The notes under the pieces were generated by a model. It saw only the letters and a list, made by a program, of their open reading frames with translations, did not search any database and was not told where the DNA came from. A stretch of DNA of 64,000 bases, from contig CM121341.1 of the NCBI GenBank assembly GCA_051530055.1, forward strand, positions 9,278,784 through 9,342,783, in the 5' to 3' direction. Both the position numbers and the translations under genes were made by a program. Position 1 is the stretch's first letter; the number at the start of each line of letters is the position of its first letter. Source of the DNA: Neoechinorhynchus agilis. Taxonomy: Eukaryota > Animalia > Acanthocephala. Of the stretch, positions 1 through 64,000 are shown one piece after another.

Positions 1-2497
1 ATCTTACGACTAAACGCTTGTGAGTTTGAACAATGTGATTATTTATTTTATGGGAAAGCCAATCGATCATGGAAGCAGTTAATCGATTTAAATCAGTCCA
101 CCGGAGCGCTTTCGGTCAAAAACGTTTTGGATAGAGAATATTTGGTACATTCGCGATTATGTAATCAAGAAGATTGCATTCTACATTTTAACATTTACGA
201 TCGACAAAATCAAAGACTAGAAATTGTTGAGATGAGAGTCATGGACGTCAACGATAATACTCCAGTGTTCGAAAAAAATCAATACGAAATTCAAATCAGC
301 GAGAATGTGCCAATCGGCCACACCGTTTGGCTCCCAAAGGCTCGTGATCCGGACAGCGGCGAAAATTCTCGGTTGACATATTATTTGTTCGATTGGGACG
401 ACGAATGCATCGGTATTTGCAATACGTTCTCCTATTCGAATTTGTTTCAAATTTTGATCGGAGATGACGAATTAAAAATTCGCGGAAAATTAGACTATGA
501 AACAAGAACAAACTATAATCTCACATTAGTTGCTTCTGACAACGGAAATCCAAGAAGAAGCTCGTCAACAAAACTAATAATAAAAATTCTGGACGAAAAC
601 GACAATCGCCCAATTTGCAAACCAGCCATTCACAATATAAGCATTCCTGAGGACCTTGAAATTTACTCGACTATTGGAAGAGTATTTGCAACGGACGCTG
701 ATTCGCCGAGATTCGCTACTCTCAAATACGAAATCAGCGTGGTAGCCCCTGAGGAAGGCAATCAATTATTTTCGATTGATCCAGACAATGGAACAGTCTA
801 TCTAACAGGAAAACTTGACCATAAAAAATGCTCACATTTCAAAATCTTCGTTGCCGTATTCGACGATGAGTATAGCGCTCCAACAATATGCATTTTATTT
901 GTCGAGGTAACTGATGTTTATGATAGTCCGCCGGAGTACAGCATCAGTATCTATGAACCAGAACTTTCAATAAATGGAAGACAGACAATCAGCATCCGGG
1001 AAGATTGTCTCAAAGGACATTTAGTAGCGGTCATTGATTTAAATCGGAAAGGGAACGCTTTTCCGATAACTAATTATACCGTTTCCTGGAATTGCGATGC
1101 ATTAAAGGTGACTTATCACGACGAAGTTCGGAGGCATGTGATTACCGTCAATCGTTTGGATAGAGAAGAGAAATCTCTACATGATTGTTCACTAACAATA
1201 ACGGATCCATCGCCCTATAGATTAAGGACGATAGTTGAAATGTTCGTGGAAGTGACGGACGTTAACGACAATGCGCCAGTACCAAATTTCCCAGACAGAT
1301 TTTACATAACAGAGGATTTGAGGAAGCGTTCTCGACGGTAGCCGTATTGAATGCCACCGATGCTGAATATGAAGGACAAAACGGCGAATTGGTCTTTTCC
1401 TTGATCGTCGGAAACAGCACTGAGTTCGCCGTTGATCCAAACGGCAAACTAAAGACATTGAGGGACTTCGATAAGGAAAACGGTGATGAGTGTTTTCAAT
1501 TCGCTATTAAAATAGAAGATAAAGGTAATCCTCCTTTAAGTGTCCAAAAGCACGCAGAAGTGTGCATCTTGGACGTCAATGACAATATGCCGACGTTTAA
1601 AAGCAATATCTTTGTTTTTTCAGTAAAAGAAGACATTCAAATCGGTGAAGTAATTGGCGTTATCGAAGCTGAAGATAAAGATTCGTTCAGTAATGGACAA
1701 GTCGACATTTACGCGTGTCCTCAAAAGGACAAAACTTTCGATCATGAAACATTTCCATTTTCAATTGCATACGATGGAATTATCCGTACGAATTCCTATT
1801 TGAATTACGAAGAGCGCACTCAATACAATCTATCAGTTTGCATCAAGGACCTCGGTTTTCCACCTCGACATGGAAAACCTGCTCAAATCGTCATTAACAT
1901 AAAGAATATCAACGATCATTGTCCCCGGTTTATGTCCTTTAAACCGACTTTCTACTTCAACCGAGACTTAAAGCAGCAAACGCCTTTATATGTAACCGTA
2001 AACGATCGAGATGGAGACGACGTCCAGATAAGAGCGTCCATTGTTTCCTTTCCGCAATTTCAATTCAGTGTTACACCTTTCATGAATCTTGGAACGGGTC
2101 AACAATTTAAAATAGAAATCAAAAACCTTATCCGCCGTCTGAAATTTACACAATCTGCTTGGACGCAACTGATGGCTCCTTTGATGAAAATGGCTATGAA
2201 AATTGTATATCAAGTGCTTATGTTGTTCTTTTCGTGGGAACAAATGATACTTCGAATACAAATGTAGAGGAACACAGTGAACAATTTCTGAGGAGTTCGA
2301 TAAGCAATTCTTCGAATGAAAAAAACACTAATGAATTTCAACCAAGATTTAGATCTGCACTTATAATATTGTTGGTAGGCATTGTATCCTCGTTGGTATT
2401 CGCATCCTTGGCACTAGTCGTCTACTTTTGGTTTTCTCGACAAAGGAAGCAGAAACTATCGTCCGAATCAAACAAACATTTTCCAAAGTGTTACTAA
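1..2497 (+). CDS. Protocadherin-like cell adhesion protein, 5'-partial (about 6-7 cadherin repeats, one TM helix, short tail); two 1-bp frameshifts near 1320 and 2121-2125
   Basis: Frame 1 is open from base 1. Repeated cadherin motifs (LDRE, LDYE, DVNDNxPxF, AxDxDSG, DxGxP). ORFs 127-1341, 1347-2267 and 2159-2497 join into one protein if one base is restored at each of two sites (TEDL[E]EAFSTVAVLNATD; EIK[K]PYPPSEIYTICLDATDG). Hydrophobic TM ALIILLVGIVSSLVFASLALVVYFWF. Confidence 0.9.
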
Positions 2498-2789
2498 CAG
2501 AAAATTTGAAATGAACTAATTAACTGTTTTTTATGTGAATAAAACGAGATATAAATTTTGTATAAACGAAGTTCAAAAACTGTTCAAAATAAATACAGCG
2601 ATTTACATTGCAAAATTTTATACGTAAAAGTTGCCTAGATATCACACAAAAATTTGACAATTTTGCAACAGTAAAATTGTGAAATATAAAATTTATGCAT
2701 ATTTATCAATTAAATTGGCTTTTCTAGAATTTCTTTTTGTGATAAATTTTTGTTTAATCTAAAATAGCATTTAATATCGACCAAATCTT

Positions 2790-3235
2790 ACCAATAATCA
2801 CGCCACGGTCGAAAGGACGGATGTAGCGTTCCCCCGTAGCGCACCCAGGCTTATGTTTTGTAGGAGGAATGCTCCTGCCGAACGAAATAATGATTTCGAC
2901 CAAAATCCTTGTATTTGGAATTTTTGCGGTCCTTCGCGGCGGTTGCTGCTCCCCTTCGGTTTAACGGCGGAGAGTTTTATGTTGCAGGCTGCAAACGGCG
3001 TCCGAGCGAAGGACTTTGCCTCCTTTCGCTACGGGAATACGGTGACACCGTCCGATCTACGGCGGCTATCGAGTCGACAAAGATTGCTCGGCTCTAGGAT
3101 GTTGCGCGTATTCACAGTATTCAACGTACGACTAAGAATTGCGTTCACTTCGACGTGTCGTGAGTATTTTCAGCCTGATTGCCGACAGACAAGAGCGTCC
3201 TGATGGCTCCCCGGTCGATCCGCAACGGCTAAGCG
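2790..3235 (-). mobile_element. CRE-like non-LTR retrotransposon 3' fragment, internally deleted
   Basis: Minus strand carries a degenerate CRCG..EPSG zinc-finger region and a 3' segment (ggagcattcctcctacaaaacataag) shared with the copies at 27936-28075 and 42540-42671. Confidence 0.7.
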
Positions 3236-3965
3236 AGATATTTTGTCGCAGGAATACACCTGCTCGTGCGCCCCTAGTCGTTTCTCTCAATTTCTTCGAG
3301 AGATCCTTGAGCAGAGTGCCCAGCTGCCAAGCGCTCCAAACGTCCCTACTCCGAAAGGGACAAAATAGTGGGCCTTGCTAATTCTCTATATTTTCGTACC
3401 TTCCTCCCTCCCGCTGCACCTCCAGGGATTTCGAGAGAGTACGGAACGTTGCTTACTGCGAGGGTGTCCACAAACGTGGCGTCCCAGAGAAGGCATTTGC
3501 CCTCCCCCCACGGAAAGACCGAAATTCCGTCAGGTCGACGACCGTCTAGTCGACAAAGATTGGCGGGTTCCAATATGTTGGGGAAGTTGAAATTGCGCTG
3601 TTGATCTCAGAATGACGTGAGAACCTTCCTCCTGACTTTCGGCAAACGAGACCGTGTCGCCCGAAAGCATCAACCAAAGACTCACATCGACAGCGATGGG
3701 GCGTGCATATCGAGAGACCAAGTCTTAAGGACGCTGCGATCCTCGTTACCTCATCAGTGAGAAGAGTTCCCACAGATGCCAGAGGAACAGCCTCCAACCA
3801 CGCCCTCGATTCTCGTGTCGAAACTGCCAACAATCTAGTTCGGACGACCCCATCGCGAGAACCTAAAAGTGCAGAGCTGTGAGCTCTCGCGGACCAGATC
3901 GACTGTCTGAGCCCATCCACAGGAACATGGTTAGCGCCTGTCTGCTGGCACCTAGCGCCGAACAT
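3236..3965 (-). mobile_element. CRE-like non-LTR retrotransposon C-terminus (CCHC zinc finger + restriction-like endonuclease)
   Basis: HRCRCESLVDAFGRHGLVCRKSGGRFSRHSEIN followed by RRPDGISVFPWGEGKCLLWDATFVDTLA (PD..D nuclease), frameshifted. Confidence 0.85.
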
Positions 3966-4769
3966 GCTTTCTCTATTGAGAGAGTTAAATTTGTTCTGGA
4001 AATCACACTTAAGAATCACGCACGGCTTTGAACTCCTCGTAGTAACGTTTCGGAGCGCGTGGACAATAGCTTCCGCCCCGCAGGACGTGCAGCAGCCCAG
4101 TTGGACTGGGCGAAGTTGCTGCCCGATTTTCTCTGTGATACGTTTACAGAGAATTTTTCCTGCAACTCACCGTATCGTCGAAGATACGGCGATGGGACCA
4201 ATCACATCTTCTTTTTTGTCAGGGCACATAATGATGCTCCGAAAAATAGGTCTTTTGCAACGGGATTCAAATCCTCTCCAATCAGGCGGTCGACTAACCG
4301 AGAAAGCGCACTTTCGAGAGAGGGAGAGGTGCTGAGGTCTTAGCCCGTCAAGCCCATGACCCGAACCATTTGCATAAGATGAGATCGCCTTTTTTAACTC
4401 TGAAATTTGAGTGGGTGTCCTGTCTTGTATGGGAGGAGGTGGAATTTCAAAAGTGCCACTACTGCATGGGTGTTTTGGCCGACGTATTTGTAGTGTCGCG
4501 TCGTCTCCTTATGCAAAACTGTTGGAGGATGACAATAACCGAACAGCCCCCGAACATCTCCGTTCGCAAGCTTCGAAGAAACACGTTCAGTCAGGGATCG
4601 TTTTGAAAAACGGCAACGAAACCCTTCGTGCGTAATCCGCAATTTCCGCGCTTCAGTGTGGCTAAAGATATCTAAAAAATTTGCCAAGACATTCCGCGAT
4701 TAGAAATTTTAAATTAATGTTTGACAGAGAAGAAATTTCATTTCGAAATTGTTAAATGTCTGTTCGAAG

Positions 4770-5400
4770 GAGACCACCCTTTATTTTATTGTTGATGTCA
4801 AAGACACCCCAGAATCATCACTGGTGCAAAGGACTAAGCACGGGAATGCGAAGAGCCGTGTCCATGATGGCGTACAGTTCGTTTGAAGGCAATCGTTGAG
4901 CAATCCCGTAAATGCTTTGGCGACCAGATATCGTGCGCAATTTGGAATCCATCTCAGGACGTTCCTGGGCAGAACCAGCACGATATCAGGTATCAAAATA
5001 GAGTCAGTGGTGATCTTAGAAAGTCCCTGGCATAAACAGATCGGTTGATTGTGGTGGAGAACCAGACCTGTTACAGCGGAGATCCCGGGGACCATGGACA
5101 AACAAAACCCCCCAAATTTGTTAATTTAAAAGACTTACTGCAAACCGAACAAAACCCAGTAGAGACGCGTGGGAGCCGGGCAGCGTTGGTCTTCTCAGTT
5201 TGAGCGCGATCGATAAGTGGCGCGTTTAAGGTGTCTGCGTTGGGCGTTTCCTCGGTCTTTTCACTTGGCTCATTTTGGGCGGGCAAGTTTCCGTCTTCAT
5301 ATTGTTGTTTAGCATCCATGTTCCGAGCGAAGCGAGAAACGCGCCTTCCCCAAGCGAAACGAGGGGACGGCATCGGTGTCGTCTGTGGTTGAGGCGGCAT
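4770..5400 (-). mobile_element. Probable CRE-like element N-terminal region
   Basis: VLRWIPNCARYLVAKAFTGLLNDCLQTNCTPSWTRLFAFPCLVL resembles the pre-RT region of CRE ORFs; CSVCSKSF zinc-finger-like motif lies upstream. Confidence 0.55.
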
Positions 5401-5619
5401 CGGTCAAAATGTTTTAAATCTCGCCTTCTTTCGCTTCTCAACGAAAAGTTATCGCCCCTTCGCGATTTTACTTCCGGCCCAAATTTTCTGCAACCGATGC
5501 TCTACTTCGCATTTGTGACACGCTCCTACGTAACATCAATAATGATTCCTCCCACGTCACCCGTTTCATTTAACTGGACTTATCGAAAGCTTTCGACTCA
5601 ATGGACTATTCACTCCTTC

Positions 5620-6540
5620 TCCGGGCCTGCTCCGGTCGAGAAAGCCAATAGAAAAGATGGTGAGTCTTTCAACGAGTTTGCAGATCGATTGCGGACGCTA
5701 AGTGTGTGCTGTAGCTACGGGGAAAACTTGGACGAACGGTTAAGGGATCGTTTCGCTATTGGTTTGAACGATGCCCGAATCGAGACGGAGATAAGGTGCC
5801 GTTGGCCAGACGGGATATAGGAAAAAAAATTGTATCGATGAAACAATTCCTAGATCTATGCATCCCAATGGAACGAGCGATAGCTGAGGTAAGACAAACG
5901 AAGGACGAAGATGCAGGTACGTTGCACCGGGCAGTGGCGAGAAACTTCGAGAAGTGGAATCATGCTGATGATCGAAGAAGAAGAACCATCTGTAATCGAT
6001 GTGGAAAAGTTCATAAAAGCAACGAGTCGTGTATTTTTCGAGGAGGAAACTCTCGGACCTTTCCAAACAGCCGAGGAGGAAGATGTTTCAACTGTGGTAG
6101 ATTTGGCCATTTTGCACGGAATTGTTTCCGATCGCAGGTCAAGCAGGTAAAACAGATTGGAGAGGAGGAAGAAGTGATTGGAAGCATCAACGCTGCTCGA
6201 TAAAACCAAAAGTGGACGCTAATTCTTAAAGTCAATGGAAGATCAGTGGAGATGGAATATGACACCGGTGCCGGTGTCTCGATGCGGATTTGGACACAAT
6301 TAGGATCTAAACCGCTTAGAGAAGGTCTTCGCCTAAAAGCATATGGTGGACAGGCACTCGACACTGTGGGAACTGCTCAAGTGGAGGTGGAATTCGAGGG
6401 ACGTCGAGCCATGGTCGAAGTTGCCGTGGTGCGAATCATGGATAGAGCATTGTGTGGACTAAATTGGATATGTGCTGTTGGTATAGTTCCGGTGCAGTTA
6501 GATGCGATCTGGAGAGGAAACCAAGGGATTGGGATTTAGT
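5620..6540 (+). mobile_element. Ty3/gypsy LTR retrotransposon gag-protease remnant
   Basis: GESFNEFADRLRTLSVCCSYGENLDERLRDRFAIG (gag), zinc knuckle CFNCGRFGHFARNC, protease EYDTGAGVS; frameshifts and stops. Confidence 0.85.
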
Positions 6541-6810
6541 AACATTTATAGGAAATGGAATTATTCGAAACCAAACACGGCTAAATGCGCTTGTTCTTTG
6601 TTTTGATAATTGCGCAGAGACACAAAAGTGTGCGCAACAACGACTAAATCTCAAACAATTATTGAAAAGGATTGTAATGGAGGTTCTTAGACAATGAATG
6701 ATTGTAACCAGTATGAGTTAATAAATAAATAATTGGCCCTGAACTTCGGGTTTTGCGATCCCGCGCACCCGAGCTTAAAACCTGAATGTGAAAATCACAT
6801 TTTTAGATGA

Positions 6811-6841
6811 CTGATGAGGCGAGGTTACCTCGCGAAATATC
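6811..6841 (+). ncRNA. Minimal (Penelope-type) hammerhead ribozyme in a solo pLTR
   Basis: CUGAUGA-G-GCGAGG(UUA)CCUCGC-GAAA-UAU-C: perfect 6-bp stem II, palindromic AUAU helix III, AUC cleavage triplet. Flanks match the Penelope terminus at about 13355-13475. Confidence 0.8.
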
Positions 6842-8053
6842 TCCAATAAATAAAATACGTAATGACCGGGAGTAACGTTTTCAATAATGTGGCGGTAAAT
6901 ATCCTTAACGCTTAGTCGGCCACTACTACTTTCGTTAATGGCCGCGGCGATTATTGGCGCATAAGGCGGGCGCCCAAAGTTCATTTGATTGCCTTCGCTC
7001 TTCGGGGTGATTATTCAATGATCGAATCCTATTGATCACTTGCATAAGTAAGAAAAATCGTTTCACTTTATCCGCTAATTGCAAAGTACAAACTCATTTC
7101 ACCATTTTTCGGTTTGTTGACTAGCAAAACTTTTGCGTCTTTTAAAAACTTACAAACGTTCAGTGTTTTTGTTTTTGTTAATTAATGTACATTGTTGACG
7201 GTGGCCGTTCGGATTATCGGCAAAATAGCTTTTTTGCAGGAAACAATAAAAACAAAGTCGCGTACAACTAAATTGTTGATTTCCACGCTTCATTCTCAAC
7301 TTTTTGGTTTAACACGAAATTATCACAAATCCACTTTCGCCACTTAATAAATAATCATCAGGATGGAACACAAATTAAAATTGTAGTTGATTCCTCGCAA
7401 CCTTTCTTTTATTGATTTTATGTTTTTGTATTTTGGTGTTTGTGTTGCATTTTCGGTCAAATTTGTGACTAGGAATTTTCTTTATCTGCTTCTAATTGGT
7501 AGTCGTTTCAAAAAAGATTGCCTTTTAACCTGCTACTGTAATTGAAACTTTTGTAATTGTAATTTTCAACTCACTATTAAATTTCTTGGACTGCAAAACA
7601 TGGTTTAACTCTTAATAGATTAACTTTTTCCGTATTATGGGCAAGAATGTTAAAAAAAAGTAACTCATGTTCTCTCATTGGAATAAAAATGACTGGCATC
7701 CTTTTCGGTTTTAAGATTATTTGTGCTCGACTTGCACAAAATTAGTCAGATCTCACAGATTTTACGAATCAACAGGTCAATTTATTCATCACAGAAATCG
7801 AGTTAAATGACGGTTTTAAACGGCACATTCAATTCCATTATAATTGTCTAAAGATTTCAATGTATTTTTACGAGGAATCGACATGCTGTCGACATATTTT
7901 CTTTTCGTAAATTAATCAGCTTAAGCATATAACGAGATTAACTTTCCCATAACATCGATTAACCTTTGTTTAGAGATTTTTTATTTACACAAAACAACAA
8001 TGCGACAGGTAATCAGTTTAGTCTTTGTGAACATAAATTCAGTGAGTCGGTTT

Positions 8054-9166
8054 CTAACCATAACAAAAAAAAGATAAAATTTTGAATAACAACTTAGTCC
8101 GTCCACGTGAGATTCTACCGATTGTGTTCTTCTTTTCGGTTTGTTCGTTGTTGCAAGATTCGTCGGATATGCCTATGTTCAAATTGATGTGTTTGCAATC
8201 ATCCATTGTTGTTCGATTATCAAGATCAAGCTCCAGTCTTGTCGAAAGATTGAAACATATTGAACGTTGGAACAAAAGGACGTAAGCATGAAGAAGTGAA
8301 CGACGAATAGACTTCGTCCTCGTACCCAATTGAATCTTTTCGTCATCTGCAATTAGCCATCGGTAGAGTTCTTGCCTTACAATTGCTGTATAATGGCCAT
8401 ACTCCGTACTGTCCGAATGATGGCAAACTGCGGAGCTGAGATCGTAACGATAGCAAAATTCTCGGCACAAACCAGGTAAATAAAAACTCGTTGGAATTGT
8501 AATGTTGTGACCATTCTTTGGATTGCCAATCGTATTAAATATCGTAACGATCAAGCAATCTGGACTTTCTGTGGTTACCCGAGTCTCCTTAGTTCGTCCT
8601 CCGCATTCCTCGCATGGAATTACACAATCGTTTGGAGTTCCAATGTAGCTGCGAAGAAGCTCACACAGATTCTGTTTCCCATTATTTGCGAAAATTGGTA
8701 TCATTTCGGATTCTTCAAAACGATAACTCACAGCACCGCATTCTTAACATTTGTAGCTCAATGAAAAGTGACATTTGTACGATCCGATCGCAGTCGAACA
8801 GATATCAGCAAACTCAACAGGATGATTTTTAGCAAAGTCATCGATAGTTTGATTTAATGCAATCATCATGAACTCATTCGCATCGGACTGTCTATTGAAG
8901 TTTATTCCGTTGACGAAAGTAAGTCGTTGAATCAGTCGCTTAGCGGCATCGAATGGACCGAGTTTGACGTTTTTCATTCGCCGTAAAATTCTCTTTAATT
9001 CACATTTTAAACAAAAGACATTATCATTAATGTTATAAGTGCACTCCGTCTCGGTTTCGGCGCTGATAAATTGGTGAAATGGACGGTTGTAGAAGATTGC
9101 TTGAAGAACGGAATTTACAAAGCATTTGAACGATCCGTTTTTAAGTCCAACTGCTTGATTGCTCAT
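8054..9166 (-). pseudogene. Intronless ubiquitin-specific protease (C19/USP family) with a single in-frame TAA at 8744-8746
   Basis: Cys box GLKNGSFKCFVNSVLQ, Q-box RQSDANEF, His box GHYTA, WLIADDEKI, AYVLLFQR. The two ORFs are in the same frame (YKC*ECGAVSYRF). Confidence 0.85.
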
Positions 9167-9439
9167 TGTCTAAATTAAAATTGTAAATAGAATTTCTATT
9201 GAGTTATTAGGTCAAATTTGAGTGAATACAGCGGGAGAAATTTCGATCACTGCCGGTCCCTGTAAAAATGTTTGGACGGATTTCTGTTAATAGATTCACA
9301 GTTCAGTTTTTCGCTGGAATATAACGTGATTTGCGCTTATTTTGCGTTCGTTTCGTTGGCCACCTTTAATGTTTTTGGAAAATGAGCGTAATACAAAATT
9401 TGCTGTTTACGTAAATAATACTAATTCTAGAAAATATTT

Positions 9440-10895
9440 TCTATGAAAACAATTTATTCTATGAATGAACATAGTTTCGTTTTCTTCAAATGTTATGTTT
9501 GTTCGGCAGCTTCCTTGATGGCCGCGGCATTGCCGCGTTGGATCACCGCGCTGATTCGCTGCAACAGGAAGCTGCTGGATCGCATATCGCCGGTGGCATG
9601 TTTTAGCATCCCTCCCAGCCGTGAGAGGAAATAATCGGCTTCCGCAATCGGGATGAAAATATATTGATGCCCATCGAGCGAGGAGTACTTCTGCCGCTTC
9701 TTTTCCTCGCTGAAGCTGGCGACTGCTCCCGCCTTTGAGGTACCATCCCGTAACTGGGATGCTGCGAGCGTGTTGGGGCAAGTAAAATCCCAAACCAGTA
9801 TTTTCCCGGAGCACCATGGGAGGAGAGTCGCTCCATCAGGGCGTTTACCGTCGTTCCGGGATCAAAAACATCTCCGAAATGGGTGCCGATATCGGACTAT
9901 TCCTGAGAACGGACAAATTCGAAATCATTTCGGACGACCAAGAGGATGCATCGAGAATGCTCACCGTACTGCCCGGAGCAAAGACAACTGCAACCGACTC
10001 AGCTGACATTCTCGGGTCTCCAATCGGTAACCTGTCTAACCTGGAAACGTTCCTTTCAAAAGTCATCGATCAATTGCGGCTCACTGCCTCCAGGCTCTTG
10101 CACATCGCGCGACACGACGCTCTGTTCATATTATCACGATGTCTGTCGCTTCCGAAGATTGCGTACCTTCTGAGGACTTCTCCATGCTTCAAGTCAGTGC
10201 CCACCAAGGATTTCGACAACTGCGTTCGATCAACCCTGTCAGAAGTACTTAACCTACGACTGTCCGACACAGCATGGAAACAGGCGATCCTTCCCATTAG
10301 ATTCGGCAGTCTACCGAAGTAGCAATTCCTGCCTTTTCGTCATCGATTTCGATCTCTTCAGACCTGGTGCTGAGAATCATCCCACCACACATTCGACACG
10401 AGTCGCATCCACCACCTGAACTGATTGAAGCGCACGCTCAATGGACATCAGTGTTCGGGCAGGTCGTTCCAACGGAAACAAACTCCCAAAAACGTTGGAC
10501 TGCCTTGCTCCACACTGCGTATTATCAGCAGCTTCTTAACTCATGCTCATCTCCCAACGATAGAGCTCGTCTCCTGGCAGTCTCAGCTCCACACTCCAGC
10601 GACTTCTTGAAGGCTTTCCCGATCACGGCTGTTGGCACGAGGCTGGATGATCAGGCCATCACCGTCGCTGTGGGACTTCGGTTGGGCATCGAATTCTCAG
10701 GCTCATATACGTGTCGGTGCGGTGAGACAGTGAATAGGTCGGGAACTCACGGCCTTGACAGCAAGCGTTCAACTGCTCGCCACGCACGGCACTCAGCAGT
10801 CAACCGCATAATCAGGGAGGCACTCTCAACGGCCGGTTTTCCAGCTCGACTCGGACCAGTTGGACTCTCCCGGAACGACGGTAAACGCCCTATGA
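9440..10895 (+). mobile_element. CRE-like non-LTR retrotransposon RT/C-terminal region, degenerate
   Basis: ILGSPIG, HDALFILSRCLSLPKIAYLLRTSPC, AWKQAILPIRFG, RARLLAVSAPHSSDFL, CRCGETVNRSGTHGL, RHARHSAVN, RNDGKRP. Confidence 0.85.
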
Positions 10896-11446
10896 AAATG
10901 GTAGCAAATTTTTCGGAGTTTATCTGCGGTTATTTAATTTTTTATACTCGAACAATAGAATATTGAATGCTCGTGCGATATTGCTGAAATCAAAAACGCG
11001 ATTACCATTAAACGTCAAATAACATCAAATATTGAGCTTCTTCGCAAAGTATTTACTTCAGAATTTCCTTGATTTCGTGCCATGAAGGTTTTCGTTTTAA
11101 ACCAAAAAAATCTCCAACTGAACAATCTTTTCCGTTTGTCAACATCGTGAACAATTTATTTATTATTTCGTTTTCACGACCAGAGTCAATTGAGGGATTC
11201 CACAAAGATTAATTGGCCACAAATAATGCTTAAGGGTAAATAAATTACTTTATAAAATTTTTCGGCTCCTTCAGTTTTCGGTTTCAAATGACTATGCAAA
11301 GATATAGTTACTGACCGCCATACAAACGTTCAACGATATGAAATCCAAGGTTCAATAAATGCATCACAGGAAGATAGGTATTTTTTTGTTTTTTTATGTA
11401 AACAAAGGTCTGTTTTTAAGTTTTTTTTACTGGCAAGCCGGTATGT

Positions 11447-12058
11447 TATCATCTTTAAAAAATTTTAGTTTATCCTTTTGTCCGGCTTATTTTTTAGGCA
11501 TAAAGCCAAACCAATTACATCAGAGAAGTGATACAACCACATAGTTTCTGATGCACGGTTCAGAGTTTGTACATTCCTCCGGATCCTCAGATACCTCCAG
11601 GAGGCGGGATAAACTAAAATTTAAAAATGATAACAATACCGGCTTGCCAGTAAAAACTTAAAAATGAAATATGTCATAATATCGATTTGTGAGTAATCCG
11701 CCCATAAATCACTAATGATAAAGCCGTTACGAATGCGCTGAACCATCCGGTAAGAGTTTGTACATTCCTCCGGATCCTCAGATACCTCCAGGAGGCGGGA
11801 CTCATCAGTGAGTTTCCTCCCTTCGGCGGTATTTCGTCCCATTTGGCCGTGCGTCATTGGTGGTAACGGATTCGAACCACTTGACCCCTAATCGGGATCA
11901 CGGGCATTAGTCCACTTGACCACCTCGACACAACTACGAAATGTCAAACTCAGTCAGTTTATCGGCTCAGAGTGAGCGCTATGTTCTATTTTTAAGTTTA
12001 GCTTTATGCCTAAAAATAAGCCGGACAAAGGGATAAACTAAAGTTTAAAGATGATAAA
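11447..12058. repeat. Inverted repeat pair (~65 bp arms, MITE-like) enclosing a SINE
   Basis: ttatcatctttaaa..tagtttatcc..ttgtccggcttattttt.aggcataaagc at about 11447-11508 is the reverse complement of about 12000-12058. A further partial inverted copy lies at about 11588-11655. Confidence 0.65.
11755..11929 (-). mobile_element. tRNA-derived SINE (Pol III A/B boxes) with hammerhead-like core in the body
   Basis: Head GTCGAGGTGGTCAAGTGGACTAATGCCC...GGTTCGAATCC has A box TGGTCAAGTGG and B box GGTTCGAATCC. Homologous copies at about 30981-31140 (+) and 39088-39245 (-). Confidence 0.75.
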
Positions 12059-13362
12059 CAAAGGTCGATTGAATATTTCTGTTTATAAACTATCGCGTTT
12101 TTTAAGCTCAGTTTTATAAAGCAGTCGATTTGCTATTTCAAACGGGTGCAACTACCTATATTTCAAATAAAAAATCTAAAATAGTAGGTTATTTTGTTCA
12201 ACAAACGTTGATTAAATAACGAAACAAATCATAAAAGCATCGAAATTCGTAGAATATAGAATAGTCTTTAAACTTTTGGTGTTTAAAAGAAATATGTCTG
12301 CGATTTTATAATTTTGGGAACTATGAAAAGGCAATAATATTTTTAACGCTTTTTTCGTGCATGTTTATGCGATTAAAGCCTTCGGGAAAAAATAGAATTT
12401 AAACCTTATCTTCATTTTTTTTCACTTTGCAAAAATGCGTATTTTTAACAAGATTTAAAAGCTTATCTTCCAAGAACAGTTATCGGTGTTAAAAGTGCAT
12501 TTCAAGGAGCAGAACGGTAAAGATGGAAGGAAATAAGAGTTGCTTGATCAATAGAAAAAGGTGACCGATATCTTCATTTATTTTTTAGAAAATCAATGCT
12601 AAACCAACATTCAAATTATCTTCACCCTCAAAAGATTACTTATTTAAAAATATAAATGTGAAATTGGAGAAATGTGTGCATTAAAATCAATCGGAATGTG
12701 TTCTCAGCTATCGAACACAAATTGTATTTTCGGCGTCTTAAATTGTTCTTCAATCACCCATTTAAAGGCAATTTTATTTAGGAATACTTTGATCACTATC
12801 GTTCTAAGGATGAGGTTCATCTTGAACAGGACCATGTTCTAATGTTGAAGTATCTTTTTCTGGTTTCAATCTTGATTTATTTGACTCATTTACATTCTGG
12901 CCAAAAACAACAGCTTTCGATTTGTTTCGCAGTGAACAGGAATGTTATTTAAAGTCTTCAAGCGATTTTATAAAAGATTTTTTACAAAGCGAATATAATC
13001 CTCTTTGTCAACTTAAAAAATTGGCTTGAATCGATGTATCCGTGATGATTTGTTAACATAAAATCGCTAATGTTCCAAAAACGATTGACCGCTGGGCTCT
13101 GAATGGACGAAACGCCGAAAATGAAAGATTGACTAACAAAAATAGGAAGCATTTGCATTAATGCTTAGTGTCCACTTTTTACTGCTTCCTACATTCAATT
13201 TTTATTAAGAAGGCTTTTATAATTGTTACGCAGGGTACATTTTCCCTAAACAGTTTTTTATAAATTTTGTATTTATGATCGAGAAAGATAGTTAGATTTC
13301 TTTGGTTACAAAAGTTCGAATTATACTCTTGGTGGAAATAATAGCACATTCGATTTATTGGA

Positions 13363-13393
13363 AATATTTCGTGAGTTAACCTCGCCTCATCAG
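13363..13393 (-). ncRNA. Minimal hammerhead ribozyme (3' pLTR of the Penelope element), stem II partly decayed
   Basis: CUGAUGA-G-GCGAGG(UUA)ACUCAC-GAAA-UAU-U. Confidence 0.65.
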
Positions 13394-15046
13394 TCATCTA
13401 AAAATATGATTTTCACATTCAGATTTTAAGCTCGAGTGCGCGGGATGGCCAAACCCGAAGTTCGATGCCAATTATCCGCTACTACGTTTTTTCCATGATT
13501 TTAGTATTGATTTTTAGCACGTAGCTGGCTGAAAGTTTCAAGCTAAAATTCACTTTATTTCCTTCCATTGTGTTGGACACAGCGATGTGTAAGGCCTCCA
13601 AAACAAGCCGTTTTTTAAGTTTTGCTCTATTTCTATAAAATTGGTGCCGCCAAAATCCCCTCGATGCTTACATGTCTCTTGATGATTGCAGATTGCCGAA
13701 GAATGCTCAAATCGACTGCAGGCTTCCTTATGTTGAGCGACCCTCTTCTTGATGTCCTGTGTCGTTTCTCCTATTTAGACTTTATCACAATGTTCACACT
13801 GCATTCTATAGATCCCACGAATCGGCTCAATTTTACCCTTCCTCTTGAATGTGCTTCTGAGAGCGATTCCTTTAGTATTGGATAGACAAATTCCAACCCT
13901 CCTTCTCATAATGGAATAAATCATTTGATTCGTGTCATCATCAACGAAGTGCACTCTTTCGAAGCATACAGGCTCGGCGATGGTAGTTACTGCCTGGGAT
14001 ATCTCCTTATTTTCAGCTGTTGTACTATCCTTTCCCTTATCCATGCAAATCGAGTGGATGAGATAAGCTCTCCGGGAGTACGAAGTGACAGCCGAGATTT
14101 TATGCCTCATCGGTTTTTGAATTGACCAGTGTGGTGGTCCGCATGGTAGGTTCTCCTTGCAATAAAGTGAAGTGCTAACTTTGCCCTGTGCAGAACGATT
14201 GAAAAGGACGTCCAGGAACGAGATCTCACCCTTGATGTTCTCTTCATTGACTGTCCATTGCATGTGTGGATCGTGACTGTTAAGTTCAGCATTTAGTGAA
14301 TCTCCGTTGTTTGAATCAGTCAAAATAAATACATCGTCCACATAACGCCACTACCGATTAACATGACTATGAAGCTCCAAGAAAGTAGTCTCCGAATCCC
14401 GCATGAATATGTCAGCGAAAGTCGGGGCTAATGACGATCCCATGGCTACACCATCTTTTTGATCGTGGAAAGTATCCTCAAATTCAACCTTGTGCACCCT
14501 TGAATTAGTGAATAACAAGTTGCCAGGTCCAAACTTGGTCCACTGCAATTCTTAGCTAGTAAATTAGCCGATAATCGATCGTTTTAATCAGAGGGACATT
14601 GGTGAACATTGAGTTCACATCGGCCGTAAACATCCGGTAGAGCTTAACGTTAATTTTCCTGATCTCATTCGCAAACGTGTGTCCATCCTTGATGTGCGAG
14701 GAGGGAATGCTTAAAATCAATCGTAATAAAGCATTCATCATTTTGGATAGGCGATGATTGAAAGAAATATAACTGGCTATAATTGAACGGTATTGCAGGA
14801 TGGGTTTGTGAATCTTCGGGAGGAGATAGAGAAACGCACATTTAGTCGATGATGATCGTGTCATGTTGTAAAATTGAGGACTGATCAGAGACCGGTTCAC
14901 CAAATTCCTGAGGAAACCGTTAAGTTTAGTTTCTCTGCTTCTCGTGGGATCTCTAGCCAACCTCTCAAATTTGTCCGAGTTAAGAAGATCCAAAGCCCTG
15001 TTTTGATAACCTTCCATGTCCACAGCTACTAAAACAAGTCCTTTGT

Positions 15047-15077
15047 CGGATGAGGCGAGGTTACATCGCGAAATATC
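15047..15077 (+). ncRNA. Minimal hammerhead ribozyme, core-mutated (inverted 5' pLTR)
   Basis: CGGAUGA-G-GCGAGG(UUA)CAUCGC-GAAA-UAU-C; lies about 25 bp beyond the truncated RT ORF. Confidence 0.6.
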
Positions 15078-15701
15078 TCCAATAAATCAAATATGCTATT
15101 ACCTGGAGGATTTTCACCAAAATTATACCATGACTTACCCGATGGATTTTCTATCGATGATCTTCCTCTTATGTTTGCTGTTAAAATTGTCGGAGTACTT
15201 AAAATGGTTAAAAATAGAACTCCGTTCAATTCAAATATCGTGAATAAAGTTGGAAATGAAGATGTTTCAAGACTATATGATGAAAATCTCCTCCGCTAAA
15301 CTGAATTTAATTCTACTTGCAGTATTTGGCGATTTTGAAAGGTTGACAAGGTTCGTGTTGCCGAATATCCATCGTTGTTTTGTGTAGAAAATTCAATTGA
15401 ATGTCTAGCGATGAGTATTTAATATTGAACAAGTGAACGGTTATTCCCTTTTAATCCATTAACACCTCTATGTTTTTAAAAACAATAATCGTGATCGATT
15501 GAAAATATCGTAATGTGTTTGACTGGTTTTGGTGATCAGCACAAACAGTTCTTTAAATAATCAGGTAATTGATGACTTTTCAGTTTAAGCATCCTGAAAA
15601 ATATCAACCTTTTCGTCGATTTTAGTGATTCTATTATCATGCATTTTATTCTGATAAAAAATTAATTATTTAAGAATTATTGTATGTCGAGTATTTTATA
15701 A

Positions 15702-15733
15702 CTGATGATGAGCCCGACGAGGTTCGAAACGTC
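15702..15733 (+). ncRNA. Minimal hammerhead ribozyme, second family
   Basis: CUGAUGA-U-GAGCC(CGACGA)GGUUC-GAAA-CGU-C: 5-bp stem II, palindromic ACGU, GUC cleavage triplet. Confidence 0.8.
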
Positions 15734-15801
15734 TTTAATAAATAATCAATTAATAATTATTCTTTTGGTATAATTTTTTATTAAAAACCTTTCCAAGCTG
15801 A

Positions 15802-15888
15802 TCGAGTTCATCATCAGTTTGCTTGTAAGTTTTCTCAACTGTGAATGGGAGTTAAAAAAACTAACAAGCAAACTGTTGATGAACTCGA
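15802..15888. repeat. Inverted pair of decayed hammerhead/pLTR units
   Basis: tcgagttcatcatcagtttgcttgt ... acaagcaaactgttgatgaactcga. Confidence 0.7.
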
Positions 15889-16473
15889 CGAGGTTCGAAA
15901 CATTTTAATAAAAAAATATTTACCAGGTGAAGACTTAAAGAATAACCCCAGTACCTCACATATCGACATTTTTATATTATTTGTTTTCACAATTTTTATA
16001 ATTACGATTCTTAACCTCGGGTTATTGCATTCAATCGATACCGACAGATGAATTAATAAGGCTCCTGCCACAAAATTTGGATGCATTTTAAAGCATCTAT
16101 TAAGCAAGAGTAATATAATTAACTCTGATGTGAGAGCGGACATTGATTAGTGGCGTGGGGAAAGAATTTGTTTGATGGCCTTCGCCAGTGAATTCGCGCA
16201 CTTAAATTAGCCTGTCGAAAAATCTTTATATTAAATTCTTTTCTCGATAAGACGCTTTTATATTGCCTTTAATTAAATCAACAGGGGATTAGATACTGTA
16301 TATTATTTTACCTGTATTTTCTGATAAATGAGTGTCGGTTATTTTCTTTGAAAAATATAAGCAAACCAGAGTTAATATTCTACAAAAACAGGCATTTTTT
16401 AATTCTTTTTTTAAAATGGTACAAAAAGTATTGACAAGTAATATGGAGTTTTTGTTTTTAAAGCAAGCGCCAT

Positions 16474-17217
16474 TCAGCATCTTCTTATTCTTCCTTTCGA
16501 AACAGTTTTCTTTGGTTTAGATTCGAGTGGTTGAATGCAAGGCGAGAATGGATGATAATCTGAGAAACAAAGAGTACAGTAACTAATTCCGCATGATCGA
16601 TATCCACATTGTCCACGTTGATGATCCATGTCCTCCAAAGACCTCCGCCTGCATTTTGGACATCTCCAACATCTATAGTTGCGGTCTGAATGTAAAGTGC
16701 CGATTAGATTAAAATCAATTTGTTCAATCTCATTGCTCTTCTTTTTCTTTTTTACTGGCACGCAATTATGAAGCGTCGACGAGAGAACCGGTGCGTCGAT
16801 ATTTCGCTTCCGTTTTTTGCCTTTTGGTCCAACATTTTCCTTGTTTTCATTGTCGATAATTTGGTGTTCTGGTTCTTTAGGTACCCTCCATTTTCTCTTT
16901 CTCGACCGTTGAGCAGTACAGTTTTCTTGGCAGATTTTCTTTTGAAACATTTGAGAAATATATTCCGGTGGAGGAATAGTAGGAAGAGACATTCTTTGTC
17001 GACGACTAAGTTTAGATACAGGTTTAAACTCTTGCAAGTCATCAGCTGTTCCTAGCGAATCGCGTTGACCTCGTTTTCTTGCAGTAGTTTCTCGAGATAT
17101 TCCGTGTCTTACGACAAGAGCAAATAATTCTTTGGATGAATCGAAATCCACTGTGTTCATTGATCTAAGGCTCACGAGGTTCATTTTAGTAGGTAATAAG
17201 AAAGTGCGATAGACCAT
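16474..17217 (-). CDS. FBXO5: Emi1/Emi2/Rca1-like APC/C inhibitor (ZBR zinc-binding region + basic C-terminal tail)
   Basis: CPKCRRRSLEDMDHQRGQCGYRSCGISYCTLCFSDYHPFSPC matches the Emi ZBR spacing. C-terminus KKTVSKGRIRRC resembles the Emi KKxxRRL tail. Single-exon ORF; the symbol is family-level only. Confidence 0.7.
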   Translation of the reverse strand: MVYRTFLLPTKMNLVSLRSMNTVDFDSSKELFALVVRHGISRETTARKRGQRDSLGTADDLQEFKPVSKLSRRQRMSLPTIPPPEYISQMFQKKICQENCTAQRSRKRKWRVPKEPEHQIIDNENKENVGPKGKKRKRNIDAPVLSSTLHNCVPVKKKKKSNEIEQIDFNLIGTLHSDRNYRCWRCPKCRRRSLEDMDHQRGQCGYRSCGISYCTLCFSDYHPFSPCIQPLESKPKKTVSKGRIRRC

Positions 17218-17256
17218 TAGCTTGAGATATCTACCTGCAGCGATGCGCGTTTGCTG

Positions 17257-17267
17257 CAGCCAATCAG
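17257..17267. promoter_or_regulatory. CCAAT (NF-Y) box upstream of the Emi1-like gene
   Basis: cagccaatcag, about 43 bp upstream of the ATG at 17217; NF-Y boxes are typical of cell-cycle promoters. Confidence 0.4.
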
Positions 17268-18779
17268 AATGCGAGAAGATACATAAAAGCCTAATTAAGT
17301 CGTATTAACTGCTTGGAATTGGAATATTTTTGCGGTGCATTTAAGTGGTATATTAAGATTGTGCATTAGGAATTAAGACACTGCTGTTAATTTCCCAGGT
17401 ATGCATTTAAAGCAAATTATTTAATCTTCTTAGCTCTAAAACTCCTATCTTAAATAATGCTCAGTCAAGTACTAACTGACATGTGAACATTGAATGATAT
17501 CTTTGGCTCGTGGGCAGCACTATCATTTTGCATTATTCCTCAAGCAAAAAAGACGGTAAACGGGTGTCAAATTATGATCATGTTATGCGATCATCCATTC
17601 ATCGTCAAGCGACATAAAGAACACGCCCCATTGTTTTCGTCGAAGGTAAAGAATTGCTTTGAACCGTGTGAAATTTCGCAGGTAATCGCTACGTAGGATC
17701 ATAAATTCACGATGAAAGATTATTTATCCGATTTTTTACAATTCTTTTTCGCAATCTGTATTTACTTTAATTATGCGATTATTTATACCTGCATGCCGCG
17801 ATGATATCAAGGAATTGACCTTTCTAAAAATCAATTGATTTGTTAACTTTTTATGAACAATTTTCGTTGACCGAAAAAAATCTGTCAAGGAAAATCGAAA
17901 ATATTTAACACCACGAAATATTTAGCTAACTAATTTGGACATAATTGCTCGAATCTTTGACACCTTGTGATGATGTAATCGATTCGGCGAGTTGAGGAAA
18001 ATTTAATCATTGAGACAATTGGTTTTTGATTAAATATCTTGCTGTTTTTTGCATCCAAGTAATAAAGGTGCACAATAAAATTAACTGATCGCTGATTACC
18101 ACTCACTGTTTACCTTTGCAACGCAAAATGAATGTAAATGAGACGGCAAAGGAACTAAAAATGAAATTACCTTAATTTTAACTGATATAATGGCTATAAA
18201 AATGGTTCGATTTTGAACAAAGGATACGCCGCTTCGTAATCTTCGTCTTGCATGGTTCATGCAACGTTGCCTATTTTTTAATTGAACGTCACAATAGATA
18301 ACAAAATTTAATTATTGACTAATTGATCGGTATATGTCAACTGACTAAATTTTTAAGGAAATTATAATACCAATTTAAAATTTAAGTAATCTAATTGTTT
18401 TCGAGTCTAGGCCTGTTATATTTTATATGAATTTACTTCTGAGCCGATTTATCTGCAACGATTTCATTTGAGTGAGGTTTAAAATGCGAAATTTATGTGG
18501 TCAACATAAACCAAAGAATCATGTCCCTTTGGAACCGGTGTGATTCATGAGGATAAACAGAACGATGATCAGTCACGGAATCGATATGGAGGAAAACCGA
18601 TTCTCAAGATAAAAATATATCACTGAAAAGTAAACTAGTGACGGTTTAAAGCTGTTGTGATGATCGAGAATCAATTTCTGGATTGTCCACAAAAGCGCGC
18701 CTACACTTAGGCGAATCCTGACGATAACTGGACATCATGAAACGCCGGAAACATGTCCAGCACCGTTGATGTGTACGCA

Positions 18780-19160
18780 ACAGGAAAATCCGTGGGCATA
18801 AATGACCGACAAGATTCGATTTGCAATTGAAGCAAAGTAGTCTACGAGATTACCTGCGAACGATATTTAGCGCTGACAATGCCAAGGACCCGGTGGAACT
18901 TTCTATCGCCGATGCACTAATATCCCGGGCGGTTGGAAGGGGAAGTCGTTTCTGAAGACAATGCGAGGGGTAGTTCTGGGCATCAATTCGACAATGCTTC
19001 AGAACTGTTCAAAAGTCGGGATGAACTTTCTGCTTCGATGTCGCTACGAGGAAGCCGTAAGACGGCGAAAGCTCAAAAATAAATATTTTTCTTTATCATT
19101 ACAATAGCCCGCCCAAGTGTCCATTTAAAACACTTGATAAAATAGCACGGAAAATCTGGC
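18780..19160 (+). mobile_element. Penelope-like 3' remnant (GIY-YIG end + pLTR with hammerhead at 19046-19074)
   Basis: KVVYEITCE and DPVELSIADAL resemble the GIY-YIG end at 36.2 kb, followed by ACGAGGA-A-GCCG(UAAGA)CGGC-GAAA-GCU-C. Confidence 0.65.
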
Positions 19161-19168
19161 GGTCTTTA

Positions 19169-19680
19169 CTATTGAAAGATTTTACACAATGCTTTGTTTG
19201 TATGATAGCGTCTCTTATATTTTAGTGAACATTTCACAGATTTCAAAACGTCAATGGTTAGTTCATCTTTGGACCGCAGTACCATTTTGCCCTTCTTGCC
19301 AAACGGTCCTTCAATCACAGTCACTTGACCGTTATCCAAAAAAACATTCATTCCTGAAAATGCCTGGACTGCTTGATCATTGGCAAACATGCCGGCTGCA
19401 ATGGCCGTATTCTTCGAAGTCAATCTTTCGATATATCCACTTCGTTCGTATTCATTGAAAACTCTAACTGCTTCTAAGGGTTCATCGTCGCTGGTATTTT
19501 CTTGCCATCCAAGAAATAATCGTCCATGAAAAGCTAGTCGGCACACATTTGACTAAAGTCTGAGTCGAGCTTCGATGCAAATAGCAGAGCATTTGTCGGG
19601 CAAAATATAGGGTCGTTTAAGTGCTGCTCGATGGTCACATTCAAAGATTAGTACAATTTGCAAAAAACCAATTCTTGTAA
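19169..19680 (-). CDS. EEFSEC: Selenocysteine-specific elongation factor, C-terminal part only (1-bp deletion at about 19548-19550)
   Basis: PIFCPTNALLFASKLDSDFSQ[N]VCRLAFHG ... VIEGPFGKKGKM matches the eEFSec C-terminus (PVTCP..GSRLD..CRLAFHG..FGQSGKF). No GTPase domain found in the window. Confidence 0.8.
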
Positions 19681-19740
19681 AGGGATTTGGGTTTAAAAAT
19701 GGATTTATTGTTTACGGCATAAACTAAATAAGATAAAAAT

Positions 19741-21830
19741 TTGAATATATATCACCGTACTAATATTTTGATTTCTGGCGGCTTGAAAGAGGCGTTGAAA
19801 CTTTTTCAAAATATTACAAAAGGGCTTGAAGCTATTAGAAATGAGAATAAGGAATTGAAAAGTTCCTTAAAAAGCTTAATGAGGGAGGCGACGTTGAAGG
19901 TCGAGGAGGCATTAAAAAGAGCTTTGTCTATTCCCAGCCTGGAAGATACCAAACCCGATTCGGGACCGACCAAGAAGGTATATGCAAACAGATAGTGTTC
20001 GTTTTTTACATGTAATATTGGGTAATCCAGGAACTTAGATAAATTAGATAATGATTTGTTTGGTGGGTTTTTACAAGAAACAGGGACCTTCCATCATTTG
20101 GCTTACCTATTTATGAATGTTCTTTAACTAAGCCAATCTACCCATCAAATAGTAAAAACTACTCCGGTGGTTTACAATCATTTTTGAGAAAAGATATTCA
20201 ACCGAAAATGATATGTGAAATTCATACGAATGAGCACGTTATTCAGATAATATCATCCCTGAATCCTTTTCTAAATAAGGAAGCTTATTGCGGGCCCCTT
20301 AAAATAATTTGGGTGAATTTCTACCGCAATCCAAAGTGTAACATTAGAAAATCATTAGAGGCCATGAAAGAGCTCTTAGAAGTATGGAAGCCTGATGTCA
20401 TGACTGGTGACTTCAATAATAATCACCTGAATGCCTTTAGAAGCTTATTCTCATCTAACTATACCACCATTATCTCTCAAGAACCCTCGTTCCACAATTG
20501 GTCGCGAGGATTTCCCTTTTTTAATAGATGGATCAATAGTAAGTAAAGATTTAAATGCTTTATTCACTTTGGAAATCCAAATGAGAATGAGCTGGCGTCT
20601 GGGTCATGATGCTTCGTTCTTCACAAGCACTGGTCGAGTCTCTTAAAAAGCGTATAAAATTAACATCAAATCTATTTTGTATTTTTAATAAAATTTTACT
20701 GGAACGAATTACCGCAATTGTTAGTTGTGCTGCTTAGGTTCAGAGTTGATCTTAAAACAAACTAGAAACGCAGGCTTTAGGCGTCAAGATCACAATTTGG
20801 GATTTCTTATTAAATTAGAAATTGAAGCCAGAGAAAGCGGACATCACTCAATTGCCCAAGTATTTAAAAAAATACTTCTCTTCTATTGGAAGGAGATTAA
20901 AAAAGAGAGAAAAAATCTATTGAAATGTGCAGTTTCTCTAAAAAATGGTGGAATATAATTTTAAATAAGAAATTTGTGGGCTGGAAGTCCAAAGCAAGTT
21001 CATGGATTGGGTGCTCTTCCTATCCTGAAGCAGTTAAATCAATTTGAAACTACCATATGGGTGAAATCAGACCCGAGCCATATTTAAGACCAATTAATTT
21101 TAACGATAACTTGGAGGAGAGTGATTATTTTCCTAGAGGTGCTGATTCTATAAAGGCCTCGTTGGTGGGTCACTCATGGGCTCATAATACGTTCTCGCCT
21201 CTATCGGCAATATTTAAACTAATAAGCGAAGAGGTTAAGTCTGTGATGATTTCGAAAATATTTTTTAATTTGAGAATTTATCAAATAATGGAGATTAATA
21301 AAGTCAAACGTATTTTGATTCCCAAAAATAATTGCAAAAAGATCACGCAGGTCAAGGACCTGGGGCCCATTTCCATTGAAAGAGCGATAGCATGGAAGCT
21401 CTTAGATTTCGTTCAAGATAATCATTTAATTCCGCCTCCACAGTCTGATTGAACAATTAGTTGAGTTATCTAGAGAAAGACAACGATATGTCAATGTGTT
21501 GCTAGAATTGGACATATCGAAAGCATTCGATGAAATTGATCGCTTTTTTATCTCTAAGACTTTAAGATTTTTGAAAGTGCCTAAAAAACTTATCTACTAT
21601 ACTATGATCCTATTAGAGACAAAGGGGGCCTTTTTTTGAGCTTGATAAGGATAAGAGAATTTTCCATCCTGTTCACGGAGTCACCTTTATCACCAATCTT
21701 GTTTGTGGTAGCTATGTCTTTTTTATTCAAAAACTACAAGCTGAAAAATGGATCTGAAATTTTTGTTTACGCGGACGATATTTCCTTTTTTTTATCAGAG
21801 GTTTCTGAGAAATATCCGAGAGGCAATTAA
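19741..21830 (+). mobile_element. Degenerate APE-type LINE (ORF1-like coiled coil, endonuclease, RT)
   Basis: DVMTGDFN, ILIPK..DLGPISI, LDISKAFD, SPLSPILF, FVYADDI; many stops. Confidence 0.8.
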
Positions 21831-21840
21831 AAGTTGCCTG

Positions 21841-24398
21841 TGTGGCGGCAACGACTACACATTCTGATGACATCAGAGGTCCGTCAGGTGCGTTGGTATG
21901 TATATAACCAGAGGTGTGGGTCGACGCGTTCGTTTTAAAAAAAGAATCTGTTATAGTGGGCATGATGTCGCCATGCCATCGATCGGGTGATAAACAGTAG
22001 TAACTGCATGTGGTTACTGAGAGGAAATGTACTTGCCAGTTTGGACGATATATCAATACGAACAGTGAGCCTTAAATTGCCCACATTCTGAGTTCAGCAA
22101 TCTCGTGTGTGGTTTGCACAGGCCGAGGCTCAATTTACCTTGCGAAAGATTGTCGAAGATGACACCAAGTTCTACTATATCACCACAGCCCTCGATCAAG
22201 ATACCGATGGGCGTGTGATTGATATTTTAGAGTGTCCACCTCAAGCGAACAAACACGAAGCGCTGAAGAGTCGCCTATTGGACGCATTCTCGCTCTCTGA
22301 GTCCGAGCGTGCCAGCCGCATTCTGCACATCGATTTTCTCGGGGATCCTAAACTATCGGAGTTGATGGACAAGATGCTAGGCCATCTCGGGAAGCACCCA
22401 TCATTCTTACCCGAGGATATTCGATCGGTCCTAATACACGCCAAGATAACGGATCCTCGAAAATTAGTACAAGCGGCCGACGAACTATGGAAGGCTAAGC
22501 AGCAGTTCACCACGTCTTCGATACGGCGGTCCAGCAGGAAACAAGGTGGAATATGTTTTCCGCGAATAAAGCCGAGGAAATAAATAGTTTATTCTACGCC
22601 TGTGATCAGCGTGCTGGACGACGTTTTCTCGTAGATACGGGCGCCGAAGTTAGTGTAATTCCCGCAACGATATCCGATAAATCAACAACCACTCATAATC
22701 AAACACTCACGGCTGCTAATGGTTCATCCACTAATACATTTGGAAGCAAAATGGTGGTGCTAAAACTCGGAGATAATACGATAAATTGGAAGTTCCTGAT
22801 TGCATCAGTGCGACAACCTATATTGGGTGCGGACTTTCTCGGACATTCCGAACTTCCCGTCGATGTGCGTGGGAAACGGTTAATATATCCGGAAACGAAT
22901 AGAATAACGAACATTTCGTCGGCAACAATCAGACCCGGAGTAAAGATTTCTGAGACAACAATTCCAGATGAGTCACTTTGCACCAAGATTCTGAACGAAT
23001 TCCCAAACGTCATCAATCACAACTTTTCGGACCCAGTCGTTAACACACTGTGCGAAGCACTACATCCAAACTAGTTGCGTTCCTATCCATGCTCGCTCAA
23101 GACGCCTCCCTTCTGAAAAATTAGCGATCGCTCAAACCGAGTTCCACAAATTGGAATCTCTCGGAATAGTCAGATGGTCGAACAGTCGGTGGGCGTCTCC
23201 ACTTCATGTAATCCCGAAATCAGACGGCACATGGCAGCCGTGTGGAGACTATCGTCGCCTGAATGAAGCAATGACTCCTGACAGATATCCGATACCACAT
23301 ATACAGGACTTTTCCGCGCGATTATTTGGACGAGCAATCTTTTCGAAGGTAGATCTGGTTCGCGGCTACCATCAGATACCAGTCGCTGAGCAAGACATAC
23401 CCAAGACAGCCATCTTCACCCCCTTCGGTTTATTCGAGTTTTTAAGAATGCCTTTCGACCTCAAGAACGCTGCACAAACCTTCCAACGGCTGATGGACGC
23501 TGTCTGCTCCGGTCTCGACTTTACCTTCGTCTACCTCGACGATATTTTGATTGCAAATCACAACGAATCAGAACATTTGCAGGACCTAAAAATTCTATTC
23601 ACTCGTCTAGCGGAACACGGACTTGCTATCAACTTACCGAAATGCGAATTCGGAGTTAGAGCTCTAGATTTTTTTCTTGGTCATCGAGTAAGTAAAGAAG
23701 GTACGATTCTCACACCGATCAAGGTAGAAACCATCCGAAACTTTCCTCGCCCAAAAACGGTAAAGGCATTGCAGGAATTCGTGGGTATGATAAACTTCTA
23801 TCATCACTTTATTCCTGCAGCATCGAGGTTATTGCGCCCACTTTATCAAGCGATGTCAAAGAATCCTTCGAAGAAGATTTTTGAATGGACTGAGGAGATG
23901 AATGGAGTTTTTGAAAGCGCGAAGCAAGCATTAGCTGACGCCACAATGCTCACGCATCCGGCAAAAGATGCGCCAATAGCAATCACAACGGACGCTTCTG
24001 ATTACGTTGTTGGAGCAGTCCTACAACAGAGGATTTCAGGAGATTGGAAGCCATTGGCCCTTTTCAGTCGTCAACTACGAAAGCCAGAGCAAAAGTACAA
24101 CTTGGCAATCAGACACTTCCGCTATACAGTACAAGGACGACCATTGACCGTTTTCACAGATCATCGGCCACTGACTTTTGCGATGGCCAGAGTTTCGGAC
24201 CCTTGGTCCGCTCGACAACAAAGACATTTGAGCCGCATCTCAAAATACACCACGAACATAGAGCATGTGAGTGGGCGCAGCAATCAAGTCGTCGATACGC
24301 TTTCGAGGGTTATTCTAGCCAACGTTAACGAAGGTATCTCTTTTGAAGCAATGTCTCAAGATCAACAAGAATATCCCGAAACACAGGCATTCGTTTAA
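21841..24398 (+). mobile_element. Ty3/gypsy LTR retrotransposon (CsRn1-like gag), 3'-truncated before integrase; possible 5' LTR 21841-22008
   Basis: WFAQAEAQF gag, FLVDTGAEVSVIP protease, [39 protein letters not shown] RNase H. TG..CA segment followed by TGGT. Confidence 0.9.
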
Positions 24399-24831
24399 TT
24401 TTTTACACGCCTGATAAAAACGAATTTTAGTGGAGCTTCAGCATCTGGACGGCGAGGTCATTGGATTCTTAAATTAGTTTTTAGTGGTCAACTTTTAAGG
24501 TGCATTCATGTTCTTAGCTGAATATTGAGACAGAAGAGCTTTTTCCAATTTATTAAAAATACGAACATAAATCAGTCTTTCAAGTTGACCAATAAAAGCT
24601 AATTTAATTTAACAAAATTAGCTTTTATCAGGCATTATAAAAATTAAAAGAATTTAGTGACAATTCAGCAGCGTTCGCTCGTCTTCGGTATACTGATTGC
24701 CTTATTTTTAGAACTTGATAATCTCAAATCATAAATTAAGCGATTAAATGTTTGTGCAGAAAAGTAGACTATTTAAATGACTGGTCTCCTTTTTTCGTGT
24801 TTTGAAACCTTTCTACAAGCCATTGTGACAC

Positions 24832-25776
24832 AACTCTCTTGATTTATATTGCCCAGTTCAATGGGAATTCGGTCGGTTAAATCTATATTATGCGGTTGTT
24901 TCAAAACGGAAATTATTGGCTCTATTCGAATCCGGCATCGTTAAGGATTGGGACGATCCTCGTTTATTCACATTGACTGCTCCACGTCGACGAGGCGTTC
25001 CACCTAAAGCCATCAACTTATTTTGTTCTCGAATCGGAATTACAGTTGCACAAACAACTCTACACCCTTCTCTCCTTGATGCTTGTACTCGAGAAGTTCT
25101 CAATTTGACAGCACCGCGTGCGATGGTTGTAAAAGAGCCACTTCCCGTAGAGATCAGTAACTTAAAGTCAACGGAGGAATTGGTTGTTCCGGATTTGCCT
25201 AACATTAAAGAACGCACAAAAAACAAAACACATCGAATTACATTTAAACCTGACTGTATCTTTATCGAAAAATCTGATTTCCGAGAAGTCGACATTGTAA
25301 ACGAGGGATACATGCGGCTCACTCTTTCTCAACCAGTCGGTCTTAGGTATAACGGATATGTGATCTTTGTCACTGATGTTAACAAAAACGATTCCAATGA
25401 AATTGTGAGCCTAAAGGTCCGTGCTGAGAAAGCCGAGAAATGTGAGTGTAAACCACAGGCGTTTATTCATTTGGTTTCTGACGCAATCAATGTTGAGTTA
25501 AGGATATTCGATCAATTGTTCATACATCCAAATTCTGAAGATACAAACACTGTACCCGGAGGATACTTATCTGATGTTAATCCTAACTCTCTAACTGTTA
25601 TTAAAGATGCGAAAGCAGATCGGTTTATGAAAGACGTTAAAGCTTATCAGTCTTTCCAATTTGAACGACTAGGATACTTCAATGTTGATCCGGAATCAAT
25701 ACCAGAATCAAAACTGATATTTAATTTGACCGTGTCTTTGAGGGAAGATCCTAATAAAAAGAGTGAAGAGAACTAA
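24832..25776 (+). pseudogene. QARS1: Glutaminyl-tRNA synthetase C-terminal fragment, probably a pseudogene
   Basis: NSLDLYCPVQWEFGRLNL..VSKRK..WDDPRLFTL, LRYNGYVI, FQFERLGYF. Homology starts abruptly at 24832. Conserved TALRRRG has become TAPRRRG and IHWVS has become IHLVS. Confidence 0.8.
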
Positions 25777-26061
25777 AAGCTAGCGGATAAATTTGTATTA
25801 GAAAGACTTTGTTGTCGTGAAATCACAAAGCGGAGCTCAATCGAGATCATTTTCTCACTTTTATGAATGTGTCAATATTTGAGATTGTGAAAAAGTCCTT
25901 AAAACCATGAAATCAACTCATATTTTAATTGCACGCGAAAACTCCTGGAGTCCTCATGCTTCTTCGGAAACTACCACGAAACCCCTAAATCTCCCATTCC
26001 CAACTGGGCTCTACGCCTCATCATCCCAGATTTAATTATATTCACCTACCCATATAACCGA

Positions 26062-26415
26062 TCAAAGTTTCAAGAACGGAATCTTCCCAGGAGGAGCTGT
26101 GTATCCATTACATCGAGCGTCCGAGCAGATAACATTTATAACTGGCGGTTCATCGATAACACACGGACAAGGTCCGCAAGTTTCTAAACATGGACTAGGA
26201 CATTGAGTAATGCACTTCGGAGGCAGTGGACAGCATCGATCTTCACTCTGAAAACATCCTCTAGTCTTAATGATATTCACCTTTTGGGTCGCAGAATTTA
26301 CGTTGAAATTATCCAGTTCACACGAACAAGTCTTTTTTACGGGTGCATTGGTCGACAATGCGGCGACGTTCACTGCCGAGTAGATAATCGAGAAAAAGAC
26401 AAGGAAAGTCAACAT
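26062..26415 (-). CDS. Secreted cysteine-rich protein, C-terminally truncated duplicate
   Basis: Near-identical to 26589-26978 up to TAPP, then runs into unrelated GKIPFLKL*. Confidence 0.55.
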   Translation of the reverse strand: MLTFLVFFSIIYSAVNVAALSTNAPVKKTCSCELDNFNVNSATQKVNIIKTRGCFQSEDRCCPLPPKCITQCPSPCLETCGPCPCVIDEPPVINVICSDARCNGYTAPPGKIPFLKL

Positions 26416-26588
26416 TTTGTCAGCTAAGAACGGGATTTCGTTTTCATTTATACTAACGAAATTTACACAACAAAGGATAGAACTTGAACACATCGCGTAT
26501 TTTTACAATCATGGCGACGAAAACCATTAAAGAGCCTCCAAATGCCAATCTACTTTTTATTTCTAAGTCTCTAAAAAAGCTCTCAATC

Positions 26589-26978
26589 TCAACAGCACTT
26601 TAGACAACATCCAGGTTGATAAGTTGGACAATTTTGGTTGTGCTGGCAATAAGGAGGAGCTGTGTATCCATTACATCGAGCGTCCGAGCAGATAACATTT
26701 ATAACTGGCGGTTCATCGATAACACACGGACAAGGTCCGCAAGTTTCTAAACATGGACGAGGACATTGAGTAATGCACTTCGGAGGCAGTGGACAGCATC
26801 GATCTTCACTCTGAAAGCATCCTCTAGTCTTAATGATATTCACCTTTTGGGTCGCAGAATTTACGTTGAAATTATCCAGTTCACACGAACAAGTCTTTTT
26901 TACGGGTGCATTCGTCGACAATGCGGCGACGTTCACTGTCGAGTAGATAATCGAGAAAAAGACAAGGAAAGTCAACAT
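26589..26978 (-). CDS. Secreted cysteine-rich protein (129 aa, 19 Cys)
   Basis: Signal-peptide-like MLTFLVFFSIIYSTVNVAALS, internal CxxxCxxxCxxxC run (CITQCPRPCLETC), ends GCCLKCC*. Confidence 0.7.
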   Translation of the reverse strand: MLTFLVFFSIIYSTVNVAALSTNAPVKKTCSCELDNFNVNSATQKVNIIKTRGCFQSEDRCCPLPPKCITQCPRPCLETCGPCPCVIDEPPVINVICSDARCNGYTAPPYCQHNQNCPTYQPGCCLKCC

Positions 26979-27149
26979 TTTGTCAGCTAAGAACGGGATT
27001 TCGCCTTCATTTATACTAACGAAATTTACACAACAAAGGATAAAACTTGAACACATCGCGTATTTTTACAATCATGGCGACGAAAACCATAAAAGAGCCT
27101 CCAAATGCCAATCTACTTTTTTTCATATTTAGAAGGAAAAAAATGAGTG

Positions 27150-27480
27150 TCCACATCAGCCAATACCATGATAGAATTCGAGTCCCACGACGTCTTAAGT
27201 CCTTTCCAGAGCATTTGCACTCCATTCTCTGACGAAGCATCAGAGCCAGTTTCCTAGACAAACTTGTGCGAAGCCGCAATTATTGGTTTGAACTTAATCG
27301 GACATTTGTGTACCTTGGCCAATAGGTACATTTTGGATGTCCTAGAGTTCAAGGACCTAACTGGCCAGTAGTCAGCACTCTCAATTTTATTCTGCTTCAT
27401 CAGCCAAGGAATGCATTGAATTCCTTTTCCAGTTTCAGAGTAGGACAAACATTAAGACACTTGAACTGAATTCAAATTAA
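27150..27480 (-). mobile_element. Penelope-like RT fragment
   Basis: MYLLAKVHKCPIKFKPIIAA motif. Confidence 0.65.
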
Positions 27481-27509
27481 TATCTTGAAACGGGGCTCTT
27501 GATACTGTT

Positions 27510-28075
27510 CACGATTGGTAACGCAATATCCATGCCCTTTATCCTGCAGAATTACCGGTCGATATTTCTCTGCTTATTTGGGTTGTATAAAGCAAGCCGC
27601 AAAATAGTTAAATCCGTTCTCGGCGAGAATTACACTTTAGATGAAGATTTCGTTGAGGCGCTTAATTTTTGGTGTTGTGATTCAGGCAGCGAGCAGGTAC
27701 CCGTCAATGGTTGTAAACAATCAGTTTAACACTCACCCGAACGGACATCCTCCGACCGGATTTGCAAATCCGACTAAACCCGCAATTCACTCGAAAATCA
27801 GCAACCACGTGGACCTTAGTCGAAATTATTATTTTGTTTTCTTTGGCGTCTAGGCACTTGGGTCGTTTGGTACCGCAGAACTTGGTCAAGCAATTGTCCA
27901 AGAGATTGAGACGAATCACTGGCGATCTTAGATCAGGAGCATTCCTCCTACAAAACGTAAGTCCAACTCTGCAACGAGGGAACGCTGCATCCGTCCTCTC
28001 GACCGTTACACCAGGACGGCAGCTGAGTGATCCAGAAAGGCGGTGGTGTGAATCATTTCATGTCTACTTATTTTA
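27510..28075 (+). mobile_element. CRE-like element 3' portion, internally deleted
   Basis: WCCDSGSEQVPVNGCKQS is homologous to CQQTGANHVPVDGLRQS at 3.9 kb; LVKQLSKRLRRITGDLRSGAFLLQNVS..QRGNAASVL. Confidence 0.75.
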
Positions 28076-28499
28076 AATGAAAAAGTTTTAAACACTTTAG
28101 ATGATTCAATTTATAAAATTGTAGTCTTTTCCACATGAAATCGACAAAATGAAGTTCAATAAAGGTAATACCTGTAAAGAAATGTTATTTTGATTAATTT
28201 TGACGTTTATGTATTTATTAAATGAACGGTTGGACTTTCTTGGCTCTCCCAATGCCCTTTAAAAGCTTTGAACGAATTTAAGTCATCTTTTGACTGCACT
28301 AACGAGGACGGCTAAATTGACTTATGGAACACGGTAAAGAAAAATCATCGTCTAATTCAAGCTACATTCGTTTATATATTGAGCAAAAATGATTGATTTC
28401 AAACAATTGTTTCTGAAATCAGATTGTAAGAAAATAAGAAAATGTACATTTTCAACAACAGCAACATTTCTTTGAACTTTTCTCTCACTTGAGAGGTCG

Positions 28500-29770
28500 T
28501 TCTTTTCAGCGCGGCGACACAGCGTTCTCGCAAATCGACGAACACACTGTGCAACGAGCACTGAACCTCTTATACAGCTGCCTTAGCACGAATATTGCAT
28601 CGATTGTGCTTCTGACCGGCATGAATCCTCGTTGGTCCTCGCTGATTCGGATCTCCTCTCTTATCCTGTGATCGATCATTCGTTTCCACAATTTCATTGT
28701 GTGAGACATGAGTTTGATGCCGCGGTAGCTCCTACACTGCAGAACATCTCCTTTGCCTTTGAAGATCGGTATCAATATACTTCCCTGTCATTCCCACGGG
28801 ATCTTTTCCTCCATATCTATCTTCTGAAAGAGCCTCGTAACCAAGTTTATTCCGAGGACTCCGAAGGTTTGTCACAGCTCGATCGGAATGTTATCTGGAC
28901 CGGCGTTCCTACCAGTCTTCATTTTCTTGAGCGGTGTAACCACCTCATCGTACGACTACGGCCTCGTCATATTGACATTCGGGTGTACGTCCTCTAGAGA
29001 CAGTCTGTCATTCTCAGTGTTCAGTAGAGTGCTGAAATATTCCTTCCACCTATCCAAAATGTCCTTGCATCGGTCCAGCGTCGTTCCGTGGCTATCACCG
29101 ATCATTTTGAGGTGCACAATATCCCGTGTTTTTTTATCCCTGACTTTGGCCAACCTGAAGACCATATCTATACAACTCCCTCGCTGTAATTGCTCGTACA
29201 GGTCGTTATTGGCTTCCCTCTTGGTTTGGCACATTCTCGTGCATCCTTCCTTTTTGCCTGTTTGTAAACGTCTGCATTCGAGGCCGAAGCGTCAAAATCC
29301 AATCTTTTCCTGGCTGATTTTTTCAAACTGATTGCATCCTTGACGGCTGGATTCCACCACCATGCCTCTTTGTTTTGGGGTGGAGGTTTCCCCGATGTCA
29401 TTCCTAGGATGTTCTTTGTTTCACTACAAATCGCTTCGGCTGTCTCATTCCACTAGCTTTCCAGTTCAGCCACATTCTCGCCCAATTTCTGGGTAAGCAC
29501 CATTTTAATCTTTTCCCTGAGTATAGGATCCTTTAGCCTCCACCACTTGATTTTAGGTGCAATGCTCATTGTCCGCTGGTTGGCTTTCCCTCGAATATTG
29601 AGGTCCATCTCGAGCACTCTATTTTGCGTCGTGCACTCCTCTCCCAGTATTATCTCTACATTCTGAACTTCACCCCATCTCCCTATCGGATACAAAATGA
29701 AATCGATTTGGCTTGATCAACCACCGCTTGAGTTTGTGTAAAGGCGTCGTGGGTGTTTTTTTGAAGTAAA
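28500..29770 (-). mobile_element. RTE-clade LINE remnant (left-arm copy)
   Basis: QIDFIL, KEAWWWN, ILDRWKEYFSTLLN, IPIFKGKGDVLQCRSYRGIKLMSHTMKLW, QRGFMPVRSTIDAIF. Confidence 0.85.
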
Positions 29771-30061
29771 CTTGATCCGGTTAGTAAATCTGGGAATATT
29801 GAACAAAACAGAATGCACTTTAATAGCGATGGCTTCTAAAATCATTCACGTTTTACATTTTTGTACCTTACTACCGATGAGCAGTTCCATTACGCGTTCA
29901 AGAAATAAGAATGTGAATAAAAACCTTTGTAAACAAAAAAAGACCAAACACGAGAATTTAAGTGATATTTAACATTATCAATATTTACAACGATAATGTT
30001 CATTAGGTAATTGATTTTCCATAAAAACAAACGACCAAAATTATTGTTTAGAAGTCTTCGC

Positions 30062-30207
30062 CCGGTAAATGATTATTTATTAAAGGCGTTCTGCAAACTT
30101 CGTCGGGTTCATCATCAGTTTGTTAGTAGTGGACGCTTTTGATCAACAAACTAATGATGAACCCGACGAAGTTCGCAGAACGTCTTTAATAAATAATCAT
30201 TTACTGG
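30062..30207. repeat. Long hairpin formed by an inverted pair of decayed hammerhead/pLTR units (mirror copy at 40021-40166)
   Basis: aaatgattatttattaaaggcgttctgcaaacttcgtcgggttcatcatcagtttgtt ... aacaaactaatgatgaacccgacgaagttcgcagaacgtctttaataaataatcattt. Confidence 0.85.
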
Positions 30208-30980
30208 GTGAAGACTTCTAAATAATAATTCCAATCACATTCCCTGGTGCCTCACATATCGACATTTTTATAAAATGACTTAAAGATAATTCTTGTATCA
30301 AATGTACTGCAAGCTTGGAGGGTGTTTTTATCGCTTGCGATTGTGCTCGAATTGCGTTCACCAATTACCGCATCTATCGTTTCCTTTAACCTCCGCCGAA
30401 AAATAAGAAAATCTGTTCTAAAAAATGAAAACAGAATTTATTCAGCTTGATAGCAATTATAATGCCGCGTAGTAACTATTGAGAAATCAACAGTTTTGCA
30501 ACTATATGAGCATTTCGTTAAGCGCTTCGTCTGTCGGCAAAAAGTATTCATTTTCTATTAGAAATGCTCGAGACTGCTTGATCTTTTTTAAAAAGATTTT
30601 ATCATAATAATCCAAGCATTCTATTTGATGACTCAAGCAATGGCGGCGTCCACATTGAACGTGGAGGTAAATTCATTGCTCTGGTTGAAATTAAATCAGT
30701 GAATAGTCACTAAAACTTCTACGAACGCTCACAATGGGTGGGCAGCACAAATCGTCTTAAAAAGAGTTTCGCAATTATACAAAGTATCCCTTTGCATCCG
30801 TTCCTTTACATTGCTTCCATTGTTATGCTCTAGAATGCTATTAGTTTCCCACTTGACGAAATAGTTCCTTATTCCGCATCCCAGAACGTAACAAATCTAC
30901 CATCCACGCCCTTAGCGTTACTTTGAGACTTTTACTGCCGTAGAAAACTCTACGATAAAACCAGCGATTTCCTGCGCTAT

Positions 30981-31140
30981 CAGCAGTAGTCGACTAATGC
31001 CCTTGATCACAGTTAAGGGTCAACGGATTCGAATCCGTTAACGCCGATGACGCACAACCAAAGGGGACGAAATATTTCGTTGAAGGGAGGAAACTCAGGG
31101 ATGAGTCCCGCCTCCTGGAGGCACGTGAGGATCCGGAGAG
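30981..31140 (+). mobile_element. tRNA-derived SINE copy
   Basis: gactaatgccc..ggattcgaatccgtta..gggacgaaa..ggaggaaactca.ggatgagtcccgcctcctggagg; homologous to 11755-11929. Confidence 0.7.
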
Positions 31141-32689
31141 ATTCTTTTATGATTGTCCAAAACAATTTTTAAATTTTATTTTTCAACCTTTTCCGGTTTT
31201 CTGGACTTCAAAATCATTCATCGCACTGATGAAAGCATTTAGAATTTCTCGACGAACTCGATTGCTCATTTACAAATCGAAGTAGAAATGAGAAAACACC
31301 GCTTAGTAAAGACTACGCTCCGTCCTTAAACTCAATGATTTAATCAATTCATCTTTCAGGCATCCTCAGAGTTGAAAACCAAAATGTTGAGATTCTTCTT
31401 TGAAGGATCTGCGCCCATTGTACCAGTAGTTACAAGAGAACTAAACGTGCCGGAGAATAAATTCTCGACTATCAGTCTAGCAGTGATATTCCGGGGAACA
31501 TTTAGCAACTCTTTACTCCCCCGCCTGAGGCTCCTCTCCATTCGACAGCGAACTGCGCGGAATGTTGCAAATACCGCAGCCGAGCAGTCCTTGATGGTAT
31601 TCCATGTTTTTTCGGGCCGACGGTGGTGCCAGAGGCAACAACTCATAAATCGGGGAAACTACATGGATCGTAGCTCCTGCAGGAATAGCAACAATGAAGA
31701 ATTCTCAAAAAAAAGGGGCAACAGCAAACGAATAAAAACCCAAACAATAAAGGGCACTTCGAAATGGTGTACAACGAATTAAAAATAGAAAAGACTCAAC
31801 TCTAAAAGACTGATTTTTTAATAACAACATTGTAAAGTGTTTGATAACTGGGTAATAAATGCATGCCCAGCTAAATGGATCGTCATCTAAATAGCGACGT
31901 TCATGAATGGATTATTGAGTTTCCTACTGTCGCTGTCTGCAGCCTAGCGAAATCCTAGCCAAGGGTACGGACGGCAATTCCTAAATACGAAACGAAATGC
32001 AAAATATTTAAAGTTTACTTGTCGAAACCGTGATCATCATCGATTTCGCTATTATAGAAAAACAAGTCATTAAAATGGGTTTTTTTTCAGTATGCAGAAA
32101 AAATATCATTTATAAAAATCAAAATGAGCCTTATAGAAGAAAGACAAAATTGCAAAACAGCGCTCGAAGTAGTTTTGCAATATCGAATAAAACAAAATAT
32201 CGCACTCATATTTTTTGTATTTGACTCAAAAAAGTTCAACTCTCGCTAAAATCATTGATAGAAGCAAACATTTTAAGATCAAAATGCTACATCGCTATAT
32301 ATTCATGACCTGGGCTTTAATTTTCCAAGATCCAACATTTTTAAAAAGCTTTGACCTCTAATTCGTTGTAGAAACACAAAACGGATATATCCCATTTCTA
32401 AAGATCAGCGAACGTAACCTGACGACCGTAAACATAAAATTAGTTCGAATGAATTTTAGTATCGAGTTTCAAACTTAAAAGATCGAAGAAATATTGAACT
32501 ATCCTAGGCCTTCGATGATCGCGTTAAGTTTAAGCTTGAAACAATCAAGTTCTCTTCTTCCCAATGCGCAAGGTTGATAAGATTAAAATCCGTCCAATCA
32601 GAATTCAAGAAAATTTTTTGCATCACTATGGCAACTTTTCATCCTTAAACGTTTCACTTTTGTAATATTGCGGCTTTAATACTAGTAAA

Positions 32690-33298
32690 ATGAAAAGTAA
32701 GTATAAAATTTTATATTTTTTCTTAACATCTTTTCGTTTAGTGATGAGAAAATGCTTTTGTTTTAAGCAGAGCCGTGATACAAAACTAAGTGAAATTAGC
32801 AATGGTGGGAACACAAAGGAGACCAAAAAATTAAAAGGATTTCGCGGAATATTGCGAGCATTAGTAAAATGCTTTTGTGGGGCTACGGAGTTAGAAGAGA
32901 AAGTTGATATCAGCAGCAACAGTAAAGATAGTGATTTGAACCTATCCTTCCATCATGAAAACAAGAAAACGTGGCAAGACTATCGCGAAGGCTGGAAAAA
33001 AATCGTTGATGAAGTCATCAATCAGGACAACAATAAAATTATGGTTATTGGGGGTTTGAAGCAAAAAGAAGAAGTCAATCCAACATCAAACATCGAAAAT
33101 AAATATACGGCTATATCCAAAGTTAATAAAAATTTGAAAAACCAAAATTCTGGAAAAATGAGAAAATCTAAGACTTCAACAACACAAGAAGATGGTTCAG
33201 ATGGTGACCGTTGCATTTTATACATAATGTGGACGGCGATATTTATTATGCTGCTTTGTGCAATTGTTGTTGGGAGCACATTTTTCAAATGTTACTGA
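32690..33298 (+). CDS. Hypothetical basic protein with a C-terminal TM helix (tail-anchor-like)
   Basis: 202-codon ORF in AT-rich DNA ending CILYIMWTAIFIMLLCAIVVGSTFFKCY*; no recognisable domain. Confidence 0.45.
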   Translation: MKSKYKILYFFLTSFRLVMRKCFCFKQSRDTKLSEISNGGNTKETKKLKGFRGILRALVKCFCGATELEEKVDISSNSKDSDLNLSFHHENKKTWQDYREGWKKIVDEVINQDNNKIMVIGGLKQKEEVNPTSNIENKYTAISKVNKNLKNQNSGKMRKSKTSTTQEDGSDGDRCILYIMWTAIFIMLLCAIVVGSTFFKCY

Positions 33299-34308
33299 GA
33301 ATAAAGTAGTTTCTAAATTGGTTTCCGCGTTACTTTCAATCGTTTGCGTGTTTCGTCTTTGTTCGAAATTAATGACAAAGTTTCCCAACGTTTTTGCGCT
33401 TAACGTTACACTTTAGAAATTGAGATAAAGCTGAACTTGGAGACGTGCTCTTAAATTTATTTAATGAAATGATCTCAATTAAGTGAATGTAAATCTGTTC
33501 ACCGATTGGTCAGAAAGTTTTTCTAGTTGTTAGCATTTCAGGATATATTTATTTCGCAACTTTTGAAAAAACGCAATGTTCTAATAACGGTTTTAGCATT
33601 TTAAAGGCACAAGTAGAGACTTTAAGTGATTATAGACCGGATAATAAAGGTGGGTTTAAGTTTTATTCACATTTGAAACACCCCGCGCCATAAATTTTAC
33701 CTTTTGAACCCCGTAATCGCTACATAAATCTTTAGATTTGGACAATGAACTCGTTTCTGGAAACATTAGCGTCGAATTTACGCACAAAAAGCTATCGTAA
33801 CCAATAACCTCAACAATCCGAATAAAGCATAAGTACCATCATCGCATGCTACCGCCGTCCCTCTAACCAATCGCTTTTAAAGAATAGCCTAAAACATATT
33901 TCACATCTTAAAAACTCGAATAGTAACCGAATCGCTAACTTCTTTGACTATGCGCAATTCCATAGGCGCCCGAAAGGCCATAAAAGACAACCACATAATT
34001 TTTCCACATTAAACACAATTTTCCTTCCGAAACAAATATAAAGTTATCACCGAGTCCCTACATCATTATACCATAAATCGGCTCATCCAATTGTCTCTGA
34101 TCCAACCATTGCCGATCGAAAACTTATATCGAATCCTCCCTTAATTTATCTTCCACGACAACCAAAACAGTCGTAATCTCCTTCATTTCCACAGGACGTT
34201 CGTCTTTCAAAAATCGGAAATGTCCTTTGCTAAATGCACTTAGTTGAAAATATTCGATTAGTGGCGTCAAACAAATCGAATTGATTTGCAGCATATAAAC
34301 GATTCCTA

Positions 34309-35871
34309 TTAACGACGTGATCGGTTTCTAGTACGTCGTTGATGGCTGCGTGGGGCCAGCGCATTAGGATTGTAAGCCATTCGATAATTTTCTCCTTGCG
34401 GCATTTGCATTCGTGTAGGAAACTGAGGAATTCCTTGAAAATTATTCGGTTGTTGCGAACTCCATCGTGCTCCATCGTAATAGTTTTGAAGGTTATGTAC
34501 CATTCTCGATGGATTGGATTGGTTTGCTCGATGATATAGTCGCTGTGGGAAACGTTCATTAATATAGGGCCTTTCGGCGCAATATCCTCCAGGATAAACT
34601 TCCATACTATTTGGCACCGATTGATTTATCATTCGGAAATATCCTGGTCGATAGACGTACTCATTAGAGGTCGATAATGAAGTTCCTTGGAAATTGTTAT
34701 AGGCATTGCTCATGGGTTGCGCCTGAGGTTGAACCGCAATCAAATCGTAAGGGGTCCACGTTTGCGGATACCTTTGCAATTGGTAAGAATGCTGCGAGTA
34801 GGCATTTCCTCGGTTGTCTTGTTGTATTGGATAGCGTCCTCGCGGCATCGACAGATCCAACGGAACTTCCTGTTGACTGCTCATTGGTTGAACAAAACTT
34901 GCACCGTGCGATGGTATAGACGCCATGTAGTTAGATTGAACACTCGTATTGGCATTTTGCTGTCGTTGGGGTTGAATCGATCGTTGGTGGCTGCGATTTA
35001 TTTGCTGCTGTTGGGAGAAGGATTGTCCCATTTGAACCAATGGCCATTGAGTTAATCCAGTGGAAGCGCCATACGATGAAACTCGCTGAACTGACTTATC
35101 GGGATCGTTACGATCAGGACGTGAACGTTTCACTTCAGTTTCATTCTGATGTTGCTCGTCTTTTGCGGTCGTTTCGTGTTCCGTTAACCTTCTCTTTGGT
35201 TCAGCTACTACTGATTTATCCGAAAGTTCAACATCAGCTGTACGTTTTCTGGGTTTACTGGAAGATCTCGCGGGTTTGTTTGTTTTCTTCGAAATTTCTA
35301 GCAGGGGTTCAACTATTTTAAATTTCTCCATCATCTCCTCGGCGCTTGTACCCGAAAGTTGGAGCATTTCATTGCCATGAGCGGTGATTTTTACGCTTGA
35401 TTCCCTAAACCAAATTTCTCCGACTTTGGAGAACTCTGGATAATAATATACCCGCTTTACAGTTTTCCTCAAATCTGGCAACTTCATTGCTTCCCAATTA
35501 TTAAATAACAAGTCAAGGTCAACGCAATATTTTAAAGTTATATTCAATCCGATATTTGTAATCGAATAATCGCTCATTTGTCCGGCTCTGAGGCAAATGT
35601 TACCAATGAGTTCAGCAACATGATTAGAAAATAACTTTGCTCCGTCTTGTACTTCGCTTTGTACATTTACGACGACTTTCCCACTTCTAAAAATGCGAGC
35701 CGTTGCACCAGGAAACATCAAATCTTCACGATCATTTGGTACAGTGTATAAGATTGTTGGTCCTTTTTGCAATTCCGTATGCGGCATTTTCCTCTTGAGT
35801 TCGACAAGACTCACTTCGTTCATTTTGAATTTTGCACTGCAGTTGTAGGCGGTAGTGAGAGACGATGTCAT
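34309..35871 (-). CDS. Highly divergent TBP-fold (TBP-related factor) protein with long Q/N/S/Y-rich C-terminus and PLDLS motif
   Basis: [15 protein letters not shown] ~ [38 protein letters not shown] ~ [44 protein letters not shown] ~ [36 protein letters not shown] ~ AFENIYPILKGFRKT. Intact 520-aa ORF. Confidence 0.8.
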   Translation of the reverse strand: [520 protein letters not shown]

Positions 35872-35974
35872 TTTTGTCTAAAGTAAAAGTAAGTTGAAAT
35901 CTACTTCTGTTTATAAATTTAAAGCAAATTCGATACAAGGAGGCTATGTGGGCCAATTTTTTCAAGTTTAGGAG

Positions 35975-37600
35975 AACTATTCGGCTGAAGCACCTTCTAT
36001 TGAACTTCGAAGTTCTAAATACATAAGGCCGAGCAATTTGTTTGTTTCTTTGCTATTAAATATTTGGGGGGGGGACTCTCCCTCACTCTGAAAGGTCAGA
36101 AAAGTGATAAACTGTCTGACAAATAATCTTTCCGATTGAGTGACCCCTCCACGACCAATAAGCAGAGCCTCGGCAATGGAAAGGTCTACAGGATCAGGTG
36201 CCCTGTAGAGAACCCCCACCCAAAGCTTTAGCAAAATGGGTGGCCAACGGTGCTGACGCGTACGACGGTGCGTGCGGGTTACATGCATTACAGAAATGCT
36301 CAGTTACCCGCTGGTGTAGCCTCCGCTCCGTCTTTCCAATGTAGCTGCAGGATTTCCTCTGGTCCTTGCAATTGCCGCATGTGATCCGGTATACCACATT
36401 GCTCATCATGCAGGCTCCCATCGGACTTCATCGTCCATCTTCATTGTCCAATTGACATTGAATGCACCTTTTTGGACAATTCTCCTGATCCTCGTGGTGA
36501 TTAGTCCCCATCAGAAGTATCGTTTGAATGGTATTTTACTACCATTCCCTAAAAGCAACAGTTCCGATTGGTGAGACTGTTTCTTCTATTAATGCTTGAC
36601 TTAACGACGGCACACGGAATCATATTGCCCGTTCGTTTCGATTTTTGGGAACCACAAAATCCTGTATTTTAAGGTATCCTCAAAGTCTGGGCGGTCGTCA
36701 GTATCCAAATATGGCATTTAACCTGGAGCGATGAATGTTGTGTCATAGTTTCCCTTACTAATCTTGACCCCTTCCAAATCGCAATGCATTGACCCAAAGT
36801 TGAAGATTTGCTCAGTGAAACGCTCATTGAGGAAATAAATTTTAAGACTGTCCACGAATTACGAAACTGATTTTATACGTCCATTGTCGTCTTTGGTACT
36901 GTTTTTAAATAAGGAGCAAGAAAACGAGATTCTCTAAATGGAATCGGATTTGATGGACACGATACTCGGCCATTTCTTGATTGGCAGCAGAGTCTGTTCT
37001 TTGGTTTTTTGTGATGAAAGGAATTCCTTGAGTTTCAAATACAATGGAATTTTGAGCGTATTAAATGGCCGCCGACTACTCTTCACCGTCCCTCCACGAT
37101 CATCTTCAGGATCGGGCGGTTTTAAATTATTGATTGAGAAGCTGACACTATTTTCGCTTCAACGAAATTCGCCACATTCAAAAAAAGAATTTATTCACAC
37201 ACGGATGGGCTGGTTTGAATAATAAGTAGAACAACCATCAGTTGGCGAGCGCGGTCCATTTGTCCACTTTTGTGGTCCAGTCGACGCAGTTGGCCCATGC
37301 GAGGGGGAGAACAGAGCTGAGTCTCAGGAATGTGCAGCTCTGGCGTTGTTCGGGCGGCCGTCCTCTAGAATAGAAGACTAGAAAAGATATAGCCATGAGT
37401 TCAAAATAGATCTGCATGAATTGGGTTTGAGGCCTAGTCGGACAACACGCTTTTTCTTGGAATTGGCAATTTTCAGTAGGCGTATCATCTTATTCATGTC
37501 GGCCGAGTCAAAAAATCCTTGACGAACTCTCTAATCTGTCGCCTACCATGGGCGGATCTCGATTTTATTAAAGATTTGGTCTTATTCAAGGCAAGACCCA
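35975..37600 (-). mobile_element. Degenerate Penelope-like element
   Basis: NVVYRITCGNC..YIGKTERRLHQRVTEH GIY-YIG domain, with decayed RT upstream. Confidence 0.75.
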
Positions 37601-39087
37601 TGTGAGGTAGTTTTTCTTTTAAAATTTTTAGTACTGCAGCAAGTTTTCGCTCGAGCTTGCACATAGTTACGTTCCTTAATTACCACAGTCAGGTCGTCCG
37701 CCTCGCTCAAGGCTCAAACCGTCCATATCTCCCAAATGAATTTCCGACTATCTGCGATGATCCATCGAATCCAATCACTGAAAATGAAGGCATTTTAAAA
37801 GCTTCAAGATCTTCTATTTGAAGTGGCTCGTCGGCTAAGAAGGTCGCATTATACCATTTCGGAGACATCTCGAGAATCTCTCGTGCACATCAACCCGTTC
37901 GTTTCGATTTTTGGGAACCACAAAATACTGTAGTCGTATTACGAGGAAAACTAAAATCACAGCTTCTATCAATGATTTTAGCGAGAGTTGAACTTTTTTG
38001 AGTCAAATACAAAAAATATGAGTGCGATATTTTGTTTTATTCGATATTGCAAAACTACTTCGAGCGCTGTTTTGCAATTTTGTCTTTCTTCTATAAGGCT
38101 CATTTTGATTTTTATAAATGATATTTTTTCTGCATACTGAAAAAAAACCCATTTTAATGACTTGTTTTTCTATAATAGCGAAATCGATGATGATCACGGT
38201 TTCGACAAGTAAACTTTAAATATTTTGCATTTCGTTTCGTATTTAGGAATTGCCGTCCGTACCCTTGGCTAGGATTTCGCTAGGCTGCAGACAGCGACAG
38301 TAGGAAACTCAATAATCCATTCATGAACGTCGCTATTTAGATGACGATCCATTTAGCTGGGCATGCATTTATTACCCAGTTATCAAACACTTTACAATGT
38401 TGTTATTATAAGATCAGTCTTTTAGAGTTGAATCTTTTCTATTTTTAATTCGTTGTACACCATTTCGAAGTGCCCTTTATTGTTTGGGTTTTTAATCGTT
38501 TGCTGTTGCCCCCTTTTTTTTGAGAATTCTTCATTGTTGCTATTCCTGCAGGAGCTACGATCCATGTAGTTTCCCCGATTTATGAGTTGTTGCCTCTGGC
38601 ACCACCGTCGGCCCGAAAAAACATGGAATACCATCAAGGACTGCTCGGCTGCGGTATTTGCAACATTCCGCGCAGTTCGCTGTCGAATGGAGAGAAGCCT
38701 CAGGCGGGGGAGTAAAGAGTTGCTAAATGTTCCCCGGAATATCACTGCTAGACTGATAGTCGAGAATTTATTCTCCGGCACGTTTAGTTCTCTTGTAACT
38801 ACTGGTACAATGGGCGCAGATCCTTCAAAGAAGAATCTCAACATTTTGGTTTTCAACTCTGAGGATGCATGAAAGATGAATTGATTAAATCATTGAGTTT
38901 AAGGACGGAGCGTAGTCTTTACTAAGCGGTGTTTTCTCATTTCTACTTCGATTTGTAAATGAGCAATCGAGTTCGTCGAGAAATTCTAAATGCTTTCATC
39001 AGTGCGATGAATGATTTTGAAGTCCAGAAAACCGGAAAAGGTTGAAAAATAAAATTTAAAAATTGTTTTGGACAATCATAAAAGGAT

Positions 39088-39245
39088 CTCTCCGGATCCT
39101 CACGTGCCTCCAGGAGGCGGGACTCATCCGTGAGTTTCCTCCCTTCAACGAAATATTTCGTCCCCTTTGGTTGTGCGTCATCGGTGGTAACGGATTCGAA
39201 TCCGTTGACCCTTAACTGTGATCAAGGGCATTAGTCGACTACTGC
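39088..39245 (-). mobile_element. tRNA-derived SINE copy (mirror of 30981-31140)
   Basis: Same sequence in the inverted arm. Confidence 0.7.
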
Positions 39246-40459
39246 TGATAGCGCACGAAATCGCTGGTTTAATCGTAGAGTTTTCTACGGCAGCAAAAGT
39301 CTCAAAGTAACGCTAAGAGCGTAGATGGTAGATTTGTTACGTTCTGGGATGCGGAATAAAGAACTATTTCGTCAAGTGGGAAACTAATAGCATTCTAGAG
39401 CATAACAATGGAAGCAATGTAAAGGAACGGATGCAAAGGGATACTTTGTACAATTGCGAAACTCTTTTTAAGACGATTTGTGCTGCCCACCCATTGTGAG
39501 CGTTCGTAGAAGTTTTAGTGACTATTCACTGATTTAATTTCAACCAGAGCAATGAATTTACCTGCATGTTCAATGTGGACGCCGCCATTGCTTGAGTCAT
39601 CAAATAGAATGCTTGGATTATTATGATAAAATCTTTTTAAAAAAGATCAAGCAGTCTCGAGCATTTCTAATAGAAAATGAATACTTTTTGCCGACAGACG
39701 AAGCGCTTAACGAAATGCTCATATAGTTGCAAAACTGTTGATTTCTCAATAGTTACTACGCGGCATTATAATTGCTATCAAGCTGAATAAATTCTGTTTT
39801 CATTTTTTAGAACAGATTTTCTTATTTTTCGGCGGAGGTTAAAGGAAACGAAAGATGCGGTAATTGGTGAACGCAATTCGAGCACAATCGCAAGCGATAA
39901 AAACACCCTCCAAGCTTGCAGTACATTTGATACAAGAATTATCTTTAAGTCGTTTTATAAAAATGTCGATATGTGAGGCACCAGGGAATGTGATTGGAAT
40001 TATTATATAGAAGTCTTCACCCAGTAAATGATTATTTATTAAAGACGTACTGCGAACCTCGTCGGGTTCATCATTAGTTTGTTGATCAAAAGCGTCCACT
40101 ACTAACAAACTGATGATGAACCCGACGAAGTTTGCAGAACGTCTTTAATAAATAATCATTTACCGGGCGAAGACTTCTAAACAATAATTTTAGTCGTTTG
40201 TTTTTATGTAAAATCAATTACCTAATGAACATTATCGTTGTAAATATTGATAATGTTAAATATCACTTAAATTCTCGTGTTTGGTCTTTTTTTGTTTACA
40301 AAGGTTTTTATTCACATTCTTATTTCTTGAACGCGTAATGGAACTGCTCATCGGTAGTAAGGTACAAAAATGTAAAACGTGAATGATTTTAGAAGCCATC
40401 GCTATTAAAGTGCATTCTGTTTTGTTCAATATTCCCAGATTTACTAACCGGATCAAGTT

Positions 40460-42110
40460 TACTTCAAAAAAACACCCACGACGCCTTTACACAAACTCAA
40501 GCGGTGGTTGATCAAGCCAAATCGATTTCATTTTGTATCCGATAGGGAGATGGGGTGAAGTTCAGAATGTAGAGATAATACTGGGAGAGGAGTGCACGAC
40601 GCAAAATAGAGTGCTCGAGATGGACCTCAATATTCGAGGGAAAGCCAACCAGCGGACAATGAGCATTGCACCTAAAATCAAGTGGTGGAGGCTAAAGGAT
40701 CCTATACTCAGGGAAAAGATTAAAATGGTGCTTACCCAGAAATTGGGCGAGAATGTGGCTGAACTGGAAAGCTAGTGGAATGAGACAGCCGAAGCGATTT
40801 GTAGTGAAACAAAGAACATCCTAGGAATGACATCGGGGAAACCTCCACCCCAAAACAAAGAGGCATGGTGGTGGAATCCAGCCGTCAAGGACGCAATCAG
40901 TTTGAAAAAATCAGCCAGGAAAAGATTGGATTTTGACGCTTCGGCCACGAATGCAGACGCTTACAAGCAGGCAAAAAGGAAGGATGCACGAGAATGTGCC
41001 AAACCAAGAGGGAAGCCAATAACGACCTGTACGAGCAATTACAGCGAGGGAGTTGTATAGATATGGTCTTCAGGTTGGCCAAAGTCAGGGATAAAAAAAC
41101 ACGGGATATTGTGCACCTCAAAATGATCGGTGATAGCCACGGAACGACGCTGGACCAATACAAGGACATTTTGGATAGGTGGAAGGAATGTTTCAGCACT
41201 CTACTGAACACACCCGAATGTCAATATGACGAGGCCGTAGTCGTACGATGAGGTGGTTACACCGCTCAAGAAAATGAAGACTGGTAGGAACGCCGGTCAA
41301 GATAACATTCCGATCGAGCTGTGACAAACCTTCGGAGTCCTCGGAATAAACTTGGTTAGAACGCTATGTCGCCGCGATCCAGGCGATGTATCGAGAATGC
41401 TACACCTTGGTGCGATGCCACAGCGGATCCATTTACTATTTTCGAGTCCCCGTGGGTCTGCAATAGGGTTCGGCTCTGAGCCCATTCTTGTTCACGATCG
41501 TAACGTCCTAGGGAATGCGGAAAGAGAAATGAACGCACCATGGACGATACTATTCGCGGACGATTAGTTGCTCAGAGCTAGGGACGTGGACACTCTCAGG
41601 AATTTGCTGGAGAGTTGGCGACAGCGATTAGAGAGTAACGGATTGAGAGCGAGCAGGCGCAAAATGAAATATCGGACAAAGAGTTCAATGGAACAACTGG
41701 ATGAAGACAATTGGCATAATTTGCGATAAGCGTCTCCCGAACAAGCTTAAACGGCGGGTGTACAAGGCAGTAGTGGGAACCGCCATGCTCTACGGAGCAG
41801 AAACGGTGGCTACGAAGAAGGAAGACGTTCAACGATTAGCCATCAACGAAATGCGGATGCTGAGATGGTCCGCAGGATTGACACTTAAGGAATAAGTGCC
41901 CAATGAGGAGGTGCGAAAGCTGTTTGTTGTCGATCCGATCGAGGAGGCAATCGCTTAGAAGCGGATGGGATGGTACCTGCAGGTGACACAAGCAGATGAA
42001 GACGCAGCTCGGGGGGAAAAGGAGAAGAGGGAGGCCCAAGAAGAGGTGGAAGGAAAGTGTGAGAGGAGATCTCAAGATGCTGGGAAAGGAGAAAAAGACG
42101 AAAACCGATA
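40460..42110 (+). mobile_element. RTE-clade LINE remnant (right-arm copy)
   Basis: WTILFADD, LKRRVYKAVVGTAMLYGAETVA, EMRMLRWSAG, GKRRRGRPKKRW. Confidence 0.85.
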
Positions 42111-42539
42111 ATGCTGAAAAGAACGACCTCTCAAGTGAGAGAAAAGTTCAAAGAAATGTTGTTGAAAATGTACATTTTCTTATTTTATTACAATCTGATT
42201 TCAGAAACAGTTGTTTGAAATCAATCATTTTTGCTCAATATATAAACGAATGTATCTTGAATTAGACGATGAATTTTCCTTACCGTGTTCCATCAGTCAA
42301 TTTAGCCGCCCTCGTTAGTGCAGTCAAAAGATGACTTAAATTCGTTAAAAGCTTTTAAAGGGCATTGGGAGAGCCAAGAAAATCCAACCGTTCATTTAAC
42401 AAATACATAAACGTCAAAATTAATCAAAATAACATTTCTTTACAGGTATTACCTTTATTGAACTTCATTTTGTCGATTTCATGTGGAAAAGATTACAATT
42501 AATCATTTAACCTGTTTAAAACTTTTTCATTTAAAATAA

Positions 42540-43345
42540 GTAGACATGAAATGATTCACACCACAGCCTTTCTGGATCACTCAGCTGCCGTCCTGGTGTA
42601 ACGGTCGAAAGGACGGATGCAGCGTTCCTTCGTTGCAGAGTTGGACTTATGTTTTGTAGGAGGAATGCTCCGAACCGCCTGGTCTACGGCGGTCATCGAG
42701 TCGGCAAAGATTGCTCGGCCCTAGGATGTTGGGCGTTTTCACAGAATTCAGGGCACGGCTAAGGGAATTGCGTTCACTTCAGCGTGCCGTGAGTACCTCT
42801 CGTCTGATTGCCGACGGACGATTCCCGTGGCATCCCGATGGTTCTACAGTCGCTCCGCAACGGCAGCGATGGGATGTGCACATCCGTACCCCAAGTCTCA
42901 GGGACACTGCGGTCTTTACTGTCTCACCGGAGGGGACCGACAAAAGCGATTGGGATAGCTTGAAATTTAATTGTTCATATAGGTTGTTTTCTGGCGTAGT
43001 AATCAAAATAATTTTAATTTCGACGCCAGAAAACAACCGATTCGGATAGCATTGAGCCAAGCACCCGATTATCTTGTAGAGACTGCCGCCAATCGAGTTC
43101 GGTTCACCAGGTCACAAGAATCTGAAATTAAAGAGTTATGAATTCTCGCTACCAGCCGCGAGTGTTAAACTGATTGTTTACAACCATTGACGGGTACCTG
43201 CTCGCTGCCTGAATATCCACACCAAAGATTAAGCGCCTCTACGAAATCTTCATCCAAAGTGTAATTCTCGCCGAGAACGGATATAACTATTTTGCGTATT
43301 GCTTCAAACGATCCCAAATAAGCAGAGAAATATCGTGGCATAAGA
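42540..43345 (-). mobile_element. CRE-like element 3' portion (right arm)
   Basis: SLRLGVRMCTSHRCRCGATVEPSGCHG zinc finger plus the shared 3' end. Confidence 0.75.
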
Positions 43346-44179
43346 TACAAACCCGCCGGACGACACAGGCAAAGACGCTTGACGCCAAGCTTCGTCCGAC
43401 AGCTGAGTATTTAAAATTCCCCGAGAGAGTCTTTCACCTTCTCGTCTAATTTTTCCAGCTTATCCTTATGTATAAAATAGGTGCTGTGCAAAGTTTATAC
43501 ATCAGTTTTGGAATGAAGAGGGTATTCTTGATCAGGAACAGATCCTCATGTGAAGATAATTCATCAACTCGTTCACACAGTACCCAAAGTTACGGTTGAA
43601 GATTGGCAATCTCTGCTTCCCTATTTAATTTCAATATCCACTACTTATATTGCTTAAGAAATACACAACAATAAAGATTCGGTTGAGATTAGACACTCAT
43701 AGAATTTGAGATTATTTTTTATTCGGCTTCAAAATAATTCGTATTCATTGCTAGACTGTATAATTTCATAGAAGCACAATTTTGCAATCCTAGAAAATAC
43801 CTTTTTTCTGAATTAGTATCCTTAATAAAGAATTTTTTGATCAGAGTAACCACTGTAACGAGTTTTATTTCCGCATTTGAATGCTTCATGGAGATACCGT
43901 TGTTAAAGGTACTATTATCTATATAGTTTCAAATTTCAGCCTAATGGCAGTTCTTCAGTTCTGCAACATTGATGTGAAGAAATTGGACCCATCGTAGGTT
44001 TCTCTGAGAACGAATAATAGACTGTTCAAACTCACGTATTAAGCACATGTAAAGATTAACAAGCTGAACGTCGAGTACGCGACATTGGAAGACGCAAGAT
44101 TTGCAGAATCATATTTTCGTTCCATTGTAACATATTGAAGCCATCAAAAGCTAACCGATTTCAAACTCATGGATTCCAC

Positions 44180-45310
44180 CCATCGGAGAAATTTGGTTCA
44201 AGGAATCAAGCGTAAAATCATTGCTCACGGCAGCGCCGAGGAAATAATGTAGAAATTTCAAATAGTAGTTCCTTTGCTGAACAAAAGAGAAGGTAAACTG
44301 AACAAGAAATGGTCGCAAAAAGCGAGCAAAAAAGAGAGGATTGACGGTACAAGAAATGGTGACAAAAGACGAGCAAAAGAGAAGATTAACTCAAAAAGAA
44401 ATGGTCGAAAACGACAAGCAACAATGAAACTGAAGTTGAAGTGAAACGTTCAAGTCGTAATCGTACCGATATGTCAATTCAGCGAGTTTCATCGTGTGGC
44501 GTTTCCATTGGCTCAACTCAATGATCATTGGTTCAAATGGGACAATCCTTCTCCCAACCACAGCAGATAAATCGAAGCCACCAACGATCGAGTAATGTTC
44601 CAATACGAGTGTTCAATCTCACTACATGACGTCTTGACCGTCTTACGGTGGAAGTTTTGTTCCACCAATGAGCAGTCAACAGGAAGTTCCGTTAGATCTA
44701 TCGATGCCGCGAGGACGCTATCCAGTACAACAAGACAACCAAGCGAATGTCTACTCATAGCATTCTTACCAATTATAAAGGTATCCGCGGACGTGGACCC
44801 CTTACGATTTGATTGCGATTCAACCTCAGGCGCAACCCATGAGCAATGTCAACAACAATTTCTAAGGAACTTCATTATCGACAAATCAATCGATGCCAAA
44901 TAGTATGGAAGTTTATCCTGGAGGATACTACACAGAAACTTCTTATGTTAATGAACGTCTTACACAGCTACTAAATCATCGAGGAAACCGTTTCAATCAA
45001 TCGAGAATAGTACATAATTTTCAAAACTATTACGACGATGGAGTGAGTACGAGTAGCAAAAGCCGAATAACTTTCAAAGAATTCCCAAATTTCCTCTTAT
45101 TAAGACAGGAACAAAATTCACGCGAATGCAAGTGCCGCATGGAACAAATTATCAAATAGCTTACGATCCAAATGAGCGGTTCCTACTGAGCCATCGACGA
45201 AGTATTGGGAGAGGTTTATGATCCATCGAGCAGTTCGTTTTGGTTTACGGCGATACGACCTTTTATTTTGAAACACTAAAGTCCATAATGATTTTTCTAT
45301 AAGCAAATAT
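44180..45310 (+). pseudogene. Decayed, 5'-truncated paralog of the TBP-fold gene
   Basis: IGEIWFKESSVKIIAHG..SAEEIM*KFQIVVPLL, QQEVPLDLSMPRGR, SMPNSMEVYPGGY; stops, indels; inverted relative to 34309-35871. Confidence 0.85.
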
Positions 45311-45659
45311 TCTCAAAATATTTGTGTATATAATATTTGTTTCGTTTGTTGATTATAGCGATACAAACATGTGATTCACGTAGCATCCACGGTCGTCCAA
45401 ATCCTTCCATAATTCATTTTCCATTTAATGTGATTTCAGTTTTCCTCGTAATACAACTTCCTCAAGAATATACAAAGGTGCGTGGAGATATGAAGTGTAT
45501 TAAAGAAGCTACATCGAAGCGGAAATCGATCCAAGCTATCCTCAACGAATTAATTTTGTGCAGCATTTTACTTGAGCAGCGGGTTCTATTTCTCAAGCGA
45601 TGCCTTAGAAACATTTTTATATAATAATAACACGCTTTATTAATGCACAAAGCGGATCC

Positions 45660-46350
45660 ATCTACCATTTGGTTCTCATGAACACTCGAGTTATGATTGG
45701 ATAAATTAATCTGGCTATTGATTTTGGAGTGGATTACGAGTCCGCGCGGGTGAGTGGTGGGAATTGGTAGTCATTGTTTGCAGGAGCGCTTGTAAGGTTT
45801 TCCTTCGTAAAGTTCATTTCAGGTTATGGTATCCGTGAAGATTGGGCTGCATGGAAAAAAGAGCGTAGGTTCGAGTTTAGGCGGATGAAATGAATTAGGA
45901 TTACGAGTTTTGCACTCGTTGCATTTTGATTTTTAATGAAAATATTATCAAGGCTTTCGGTGAGCGGGTAAAAATCAACTGTGCAAATTTTAGAGACTCT
46001 TCTATGAAACGTTTCAAAGCAACGGATTTGTGATTGGGAAAGTTGGCTAAATTAAGGTGTAATAAAATTTGGAGATCGTACCAGGAGACTCCTAAATGGC
46101 TAAGGCGTTTGAGGAAATAAATTTTAAAGGTATTGCCTTTAAGGAGAAAATGTAATTTTCGACTTCCATTTCAGATTCCATTGAAATTTGAAACCTGGCA
46201 TTCTGGGGGAGGTGACTCGTTGGATGTTATTTGGAAGATCGGGGTAGGATGTGGGGTTGCGGGAGAATGAAGGCATCGTTTCGAAGCATTTAGAGTAACT
46301 CAGGTGGAGTTTTTGTGACTGTCGCAGAAATCTTTTATGTGTGTGATTTA
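45660..46350 (-). mobile_element. Highly degenerate LINE fragment
   Basis: Remnant APE-like PGFKF and a pre-RT-like segment; many stops. Confidence 0.35.
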
Positions 46351-46384
46351 TTAAGTTCACATCTCCACGCGCCTTTGTATATTC

Positions 46385-46413
46385 CTGAGGAAGCCGTAAG
46401 ACTGCGAAAGCTT
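46385..46413 (+). ncRNA. Minimal hammerhead ribozyme, third family (AGCU palindrome)
   Basis: CUGAGGA-A-GCCG(UAAGA)CUGC-GAAA-GCU-U; downstream flank homologous to about 19075-19160. Confidence 0.7.
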
Positions 46414-47159
46414 TAAAACAAAGATTATCTTTATCATTACCACAACCCGTCCAAGTTTCAATAAAAAACTTGATCGATCACGCGGCTGGAAAATCAAGTA
46501 ATATTTCACAAAACTATATTAAAACATAGCGATCATTGGTGGAAAATAACGATGATTATACGGAGTGTGGAATCTGTCATTTAGGTAAATCTTTTATTTT
46601 AACGATGCAGCGGGATTTGAGATAAGCATAATGGTCTCACGATCCAAAATGACACTTTGACGACAAAATTGCAACCGAAATCACTGCAACATAAGCCGAG
46701 TTTTGTCTTCTCGTATTTTTAGGGTTTGAAACAATTTTCTTTAAAATTTCCGTGCATAGGGCAGTCGCAGCGTAATAGAATATTAAATACCCAAGAATTT
46801 AGCAAGCTACATTAATGAGGAAAGATCTGAAAATGTCAGAATCGTCTTTTATTTATTAGTTGCCTTGAATAGATTTATTTTGCTGTTGTTAAGTTCTGAA
46901 ATTTCGCAAAACGATTCTTGTCATTAAATGCCAGAATTCAAAAACGCAGACACGAACTTGCTGCTTTCAATTGAAACAGTCATTATTTCGGTTGTATTCT
47001 GGCGGAGAAATTAAAATGATTTTATTTTAAAATCCAGCTACTTATGTACTATATCGACTACATTTAAAAAGTGAAGTGAAGTTAAAATAAATTAAGATAC
47101 CAAAATATTCTCAATGGCGAATTGTAACACACTCGAGCTTTATTATTGAAATCAATCTT

Positions 47160-48480
47160 GCGAATTTTCAAGGTCTCAGCCTCCTCCCCAAGCATCTAAA
47201 AATGGACGTGAGCCTTGACTCGAGTGCGCAGGACCGTCGATTCCCGAGGTGATGTTTCACCCCCTGCGCAAAAGACAAATAGAGATTCCTCGTCGGAAAT
47301 CCTAGAGAATGATTGCTCTTGTTCCCTTCCATTGTGTCCTCCATATCAATGAGCAGAGCCTCTTTTATCAACCTGCTCTGTTGGTTCCTCTCGGCCATCA
47401 TTGTAAACGCGTTTTCAAAATCGATTCTGTGGTCGTTGTTGATAGCGTGATTGAACCTCATGTTTCTCTACTCTTTTTCGCATCCCCTATTTTGTCTGTC
47501 CAACATTGACTTGGTCGAAATCCTTACAGGTTATCGAATATACCACGCATCTCCGTAAGCTGTGATGGTCTCACTTTCAGTATCCCGCTCAGTTTGAGTC
47601 CTGACGAATAGTAGGGAACCAGAGTCGTCGAACTCGGTTTTCTAGAAATGGGTGTCAGCATGTTACCCATCCTCGTTGAGATGAACTGAACTCGAATGAA
47701 TTTCTTCTTTAAACCGTCTCTAACATCACTTTTCGCCGTGGTCCTCGCTCGAGCCAATGCCTTCCTTATAGACTATGTCGCGTACTCAAGGTCCTGAAGT
47801 TTTACAAAGATGCTCTCAATGTCCTTCCTCACCCTTTGATCATTGTTTACGATCTTTATGACTCGCTTGAGGATGTTTGCTGCAGCATTGATTTTATACT
47901 TGGTAGGTCCGTGGCGGGTTTACTTGGCTTATTGAATAACGACGTCGTGATCAAAGTTCCTTGTTGTTGTATCAACACATCTAAGAAGCTGATCCTTCCC
48001 TGCTCGTCCTTTGGGGTGATGCTCCACTTTATCAACGGATTTATTCCGTTCAATTGATCCCCTAACTTCATTTTAATAAGATCCTTGTTAGTCACTGCAA
48101 ACACATCGTCAACGTACCTCCACCACGCCACAATCACAGGAAACCTCAATCTCAGTTGCTTTTCATATTCGATCATATAGATGTTGGCCAACGCTGGTCC
48201 TAACGGTGATCCCATTACAAATCCGTTCGTCTGGTCGTAGAATTTTCCTTCGAATGAGAACCCAGACGATCAATCAGTACTGACCAATCATCCATATCCA
48301 GCTTGGGATCCAGACATCGTGCGGCCAAGATAGTTGCTTCCTTTATCGGTACGTTCGTAAATAGTGCCGTGAATCTGCCGTCCAAAGGAAGTTGTTGCGA
48401 GGATCGAATATTCCGATTGCTTCAACGAATGGCGGGCCATCTTTAACGTATGATGCTGGAGTTTCCATGTTATCCCGAAT
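47160..48480 (-). mobile_element. Penelope-like element remnant with decayed hammerhead at 47162-47191
   Basis: MGSPLGPALANIYM, WWRYVDDVFAV, ISFLDV, RLIKEALLI, then UUGGGGA-G-GAGG(CUGAGA)CCUU-GAAA-AUU-C. Confidence 0.85.
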
Positions 48481-49369
48481 TAGTGTGTTAATATCCTTTG
48501 CTAACTTGTGGCCAAACAAAGAGTAATATGCCAGTGATCGGTCTGACCTTCAGAAATGGTTTGTGGACCTCTGGTAGCAGGTACATGAAGCCCGGCTCCG
48601 CATTAGCAGATCTTATTCTCGCATACCAGTTTTGGGTAATTTTCCCGGCCCGGAGGCTGAGGCCTTGGAAATTCGCAAGATTGATTTCAATAAAACTCGA
48701 GTGTGTTACAATTCGTCATTGAGAATACACATCCACTCGAAGGAGCAATTGGATAGAATTATGCGGTATTTTAATTTTCGTAAAGAAATTAATCATTATT
48801 GTTTCAATTTCAATTAGCGATATTCACTCAGAAATAGATTCATATTGAAAATTTTCGGCCTTTTCGTTGGCCTTCTTCAGTCAGATCTACAATTTAAAAG
48901 AAACATTATCAATTAGTTTATCCGGTGGGACTCGTCCTGTTTGCTGGATCATGGTGGCTTCCATGGTCACTGTCGCGTCTTACGTCACTTTCCTTTTAAT
49001 TTCATAGCTAGGGCTCACAATACTTCGCAGTTCAAGCGGTTCTTTTTCACGGATTACCCCACCCGCTCGATCTACTTTCAGGATAAAGGAGTTCCACAAG
49101 GCTCTCCCCTATCATCGATTCTTTTCTGCTTGGCATCTCAATGCATAGATCGAAACTGCAAAGTCTGTCGTTCTATCATCATGGATTCGATGGATCATCG
49201 CAGATAGTCGGAAATTCATTTGGGAGATATGGACGGTTTGAGCCTTGAGCGAGGCGGACGACCTGACTGCGGTAATTAAGGAACGTAACTATGTGCAAGC
49301 TCGAGCGTGTTGTTGAACTCCATCTGAGTAACTGGTGGTTGAGTTGAGCGGTAAATAGTGGCGGAAATG

Positions 49370-52290
49370 CCAATTGATGGCGTTATGTGCACGTGAACTA
49401 TAATGTTAGTAATGCTAAGTTAATAAAATTATCTGACCTACGGGTCAGTTCGAACTGTTGGTGACTCATATAAATGGTGTAAACGGATTTTGATTATTCT
49501 TCGTGGTTGAAGTAGAGATGTTTAGTAAGTGGAAGATTTGGGAGGGCACATGGTAGCGTTCATCGAGTTGAGTGTGTTTTCGAGCTGAAATTTATGCAGA
49601 TTGGCAAAAGGCTGAGATCTGTGAAGGCCTAGGGCATTTTTGATCTCGCTCCACCAGGAACGATTAGGGGATGACGGTAGTTTGGAAAAAGGAAGGTTTT
49701 GCTAGTGTGAAGAAGGCGCTCAGTGAATCTCTTGTGGAGTTCTGGGTAATCGGGATGTCGGGAGCGAAAGGACTTTTTCAAGGTGAAAACCATGGTGGAT
49801 CACGATTCGACATACGAATCATTTTCCGAAAGAAAGACATGCACATGCAATGGACTAAGGTATTGTCAATGCCGCCGTGGCTTTAGACGGGCCGTTGCTG
49901 TATATAGAACTTCGGATTCCGCATAGAGCATCACTTACCTTGTTGAAGGAGTGAGAGTGATGCTCACGTTTATCCCAGACTGGGAAAGGGTCGGAGGACT
50001 GTCGCTTCGGAGGAACAATTGGTCTAAGGAGGATGGTACAGTGATCCGAGGTCGCGACAGGTGGAAGTTTAACGGGAGCGGAATATTTGGCTATATTGGT
50101 AAAGATTTTATCTAGTGTGTCGATGAACCACACGAGGGGAAGTTTACTAGTTGTAAGAGATCAGAGAGTGACGGTGGAGCAGGGAGACGGTTGAAGTCTC
50201 ATCGAATCATGAAGTGTTGAGAATTTAACGATAGTTTGTCATTAATTAAGGTATCGATTTGTTCAGATGTTGCGATGGGAGTTGAGGCAGGGGGGCGATA
50301 AACACCGGTGACGGTCATTTCAAGGCTGCCGTTACGAAGAGAAAGAGAGAGTTGAAGGTGAACCCATTCGAGGTGTTCTGATATAAAATAGTGACGGGTG
50401 GAGATGGTGTATGGTAAGGAGGACTTCAAGTAAATAGAGACGCCTCCTCCAGAACGATCATCTCTAGTTAGGTGAAATGAGGAGAATCCGGGGATGATGG
50501 CAGTGTTCTTATTAAATTGGGAGCCAGGTTTCCGTAATGACGAGAATGTCGGCTTTGGTGGCCGTAGCGACTGAACAGCTCGTCGATTTTTGGTAGGATG
50601 CTACGAATATTGGTATATGATTGTAGGGAACGGCTGTTTAGGAGGGTTGCTCAGCAAGGAAATGGGTTGGAGGGGCGAGATGGGTGTCAAGTCGGGTGAA
50701 GTTGTGGTTGCCTGTTCATCTAGAGTGCAAGTGGATTGTTCAAGGCCATCCGAAATTTTTTGGGTTGGGCCTCTGACAGAGTGAAAGTGAAGTTAGGTAT
50801 GGCTGCGATGTCTTTGTTTGAGTCACTGAGCCGGGTTTCTGCGGTGACTAGTATGTCTGAGGTGTGACGATTTTCTGATAAGGGATGGAAAACAGTTGTA
50901 TATCTAATTTCTGCGAAGGAACAGCGGGTTCCTTTGGTGGTATCCAAAAATTTACGGCAGCAGAAGGCGTGTGTTGAACGGACGATAACTAATTGACTGT
51001 CGGGCTGGAAATATCCGGTAAGAGAGGGGTGATTTTAGTAAAAGAAAGCGTTTGAAGATGTAGACAGAGGCAGTGTCACGAAGGTGAAAACTAACTTTTA
51101 GAAGGCGTGGACGAGAGTCAGCTGGATTATTTGATAGGATGCGGTGAACAGATACAGGCGCAGGAAGGTTGTTATAAGGGAAGAGCGTACGGGTAATTTC
51201 GTTGAGATGTAGCAGATTGTGTTTCAACGCATTGAAACGGCTAGAAATTGGACATTCAGGAACTTCAGGAATACCCAAGACGAAGATATCGTGCGATGGA
51301 TCATATTTCTCATGTTTGTGTTGGGCGTGGCCAGGGAGAAGGCCGTATGTGTTAGGAACAACCCTCGATTTGTTAGGCGGACGATTTTGTGGTGTGCGAG
51401 AAGATTTCGGTGAGGGAGGTGTTATTTCCGGTAACCTCTGCTGAGAGGGAGGCTAAAGGGTAGACTTGATTGAGAAGTGAGCGTAGTCTTGAAAGGACGG
51501 AAGTCGACGAGCGGGATAAAACGGAGCTGCGCGGAGGGTGGATGTGAGGAAGGTAATATGAGTCTGAACCGGAGGTTTGAGAATCGGGATTGAGTTAAGT
51601 CGAGGGTCCAGGGACGATTTATCATTTCCAGGTGTGTATGGCATGTTTGGGTTGTCACAAGATAGTTGGTTGGCCTTGTACGGAAACAGGTCATGCTCTT
51701 TGTCATTAATTAGATTTGAAATTAACGGGCTTCTGGGAGCTGGTAAGGGGTCCTTGACAATTGTTTGGTTGTGTTTTGGGGATATACTCAGTTGAGTGGG
51801 ATGTGTTGTGACGGGTGAAACGGGAGGAAAGAGATCGGGGTGGGGGTTGATTCTGGCGATGGGCCGTTGTTGGGCATCAGATCGGGAGAAATCTGTGTGA
51901 TGGCTTCTGTTGTGATGTTCAAAGGCATGGCAGAAGGTGATGTTTCGAGGTTAGCGTCGATCGCGGTCGAAAGTGCCCTGTTGATAACTCCAAAAGGCAT
52001 TCGATCTGGTGCCAATTTGATCAGCAGCTTGGCGCAGCAGAACCCACAGACAAAGAACGGGCAAGGCTCTGGGATGTGCGTTGGGGCGATGAGGGTTGTT
52101 ATCGAGCACCCTTGGCACGAGTAGGTGATCCTCTTGGAGGCTGGGTTACGGGACTTTTTATCAGCCATGAAGGTGTTTACAATAAACTCGACGTATTGCT
52201 TGTAAGTTTTTAAATATGCCGATAATCGATTTGATGCACGTAAATGTGTAGATCGATTTGATACACATAGAGGTGTTTGACGAGAGAGAG
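49370..52290 (-). mobile_element. CR1/L2-like LINE (Cys-rich ORF1 + APE), RT missing
   Basis: ORF1 SCQGC..CPFFVCGFC and PRLLKVSF; APE DILVTAETRL, VTGVYRPP, LDKIFTN..VATSDHCTILL. Confidence 0.8.
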
Positions 52291-52299
52291 AGAACGTTA

Positions 52300-54909
52300 A
52301 GTGAAGAACGAAAATGCTCGACGCTCACAATTTTGATTGATTTAAATTATTTCGATTTCGACGAACGCCAACGTCTTCATCTCAAAGATCTTGGTGATAT
52401 CTTTACAAATCATCATTAGAAATATCAGTAAAGATGTTCTCATCATCGATTGAGCTAAAAGTGAAGAACAAAAATGCTCGACGCTCACAATTTTGATTGA
52501 TTTAAATTATTTCGATTTCAACGAACATTAACGTCTTCATCTCAGAGATCTTGGTGATATCTTTACAAATCATCATTAGAAATATCAGTAAAGATGTTCT
52601 CATCATCGATTGAGAAAAAAGTGATGAACAAAAATGCTCGACGCTCACAATTTTGATTGATTTAAATTATTTTGATTTCAACGAACATAAACGTCTTCAT
52701 CTCAGAGATCTTGGTGATATCTTTACAAATCATCATTAGAAATATCAGTAAAGATGTTTTCATCATCGATTGAGAAAAAAGTGATGAACAAAAATGTTCG
52801 ACGCTCACAATTTTGATTGATTTAAATTATTTAGATTTCAACGAACATTAACGTCTTCATCTCAGAGATCTTGGTGATATCTTTACAAATCATCATTAGA
52901 AATATCAGTAAAGATGTTCTCATCATCGATTGAGCAAAAAGTGAAGAACAAAAATGCCCGACGCTCACAATTTTGATCGATTTAAATTATTTCGATTACA
53001 ACTGACATTAACGTCTTCATCTCAGAGATCTTGGTGATATCTTTACAAATCATCATTAGAAATATCAGTAAAGATGTTCTCATCATCGATTGAGAAAAAA
53101 GTGATGAACAAAAATGCTCGACGCTCACAATTTTGATTGATTTAAATTATTTTGATTTCAACGAACATAAACGTCTTCATCTCAGAGATCTTGGTGATAT
53201 CTTTACAAATCATCATTAGAAATATCAGTAAAGATGTTCTCATCATCGATTGAGAAAAAGTGAAGAACAAAAATGCTCGACGCTCACAATTTTGATTGAT
53301 TTAAATTATTTTGATTTCAACGAACATAAACGTCTTCATCTCAGAGATCTTGGTGATATCTTTACAAATCATCATTAGAAATATCAGTAAAGATGTTCTC
53401 ATCATCGATTGAGAAAAAAGTGATGAACAAAAATGCCCGACGCTCACAATTTTGATTGATTTAAATTATTTTGATTTCAACGGACATTAACGTCTTCATC
53501 TCAGAGATCTTGGTGATATCTTTACAAATCATCATTAGAAATATCAGTAAAGATGTTCTCATCATCGATTGAGAAAAAAGTGATGAACAAAAATGCTCGA
53601 CGCTCACAATTTTGATTGATTTAAATTATTTTGATTTCAACGAACATTAACGTCTTCATCTCAGAGATCTTGGTGATATCTTTACAAATCATCATTAGAA
53701 ATATCAGTAAAGATGTTCTCATCATCGATTGAGAAAAAAGTGATGAACAAAAATGCTCGACGCTCACAATTTTGATTGATTTAAATTATTTTGATTTCAA
53801 CGAACATAAACGTCTTCATCTCAGAGATCTTGGTGATATCTTTACAAATCATCATTAGAAATATCAGTAAAGATGTTCTCATCATCGATTGAGCAAAAAG
53901 TGATGAACAAGAATGCTCGACGCTCACAATTTTGATTGATTTAAATTATTTCGATTTCAACGAACATTAACGTCTTCATCTCAGAGATCTTGGTGATATC
54001 TTTACAAATCATCATTGAAATATCAGTAAAGATGTTCTCATCATCGATTGAGCAAAAAGTGAAGAACAAAAATGCTCGACGCTCACAATTTTGATTGATT
54101 TAAATTATTTTGATTTCAACGAACATAAACGTCTTCATCTCAGAGATCTTGGTGATATCTTTACAAATCATCATTAGAAATATCAGTAAAGATGTTCTCA
54201 TCATCGATTGAGCAAAAAGTGAAGAACAAAAATGCCCGACGCTCACAATTTTGATCGATTTAAATTATTTCGATTTCAACGAACATTAACGTCTTCATCT
54301 CAGAGATCTTGGTGATATCTTTACAAATCATCATTAGAAATATCAGTAAAGATGTTCTCATCATCGATTGAGCAAAAAGTGATGAACAAGAATGCTCGAC
54401 GCTCACAATTTTGATTGATTTAAATTATTTTGATTTCAACGAACATTAACGTCTTCATCTCAGAGATCTTGGTGATATCTTTACAAATCATCATTAGAAA
54501 TATCAGTAAAGATGTTCTCATCATCGATTGAGAAAAAAGTGATGAACAAAAATGCTCGACGCTCACAATTTTGATTGATTTAAATTGTTTCGATCTCAAC
54601 GAATATTAACGTCTTCATCTCAGAGATCTTGGTGATATCTTTACAAATCATCATTCGAAATATCAGTAAAGATGTTCTCATCATCGATTGAGCAAAAAGT
54701 GAAGAACAAAAATGCCCGACGCTCACAATTTTGATCGATTTAAATTATTTTGATTTCAACGAACATAAACGTCTTCATCTCAGAGATCTTGGTGATATCT
54801 TTACAAATCATCATTAGAAATATCAGTAAAGATGTTCTCATCTTCGATGGAGTAAAAAGTGAAGAACAAAAATGCCCGACGCCTACAATTTTGATTGATT
54901 TAAATTATT
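52300..54909. repeat. 160-bp tandem array, 16 full units plus a partial
   Basis: Unit starts at about 52301, 52461, 52621, 52781, 52941, 53101 and onward (159-160 bp period). Confidence 0.98.
52379..54848 (-). ncRNA. SNORD24: 16 tandem box C/D snoRNA genes (~72 nt each), U24/SNORD24-like
   Basis: Each unit on the minus strand reads AUC-G-AUGAUGA(C)-GAACAUCUUUA-CUGA(D')-UAUUUCUA-AUGAUGA(C')-UUUGUAAAGAU-AUCACCAAGAUCU-CUGA(D)-GAU. The D guide is complementary to the conserved LSU rRNA AGAUCUUGGUGGU. Lower coordinates of the copies: 52379, 52539, 52699, 52859, 53019, 53179, 53338, 53498, 53658, 53818, 53978, 54137, 54297, 54457, 54617, 54777. Confidence 0.88.
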
Positions 54910-55949
54910 AAACATTCATTGGCGAATACAACCACTAGAGATCAACAAAAAATTTGAATTGAACATTCTCAGAAAAGACAATTTCGGAATACAATTGCCT
55001 GCATCGTATTCTCCGCCGTGAACTGTAAGAAACGAAAAGTCAAAATTTGAAAAATTCTGAGCACCTTACTAGCAGCAATCGATAGAAATGAAAATGGAAT
55101 TTATTGATTGTTGTTGTGACGTTCCTAACAATCTCGCAAGACTGTCTGAATGTACACCTTTTTCTGTTGGAGTTTAACGAAAGGAGTGGTAATTTTGGAA
55201 GACACTCAATGAATCATCAACTCCATTCAAAGAAATGTTAGCAAATTCATAATTAAAAATTGCCAATAAATAATGTTCGGCCTTAGAGCAAATCGGATAT
55301 TTCTATCCAACTGAAATTAGGCCGAGGACAGTAACCAAAATAAACCCGGCATCGAACCAAAAAGCGGTCTATTTAAGGAATTTCCTTGAAACGATTCGGT
55401 AGAAATGCTTGTTAAAAAACGAAAGAAACAAAAAACGTAATACGCCGGATTTTTTGTTGATTGAGAAAATGGAGTTGAATTTATTGATTCCCTTTTTCAC
55501 GAATATTCGTACGTTTCGTCGGATTTCTACAAATCTAAAAAATATGTCATTCGAGGTCGAATCTTGAGATGAGATTAAACTCAGAATATAGCCATCCTGA
55601 CATACCTTTCAGAACTGAGGACGTCCGACGAGGCATACCAGATATCGGGAATTAATATAGAATCAATCTCTATTTTCTCAATCACCAAACAAAATATGAA
55701 CTGTAATTCTAGAACGAAAATAACTTAGAATTTTTTTGGCGTTCAAATCAGTCAGTATTGTCCACTTAAGTTTAGAAGGCTAAATAGATCGTGTTGCTTT
55801 CAATTGCAAACAAAGAATCGAAGCGGCAATCTTGGCCACTGACTCGCCTATGGTTATCCCGTATTCTGCAACTTATCCAAAACTCAAATCCGTCATCTTG
55901 AAATGTTTCAAGAAGAAGAGCTTCTAAAATTTGTACAGTTGATTTCCCC

Positions 55950-58130
55950 CTCTCTCATGATTGCCTTGATCCTATTTTGTATAAATCCTCACACCTGCCT
56001 ATACCTCCGCTCCTTTTTCCCTGCTGCCCAATCTTCTTGGATATCATAACTTGAAATTAGCCTGAGGAAAGACCAAACTCACAAGCTTTCTTGTAAACAA
56101 TAACCATTAATTTGCCCACCCCAACGGACATAACAAGACCTGATATTCCCACCGGAGAGGAGGGATGGCGAATGGGTGACGAGGCTGAGATCATCGGCAT
56201 AAAAGAAAAGTTTTGACTGAGAGGAGAGGTTTGAGGTCGTTTAGGAAAAGACTAAAGAGAAGTGGTGATAGCACAGCACCTTGAGGTACGCCTTTGGTGA
56301 GCGATTGTCTGATAGAATAGGTAGAATGGCAGTGATTGTATTGTTTGTGATCGTGAGGATAAGATTCGAGCCAACGGATCTGTCACGAATTAAGGTAAAA
56401 GACGGAGCAGGCCAGGAGAAGGAGTGAATCGTTCACGGAGTCGAAAGCTTTCGATAAATAAAGTTGATTGAGACGGTTGACGTGGGAGGGAATATTGTCG
56501 AGGTCAGGTAGGAGCTTGTCATAAACGCAGAGTGGGGCATCAGGTGCAGAAAAGTTGTGTCGGAAGCCAAATTTTAGATGTGATAGCTCTTCATTGCGAA
56601 GTGAAAATATGCGAGATTTAAAACATTTTTTGATGATTTTTGAAGGAGCGGCGGATAGGATGGATATTGGACGGAATGATTCGGCTGAAATAGGATGTCC
56701 TTTGTTTAAAAGGGAAAACTTTAGCAGTTATAAGGCATGAGGGATAGATGACATATAAAAAGCTGAAGTTTATAATGTGGGTAAGAGGGTCGATGAGTTC
56801 GTGAATAATGCAGCGAAGAGCTAGTTTGAGAATTCGGAATGAGAGGACGAATTTCCAGGCAATTTATTGAGATACCTTAGTACTTGATATGATGAAACTA
56901 AGGGGAGTATCGGCGAGTAGATAAGGGTTTCAGGTGTGGGCGTGAAAAATTGTGTGGTGAATGATGTGGAGCAGCGATTGTAAATTTAGCCAGGATAGAG
57001 GTTCTGAATACTGGAATTTAGAACCTATTTTAGTTCAGTAGAAGATAAATTAAGGAAGCGATTCGGGTGGCGTAAACCAAGAGAGTCCTTGACGGCCCGC
57101 CACCATGTTGAATTGCCACTTGAACGAGTTTTGGCGGAAAGGAAGTTTTTGCGGGCGATAAGTATTTTTTATTAGAGCGATTTGTAAATGGGGAAAGTCT
57201 GGGTGGTTATTGCAGTGGGCATCAGAAGATCGCTTTTGAAGAAGTTTATCCATGGTGGGTCGCGCTTGGAGATCCTAATGAATTGCTTGGGAATTGCAGA
57301 AGTTAGGGATTTTTTATGAATGAGATTACGAAGGGCATGGCTAAGGAAGGGTCATTTGTGTTGTCAAAGTGAAATGTGCGAATAGTAGAATTTAACAATT
57401 ATGTAAAATTGTGCATGTGATGATCACGTTTATCACAGACGGTTAAACAGGGAGATTTTATACGTTGAGGTGGGGTCAAGGGAGTAATAAGGGCAGAAGC
57501 GTGGTCAGAGGCCGTGGGGCGCTGAGTACATAGGCGATTGAGTGGGCGTCGATATTTGTGAACACTATGTCCAGGTGAGCGTCAAGACGAGTTGAGAAGT
57601 TAATAAGTTGAAACAACTCGGAAAATGGTAGAAGAGGAAATAGAATGTTGGAGTCCCCTGCAATTAAGAAATGGTGCCAATTTGTGGAGTTTTGAGCTCC
57701 ATCATAGAGTCAACTTGGAGAAAGGAGGACTCAGGACGAGAATCCGTAGGGCGATAGACGCTAGCAATGAGGAATTCTCTAAGGCCGTTTCACAGAGCAA
57801 CTATGAAATGGACTGCGATAAATTCTAAATCGGGGTTTTGTAGAGAGGGAAGGGAATTTTGGATTTCGGGAAATCGAGGGTGGAGGCGAGGGAGATTGGG
57901 GTTGCATTGTCCTTTGCGGGTGGTGGGTTAAGGGAGGAACCGTTACGGGATGCCGACAAATAACGGTTGATTATCCCAAAGAGAGAAGTCCGGAGGCGAC
58001 TCGAAAATTTGATTTGGGATGAGTGAATGGTAATGATAGAAATGAGTTTAGGGTAGAGACTTTGCATAGATCAACTACGGTTGGATGTGCCGATTTATGG
58101 TGATTTTGATAGTTATTTACTTAATTCGGG
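55950..58130 (-). mobile_element. Degenerate APE-type LINE (endonuclease remnant + RT)
   Basis: KAFDSVN, TKGVPQGAVLSPLLF, FYADDL on the minus strand; many stops. Confidence 0.8.
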
Positions 58131-58149
58131 AAAAAGAGAGTATTTAATG

Positions 58150-59130
58150 TGAAATGGCTAAGAGATTGACCTTTGTGGTTATTCGGGTGCCGGTAGAGTT
58201 GCACGTAATCATAGAAACTAGGAAGTCGGGGGAGAAGTCTTGCATCGAGCGAGATACAAGACTTGAACAAGGCGTCAGAGGCAATGGAGGATCTTTCCAT
58301 GTTCTCCAGAGTTCAGCTGGACAAGCTAGAAGACTGCCCGGGAATAGACAAGGCTCACATCACAATGTTTCGGAACGCGATGCGCCCGCGCGGGAGCACG
58401 GCATTTGAAGACTCGGCAAAGATGTCGGCTGAAGTGGCTATTCAGGACCTCTTCCACAATTCCAATTGGACACGGCTACTGGAGAAGGTTCCATATGACC
58501 AGCAGGCTGCGGCCACTCGCGCACTGTCTTGACGGCGGACTTTGTGTTATTATATAATGCCATAACGGGTGTGACAATGATCGGCGGAACTCCATACTCC
58601 TTTAAGATACCGTCAATCATCGTTCGATTTACCGAATCGAAAGCTCGACGGAAATCAACAAATACCAGCGTCACATCCGTTTGATGAATTCGTGCCTTCT
58701 CGAGGATCCTCCTCAAAGCAAATATGTGCTCCGTGGTGCCTCGACCTTTCCTGAAGCCGTTCTGTTCAATTCTTAGAAACGGTTCGAGGATTGGCTGAAT
58801 TCGGCGTGTCAAAATGCTACTGAAAAGTTTTGCCGTGTTGGACATCAAGGATATATGTCTGTAGTCCTCCACCTTTGTCGAGCAGCATTTCTTGGGGATC
58901 ATTGTTAAATGCGCCGTTTGCCAGATTTGAGGTACTGAGCCATCATTCATTAATCCATAAGATGGAAAAATTGCACACTCAACAAGCATTAAAGTTCCGC
59001 TTGGACGACAAAGCAATCAAAAACGTTTGGACTTCCTGAACTATATCCGACCTAATCTTTTATTGTAGAAGTCGACCGCCCGACCAACGTCTGAATTTCC
59101 TAACTGTATTTCTCAACGCCCAAAAGAAGC
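58150..59130 (-). mobile_element. RTE-like LINE RT fragment
   Basis: MIPKK..DYRHISLMSNTAKLF, EQNGFRKGRGTTEHIFALRRI, FVDFRRAFDSVNR. Confidence 0.85.
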
Positions 59131-60082
59131 TACCCTAATTCTAAATCATGATAATCTACGGGCCGCTTCTTAGATGCAAAAATAGTTGGACCTGTAACAC
59201 AATAATCCACGCAATATCTCCATCTGATCTAAATATCCCCCCTTGTTCCCTTTTACGAATATATCTTCTTTTTCATTCACTACTGAGAACAACGAAAAAA
59301 GGTTAATTTTACAAAACTATAAAAACGACCAATATTCAAAAGAAACCGTAAATATTACTAAAATTCGGTTGCAAGTTCAAATCATGGAAACGGTACCAGT
59401 CACGCAGCAATTAAGCCAAGAACCACGTTGGCACCAAAACATATATTACAGACGACGCTGCTTTAAGGAATAACGCTCAAATTACAGACTCGCCAAATCA
59501 ACTCGATTTACTTATCGTGCACGTCTTTAAAATTCAATTTAGAAGACAACGCTAATTTTGACTTTCTGAAATCCGGCCACCTCCTCAAGACGCTATAGAA
59601 CTTCCAGATAATTTTCCTGGATAATCTCTATCTACTTTTCAGATGAAGAACAAAGTCTGAATGCAACTGATTTGCCTGAAGCTACCAAAATATCCACTGT
59701 ACGATTAACGCATTCGCACTGGTACTCGGTTAAAAAAGGACAACCATATCAAGGGACTATGTTAAGACTACGCAAAATTCTTGAAAGTACTATTTTTTGA
59801 TTCCTGAAGCAGAGGATCAGTTATAAGGATCACGAACGCCCTCAAATAAGAAATTTTATGCATTTAAGCACGTCGCCACGCAGAGTCAAGCTGAGTCCGG
59901 TCGCTAAGGAGCGCTCACATTAAAATCGCAACACTTCGATCTCAAATAAAGAGAAACTTCGCAAGGATGTATGGGAGAACTTAGTGGAGCGGGAAATTGG
60001 GGACATGAACGCGGCATTGACGGGTACGAGTTGGGGGGGCGGAGATTATTGATTCTCTGAAAGGGATTGCCGAATAGGACGT

Positions 60083-61013
60083 TAGATGCTTGGCGCCGTC
60101 GGTGGCAGCAAAGTTCTGAAAAATACTGGCTCGCAATATGTCAACCTGCACTTCTGCCTAATAGGGACCGTTTTCAACAAAGGTAAGGCGGTTGATCCCA
60201 ATTATGCACCAATTACACTATATGGCAAATCGTTAGTTATGGATTTTGTACGTTCGTCACAATTCAAATTATAAAACTAGAACGGGAATATTATAAGAAG
60301 CAAATGAGCTCAAGCCGTACAGTTGAGGTGTTTTCATCCAATCGACTGGACATTCGTCGCGGTGGCGATCAACGTTCTTTACCCAGAGACGTCCATCTCA
60401 TATTGATTAAAAAGAGAACGACATTGTTGCTTTACAATAAAGACGAATATCGAAGTGCAGTTGTTAAAGTTGGTATATCAAAGTGATGATTGTGCTTTAA
60501 ATGCAGTCTTCATTCCAATTAAAGTTTGATGGGAGTTATAGCCTAATTGCCTCGCTGCACCGCAATGCTTATTTTTTGCGCCAAGAACGACGTCGAATTT
60601 GGCCCTCCAGTCGCCGCGTTGATTCGTTTCCCCAACAACAAATCCTTCTTCTTAACCATCGTCCATCATTGCGAGACCGAGTCAGAAACGGGGTGCCTCT
60701 ACTTCTAACAGAAACGACTACAAAATTGCTAAGATGACCATCAGGAAAGACGACCTCAACCTCTTTACGGAAGAAGAACTCAGTGTGGCATTGACTAGCC
60801 TTCAGGGTACCAGTATGAGACAGCTGGCAGGAATGGCTCCGGAGGTAGATGAAAGCCATCGGCGGAGGGAAGGCTATTAAGAACCATGCGGGGCGGTATA
60901 GATCGATTCAATTTGGGATAAGATCTACCGTATTCAACAAGGGATTGGCGCAGGAGACCAATTTTACGGCGGTGACATTGCTGGGTCATGTTCTAGTCAG
61001 GCTTAGGGTATCT
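60083..61013 (+). other. Two diverged copies of an unidentified coding module (60083-60250 and 60846-61013)
   Basis: AVGGSKVLKN..Y....F....TVFNKG.A...N...ITL.G..LV vs AIGGGKAIKN..Y....F....TVFNKG.A...N...VTL.G..LV, an ungapped match; both begin TAG-ATG. Confidence 0.45.
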
Positions 61014-62572
61014 ACAGAGATATCTGATGCCTTTGCGGCGAAAAGCCTGCAACAGAGGCGGACTCGCAGGATCTCAAAATCAAGAAACGCAGATTTATTT
61101 GTCCTTAATGGACGTTTGATCAAACTTAAAGACCAAAATTTACTACAACTTTCCTATGGCACGAACGCAAGAAAAACGTTCATCTATAACATTCCATACA
61201 ACCGATTAATCTCAAAAGAAACTAATTAACTTCACTGCAATACAATTGAAAAAACGACGTTTTGAAATAATTTCGAGAAATATTACTTACAATCAGACAT
61301 TTTTAACCGGTTAGAAGGTTCTACCATCGGCTCCCAAATCGCTCGATTCATCGGAGAACAAAAAGGAACGATGGGAGGAACACAAATGCAACGATAGAAA
61401 GCGGGCAACGATTTGGAAAGTACGAAAAAACAGAAGAATTCACGGTCTCTGTAATGATTTGGCGCACGCTCAAATTTTTGTCGTCATTTTTTTATCAAAA
61501 AAATTAATTTGTGAAAAGTTGCCGTCTAGTCTTTATCATTAACATCATTCTGAATTAACAACGATTTTATTCGTTTTCTTAAAAATTACGTAAAAAACTG
61601 TTTAAATGTTCAACATTGAACCGACGGATATTTGCAGGTTTTCTCCGCTTAGATCGCTTATCTCAGTTCATAAATTGGAGCGTAATCGGAAATAAACAAT
61701 AAAGTTTTATCCCGATCACATCTATCGATTGAGGCGTTTCAGCGGAGATTGGCAAACCGCCATCCAATGTTTTGTAAAGGTTCACTTACCCTCGGAGAGA
61801 AATTGCTCTCACTCTCCTAAGCTCGAATACAAAACCTCATCTCCTGGAAAAGGATGTCCAACCCGAATAACTTCGTGTCCAGTCAACATTTCAAAACTTA
61901 AATCGGAAATGGCCACCGGTCATACCTAAACAATCATTATCAAACGGTTACCCGATGGCTTGTTCAAACAAAAATGACGACCTAAAAAAGAATCAATCAT
62001 CTCATCTTTGGAACAGCGAGGTTCTATTTAACAACCCAAAAATGACTCTCACCCTTTCACGACTTTTTAAATTTCAAACTCCCCAAGATCTTTGCAATCT
62101 GGAAGGACTTTATAGAGGAAAAAGACTGGAGTTTGAATCACTCTTCTACTGTAAAATCAAGTTTCTTCTAAACTCTCGGATAAGTTCGAGATCATTTATG
62201 TTCCCAACAGTCCTGTGCGTTTAACTGTTTTGAGGGGCTCATTGGTTTTTGGTGTGGTTTCCATGGATGAGATTTTTTAACAACTTTGTTACTTTCATTC
62301 GTCTCCGGACGCTTCTTCATTCCTTCCTTTGATTACTTAATTCCCAGTGACGGACTGGTATAATGACAAAAAAGAAAATCTTCATTCTCGATCTTTCGCA
62401 GTCTTGAATCTATCAAAAGGAGTTTGGAGATGTGAAGTGAATGTTAAAGTACCGACATTGAAGTGTGTTAGTAAGTTTGACTAATTTACGTTAATTTATA
62501 GAGACATTGAACCGAAAGAACCTTAAAGTGAAACTGCCTTTATTGCATTGTTTCGAGTGAGAGAAAAGAAAA

Positions 62573-62875
62573 ATGTTTGCTTCTCGTTCGGAATACGACC
62601 GTGGCGTTAATACATTCTCTCCTGAAGGTCGTCTTTTTCAAGTTGAATACGCGATCGAAGCAATTAAATTTGGGTCGACTGCGATTGCGATTAGAACTGA
62701 TGAAGGAGTTGTACTGAGCACTGAGAAACGAATTCAATCAAGGCTCATTGAACCTGGAAGTGTTGAGAAGATTGCCGAAATCGATCATCATTGTGCTTGT
62801 GCTTTATCTGGACTCATTGCTGATGGGAAAACGCTGGTGGATCGGGCAAGAGTGGAAGCACAAAATCACTGGTTT
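62573..62875 (+). CDS. PSMA5: Proteasome subunit alpha type-5, first coding segment (residues 1-101, ending ...NHWF)
   Basis: [40 protein letters not shown]...[10 protein letters not shown]. Confidence 0.95.
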
Positions 62876-63749
62876 AAAAAAAGGCGGTAATGTTGATCTC
62901 AAGTCATAAAGGCCACAACCTTTTTTTAATTTTTTTAAATACACACATTTTTGAAATTTTTTAACGTTTTTAATTATGTTGAAAAGATAATTCATTGTTA
63001 TTTGTCGATAGGAGAGATAAATGAAATTAAGATTTTATTGGATATTTCGATCCACTATCTCGGATCTTCTTCAGCGATCGTTTGCAAGTTTGATCCAACT
63101 TCGTAAACACTTGCAAACAATCGCTAAAGAAGATCCGAAATAGTGGATCGAAATATCCAATTAAATCTTAATTTCATTTATCTCTCCTGTTTTTAATTAT
63201 TTTTTCCGCAGTTTATATCATAAAGAAAATCGAAAATGATTAAATTGTTTATGACGGTGAAAAATTTAAAGGAAATTTATTAAATTCGATATTTCGGAAG
63301 CACACAATCTTTACGCATTTCTAGAAAATTGTTTCTAAAGTTGTTTTTCGATGTGAGATTTTTTATAAATCCGAAAACAGATAATAGCGGATTTAATAAA
63401 ATTCCTTGAAATTAAATCAGCCATAAAACAAACATGAATTTCAAAAAAAAATTATTAGTATATTTTTAGACCAAAAGGTTTTATTCTTTTTATTAAAGAA
63501 AGATTTGTAAACCACACAATTTTGAGATTTTTTAACGTTTTTTTATTATTTGTTCCGCAGTTTAATTTCTATGAAATGTTCTATTTTATATCATAAAGAA
63601 TAAATTATCAGTATTATTTTAGACAAAAAATGTTTTATTATTTTTAATGAAGAAACATCGCAGATTAACTTTGAATGCGTGATTGATTTATCAATTTTGT
63701 ACGGATTTGAACATTTTTTCGTCATTGTTATCAACATGACCTCCTCGGT
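62876..63749. mobile_element. MITE-like insertion / non-canonical intervening sequence in PSMA5
   Basis: Imperfect sub-terminal inverted repeats 62882-62902 and 63725-63745 (17/21 match), an internal ~80-bp-arm hairpin at 63011-63187, and internal AT-rich direct repeats. Confidence 0.7.
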
Positions 63750-64000
63750 ACCTACAACGAAAGGATGTCGATTGAATCGATAACTCAAGCCGTTTCCAAT
63801 CTTGCATTAGCTTTCAGTTCAGCAGCTCGTTCAACAAGTGGAAAAGTGGCCATGTCTCGCCCATTTGGAGTTGCCATTCTTTTCGCTGGATATGATGAAA
63901 CCGGAGCACATCTTTTCCAATTGGACCCCAGTGGAACATTTATTGAGTATAAAGCAAAAGCAATTGGTTCTGGCCATGAAGGTGCCGACGATCATTTAAA
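63750..64000 (+). CDS. PSMA5: Proteasome subunit alpha type-5, second coding segment (continues past the window end)
   Basis: [55 protein letters not shown]. Confidence 0.95.

What the first reader, a model, noticed from the sequence alone, without database searches (positions are those of the whole stretch)
34309..35871. TBP-fold protein with inverted architecture and a CtBP-binding PLDLS motif
Seen: an intact, intronless 520-aa ORF. Its first ~195 aa align with both TBP repeats; the rest is a basic KPRKR stretch plus ~300 aa of Q/N/S/Y-rich low complexity containing an exact PLDLS (34849-34863). Known: TBP, TRF2 and TRF3 normally carry the core at the C-terminus. TATA binding uses four intercalating Phe; here only the IF of repeat 1 is clearly retained and the repeat-2 IF position reads AH. 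PLDLS is the canonical CtBP corepressor-docking motif. Inference: a lineage-specific, probably non-TATA-binding TBP-related factor that may recruit a corepressor or form condensates, i.e. a basal-factor fold turned regulator.
Basis: partly seen in the sequence, partly recalled or inferred. Interest (0 to 1): 0.85.

Follow-up and report, generated by a model that had tools for sequence, protein, structure and literature searches.

The report
Divergent TBP-like factor with disordered tail
This intact gene of the fish-parasitic thorny-headed worm Neoechinorhynchus agilis is one of several recent copies of a species-restricted, very divergent relative of the TATA-binding protein (derived from the worm's own TRF2-like gene) that has gained a long disordered tail; it is an unusual variant of a well-known family, and the proposed CtBP link is untested.

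Summary
An intact, unspliced 520-aa ORF lies at 34309-35871 on the minus strand, with KPRKR at aa 206-210 and PLDLS at aa 337-341 (34849-34863).

Residues ~3-197 are a real but extremely divergent two-repeat TBP-family domain. Alone they miss the Pfam cut-off (17.5 vs 22.9 bits). They hit one protein outside their own family among 1.8 billion: the worm's own TRF2-like gene P0004 (E 1.2e-6). Both share an 11-residue insertion that TBP lacks. A low-confidence model matches only TBPs (Z up to 11.3).

One of the four TATA-kinking Phe remains (F61).

The genome is Neoechinorhynchus agilis. It holds at least three intact copies (97-98% identical) and several broken ones. Between copies the core is under purifying selection (5 synonymous : 0 non-synonymous changes). 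The tail changes at about the neutral rate.

RNA-library contigs cover the locus, but the transcribed strand is unresolved.

"Inverted architecture" is overstated, since vertebrate TLF has no N-terminal domain. The CtBP and condensate ideas remain speculation: a motif-class match arises in 5.5% of shuffled tails.

The scan had already found this family on a paralogue 130 kb away (s1-037839).

The parts
34309..35871 (-). Complete single-exon CDS, 520 aa plus stop. It matches NCBI model ACOME3_002193 (P0005) from aa 51 on.
   Evidence: P0005 aa 51-558 is 100 % identical to 35835-34312; RNA-library contigs run unspliced through the ATG
35593..35865 (-). TBP-like repeat 1 (aa 3-93), with the order S1-H1-S2-S3-S4-S5-H2. 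It holds the only retained intercalating Phe (F61, 35689-35691).
   Evidence: Pfam PF00352 E 0.0038 over aa 10-82; secondary structure of the model; alignment to TBP
35707..35739 (-). Enlarged S2-S3 stirrup loop [11 protein letters not shown] (aa 45-55), 6 residues longer than in P0004 and TBP. In TBP this is the TFIIA-facing stirrup (from general knowledge, not tested).
   Evidence: alignment A2 and profile alignment to yeast TBP
35281..35577 (-). TBP-like repeat 2 (aa 99-197). The positions of human F284 and F301 read S148 (F147 adjacent) and H165.
   Evidence: BLASTP to P0004, 26 % identity over aa 54-194, E 1e-15 pairwise; phmmer E 1.2e-6 library-wide
35455..35490 (-). Insertion between the repeats (aa 128-139, [12 protein letters not shown]; 11 extra residues relative to TBP). 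It is shared with P0004 and absent from TBP.
   Evidence: HMMER alignments to TBP show the same 11-residue gap for the A2 profile and for P0004 alone; ORF versus P0004 is gapless here
35119..35289 (-). Basic, NLS-like linker (aa 195-251) with KKTNK, KPRKR (35242-35256), KRR and KRSR.
   Evidence: a nuclear-localisation role is inferred from composition only
34312..35061 (-). Q/S/R/P/N/Y-rich tail (aa 271-520) with no predicted secondary structure. It ends in the basic cluster [13 protein letters not shown] (34312-34350).
   Evidence: composition and hydropathy; no secondary structure in the full-length model, which is otherwise uninformative at pLDDT 28.8; dN/dS of about 1-2 between copies
34849..34863 (-). 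Exact PLDLS (aa 337-341), a CtBP-type PxDLS motif by sequence only.
   Evidence: Kept in the three intact copies and in the pseudogene at 44.2-45.2 kb; PLDPS in the P0002 fragment
33883..36068 (-). Core duplication unit shared at 95.6-98.5 % with the paralogue locus L001: the CDS, 197 nt upstream and about 430 nt downstream.
   Evidence: blastn and MAFFT against L001 and L002; elevated RNA-library depth over about 33.9-36.2 kb
44182..45200 (+). Degenerate partial copy (pseudogene) of the same gene, in inverted orientation. It starts near aa 150 and has many stops and frameshifts.
   Evidence: inverted repeats I4, I8 and I9 at 83-89 %; tblastn; three-frame translation

Best explanation
The ORF is a functional member of a young, species-restricted gene family in Neoechinorhynchus agilis. 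The family arose from the worm's own TRF2/TLF-like gene lineage, represented by P0004.

Shown: the protein starts directly with a two-repeat TBP-type domain (aa ~3-197), as vertebrate TLF does. A basic NLS-like linker and a ~250-aa Q/S/R/P/N/Y-rich, probably disordered tail follow.

Inferred mechanism: a nuclear TBP-family 'system factor' that does not kink TATA DNA, because 3 of the 4 intercalating Phe are gone and one stirrup is enlarged. It would act at the pre-initiation step on TATA-less promoters, either by nucleating an alternative complex or by competing for TFIIA/TFIIB-type partners, as is described for TRF2/TLF. The fast-evolving tail would supply accessory contacts.

Also shown: the family relationship, the residue pattern, the copy structure, purifying selection on the core, and presence in RNA libraries. 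Inferred only: nuclear localisation, partners, promoter class, and any role of PLDLS.
For: Homology:
- phmmer of aa 1-205 against 1.84 billion representatives gives one hit outside the family's own copies: P0004, E 1.2e-6, query 52-193 to target 197-337.
- P0004 is a bona fide two-repeat TBP-family protein (PF00352 E 2.7e-27; human TBP core E 1.5e-17).
- On its own the ORF gives Pfam TBP E 0.0038 and PDB TBPs E 0.012.
- 86 of the 100 nearest protein-language-model clusters are TBP.

Fold:
- The AF2 model built with P0004 in the alignment has pLDDT 63.8 and the secondary-structure order 2 x S1-H1-S2-S3-S4-S5-H2.
- The top 44 Foldseek PDB hits are all TBPs, E 4e-9 to 2e-5.
- VIA-align gives Z 8-11.3 over model residues 3-197 for 38 TBP chains.

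Origin:
- The ORF and P0004 share an 11-residue insertion between the repeats.
- P0004 reads S/Y/H/F at the four Phe positions. That fits the TRF2 signature described in PMC4180970 (three Phe altered, including Phe to His).

Function:
- Between intact copies the core shows 5 synonymous and 0 non-synonymous changes (p = 3.8e-4 against neutrality).
- The tail shows 3 and 12. Fisher's test for core versus tail gives p = 0.0036.

Expression:
- Contigs from four RNA libraries cover 33.9-36.2 kb at depth 25-240, against about 0 in flanking bins.
- Both window-type and paralogue-type alleles are present.
Against: - The domain fails Pfam's gathering score (17.5 vs 22.9 bits), and only one repeat is detected directly.
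- The structural model is of low confidence (pTM 0.44, TM about 0.4, rmsd about 9 A) and depended on P0004 being in the alignment. Without P0004 the model collapses to pLDDT 28.8.
- The two halves show no detectable similarity to each other.
- The Phe pattern differs from the TRF2 signature: F210 is kept and F301 is lost.
- The contigs carry no strand. A 51-nt GT..AG skip on the opposite strand (35889-35939) leaves open that part of the signal is antisense.
- The tail shows no constraint (omega 1.1-2.3).
- Several family copies are already dead.
- No phylogeny with TBP and TRF2 could be built.
Confidence: 0.75

Rival explanations
1. One reading: a TBP-fold protein turned regulator that docks the corepressor CtBP through PLDLS in its disordered tail (or forms condensates), and so represses promoters.
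For: - An exact PLDLS lies in a hydrophilic, structure-free region.
- Exact PLDLS arises in 9e-5 and PxDLS in 0.3 % of shuffled tails.
- The motif is kept in all three intact copies and even in the pseudogene at 44.2-45.2 kb.
- PLDLS/PXDLS is the established CtBP-binding motif (PMC5536941, PMC11095456).
- The tail is Tyr/Arg/Gln-rich.
Against: - A match to the degenerate CtBP motif class occurs in 5.5 % of shuffled tails. The motif was also picked post hoc from many possible short motifs.
- All comparisons are between 85-98 % identical paralogues of one species, so retention means little. The P0002 fragment reads PLDPS.
- The tail evolves at omega of about 1-2.
- No CtBP gene of this worm was examined, and no binding was tested.
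Confidence: 0.1
2. A young duplicate drifting towards pseudogenisation: an intact ORF by recency only, with no function of its own. Transcription would be incidental, from neighbouring repeats or antisense.
For: - The family shows birth-and-death turnover. Broken copies lie in the window (44182-45200), in P0002 and in P0003.
- The tail has omega of about 1-2.
- The locus sits in a mosaic of repeats and a Penelope-like remnant.
- The strand of the RNA contigs is unresolved.
Against: - The core has 5-6 variable sites with 0-1 non-synonymous change between copies (p = 3.8e-4), which neutral drift would not give.
- Three copies keep the full 520-codon frame, and the only indel is in frame.
- RNA depth is concentrated on the gene unit.
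Confidence: 0.12
3. A gene carried by a transposon or an integrated virus (giant viruses encode TBP-like proteins), which would explain why it is intronless, multi-copy and flanked by repeats.
For: - The gene is intronless and multi-copy.
- A GIY-YIG (Penelope-like) remnant lies about 330 nt upstream on the same strand (Pfam E 5e-4).
- It is flanked by 99 % inverted repeats.
- Some of the nearest language-model clusters are Nucleocytoviricota TBP-like proteins.
Against: - The only relative is the worm's own P0004, with a shared 11-residue insertion.
- A viral-contig scan and a metagenome scan found nothing.
- The duplicated unit has different ends in different copies, and no terminal repeats bound the 2.2-kb unit.
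- The GIY-YIG remnant lies outside the shared unit, and the copies diverge at 36068.
Confidence: 0.04

Closest known systems
TRF2 / TLF / TBPL1 (TBP-related factor 2), including the worm's own TRF2-like protein P0004 (ACOME3_006278)
   Same: - A two-repeat TBP-type core with most TATA-intercalating Phe replaced.
- The protein starts at the core without an N-terminal domain, as vertebrate TLF does (PMC3142196).
- It shares an 11-residue inter-repeat insertion with P0004.
- Both genes are intronless.
- TRF2 is the fast-evolving branch of the family (PMC4180970).
   Different: - Only 26 % identity to P0004.
- The Phe pattern differs. The ORF reads P/F/S/H, P0004 reads S/Y/H/F, and the TRF2 signature keeps the fourth Phe.
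- There are two extra insertions in repeat 1, one of them in the S2-S3 stirrup.
- A 325-aa basic plus Q/S/R/P/N/Y-rich C-terminal extension is absent from P0004 and vertebrate TLF.
- The gene is amplified to several near-identical copies.
TBP (TATA-box-binding protein, PF00352)
   Same: The same fold and repeat order. All top structural matches are TBPs, covering residues 3-197. The RIFRSGK motif corresponds to TBP's LIFxSGK and keeps that Phe.
   Different: - About 16-21 % identity, and below the Pfam gathering score.
- Three of the four intercalating Phe are lost.
- There are 11-, 5- and 6-residue insertions.
- The variable region is C-terminal, not N-terminal.
Drosophila TRF2 (632-aa short isoform)
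   Same: A TBP-family core embedded in a much longer protein with large non-core regions (PMC4422821, PMC5362240). This shows that extensions beyond the core have precedent.
   Different: There is no sequence relationship outside the core. The position and nature of the fly extensions could not be checked in the papers held. The fly gene is single-copy and conserved among insects; this family is restricted to one species.
PxDLS-motif CtBP partners (e.g. adenovirus E1A, EVI1)
   Same: An exact PLDLS pentapeptide in a region without predicted structure (PMC5536941, PMC11095456).
   Different: There is no evidence of binding, no orthologues to test conservation, and a 5.5 % chance expectation for the motif class.

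Membership tests
TBP family (PF00352, two-repeat saddle) | Score at or above Pfam's gathering threshold for PF00352 | tested here: not met
   17.5 bits against a cut-off of 22.9, E 0.0038, one stretch only (aa 10-82)
TBP family (PF00352, two-repeat saddle) | Statistically significant sequence homology to an undoubted family member | tested here: met
   phmmer E 1.2e-6 in a library of 1.84 billion proteins to P0004, over aa 52-193. P0004 matches PF00352 at E 2.7e-27 with 2 stretches and the human TBP core at E 1.5e-17.
TBP family (PF00352, two-repeat saddle) | Two tandem repeats, each S1-H1-S2-S3-S4-S5-H2, forming the saddle fold | tested here: met
   The model's secondary structure follows this order twice. 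The Foldseek top 44 are all TBPs and VIA-align gives Z up to 11.3 over residues 3-197. Caveats: pLDDT is 63.8, rmsd is about 9 A, and the model depends on P0004 being in the alignment.
TBP proper (TATA-binding) | Four intercalating Phe (human F193, F210, F284, F301) | tested here: not met
   The ORF reads P38, F61, S148 (F147 adjacent) and H165. The role of these residues is described in PMC3142196.
TRF2 / TLF / TBPL1 | Signature of three specific Phe altered (including Phe to Trp and Phe to His) with the fourth kept (PMC4180970) | tested here: not met
   Three of four are altered, but a different set: the second Phe is kept and the fourth is His. P0004 (S/Y/H/F) fits the signature much better.
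TRF2 / TLF / TBPL1 | Placement inside the TRF2 clade in a phylogeny of core domains | not tested
   No TBP or TRF2 sequence set could be obtained. Descent from a P0004-like gene is inferred from best-hit status and the shared 11-residue insertion.
TRF2 / TLF / TBPL1 | Binding to TFIIA and TFIIB; no binding to the TATA box | not testable with these tools
   Sequence hints only: the S2-S3 stirrup is enlarged by 6 residues, and the C-terminal stirrup reads YYPEF where TBP has YEPEL.
CtBP-binding proteins (PxDLS class) | PxDLS motif in an accessible, disordered region | tested here: met
   PLDLS at aa 337-341 lies in a hydrophilic region with no predicted secondary structure.
CtBP-binding proteins (PxDLS class) | Motif more frequent than chance and conserved in orthologues | tested here: inconclusive
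   In shuffled tails: exact PLDLS 9e-5, PxDLS 0.3 %, degenerate motif class 5.5 %. No orthologues exist. The motif is kept in near-identical paralogues, and one fragment reads PLDPS.
CtBP-binding proteins (PxDLS class) | Physical binding to CtBP | not testable with these tools
   Needs yeast two-hybrid or pull-down assays.

The most novel reading that the evidence does not exclude
A TRF2-derived factor has been re-equipped with a fast-evolving disordered tail carrying a corepressor-docking motif, and amplified in a palindrome- and repeat-rich cluster. It would act as a stage- or germline-specific alternative initiation factor or promoter-bound repressor peculiar to acanthocephalans. That would be a basal-factor fold recruited for lineage-specific gene control, perhaps in an arms-race setting, as the birth-and-death turnover and the neighbourhood of transposon remnants hint.
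Probability: 0.1. Interest if true: 0.7.

Novelty: new variant of a known kind. Interest (0 to 1): 0.42.

Why it matters
TBP paralogues (TRF1, TRF2, TRF3) are the textbook case of diversification of the basal transcription machinery, and each known one drives a distinct promoter programme. This is a species-restricted, multi-copy TRF2 derivative with a remodelled DNA-facing surface, an altered stirrup and a new C-terminal tail. Its core is kept under purifying selection while the tail drifts. That would extend the picture to Syndermata, a neglected parasite lineage, and offers a natural experiment on how far the saddle can diverge and still be maintained. It does not open a new category, and the function is not yet testable from sequence alone.

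Tried and rejected
- **Word-based search with the whole protein** found only paralogues from the same species.
- **Search with the P0004 core** found only P0004 itself. No set of TBP and TRF2 sequences could therefore be collected, and no tree was built.
- **Viral and metagenome scans** with the core alignment found no relative. This counts against a viral or environmental origin.
- **Full-length AF2 without P0004** gave pLDDT 28.8. It is useless for the core and only weakly suggestive of a disordered tail.
- **BLASTP of repeat 1 against repeat 2** found no internal similarity.
- **The NCBI 5' exons of model P0005** (about 37641-37868) are not joined to the ORF in any RNA contig. Their loose ends match nothing in the window or the fetched loci. 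That gene model was rejected in favour of the single-exon ORF.
- **Rfam** on the whole window and, at relaxed threshold, on 37900-39400 found nothing.
- **Papers on 'insect TRF4/TRF5'**: none were found in the library, so that comparison could not be made.
- **Rabenstein 1999 and Kopytova 2006** are not held.
- **A poly(A) signal** downstream of the stop was looked for by eye, and no clear AATAAA was seen.
Full report
**1. What is there**

The finding's coordinates hold an intact ORF on the minus strand: 34309-35871, 520 aa, ATG start.
- An in-frame TAG lies two codons upstream, at 35878-35880.
- KPRKR is aa 206-210.
- PLDLS is aa 337-341, which is exactly 34849-34863.
- The last 250 residues are Q 14.8, S 10.4, R 9.6, P 9.2, N 9.2, Y 7.2 %. 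They are hydrophilic and 60-72 % Q/N/S/Y/P/R/G, with an entropy of 3.3-3.8 bits. That is compositional bias rather than strict low complexity.

**2. Organism and gene model**

Protein searches identify the genome as Neoechinorhynchus agilis, an acanthocephalan. The window lies on the 19.4-Mb contig CM121341.1 near 9.31 Mb.

NCBI's model ACOME3_002193 (P0005, 558 aa) is 100 % identical to the ORF from aa 51 on. It replaces the first 13 codons with upstream exons at about 37.6-37.9 kb. Contigs from four RNA libraries show no such junction. They run unspliced through the ATG, for example 35013-36122. The exons at 37.7-37.9 kb are joined to sequence that is not in the window. I therefore take the single-exon 520-aa ORF as the product.

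**3. Is it a TBP fold?**

Alone, the sequence is borderline:
- Pfam PF00352 gives E 0.0038 and 17.5 bits against a cut-off of 22.9, over aa 10-82 only.
- PDB TBPs give E 0.012 over aa 53-122.
- The two halves show no similarity to each other.

The decisive link is a bridge protein. An exhaustive phmmer search of aa 1-205 against 1.84 billion representatives gives three hits. Two are the family's own copies. The third is P0004 (N. agilis ACOME3_006278, 344 aa), at E 1.2e-6 with query 52-193 aligned to target 197-337. The pairwise alignment has 26 % identity over 141 aa with one gap. P0004 is an undoubted TBP-family protein (PF00352 E 2.7e-27 with two stretches; human TBP core E 1.5e-17).

Other lines agree:
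- 86 of the 100 nearest protein-language-model clusters are TBP.
- An AF2 model built on an alignment that includes P0004 has pLDDT 63.8 and the exact order S1-H1-S2-S3-S4-S5-H2, twice.
- Its 44 best Foldseek PDB matches are all TBPs, at E 4e-9 to 2e-5.
- VIA-align gives Z 8-11.3 for 38 TBP chains over model residues 3-197. Unrelated hits follow at Z 8.0 or below (one, a phosphoglucomutase chain, ties the weakest TBP chain at 8.0) and match only half the model.

Caveats:
- TM is about 0.4 and rmsd about 9 A, so the mutual position of the repeats is not modelled.
- Without P0004 in the alignment the model is worthless at pLDDT 28.8.

**4. Residue-level reading**

Alignment to yeast and human TBP maps the four TATA-kinking Phe (human F193, F210, F284, F301; PMC3142196) as follows:

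| Protein | F193 | F210 | F284 | F301 |
|---|---|---|---|---|
| This ORF | P38 | F61 | S148 (F147 next to it) | H165 |
| P0004 | S | Y | H | F |

P0004's pattern matches the TRF2 signature described by Duttke et al. (three Phe altered, including Phe to His, the last kept; PMC4180970). The ORF has a different three-of-four loss.

The ORF and P0004 share an 11-residue insertion between the repeats. The distance between conserved landmarks is 39 residues, against 28 in TBP. This is a derived character that ties the ORF family to the P0004 lineage.

The ORF also has 5- and 6-residue insertions in repeat 1. The second enlarges the S2-S3 stirrup, which in TBP faces TFIIA (general knowledge, untested here). 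The C-terminal stirrup reads YYPEF where TBP has YEPEL.

**5. A young gene family**

Intact copies:
- P0006 (ACOME3_002229, about 160 kb away on the same contig).
- P0001 (an unplaced 6.8-kb contig).
- Both are 97-98 % identical to the window copy.

Broken or partial copies:
- P0003.
- The C-terminal part fused to an RRM gene model in P0002.
- A pseudogene in the window itself at 44182-45200 (+), with many stops and frameshifts.

The shared unit is about 2.2 kb (33883-36068). Outside it the loci are different mosaics of the same repeats.

In the window the gene sits in the 5.7-kb spacer of a 99 % inverted repeat, with arms of about 27577-32275 and 37952-43317. A GIY-YIG (Penelope-like) remnant lies just upstream of the shared unit.

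P0004's gene is intronless too.

**6. Selection**

| Comparison (window vs L002) | Synonymous | Non-synonymous |
|---|---|---|
| Core (aa 1-195) | 5 | 0 |
| Tail | 3 | 12 |

- Over all three copies the core has 6 variable sites, of which 1 is non-synonymous.
- The core departs from neutrality (p = 3.8e-4).
- Core and tail differ (Fisher p = 0.0036).
- Tail omega is 1.1-2.3 across the pairs.

The saddle is thus maintained by selection. The PLDLS-bearing tail shows no detectable constraint. The counts are small.

**7. Expression**

Logan contigs of four RNA libraries cover about 33.9-36.2 kb at summed depth 25-240. Depth is about 0 at 33400-33566 and 38076-38242, and about 5-10 over 36.2-37.6 kb.

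The variant letters in those contigs are the L001/L002 alleles, including the 3-nt deletion at 34968. Other contigs match the window exactly. Several copies are therefore represented.

Contigs have no strand. One form skips 35889-35939 with GT..AG on the plus strand, antisense to the ORF. It is either an antisense intron of the short size usual in this genome or a deletion in an unsampled copy. Sense expression is likely but not proven.

**8. The tail, PLDLS and CtBP**

PLDLS is the canonical CtBP-docking motif (PMC5536941, PMC11095456), and here it lies in a structure-free region.
- In shuffled tails, exact PLDLS arises at 9e-5, PxDLS at 0.3 %, and the degenerate motif class (written from memory of the ELM pattern) at 5.5 %.
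- It is kept in the three intact copies and in the window pseudogene. It reads PLDPS in the P0002 fragment.
- With no orthologues in any other species, conservation cannot be judged.

CtBP recruitment and condensate formation therefore remain conjecture.

**9. Comparison with the known**

The protein works, as far as can be inferred, like TRF2/TLF. It has a TBP-type core that cannot kink TATA DNA and presumably acts at TATA-less promoters or titrates partners (PMC3142196, PMC4422821, PMC4180970).

Family membership:
- It belongs to the TBP superfamily by significant transitive homology and fold.
- It fails the Pfam threshold.
- It fails the TBP Phe criterion.
- It does not show the exact TRF2 signature.

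The 'inverted architecture' is less odd than stated. Vertebrate TLF lacks any N-terminal domain (PMC3142196), and fly TRF2 is 632 aa (PMC4422821, PMC5362240). What is new is the combination of features:
- an extreme N-terminal core;
- a 325-aa basic plus Q/S/R/P/N/Y-rich C-terminal extension;
- extra stirrup residues;
- recent amplification.

**10. Earlier scan notes**

The scan had already met this family on other DNA of the same genome. These include the paralogue 130 kb away (s1-037839), further copies (s1-288763, s1-272167), a broken copy (s1-037909) and other amplified TRF2-like genes (s1-037854). My tests agree with the follow-up reading of s1-037839. They add the core-versus-tail selection contrast, the RNA evidence, the rejection of the NCBI 5' exons and the chance estimate for PLDLS.

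**11. Verdict**

This is a real, intact and probably functional member of a species-restricted, highly divergent TRF2-derived TBP-family clade with an added disordered tail. It is a new variant of a known kind and of moderate interest. The corepressor idea is unproven.

Noticed in passing
window 27577-32275 and 37952-43317: A large inverted repeat (the longest arm segment is 2702 nt at 99 %, followed by further segments at 91-98 %) encloses a 5.7-kb spacer that holds the TBP-like gene. Pieces of the arms recur, in a different order, around the paralogue in L001.
   Followed up: partly
window 43944-45200 (+): A degenerate remnant combines the N-terminus of an RRM-protein gene (70 % identical to P0002 aa 1-82, at 43944-44177) with a stop-ridden partial copy of the TBP-like gene's end of core and tail. 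The same junction exists in NCBI model P0002 (ACOME3_003313), so the chimeric arrangement was itself duplicated.
   Followed up: partly
window 36197-36421 (-), perhaps extending to about 35977: A remnant of a GIY-YIG endonuclease domain (Pfam E 5e-4, below the cut-off), as found at the C-terminus of Penelope-like retroelements. It lies on the same strand just upstream of the unit shared between the gene copies.
   Followed up: partly
window 38243-38400: Summed RNA-contig depth is 3,700-14,600 in all four libraries, against 0 in the neighbouring bin. The site lies inside the right arm of the inverted repeat. No Rfam family matches, even at relaxed threshold, and the overlapping 144-aa ORF has no Pfam hit. 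It is an unidentified, very abundant or very high-copy transcript.
   Followed up: partly
window 35889-35939: Some RNA-library contigs (X1, X4) skip these 51 nt, with GT..AG on the plus strand, antisense to the ORF. Others (X2, X3) read straight through, and the fetched paralogues do not lack the segment. It is either an antisense intron or a deletion in an unsampled copy.
   Followed up: partly
window 37641-37895 (-): Exon-like blocks (e.g. 37750-37843) were used by NCBI as the 5' exons of ACOME3_002193. In RNA contigs they are spliced to sequences absent from the window and the fetched loci, so they belong to another (paralogous) gene. A similar stretch lies at 49120-49236 (+).
   Followed up: partly
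window 26062-26493 and 26589-27056 (-): A tandem pair of near-identical ORFs (143 and 155 aa, with a 300-nt repeat at 99 %). They encode Cys/Pro-rich proteins with a hydrophobic N-terminal stretch (possibly a signal peptide). No family search was run on them.
   Followed up: no
L003 and L004, 5001-6035: The TRF2-like gene P0004 is a single exon and is present as identical protein copies on chromosome-scale contig CM121342.1 and on a 19-kb unplaced contig. The second may be a haplotig or a duplicate.
   Followed up: no

Follow-up and report, generated by a model that had tools for sequence, protein, structure and literature searches.

A 2.6-kb stretch of Neoechinorhynchus agilis DNA with the look of a satellite consists of 16 small guide RNA genes arranged head to tail. 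Each encodes, on the minus strand, a box C/D snoRNA of the kind known as U24 or SNORD24 in vertebrates and snR24 in yeast. The tandem array is seen together with its boxes, a match to the SNORD24 family, pairing of the guide with its target, lower variability within the snoRNA than around it and the presence of the snoRNA sequence in RNA libraries. We read the whole, with a probability of roughly 0.6, as a multi-copy cluster of one snoRNA, the counterpart of U24/SNORD24/snR24, that is polycistronically expressed. Two parts of this reading carry their own weight. That the array copies are working U24-type genes for methylation of the C1437-equivalent is very probable; that they are expressed by a polycistronic route is put forward tentatively, as close to an even bet.

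The window analysed here is the whole stretch of DNA, 64 kb in length, and all coordinates are positions within it. Tandem Repeats Finder places the array at 52299-54909 on the minus strand, with a period of 160, 16.3 copies, 96% matches and no indels (score 4788), and alignment of the units resolves it into 16 full 160-bp units followed by a truncated 17th spacer. On the minus strand there are 16 occurrences of a 21-mer that spans guide, box D and stem, at distances of 159-160 bp, where shuffling predicts 0; none was found in the 64-kb window beyond the array. The tandem of 16 copies of 160 bp proposed in the earlier note is thus borne out by both the repeat finder and the 21-mer count.

One snoRNA of 74 nt, terminal stem included, occupies each unit. 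Read along the minus strand, it comprises AUGAUGA (box C), 11 nt, CUGA (box D'), 8 nt, AUGAUGA (box C'), 24 nt and CUGA (box D). A terminal stem, AUC/GAU, closes the snoRNA and could be extended, with an interruption, into the flanks (UCU..AUC with GAU..AGA). The combination of box C, box D and AUC/GAU stem that characterizes the box C/D class is present in 14 of the 16 copies, and the internal boxes of the class, in the form CUGA-8 nt-AUGAUGA, in every one. The same note had seen a complete C/D architecture in all units; this holds for 14 copies, in which all four boxes are intact, and fails for the first and the last.

The first array copy (54776..54849, minus strand) has AAGAUGA for box C, and the last (52378..52451, minus strand) has UUGA for box D and the lowest Rfam score, 33.8 bits. 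Box mutations are confined to these two terminal copies, and such damage at both edges is as expected for a homogenised array. A representative intact U24-type copy lies at 52538..52611 on the minus strand (74 nt; SNORD24 at 37.9 bits, E 4e-4, model positions 1-76). Six further intact copies follow on the same strand at 52698-52771, 52858-52931, 53018-53091, 53178-53251, 53337-53410 and 53497-53570, and another six at 53657-53730, 53817-53890, 54136-54209, 54296-54369, 54456-54529 and 54616-54689. The copy at 53977-54049, also on the minus strand, has a 1-nt deletion directly before box C'. Beyond the last copy, its trailer and the 17th spacer occupy 52299..52377 (minus strand; spacer motif at 52309-52333). 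The junction was read: the 17th spacer ends 10 nt short of the expected snoRNA start, where a different repeated element begins.

The family to which the array RNA belongs was identified with Rfam. Under permissive settings, SNORD24 (RF00069) ranks top of 4227 families for all 16 copies, and the alignments run end to end. Scores range from 33.8 to 39.6 bits, typically 37.9 (E 1.5e-4 to 3.6e-3), against a gathering cut-off of 41 bits; the next family scores more than 6 bits lower and is not significant. At gathering level no family is called in the whole window, the array copies all lying below 41 bits. The match rests on the boxes and the D guide. At the 3' end the SNORD24 consensus of Rfam reads ACCACCAAGAUCgCUGA and the array RNA AUCACCAAGAUCUCUGA, the D guide differing from the consensus at 2 of 17 positions. 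Agreement with yeast is closer. A published qPCR primer for yeast SNR24 (PMC4848094) reverse-complements to ...UUAUCACCAAGAUCUCUGA, and the last 18 nt of the array RNA through box D (UAUCACCAAGAUCUCUGA) are identical to the snR24 end recovered from that primer. In yeast, snR24 lies in an intron of ASC1 and guides the methylation of positions 1437, 1449 and 1450 in 25S rRNA (PMC4848094).

The D guide has a single clear partner in rRNA. As a source of rRNA, metagenome contigs were scanned with a 27-mer covering both U24 sites; the scan also served to test the 27-mer. At least 120 loci were recovered. Four long ones proved, by Rfam, to be complete eukaryotic units (SSU-5.8S-LSU), and in each the 27-mer falls within the LSU. 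As loci picked by the 27-mer, they speak for a widespread target but not for a universal one. On all four LSU rRNAs, the 13-nt D guide pairs with AGAUCUUGGUGGU through 12 Watson-Crick pairs and 1 G-U pair. Each of the four complete rDNA units contains exactly one site with zero mismatches, every other site having at least 2, and the pairing was matched by 1 of 300 shuffled guides. The site falls at about nt 1430, inside Rfam-confirmed LSU rRNA.

The position of the guide specifies the nucleotide within this target. The fifth guide base from box D is a G and faces the C of GAUC, which is C1437 of yeast 25S rRNA. The antisense element of at least 10 nt upstream of box D and the fifth-position rule that mark the class are therefore both found, as read on the LSU rRNA of other eukaryotes. 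When the C of GAUC is numbered 1437, an A and a G 12 and 13 bases onward become 1449 and 1450. In yeast 25S rRNA we take these two positions to be an A and a G, and the numbering fits the second pair of sites of snR24. Much of what the earlier note had stated about the snoRNA survives these comparisons. The vertebrate U24 ending that it quoted, ACCACCAAGAUCgCUGA, is indeed the Rfam SNORD24 consensus. Its count of 12 Watson-Crick pairs and one G-U was reproduced on the four Rfam-confirmed LSU rRNAs, and its use of the D+5 rule to reach the C of GAUC proved correct. Its assignment to U24 is upheld by the top family for 16 of 16 copies, the D guide identical to that of yeast and the GAUC target. 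The check that it proposed against the SNORD24 model came out in part: the model is the best family for all 16 copies, with scores (33.8-39.6 bits) that stay under the cut-off of 41.

The second guide of U24 is missing. The canonical D' guide, AUAUUUGCU in the Rfam consensus, pairs with AGCAAAUAU; the array RNA is without it and has ACAUCUUUA in its place, the 11 nt from box C to box D' being GAACAUCUUUA. The array snoRNA thus lacks a D' guide to the neighbouring site in LSU rRNA (yeast 1449/1450), and the D' guide that it does have is without an rRNA match. Against SSU, 5.8S and LSU rRNA this guide finds chance-level partners only, the best of which have a mismatch and G-U pairs; on the four rDNA units its pairing was equalled by 55-154 of 300 shuffles, and no exact 10- or 11-mer complement occurs in the 120 rDNA loci (460 kb). 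In the minimum-energy fold, the D' stretch instead pairs over 8 bp with GUAAAGAU, downstream of box C', a fold-back that is thermodynamically not unusual. Folds of the snoRNA, of the spacer and of the snoRNA with its flanks are no better than those of shuffled sequences (z +0.46, -0.33 and +0.95, respectively), and so do not point to a hairpin for processing within the spacer. The array RNA is of a known kind, one that carries the U24 D guide and falls short of both the Rfam cut-off and the second guide. It is probably a one-guide variant of U24, with a D' side that is orphan or structural.

Substitutions among the units are unevenly distributed. In the inner 14 units, 2 of 74 snoRNA columns are variable compared with 15 of 87 spacer columns (Fisher p=0.0035), and minor-allele cells number 3 in the snoRNA and 42 in the spacer. 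The split is 7/27 for the trailer, 7/59 for the 59 nt upstream and 2/74 for the snoRNA; the difference between upstream part and trailer is not significant (p=0.12-0.22). The copies being 96% identical, they offer no covariation, and the argument for selection rests on a handful of substitutions. Several spacer variants recur in units that are not neighbours, a distribution compatible with conversion or unequal exchange.

This pattern bears on whether the array is in use at all. It could be a satellite that was seeded by a snoRNA gene and is now unused, the working U24 residing elsewhere, for example in an intron of a ribosomal-protein gene. Retroelement debris without a host gene surrounds the array, its edge copies are damaged, and the RNA signal over it is low and strandless. 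Satellite-like repeats with snoRNA-like parts of unclear function also have a precedent in Schistosoma mansoni (PMC8490949). Decay of this kind is, however, at odds with the fact that 14 of 16 copies retain all four boxes and a complete guide, with the avoidance of the snoRNA body by substitutions (p=0.0035) and with the presence of the snoRNA sequence in RNA libraries. We regard an abandoned satellite as quite improbable.

The genomic surroundings offer no protein-coding host for the array within the window. Its flanks are retroelement remains, in agreement with the earlier remark that no such host was visible. Reverse-transcriptase fragments lie on both sides in this retroelement-rich region, a clear RVT_1 fragment at 58441-59016 (minus strand; E 6e-14) and another at 47859-48215 (minus strand; E 3e-4). 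The nearest ordinary gene encodes a proteasome alpha subunit and starts at 62573, on the strand opposite to the array; its first exon (62573-62887, plus strand) contains Proteasome_A_N and Proteasome domains. At its downstream end the array is abutted by a repeated, transcribed element (51788..52298, minus strand), which begins exactly at the array end (junction CTTCACTT/AACGTTCTCTCTC) and cuts the 17th unit. This element contains a 27-bp repeat in 1.9 copies at 52225-52276 and a 126-aa open reading frame from 52168 with no Pfam hit; a weak RVT_1 match lies farther along from it. Its RNA depth of 50-200, combined with many variant letters, marks it as a multi-copy family.

A permissive Rfam scan of the window found no other convincing snoRNA. 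A snoR113-like match at 61454-61547 on the minus strand (26 bits, E 0.035) contains AUGAUGU but is without CUGA, and is probably due to chance. Separately, 15792-15925 is matched on both strands by several unrelated models (RUF6-5, MIR837 and mir-1468) with scores far short of their cut-offs, a pattern suggestive of a long, AT-rich hairpin or of an inverted repeat. Outside the array, the window contains no match to the spacer motif and so offers no other small-RNA genes for comparison of the motif. A look-up of an open reading frame of the array in public assemblies for further copies returned none on record.

RNA data from the same organism include sequence of the array and of its upstream flank. 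The snoRNA sequence is present in eight RNA-labelled runs. All 4 sampled snoRNA words were present in four runs, and none of the sampled words in one run that may be a small-RNA library. Four further runs yielded a 190-nt contig colinear over 54500-54689, which extends from one snoRNA across the spacer into the start of the next. Contigs of 188-434 nt lead from the first unit into unique flank for about 400 nt (54874-55280); in the four runs the flank contigs cover 54874-55280, 54904-55263, 54925-55236 and 55001-55188. Depth is zero at 55340-55536 in 4 of 4 runs. These four runs, whose contigs collapse repeats, gave no splice joints within the array, and no mature species of about 70 nt is found among the assembled RNA contigs. 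As assembled contigs, these data are strandless and of low depth, with repeats collapsed and depth not equivalent to expression, and low-level DNA carry-over may be the source of the signal.

In RNA contigs the unique flank at 54910..55340 (strand unassigned) runs on from the first unit. It may be either the leader of a precursor read from the minus strand or, on the plus strand, the 3' end of an RNA. Positions 55371-55378 read, on the minus strand, as a TATA-like TTAAATAG, which lies about 35 nt beyond the covered stretch and would fit a start near 55.34 kb. An AATAAA at 55265-55270 on the plus strand lies where the flank RNA contigs stop. The two signals give opposite readings of one transcript: judged by motif, the AATAAA would fit an antisense, polyadenylated plus-strand RNA as well as the TATA-like element would fit a minus-strand start. 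Farther upstream, 55537-55733 and 55931-56127 reach very high depth in the RNA runs (70-450), with many loose ends at 55665 and 55697, a pattern suggestive of dispersed-repeat fragments that many transcripts have in common.

We propose that the array arose through local unequal crossing-over and that its copies would be kept alike by conversion together with selection on the snoRNA bodies, copies at the edges decaying. One Pol II precursor would start a few hundred nucleotides upstream, at about 55.3 kb, and run through the array. It would then be cut and trimmed to the ends protected by the snoRNP, as are the polycistronic snoRNAs of plants, yeast and trypanosomatids. As a class, box C/D snoRNAs are stable, measure about 70-100 nt and associate with fibrillarin, Nop56, Nop58 and Snu13. 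The mature RNA of about 72-74 nt would assemble with the fibrillarin snoRNP core, and its D guide would pair with AGAUCUUGGUGGU in the LSU rRNA to direct 2'-O-methylation of the C of GAUC (yeast 25S C1437). With the D' guide folded by 8 bp onto the stretch downstream of box C', it would probably act as a single-guide snoRNA. A polycistronic route is favoured by contigs that bridge a spacer or connect the flank with the first unit, by the shortness of the spacers and by the lack of splice joints. A polycistronic read-through transcript made by Pol III is unlikely, given runs of T5 and T6 in every spacer.

In the main rival, every 160-bp unit would be an independent gene. Its promoter, of the snRNA type or otherwise compact, would occupy the 59 nt that precede the snoRNA, and the mature 5' end would be the capped start. 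The array would then resemble the tandem arrays of U1/U2, spliced-leader or 5S genes. Consistent with such a promoter, a smaller share of columns is variable in the upstream part of the spacer (7/59) than in the trailer (7/27); the upstream part also contains an AT-rich TTTAAAT at about -55 and, at -43 to -30, the only GC-rich block of the spacer, GTGAGCGTCGAGC. The difference in variability is nevertheless not significant (p=0.12-0.22), and colinear contigs that lead from the flank to the first unit, or from one snoRNA to the next over a spacer, are not required by independent short genes. We consider separate promoters unlikely.

A second alternative retains a shared transcript and places each snoRNA in an intron of a non-coding host, as in the SNORD116/115, rat Bsr and Drosophila Uhg genes. 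The introns, of about 114 nt, would run from AAAATT/GTGAGC to GAUGAAG/ACG and separate exons of 46 nt. A good GTGAG donor is indeed available in all 16 spacers, as GTAGG in the first, and an AG follows 4 nt past the snoRNA. An acceptor 4 nt from the end of the snoRNA, however, leaves no room for a branch point, and the pyrimidine runs lie upstream of the snoRNA rather than before the AG. Moreover, the four runs contain no joints in the array but unspliced colinear contigs, although contigs in which repeats are collapsed speak only weakly for or against splicing. Intronic release from a non-coding host is in our view very unlikely, and we retain the unspliced polycistronic precursor as the working model. 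The suggestion made earlier of unusual polycistronic processing or of dosage amplification is plausible from sequence.

The RNA itself is ordinary; its layout is unusual for an animal. Animal rRNA-guide snoRNAs are almost always single intronic genes, and vertebrate U24/SNORD24 is a gene in an intron of RPL7A. The array RNA has the class, size, box order and predicted LSU target of U24/SNORD24/snR24. Whereas U24/snR24 is a single intronic gene, the array comprises 16 copies in tandem that lie in no protein-coding host.

Plants, yeast, trypanosomatids and Euglena are known to have snoRNA genes that are tandem or polycistronic; in these, same-strand snoRNAs are likewise separated by short spacers and lack a coding host. 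A precursor holding two snoRNAs, as in polycistronic clusters, is suggested here by one RNA contig, which is strandless. Such clusters, however, usually mix different snoRNAs and are repeated as a whole mixed cluster, whereas here one snoRNA is repeated alone. To our knowledge, polycistronic snoRNA clusters of the plant, yeast, trypanosomatid or Euglena type have not been described in animals.

Large homogeneous tandem repeats of one C/D snoRNA are found likewise in SNORD115/116, SNORD113/114 and rat Bsr. In the eutherian arrays, each intron of a spliced non-coding host contains one orphan guide, and the units are imprinted and of kilobase scale, whereas the array described here has a canonical rRNA target, a 160-bp unit and no splicing seen in assembled contigs. 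A 2024 review describes large animal tandem C/D arrays as eutherian-specific, imprinted orphan families, together with rat Bsr, shaped in eutherians by non-allelic recombination and conversion, and adds that understudied genomes may harbour more such arrays (PMC11028025). The W-elements of Schistosoma mansoni are satellite-like, with predicted SNORD59-like parts whose function was left open (PMC8490949). They too are a tandem repeat of a parasitic worm, with a monomer that has C and D boxes and a match to a snoRNA family. Their monomers are about 700 bp and linked to the sex chromosome, whereas in the array the snoRNA takes up almost half of each unit and has a verified, conserved guide. In the literature searched, no relevant work on acanthocephalan or rotifer snoRNAs turned up.

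The guide that sits in this array of 160-bp units is a canonical and widely conserved one. If the copies are expressed, snoRNA dosage would be set by the copy number of the array rather than by a host gene, and such repeats would need to be annotated as genes instead of being masked as satellites. Expression would also make the array a compact natural system for the release of snoRNAs from repeated precursors in an animal. A broader possibility, somewhat doubtful yet worth stating, is that much of this animal's housekeeping rRNA-guide repertoire has moved from host-gene introns to dedicated, homogenised, satellite-like arrays that are expressed in the manner of trypanosomatids and Euglena. Should introns in this genome prove to be unusual, such a move might be connected with changes in how this lineage builds or splices its introns.
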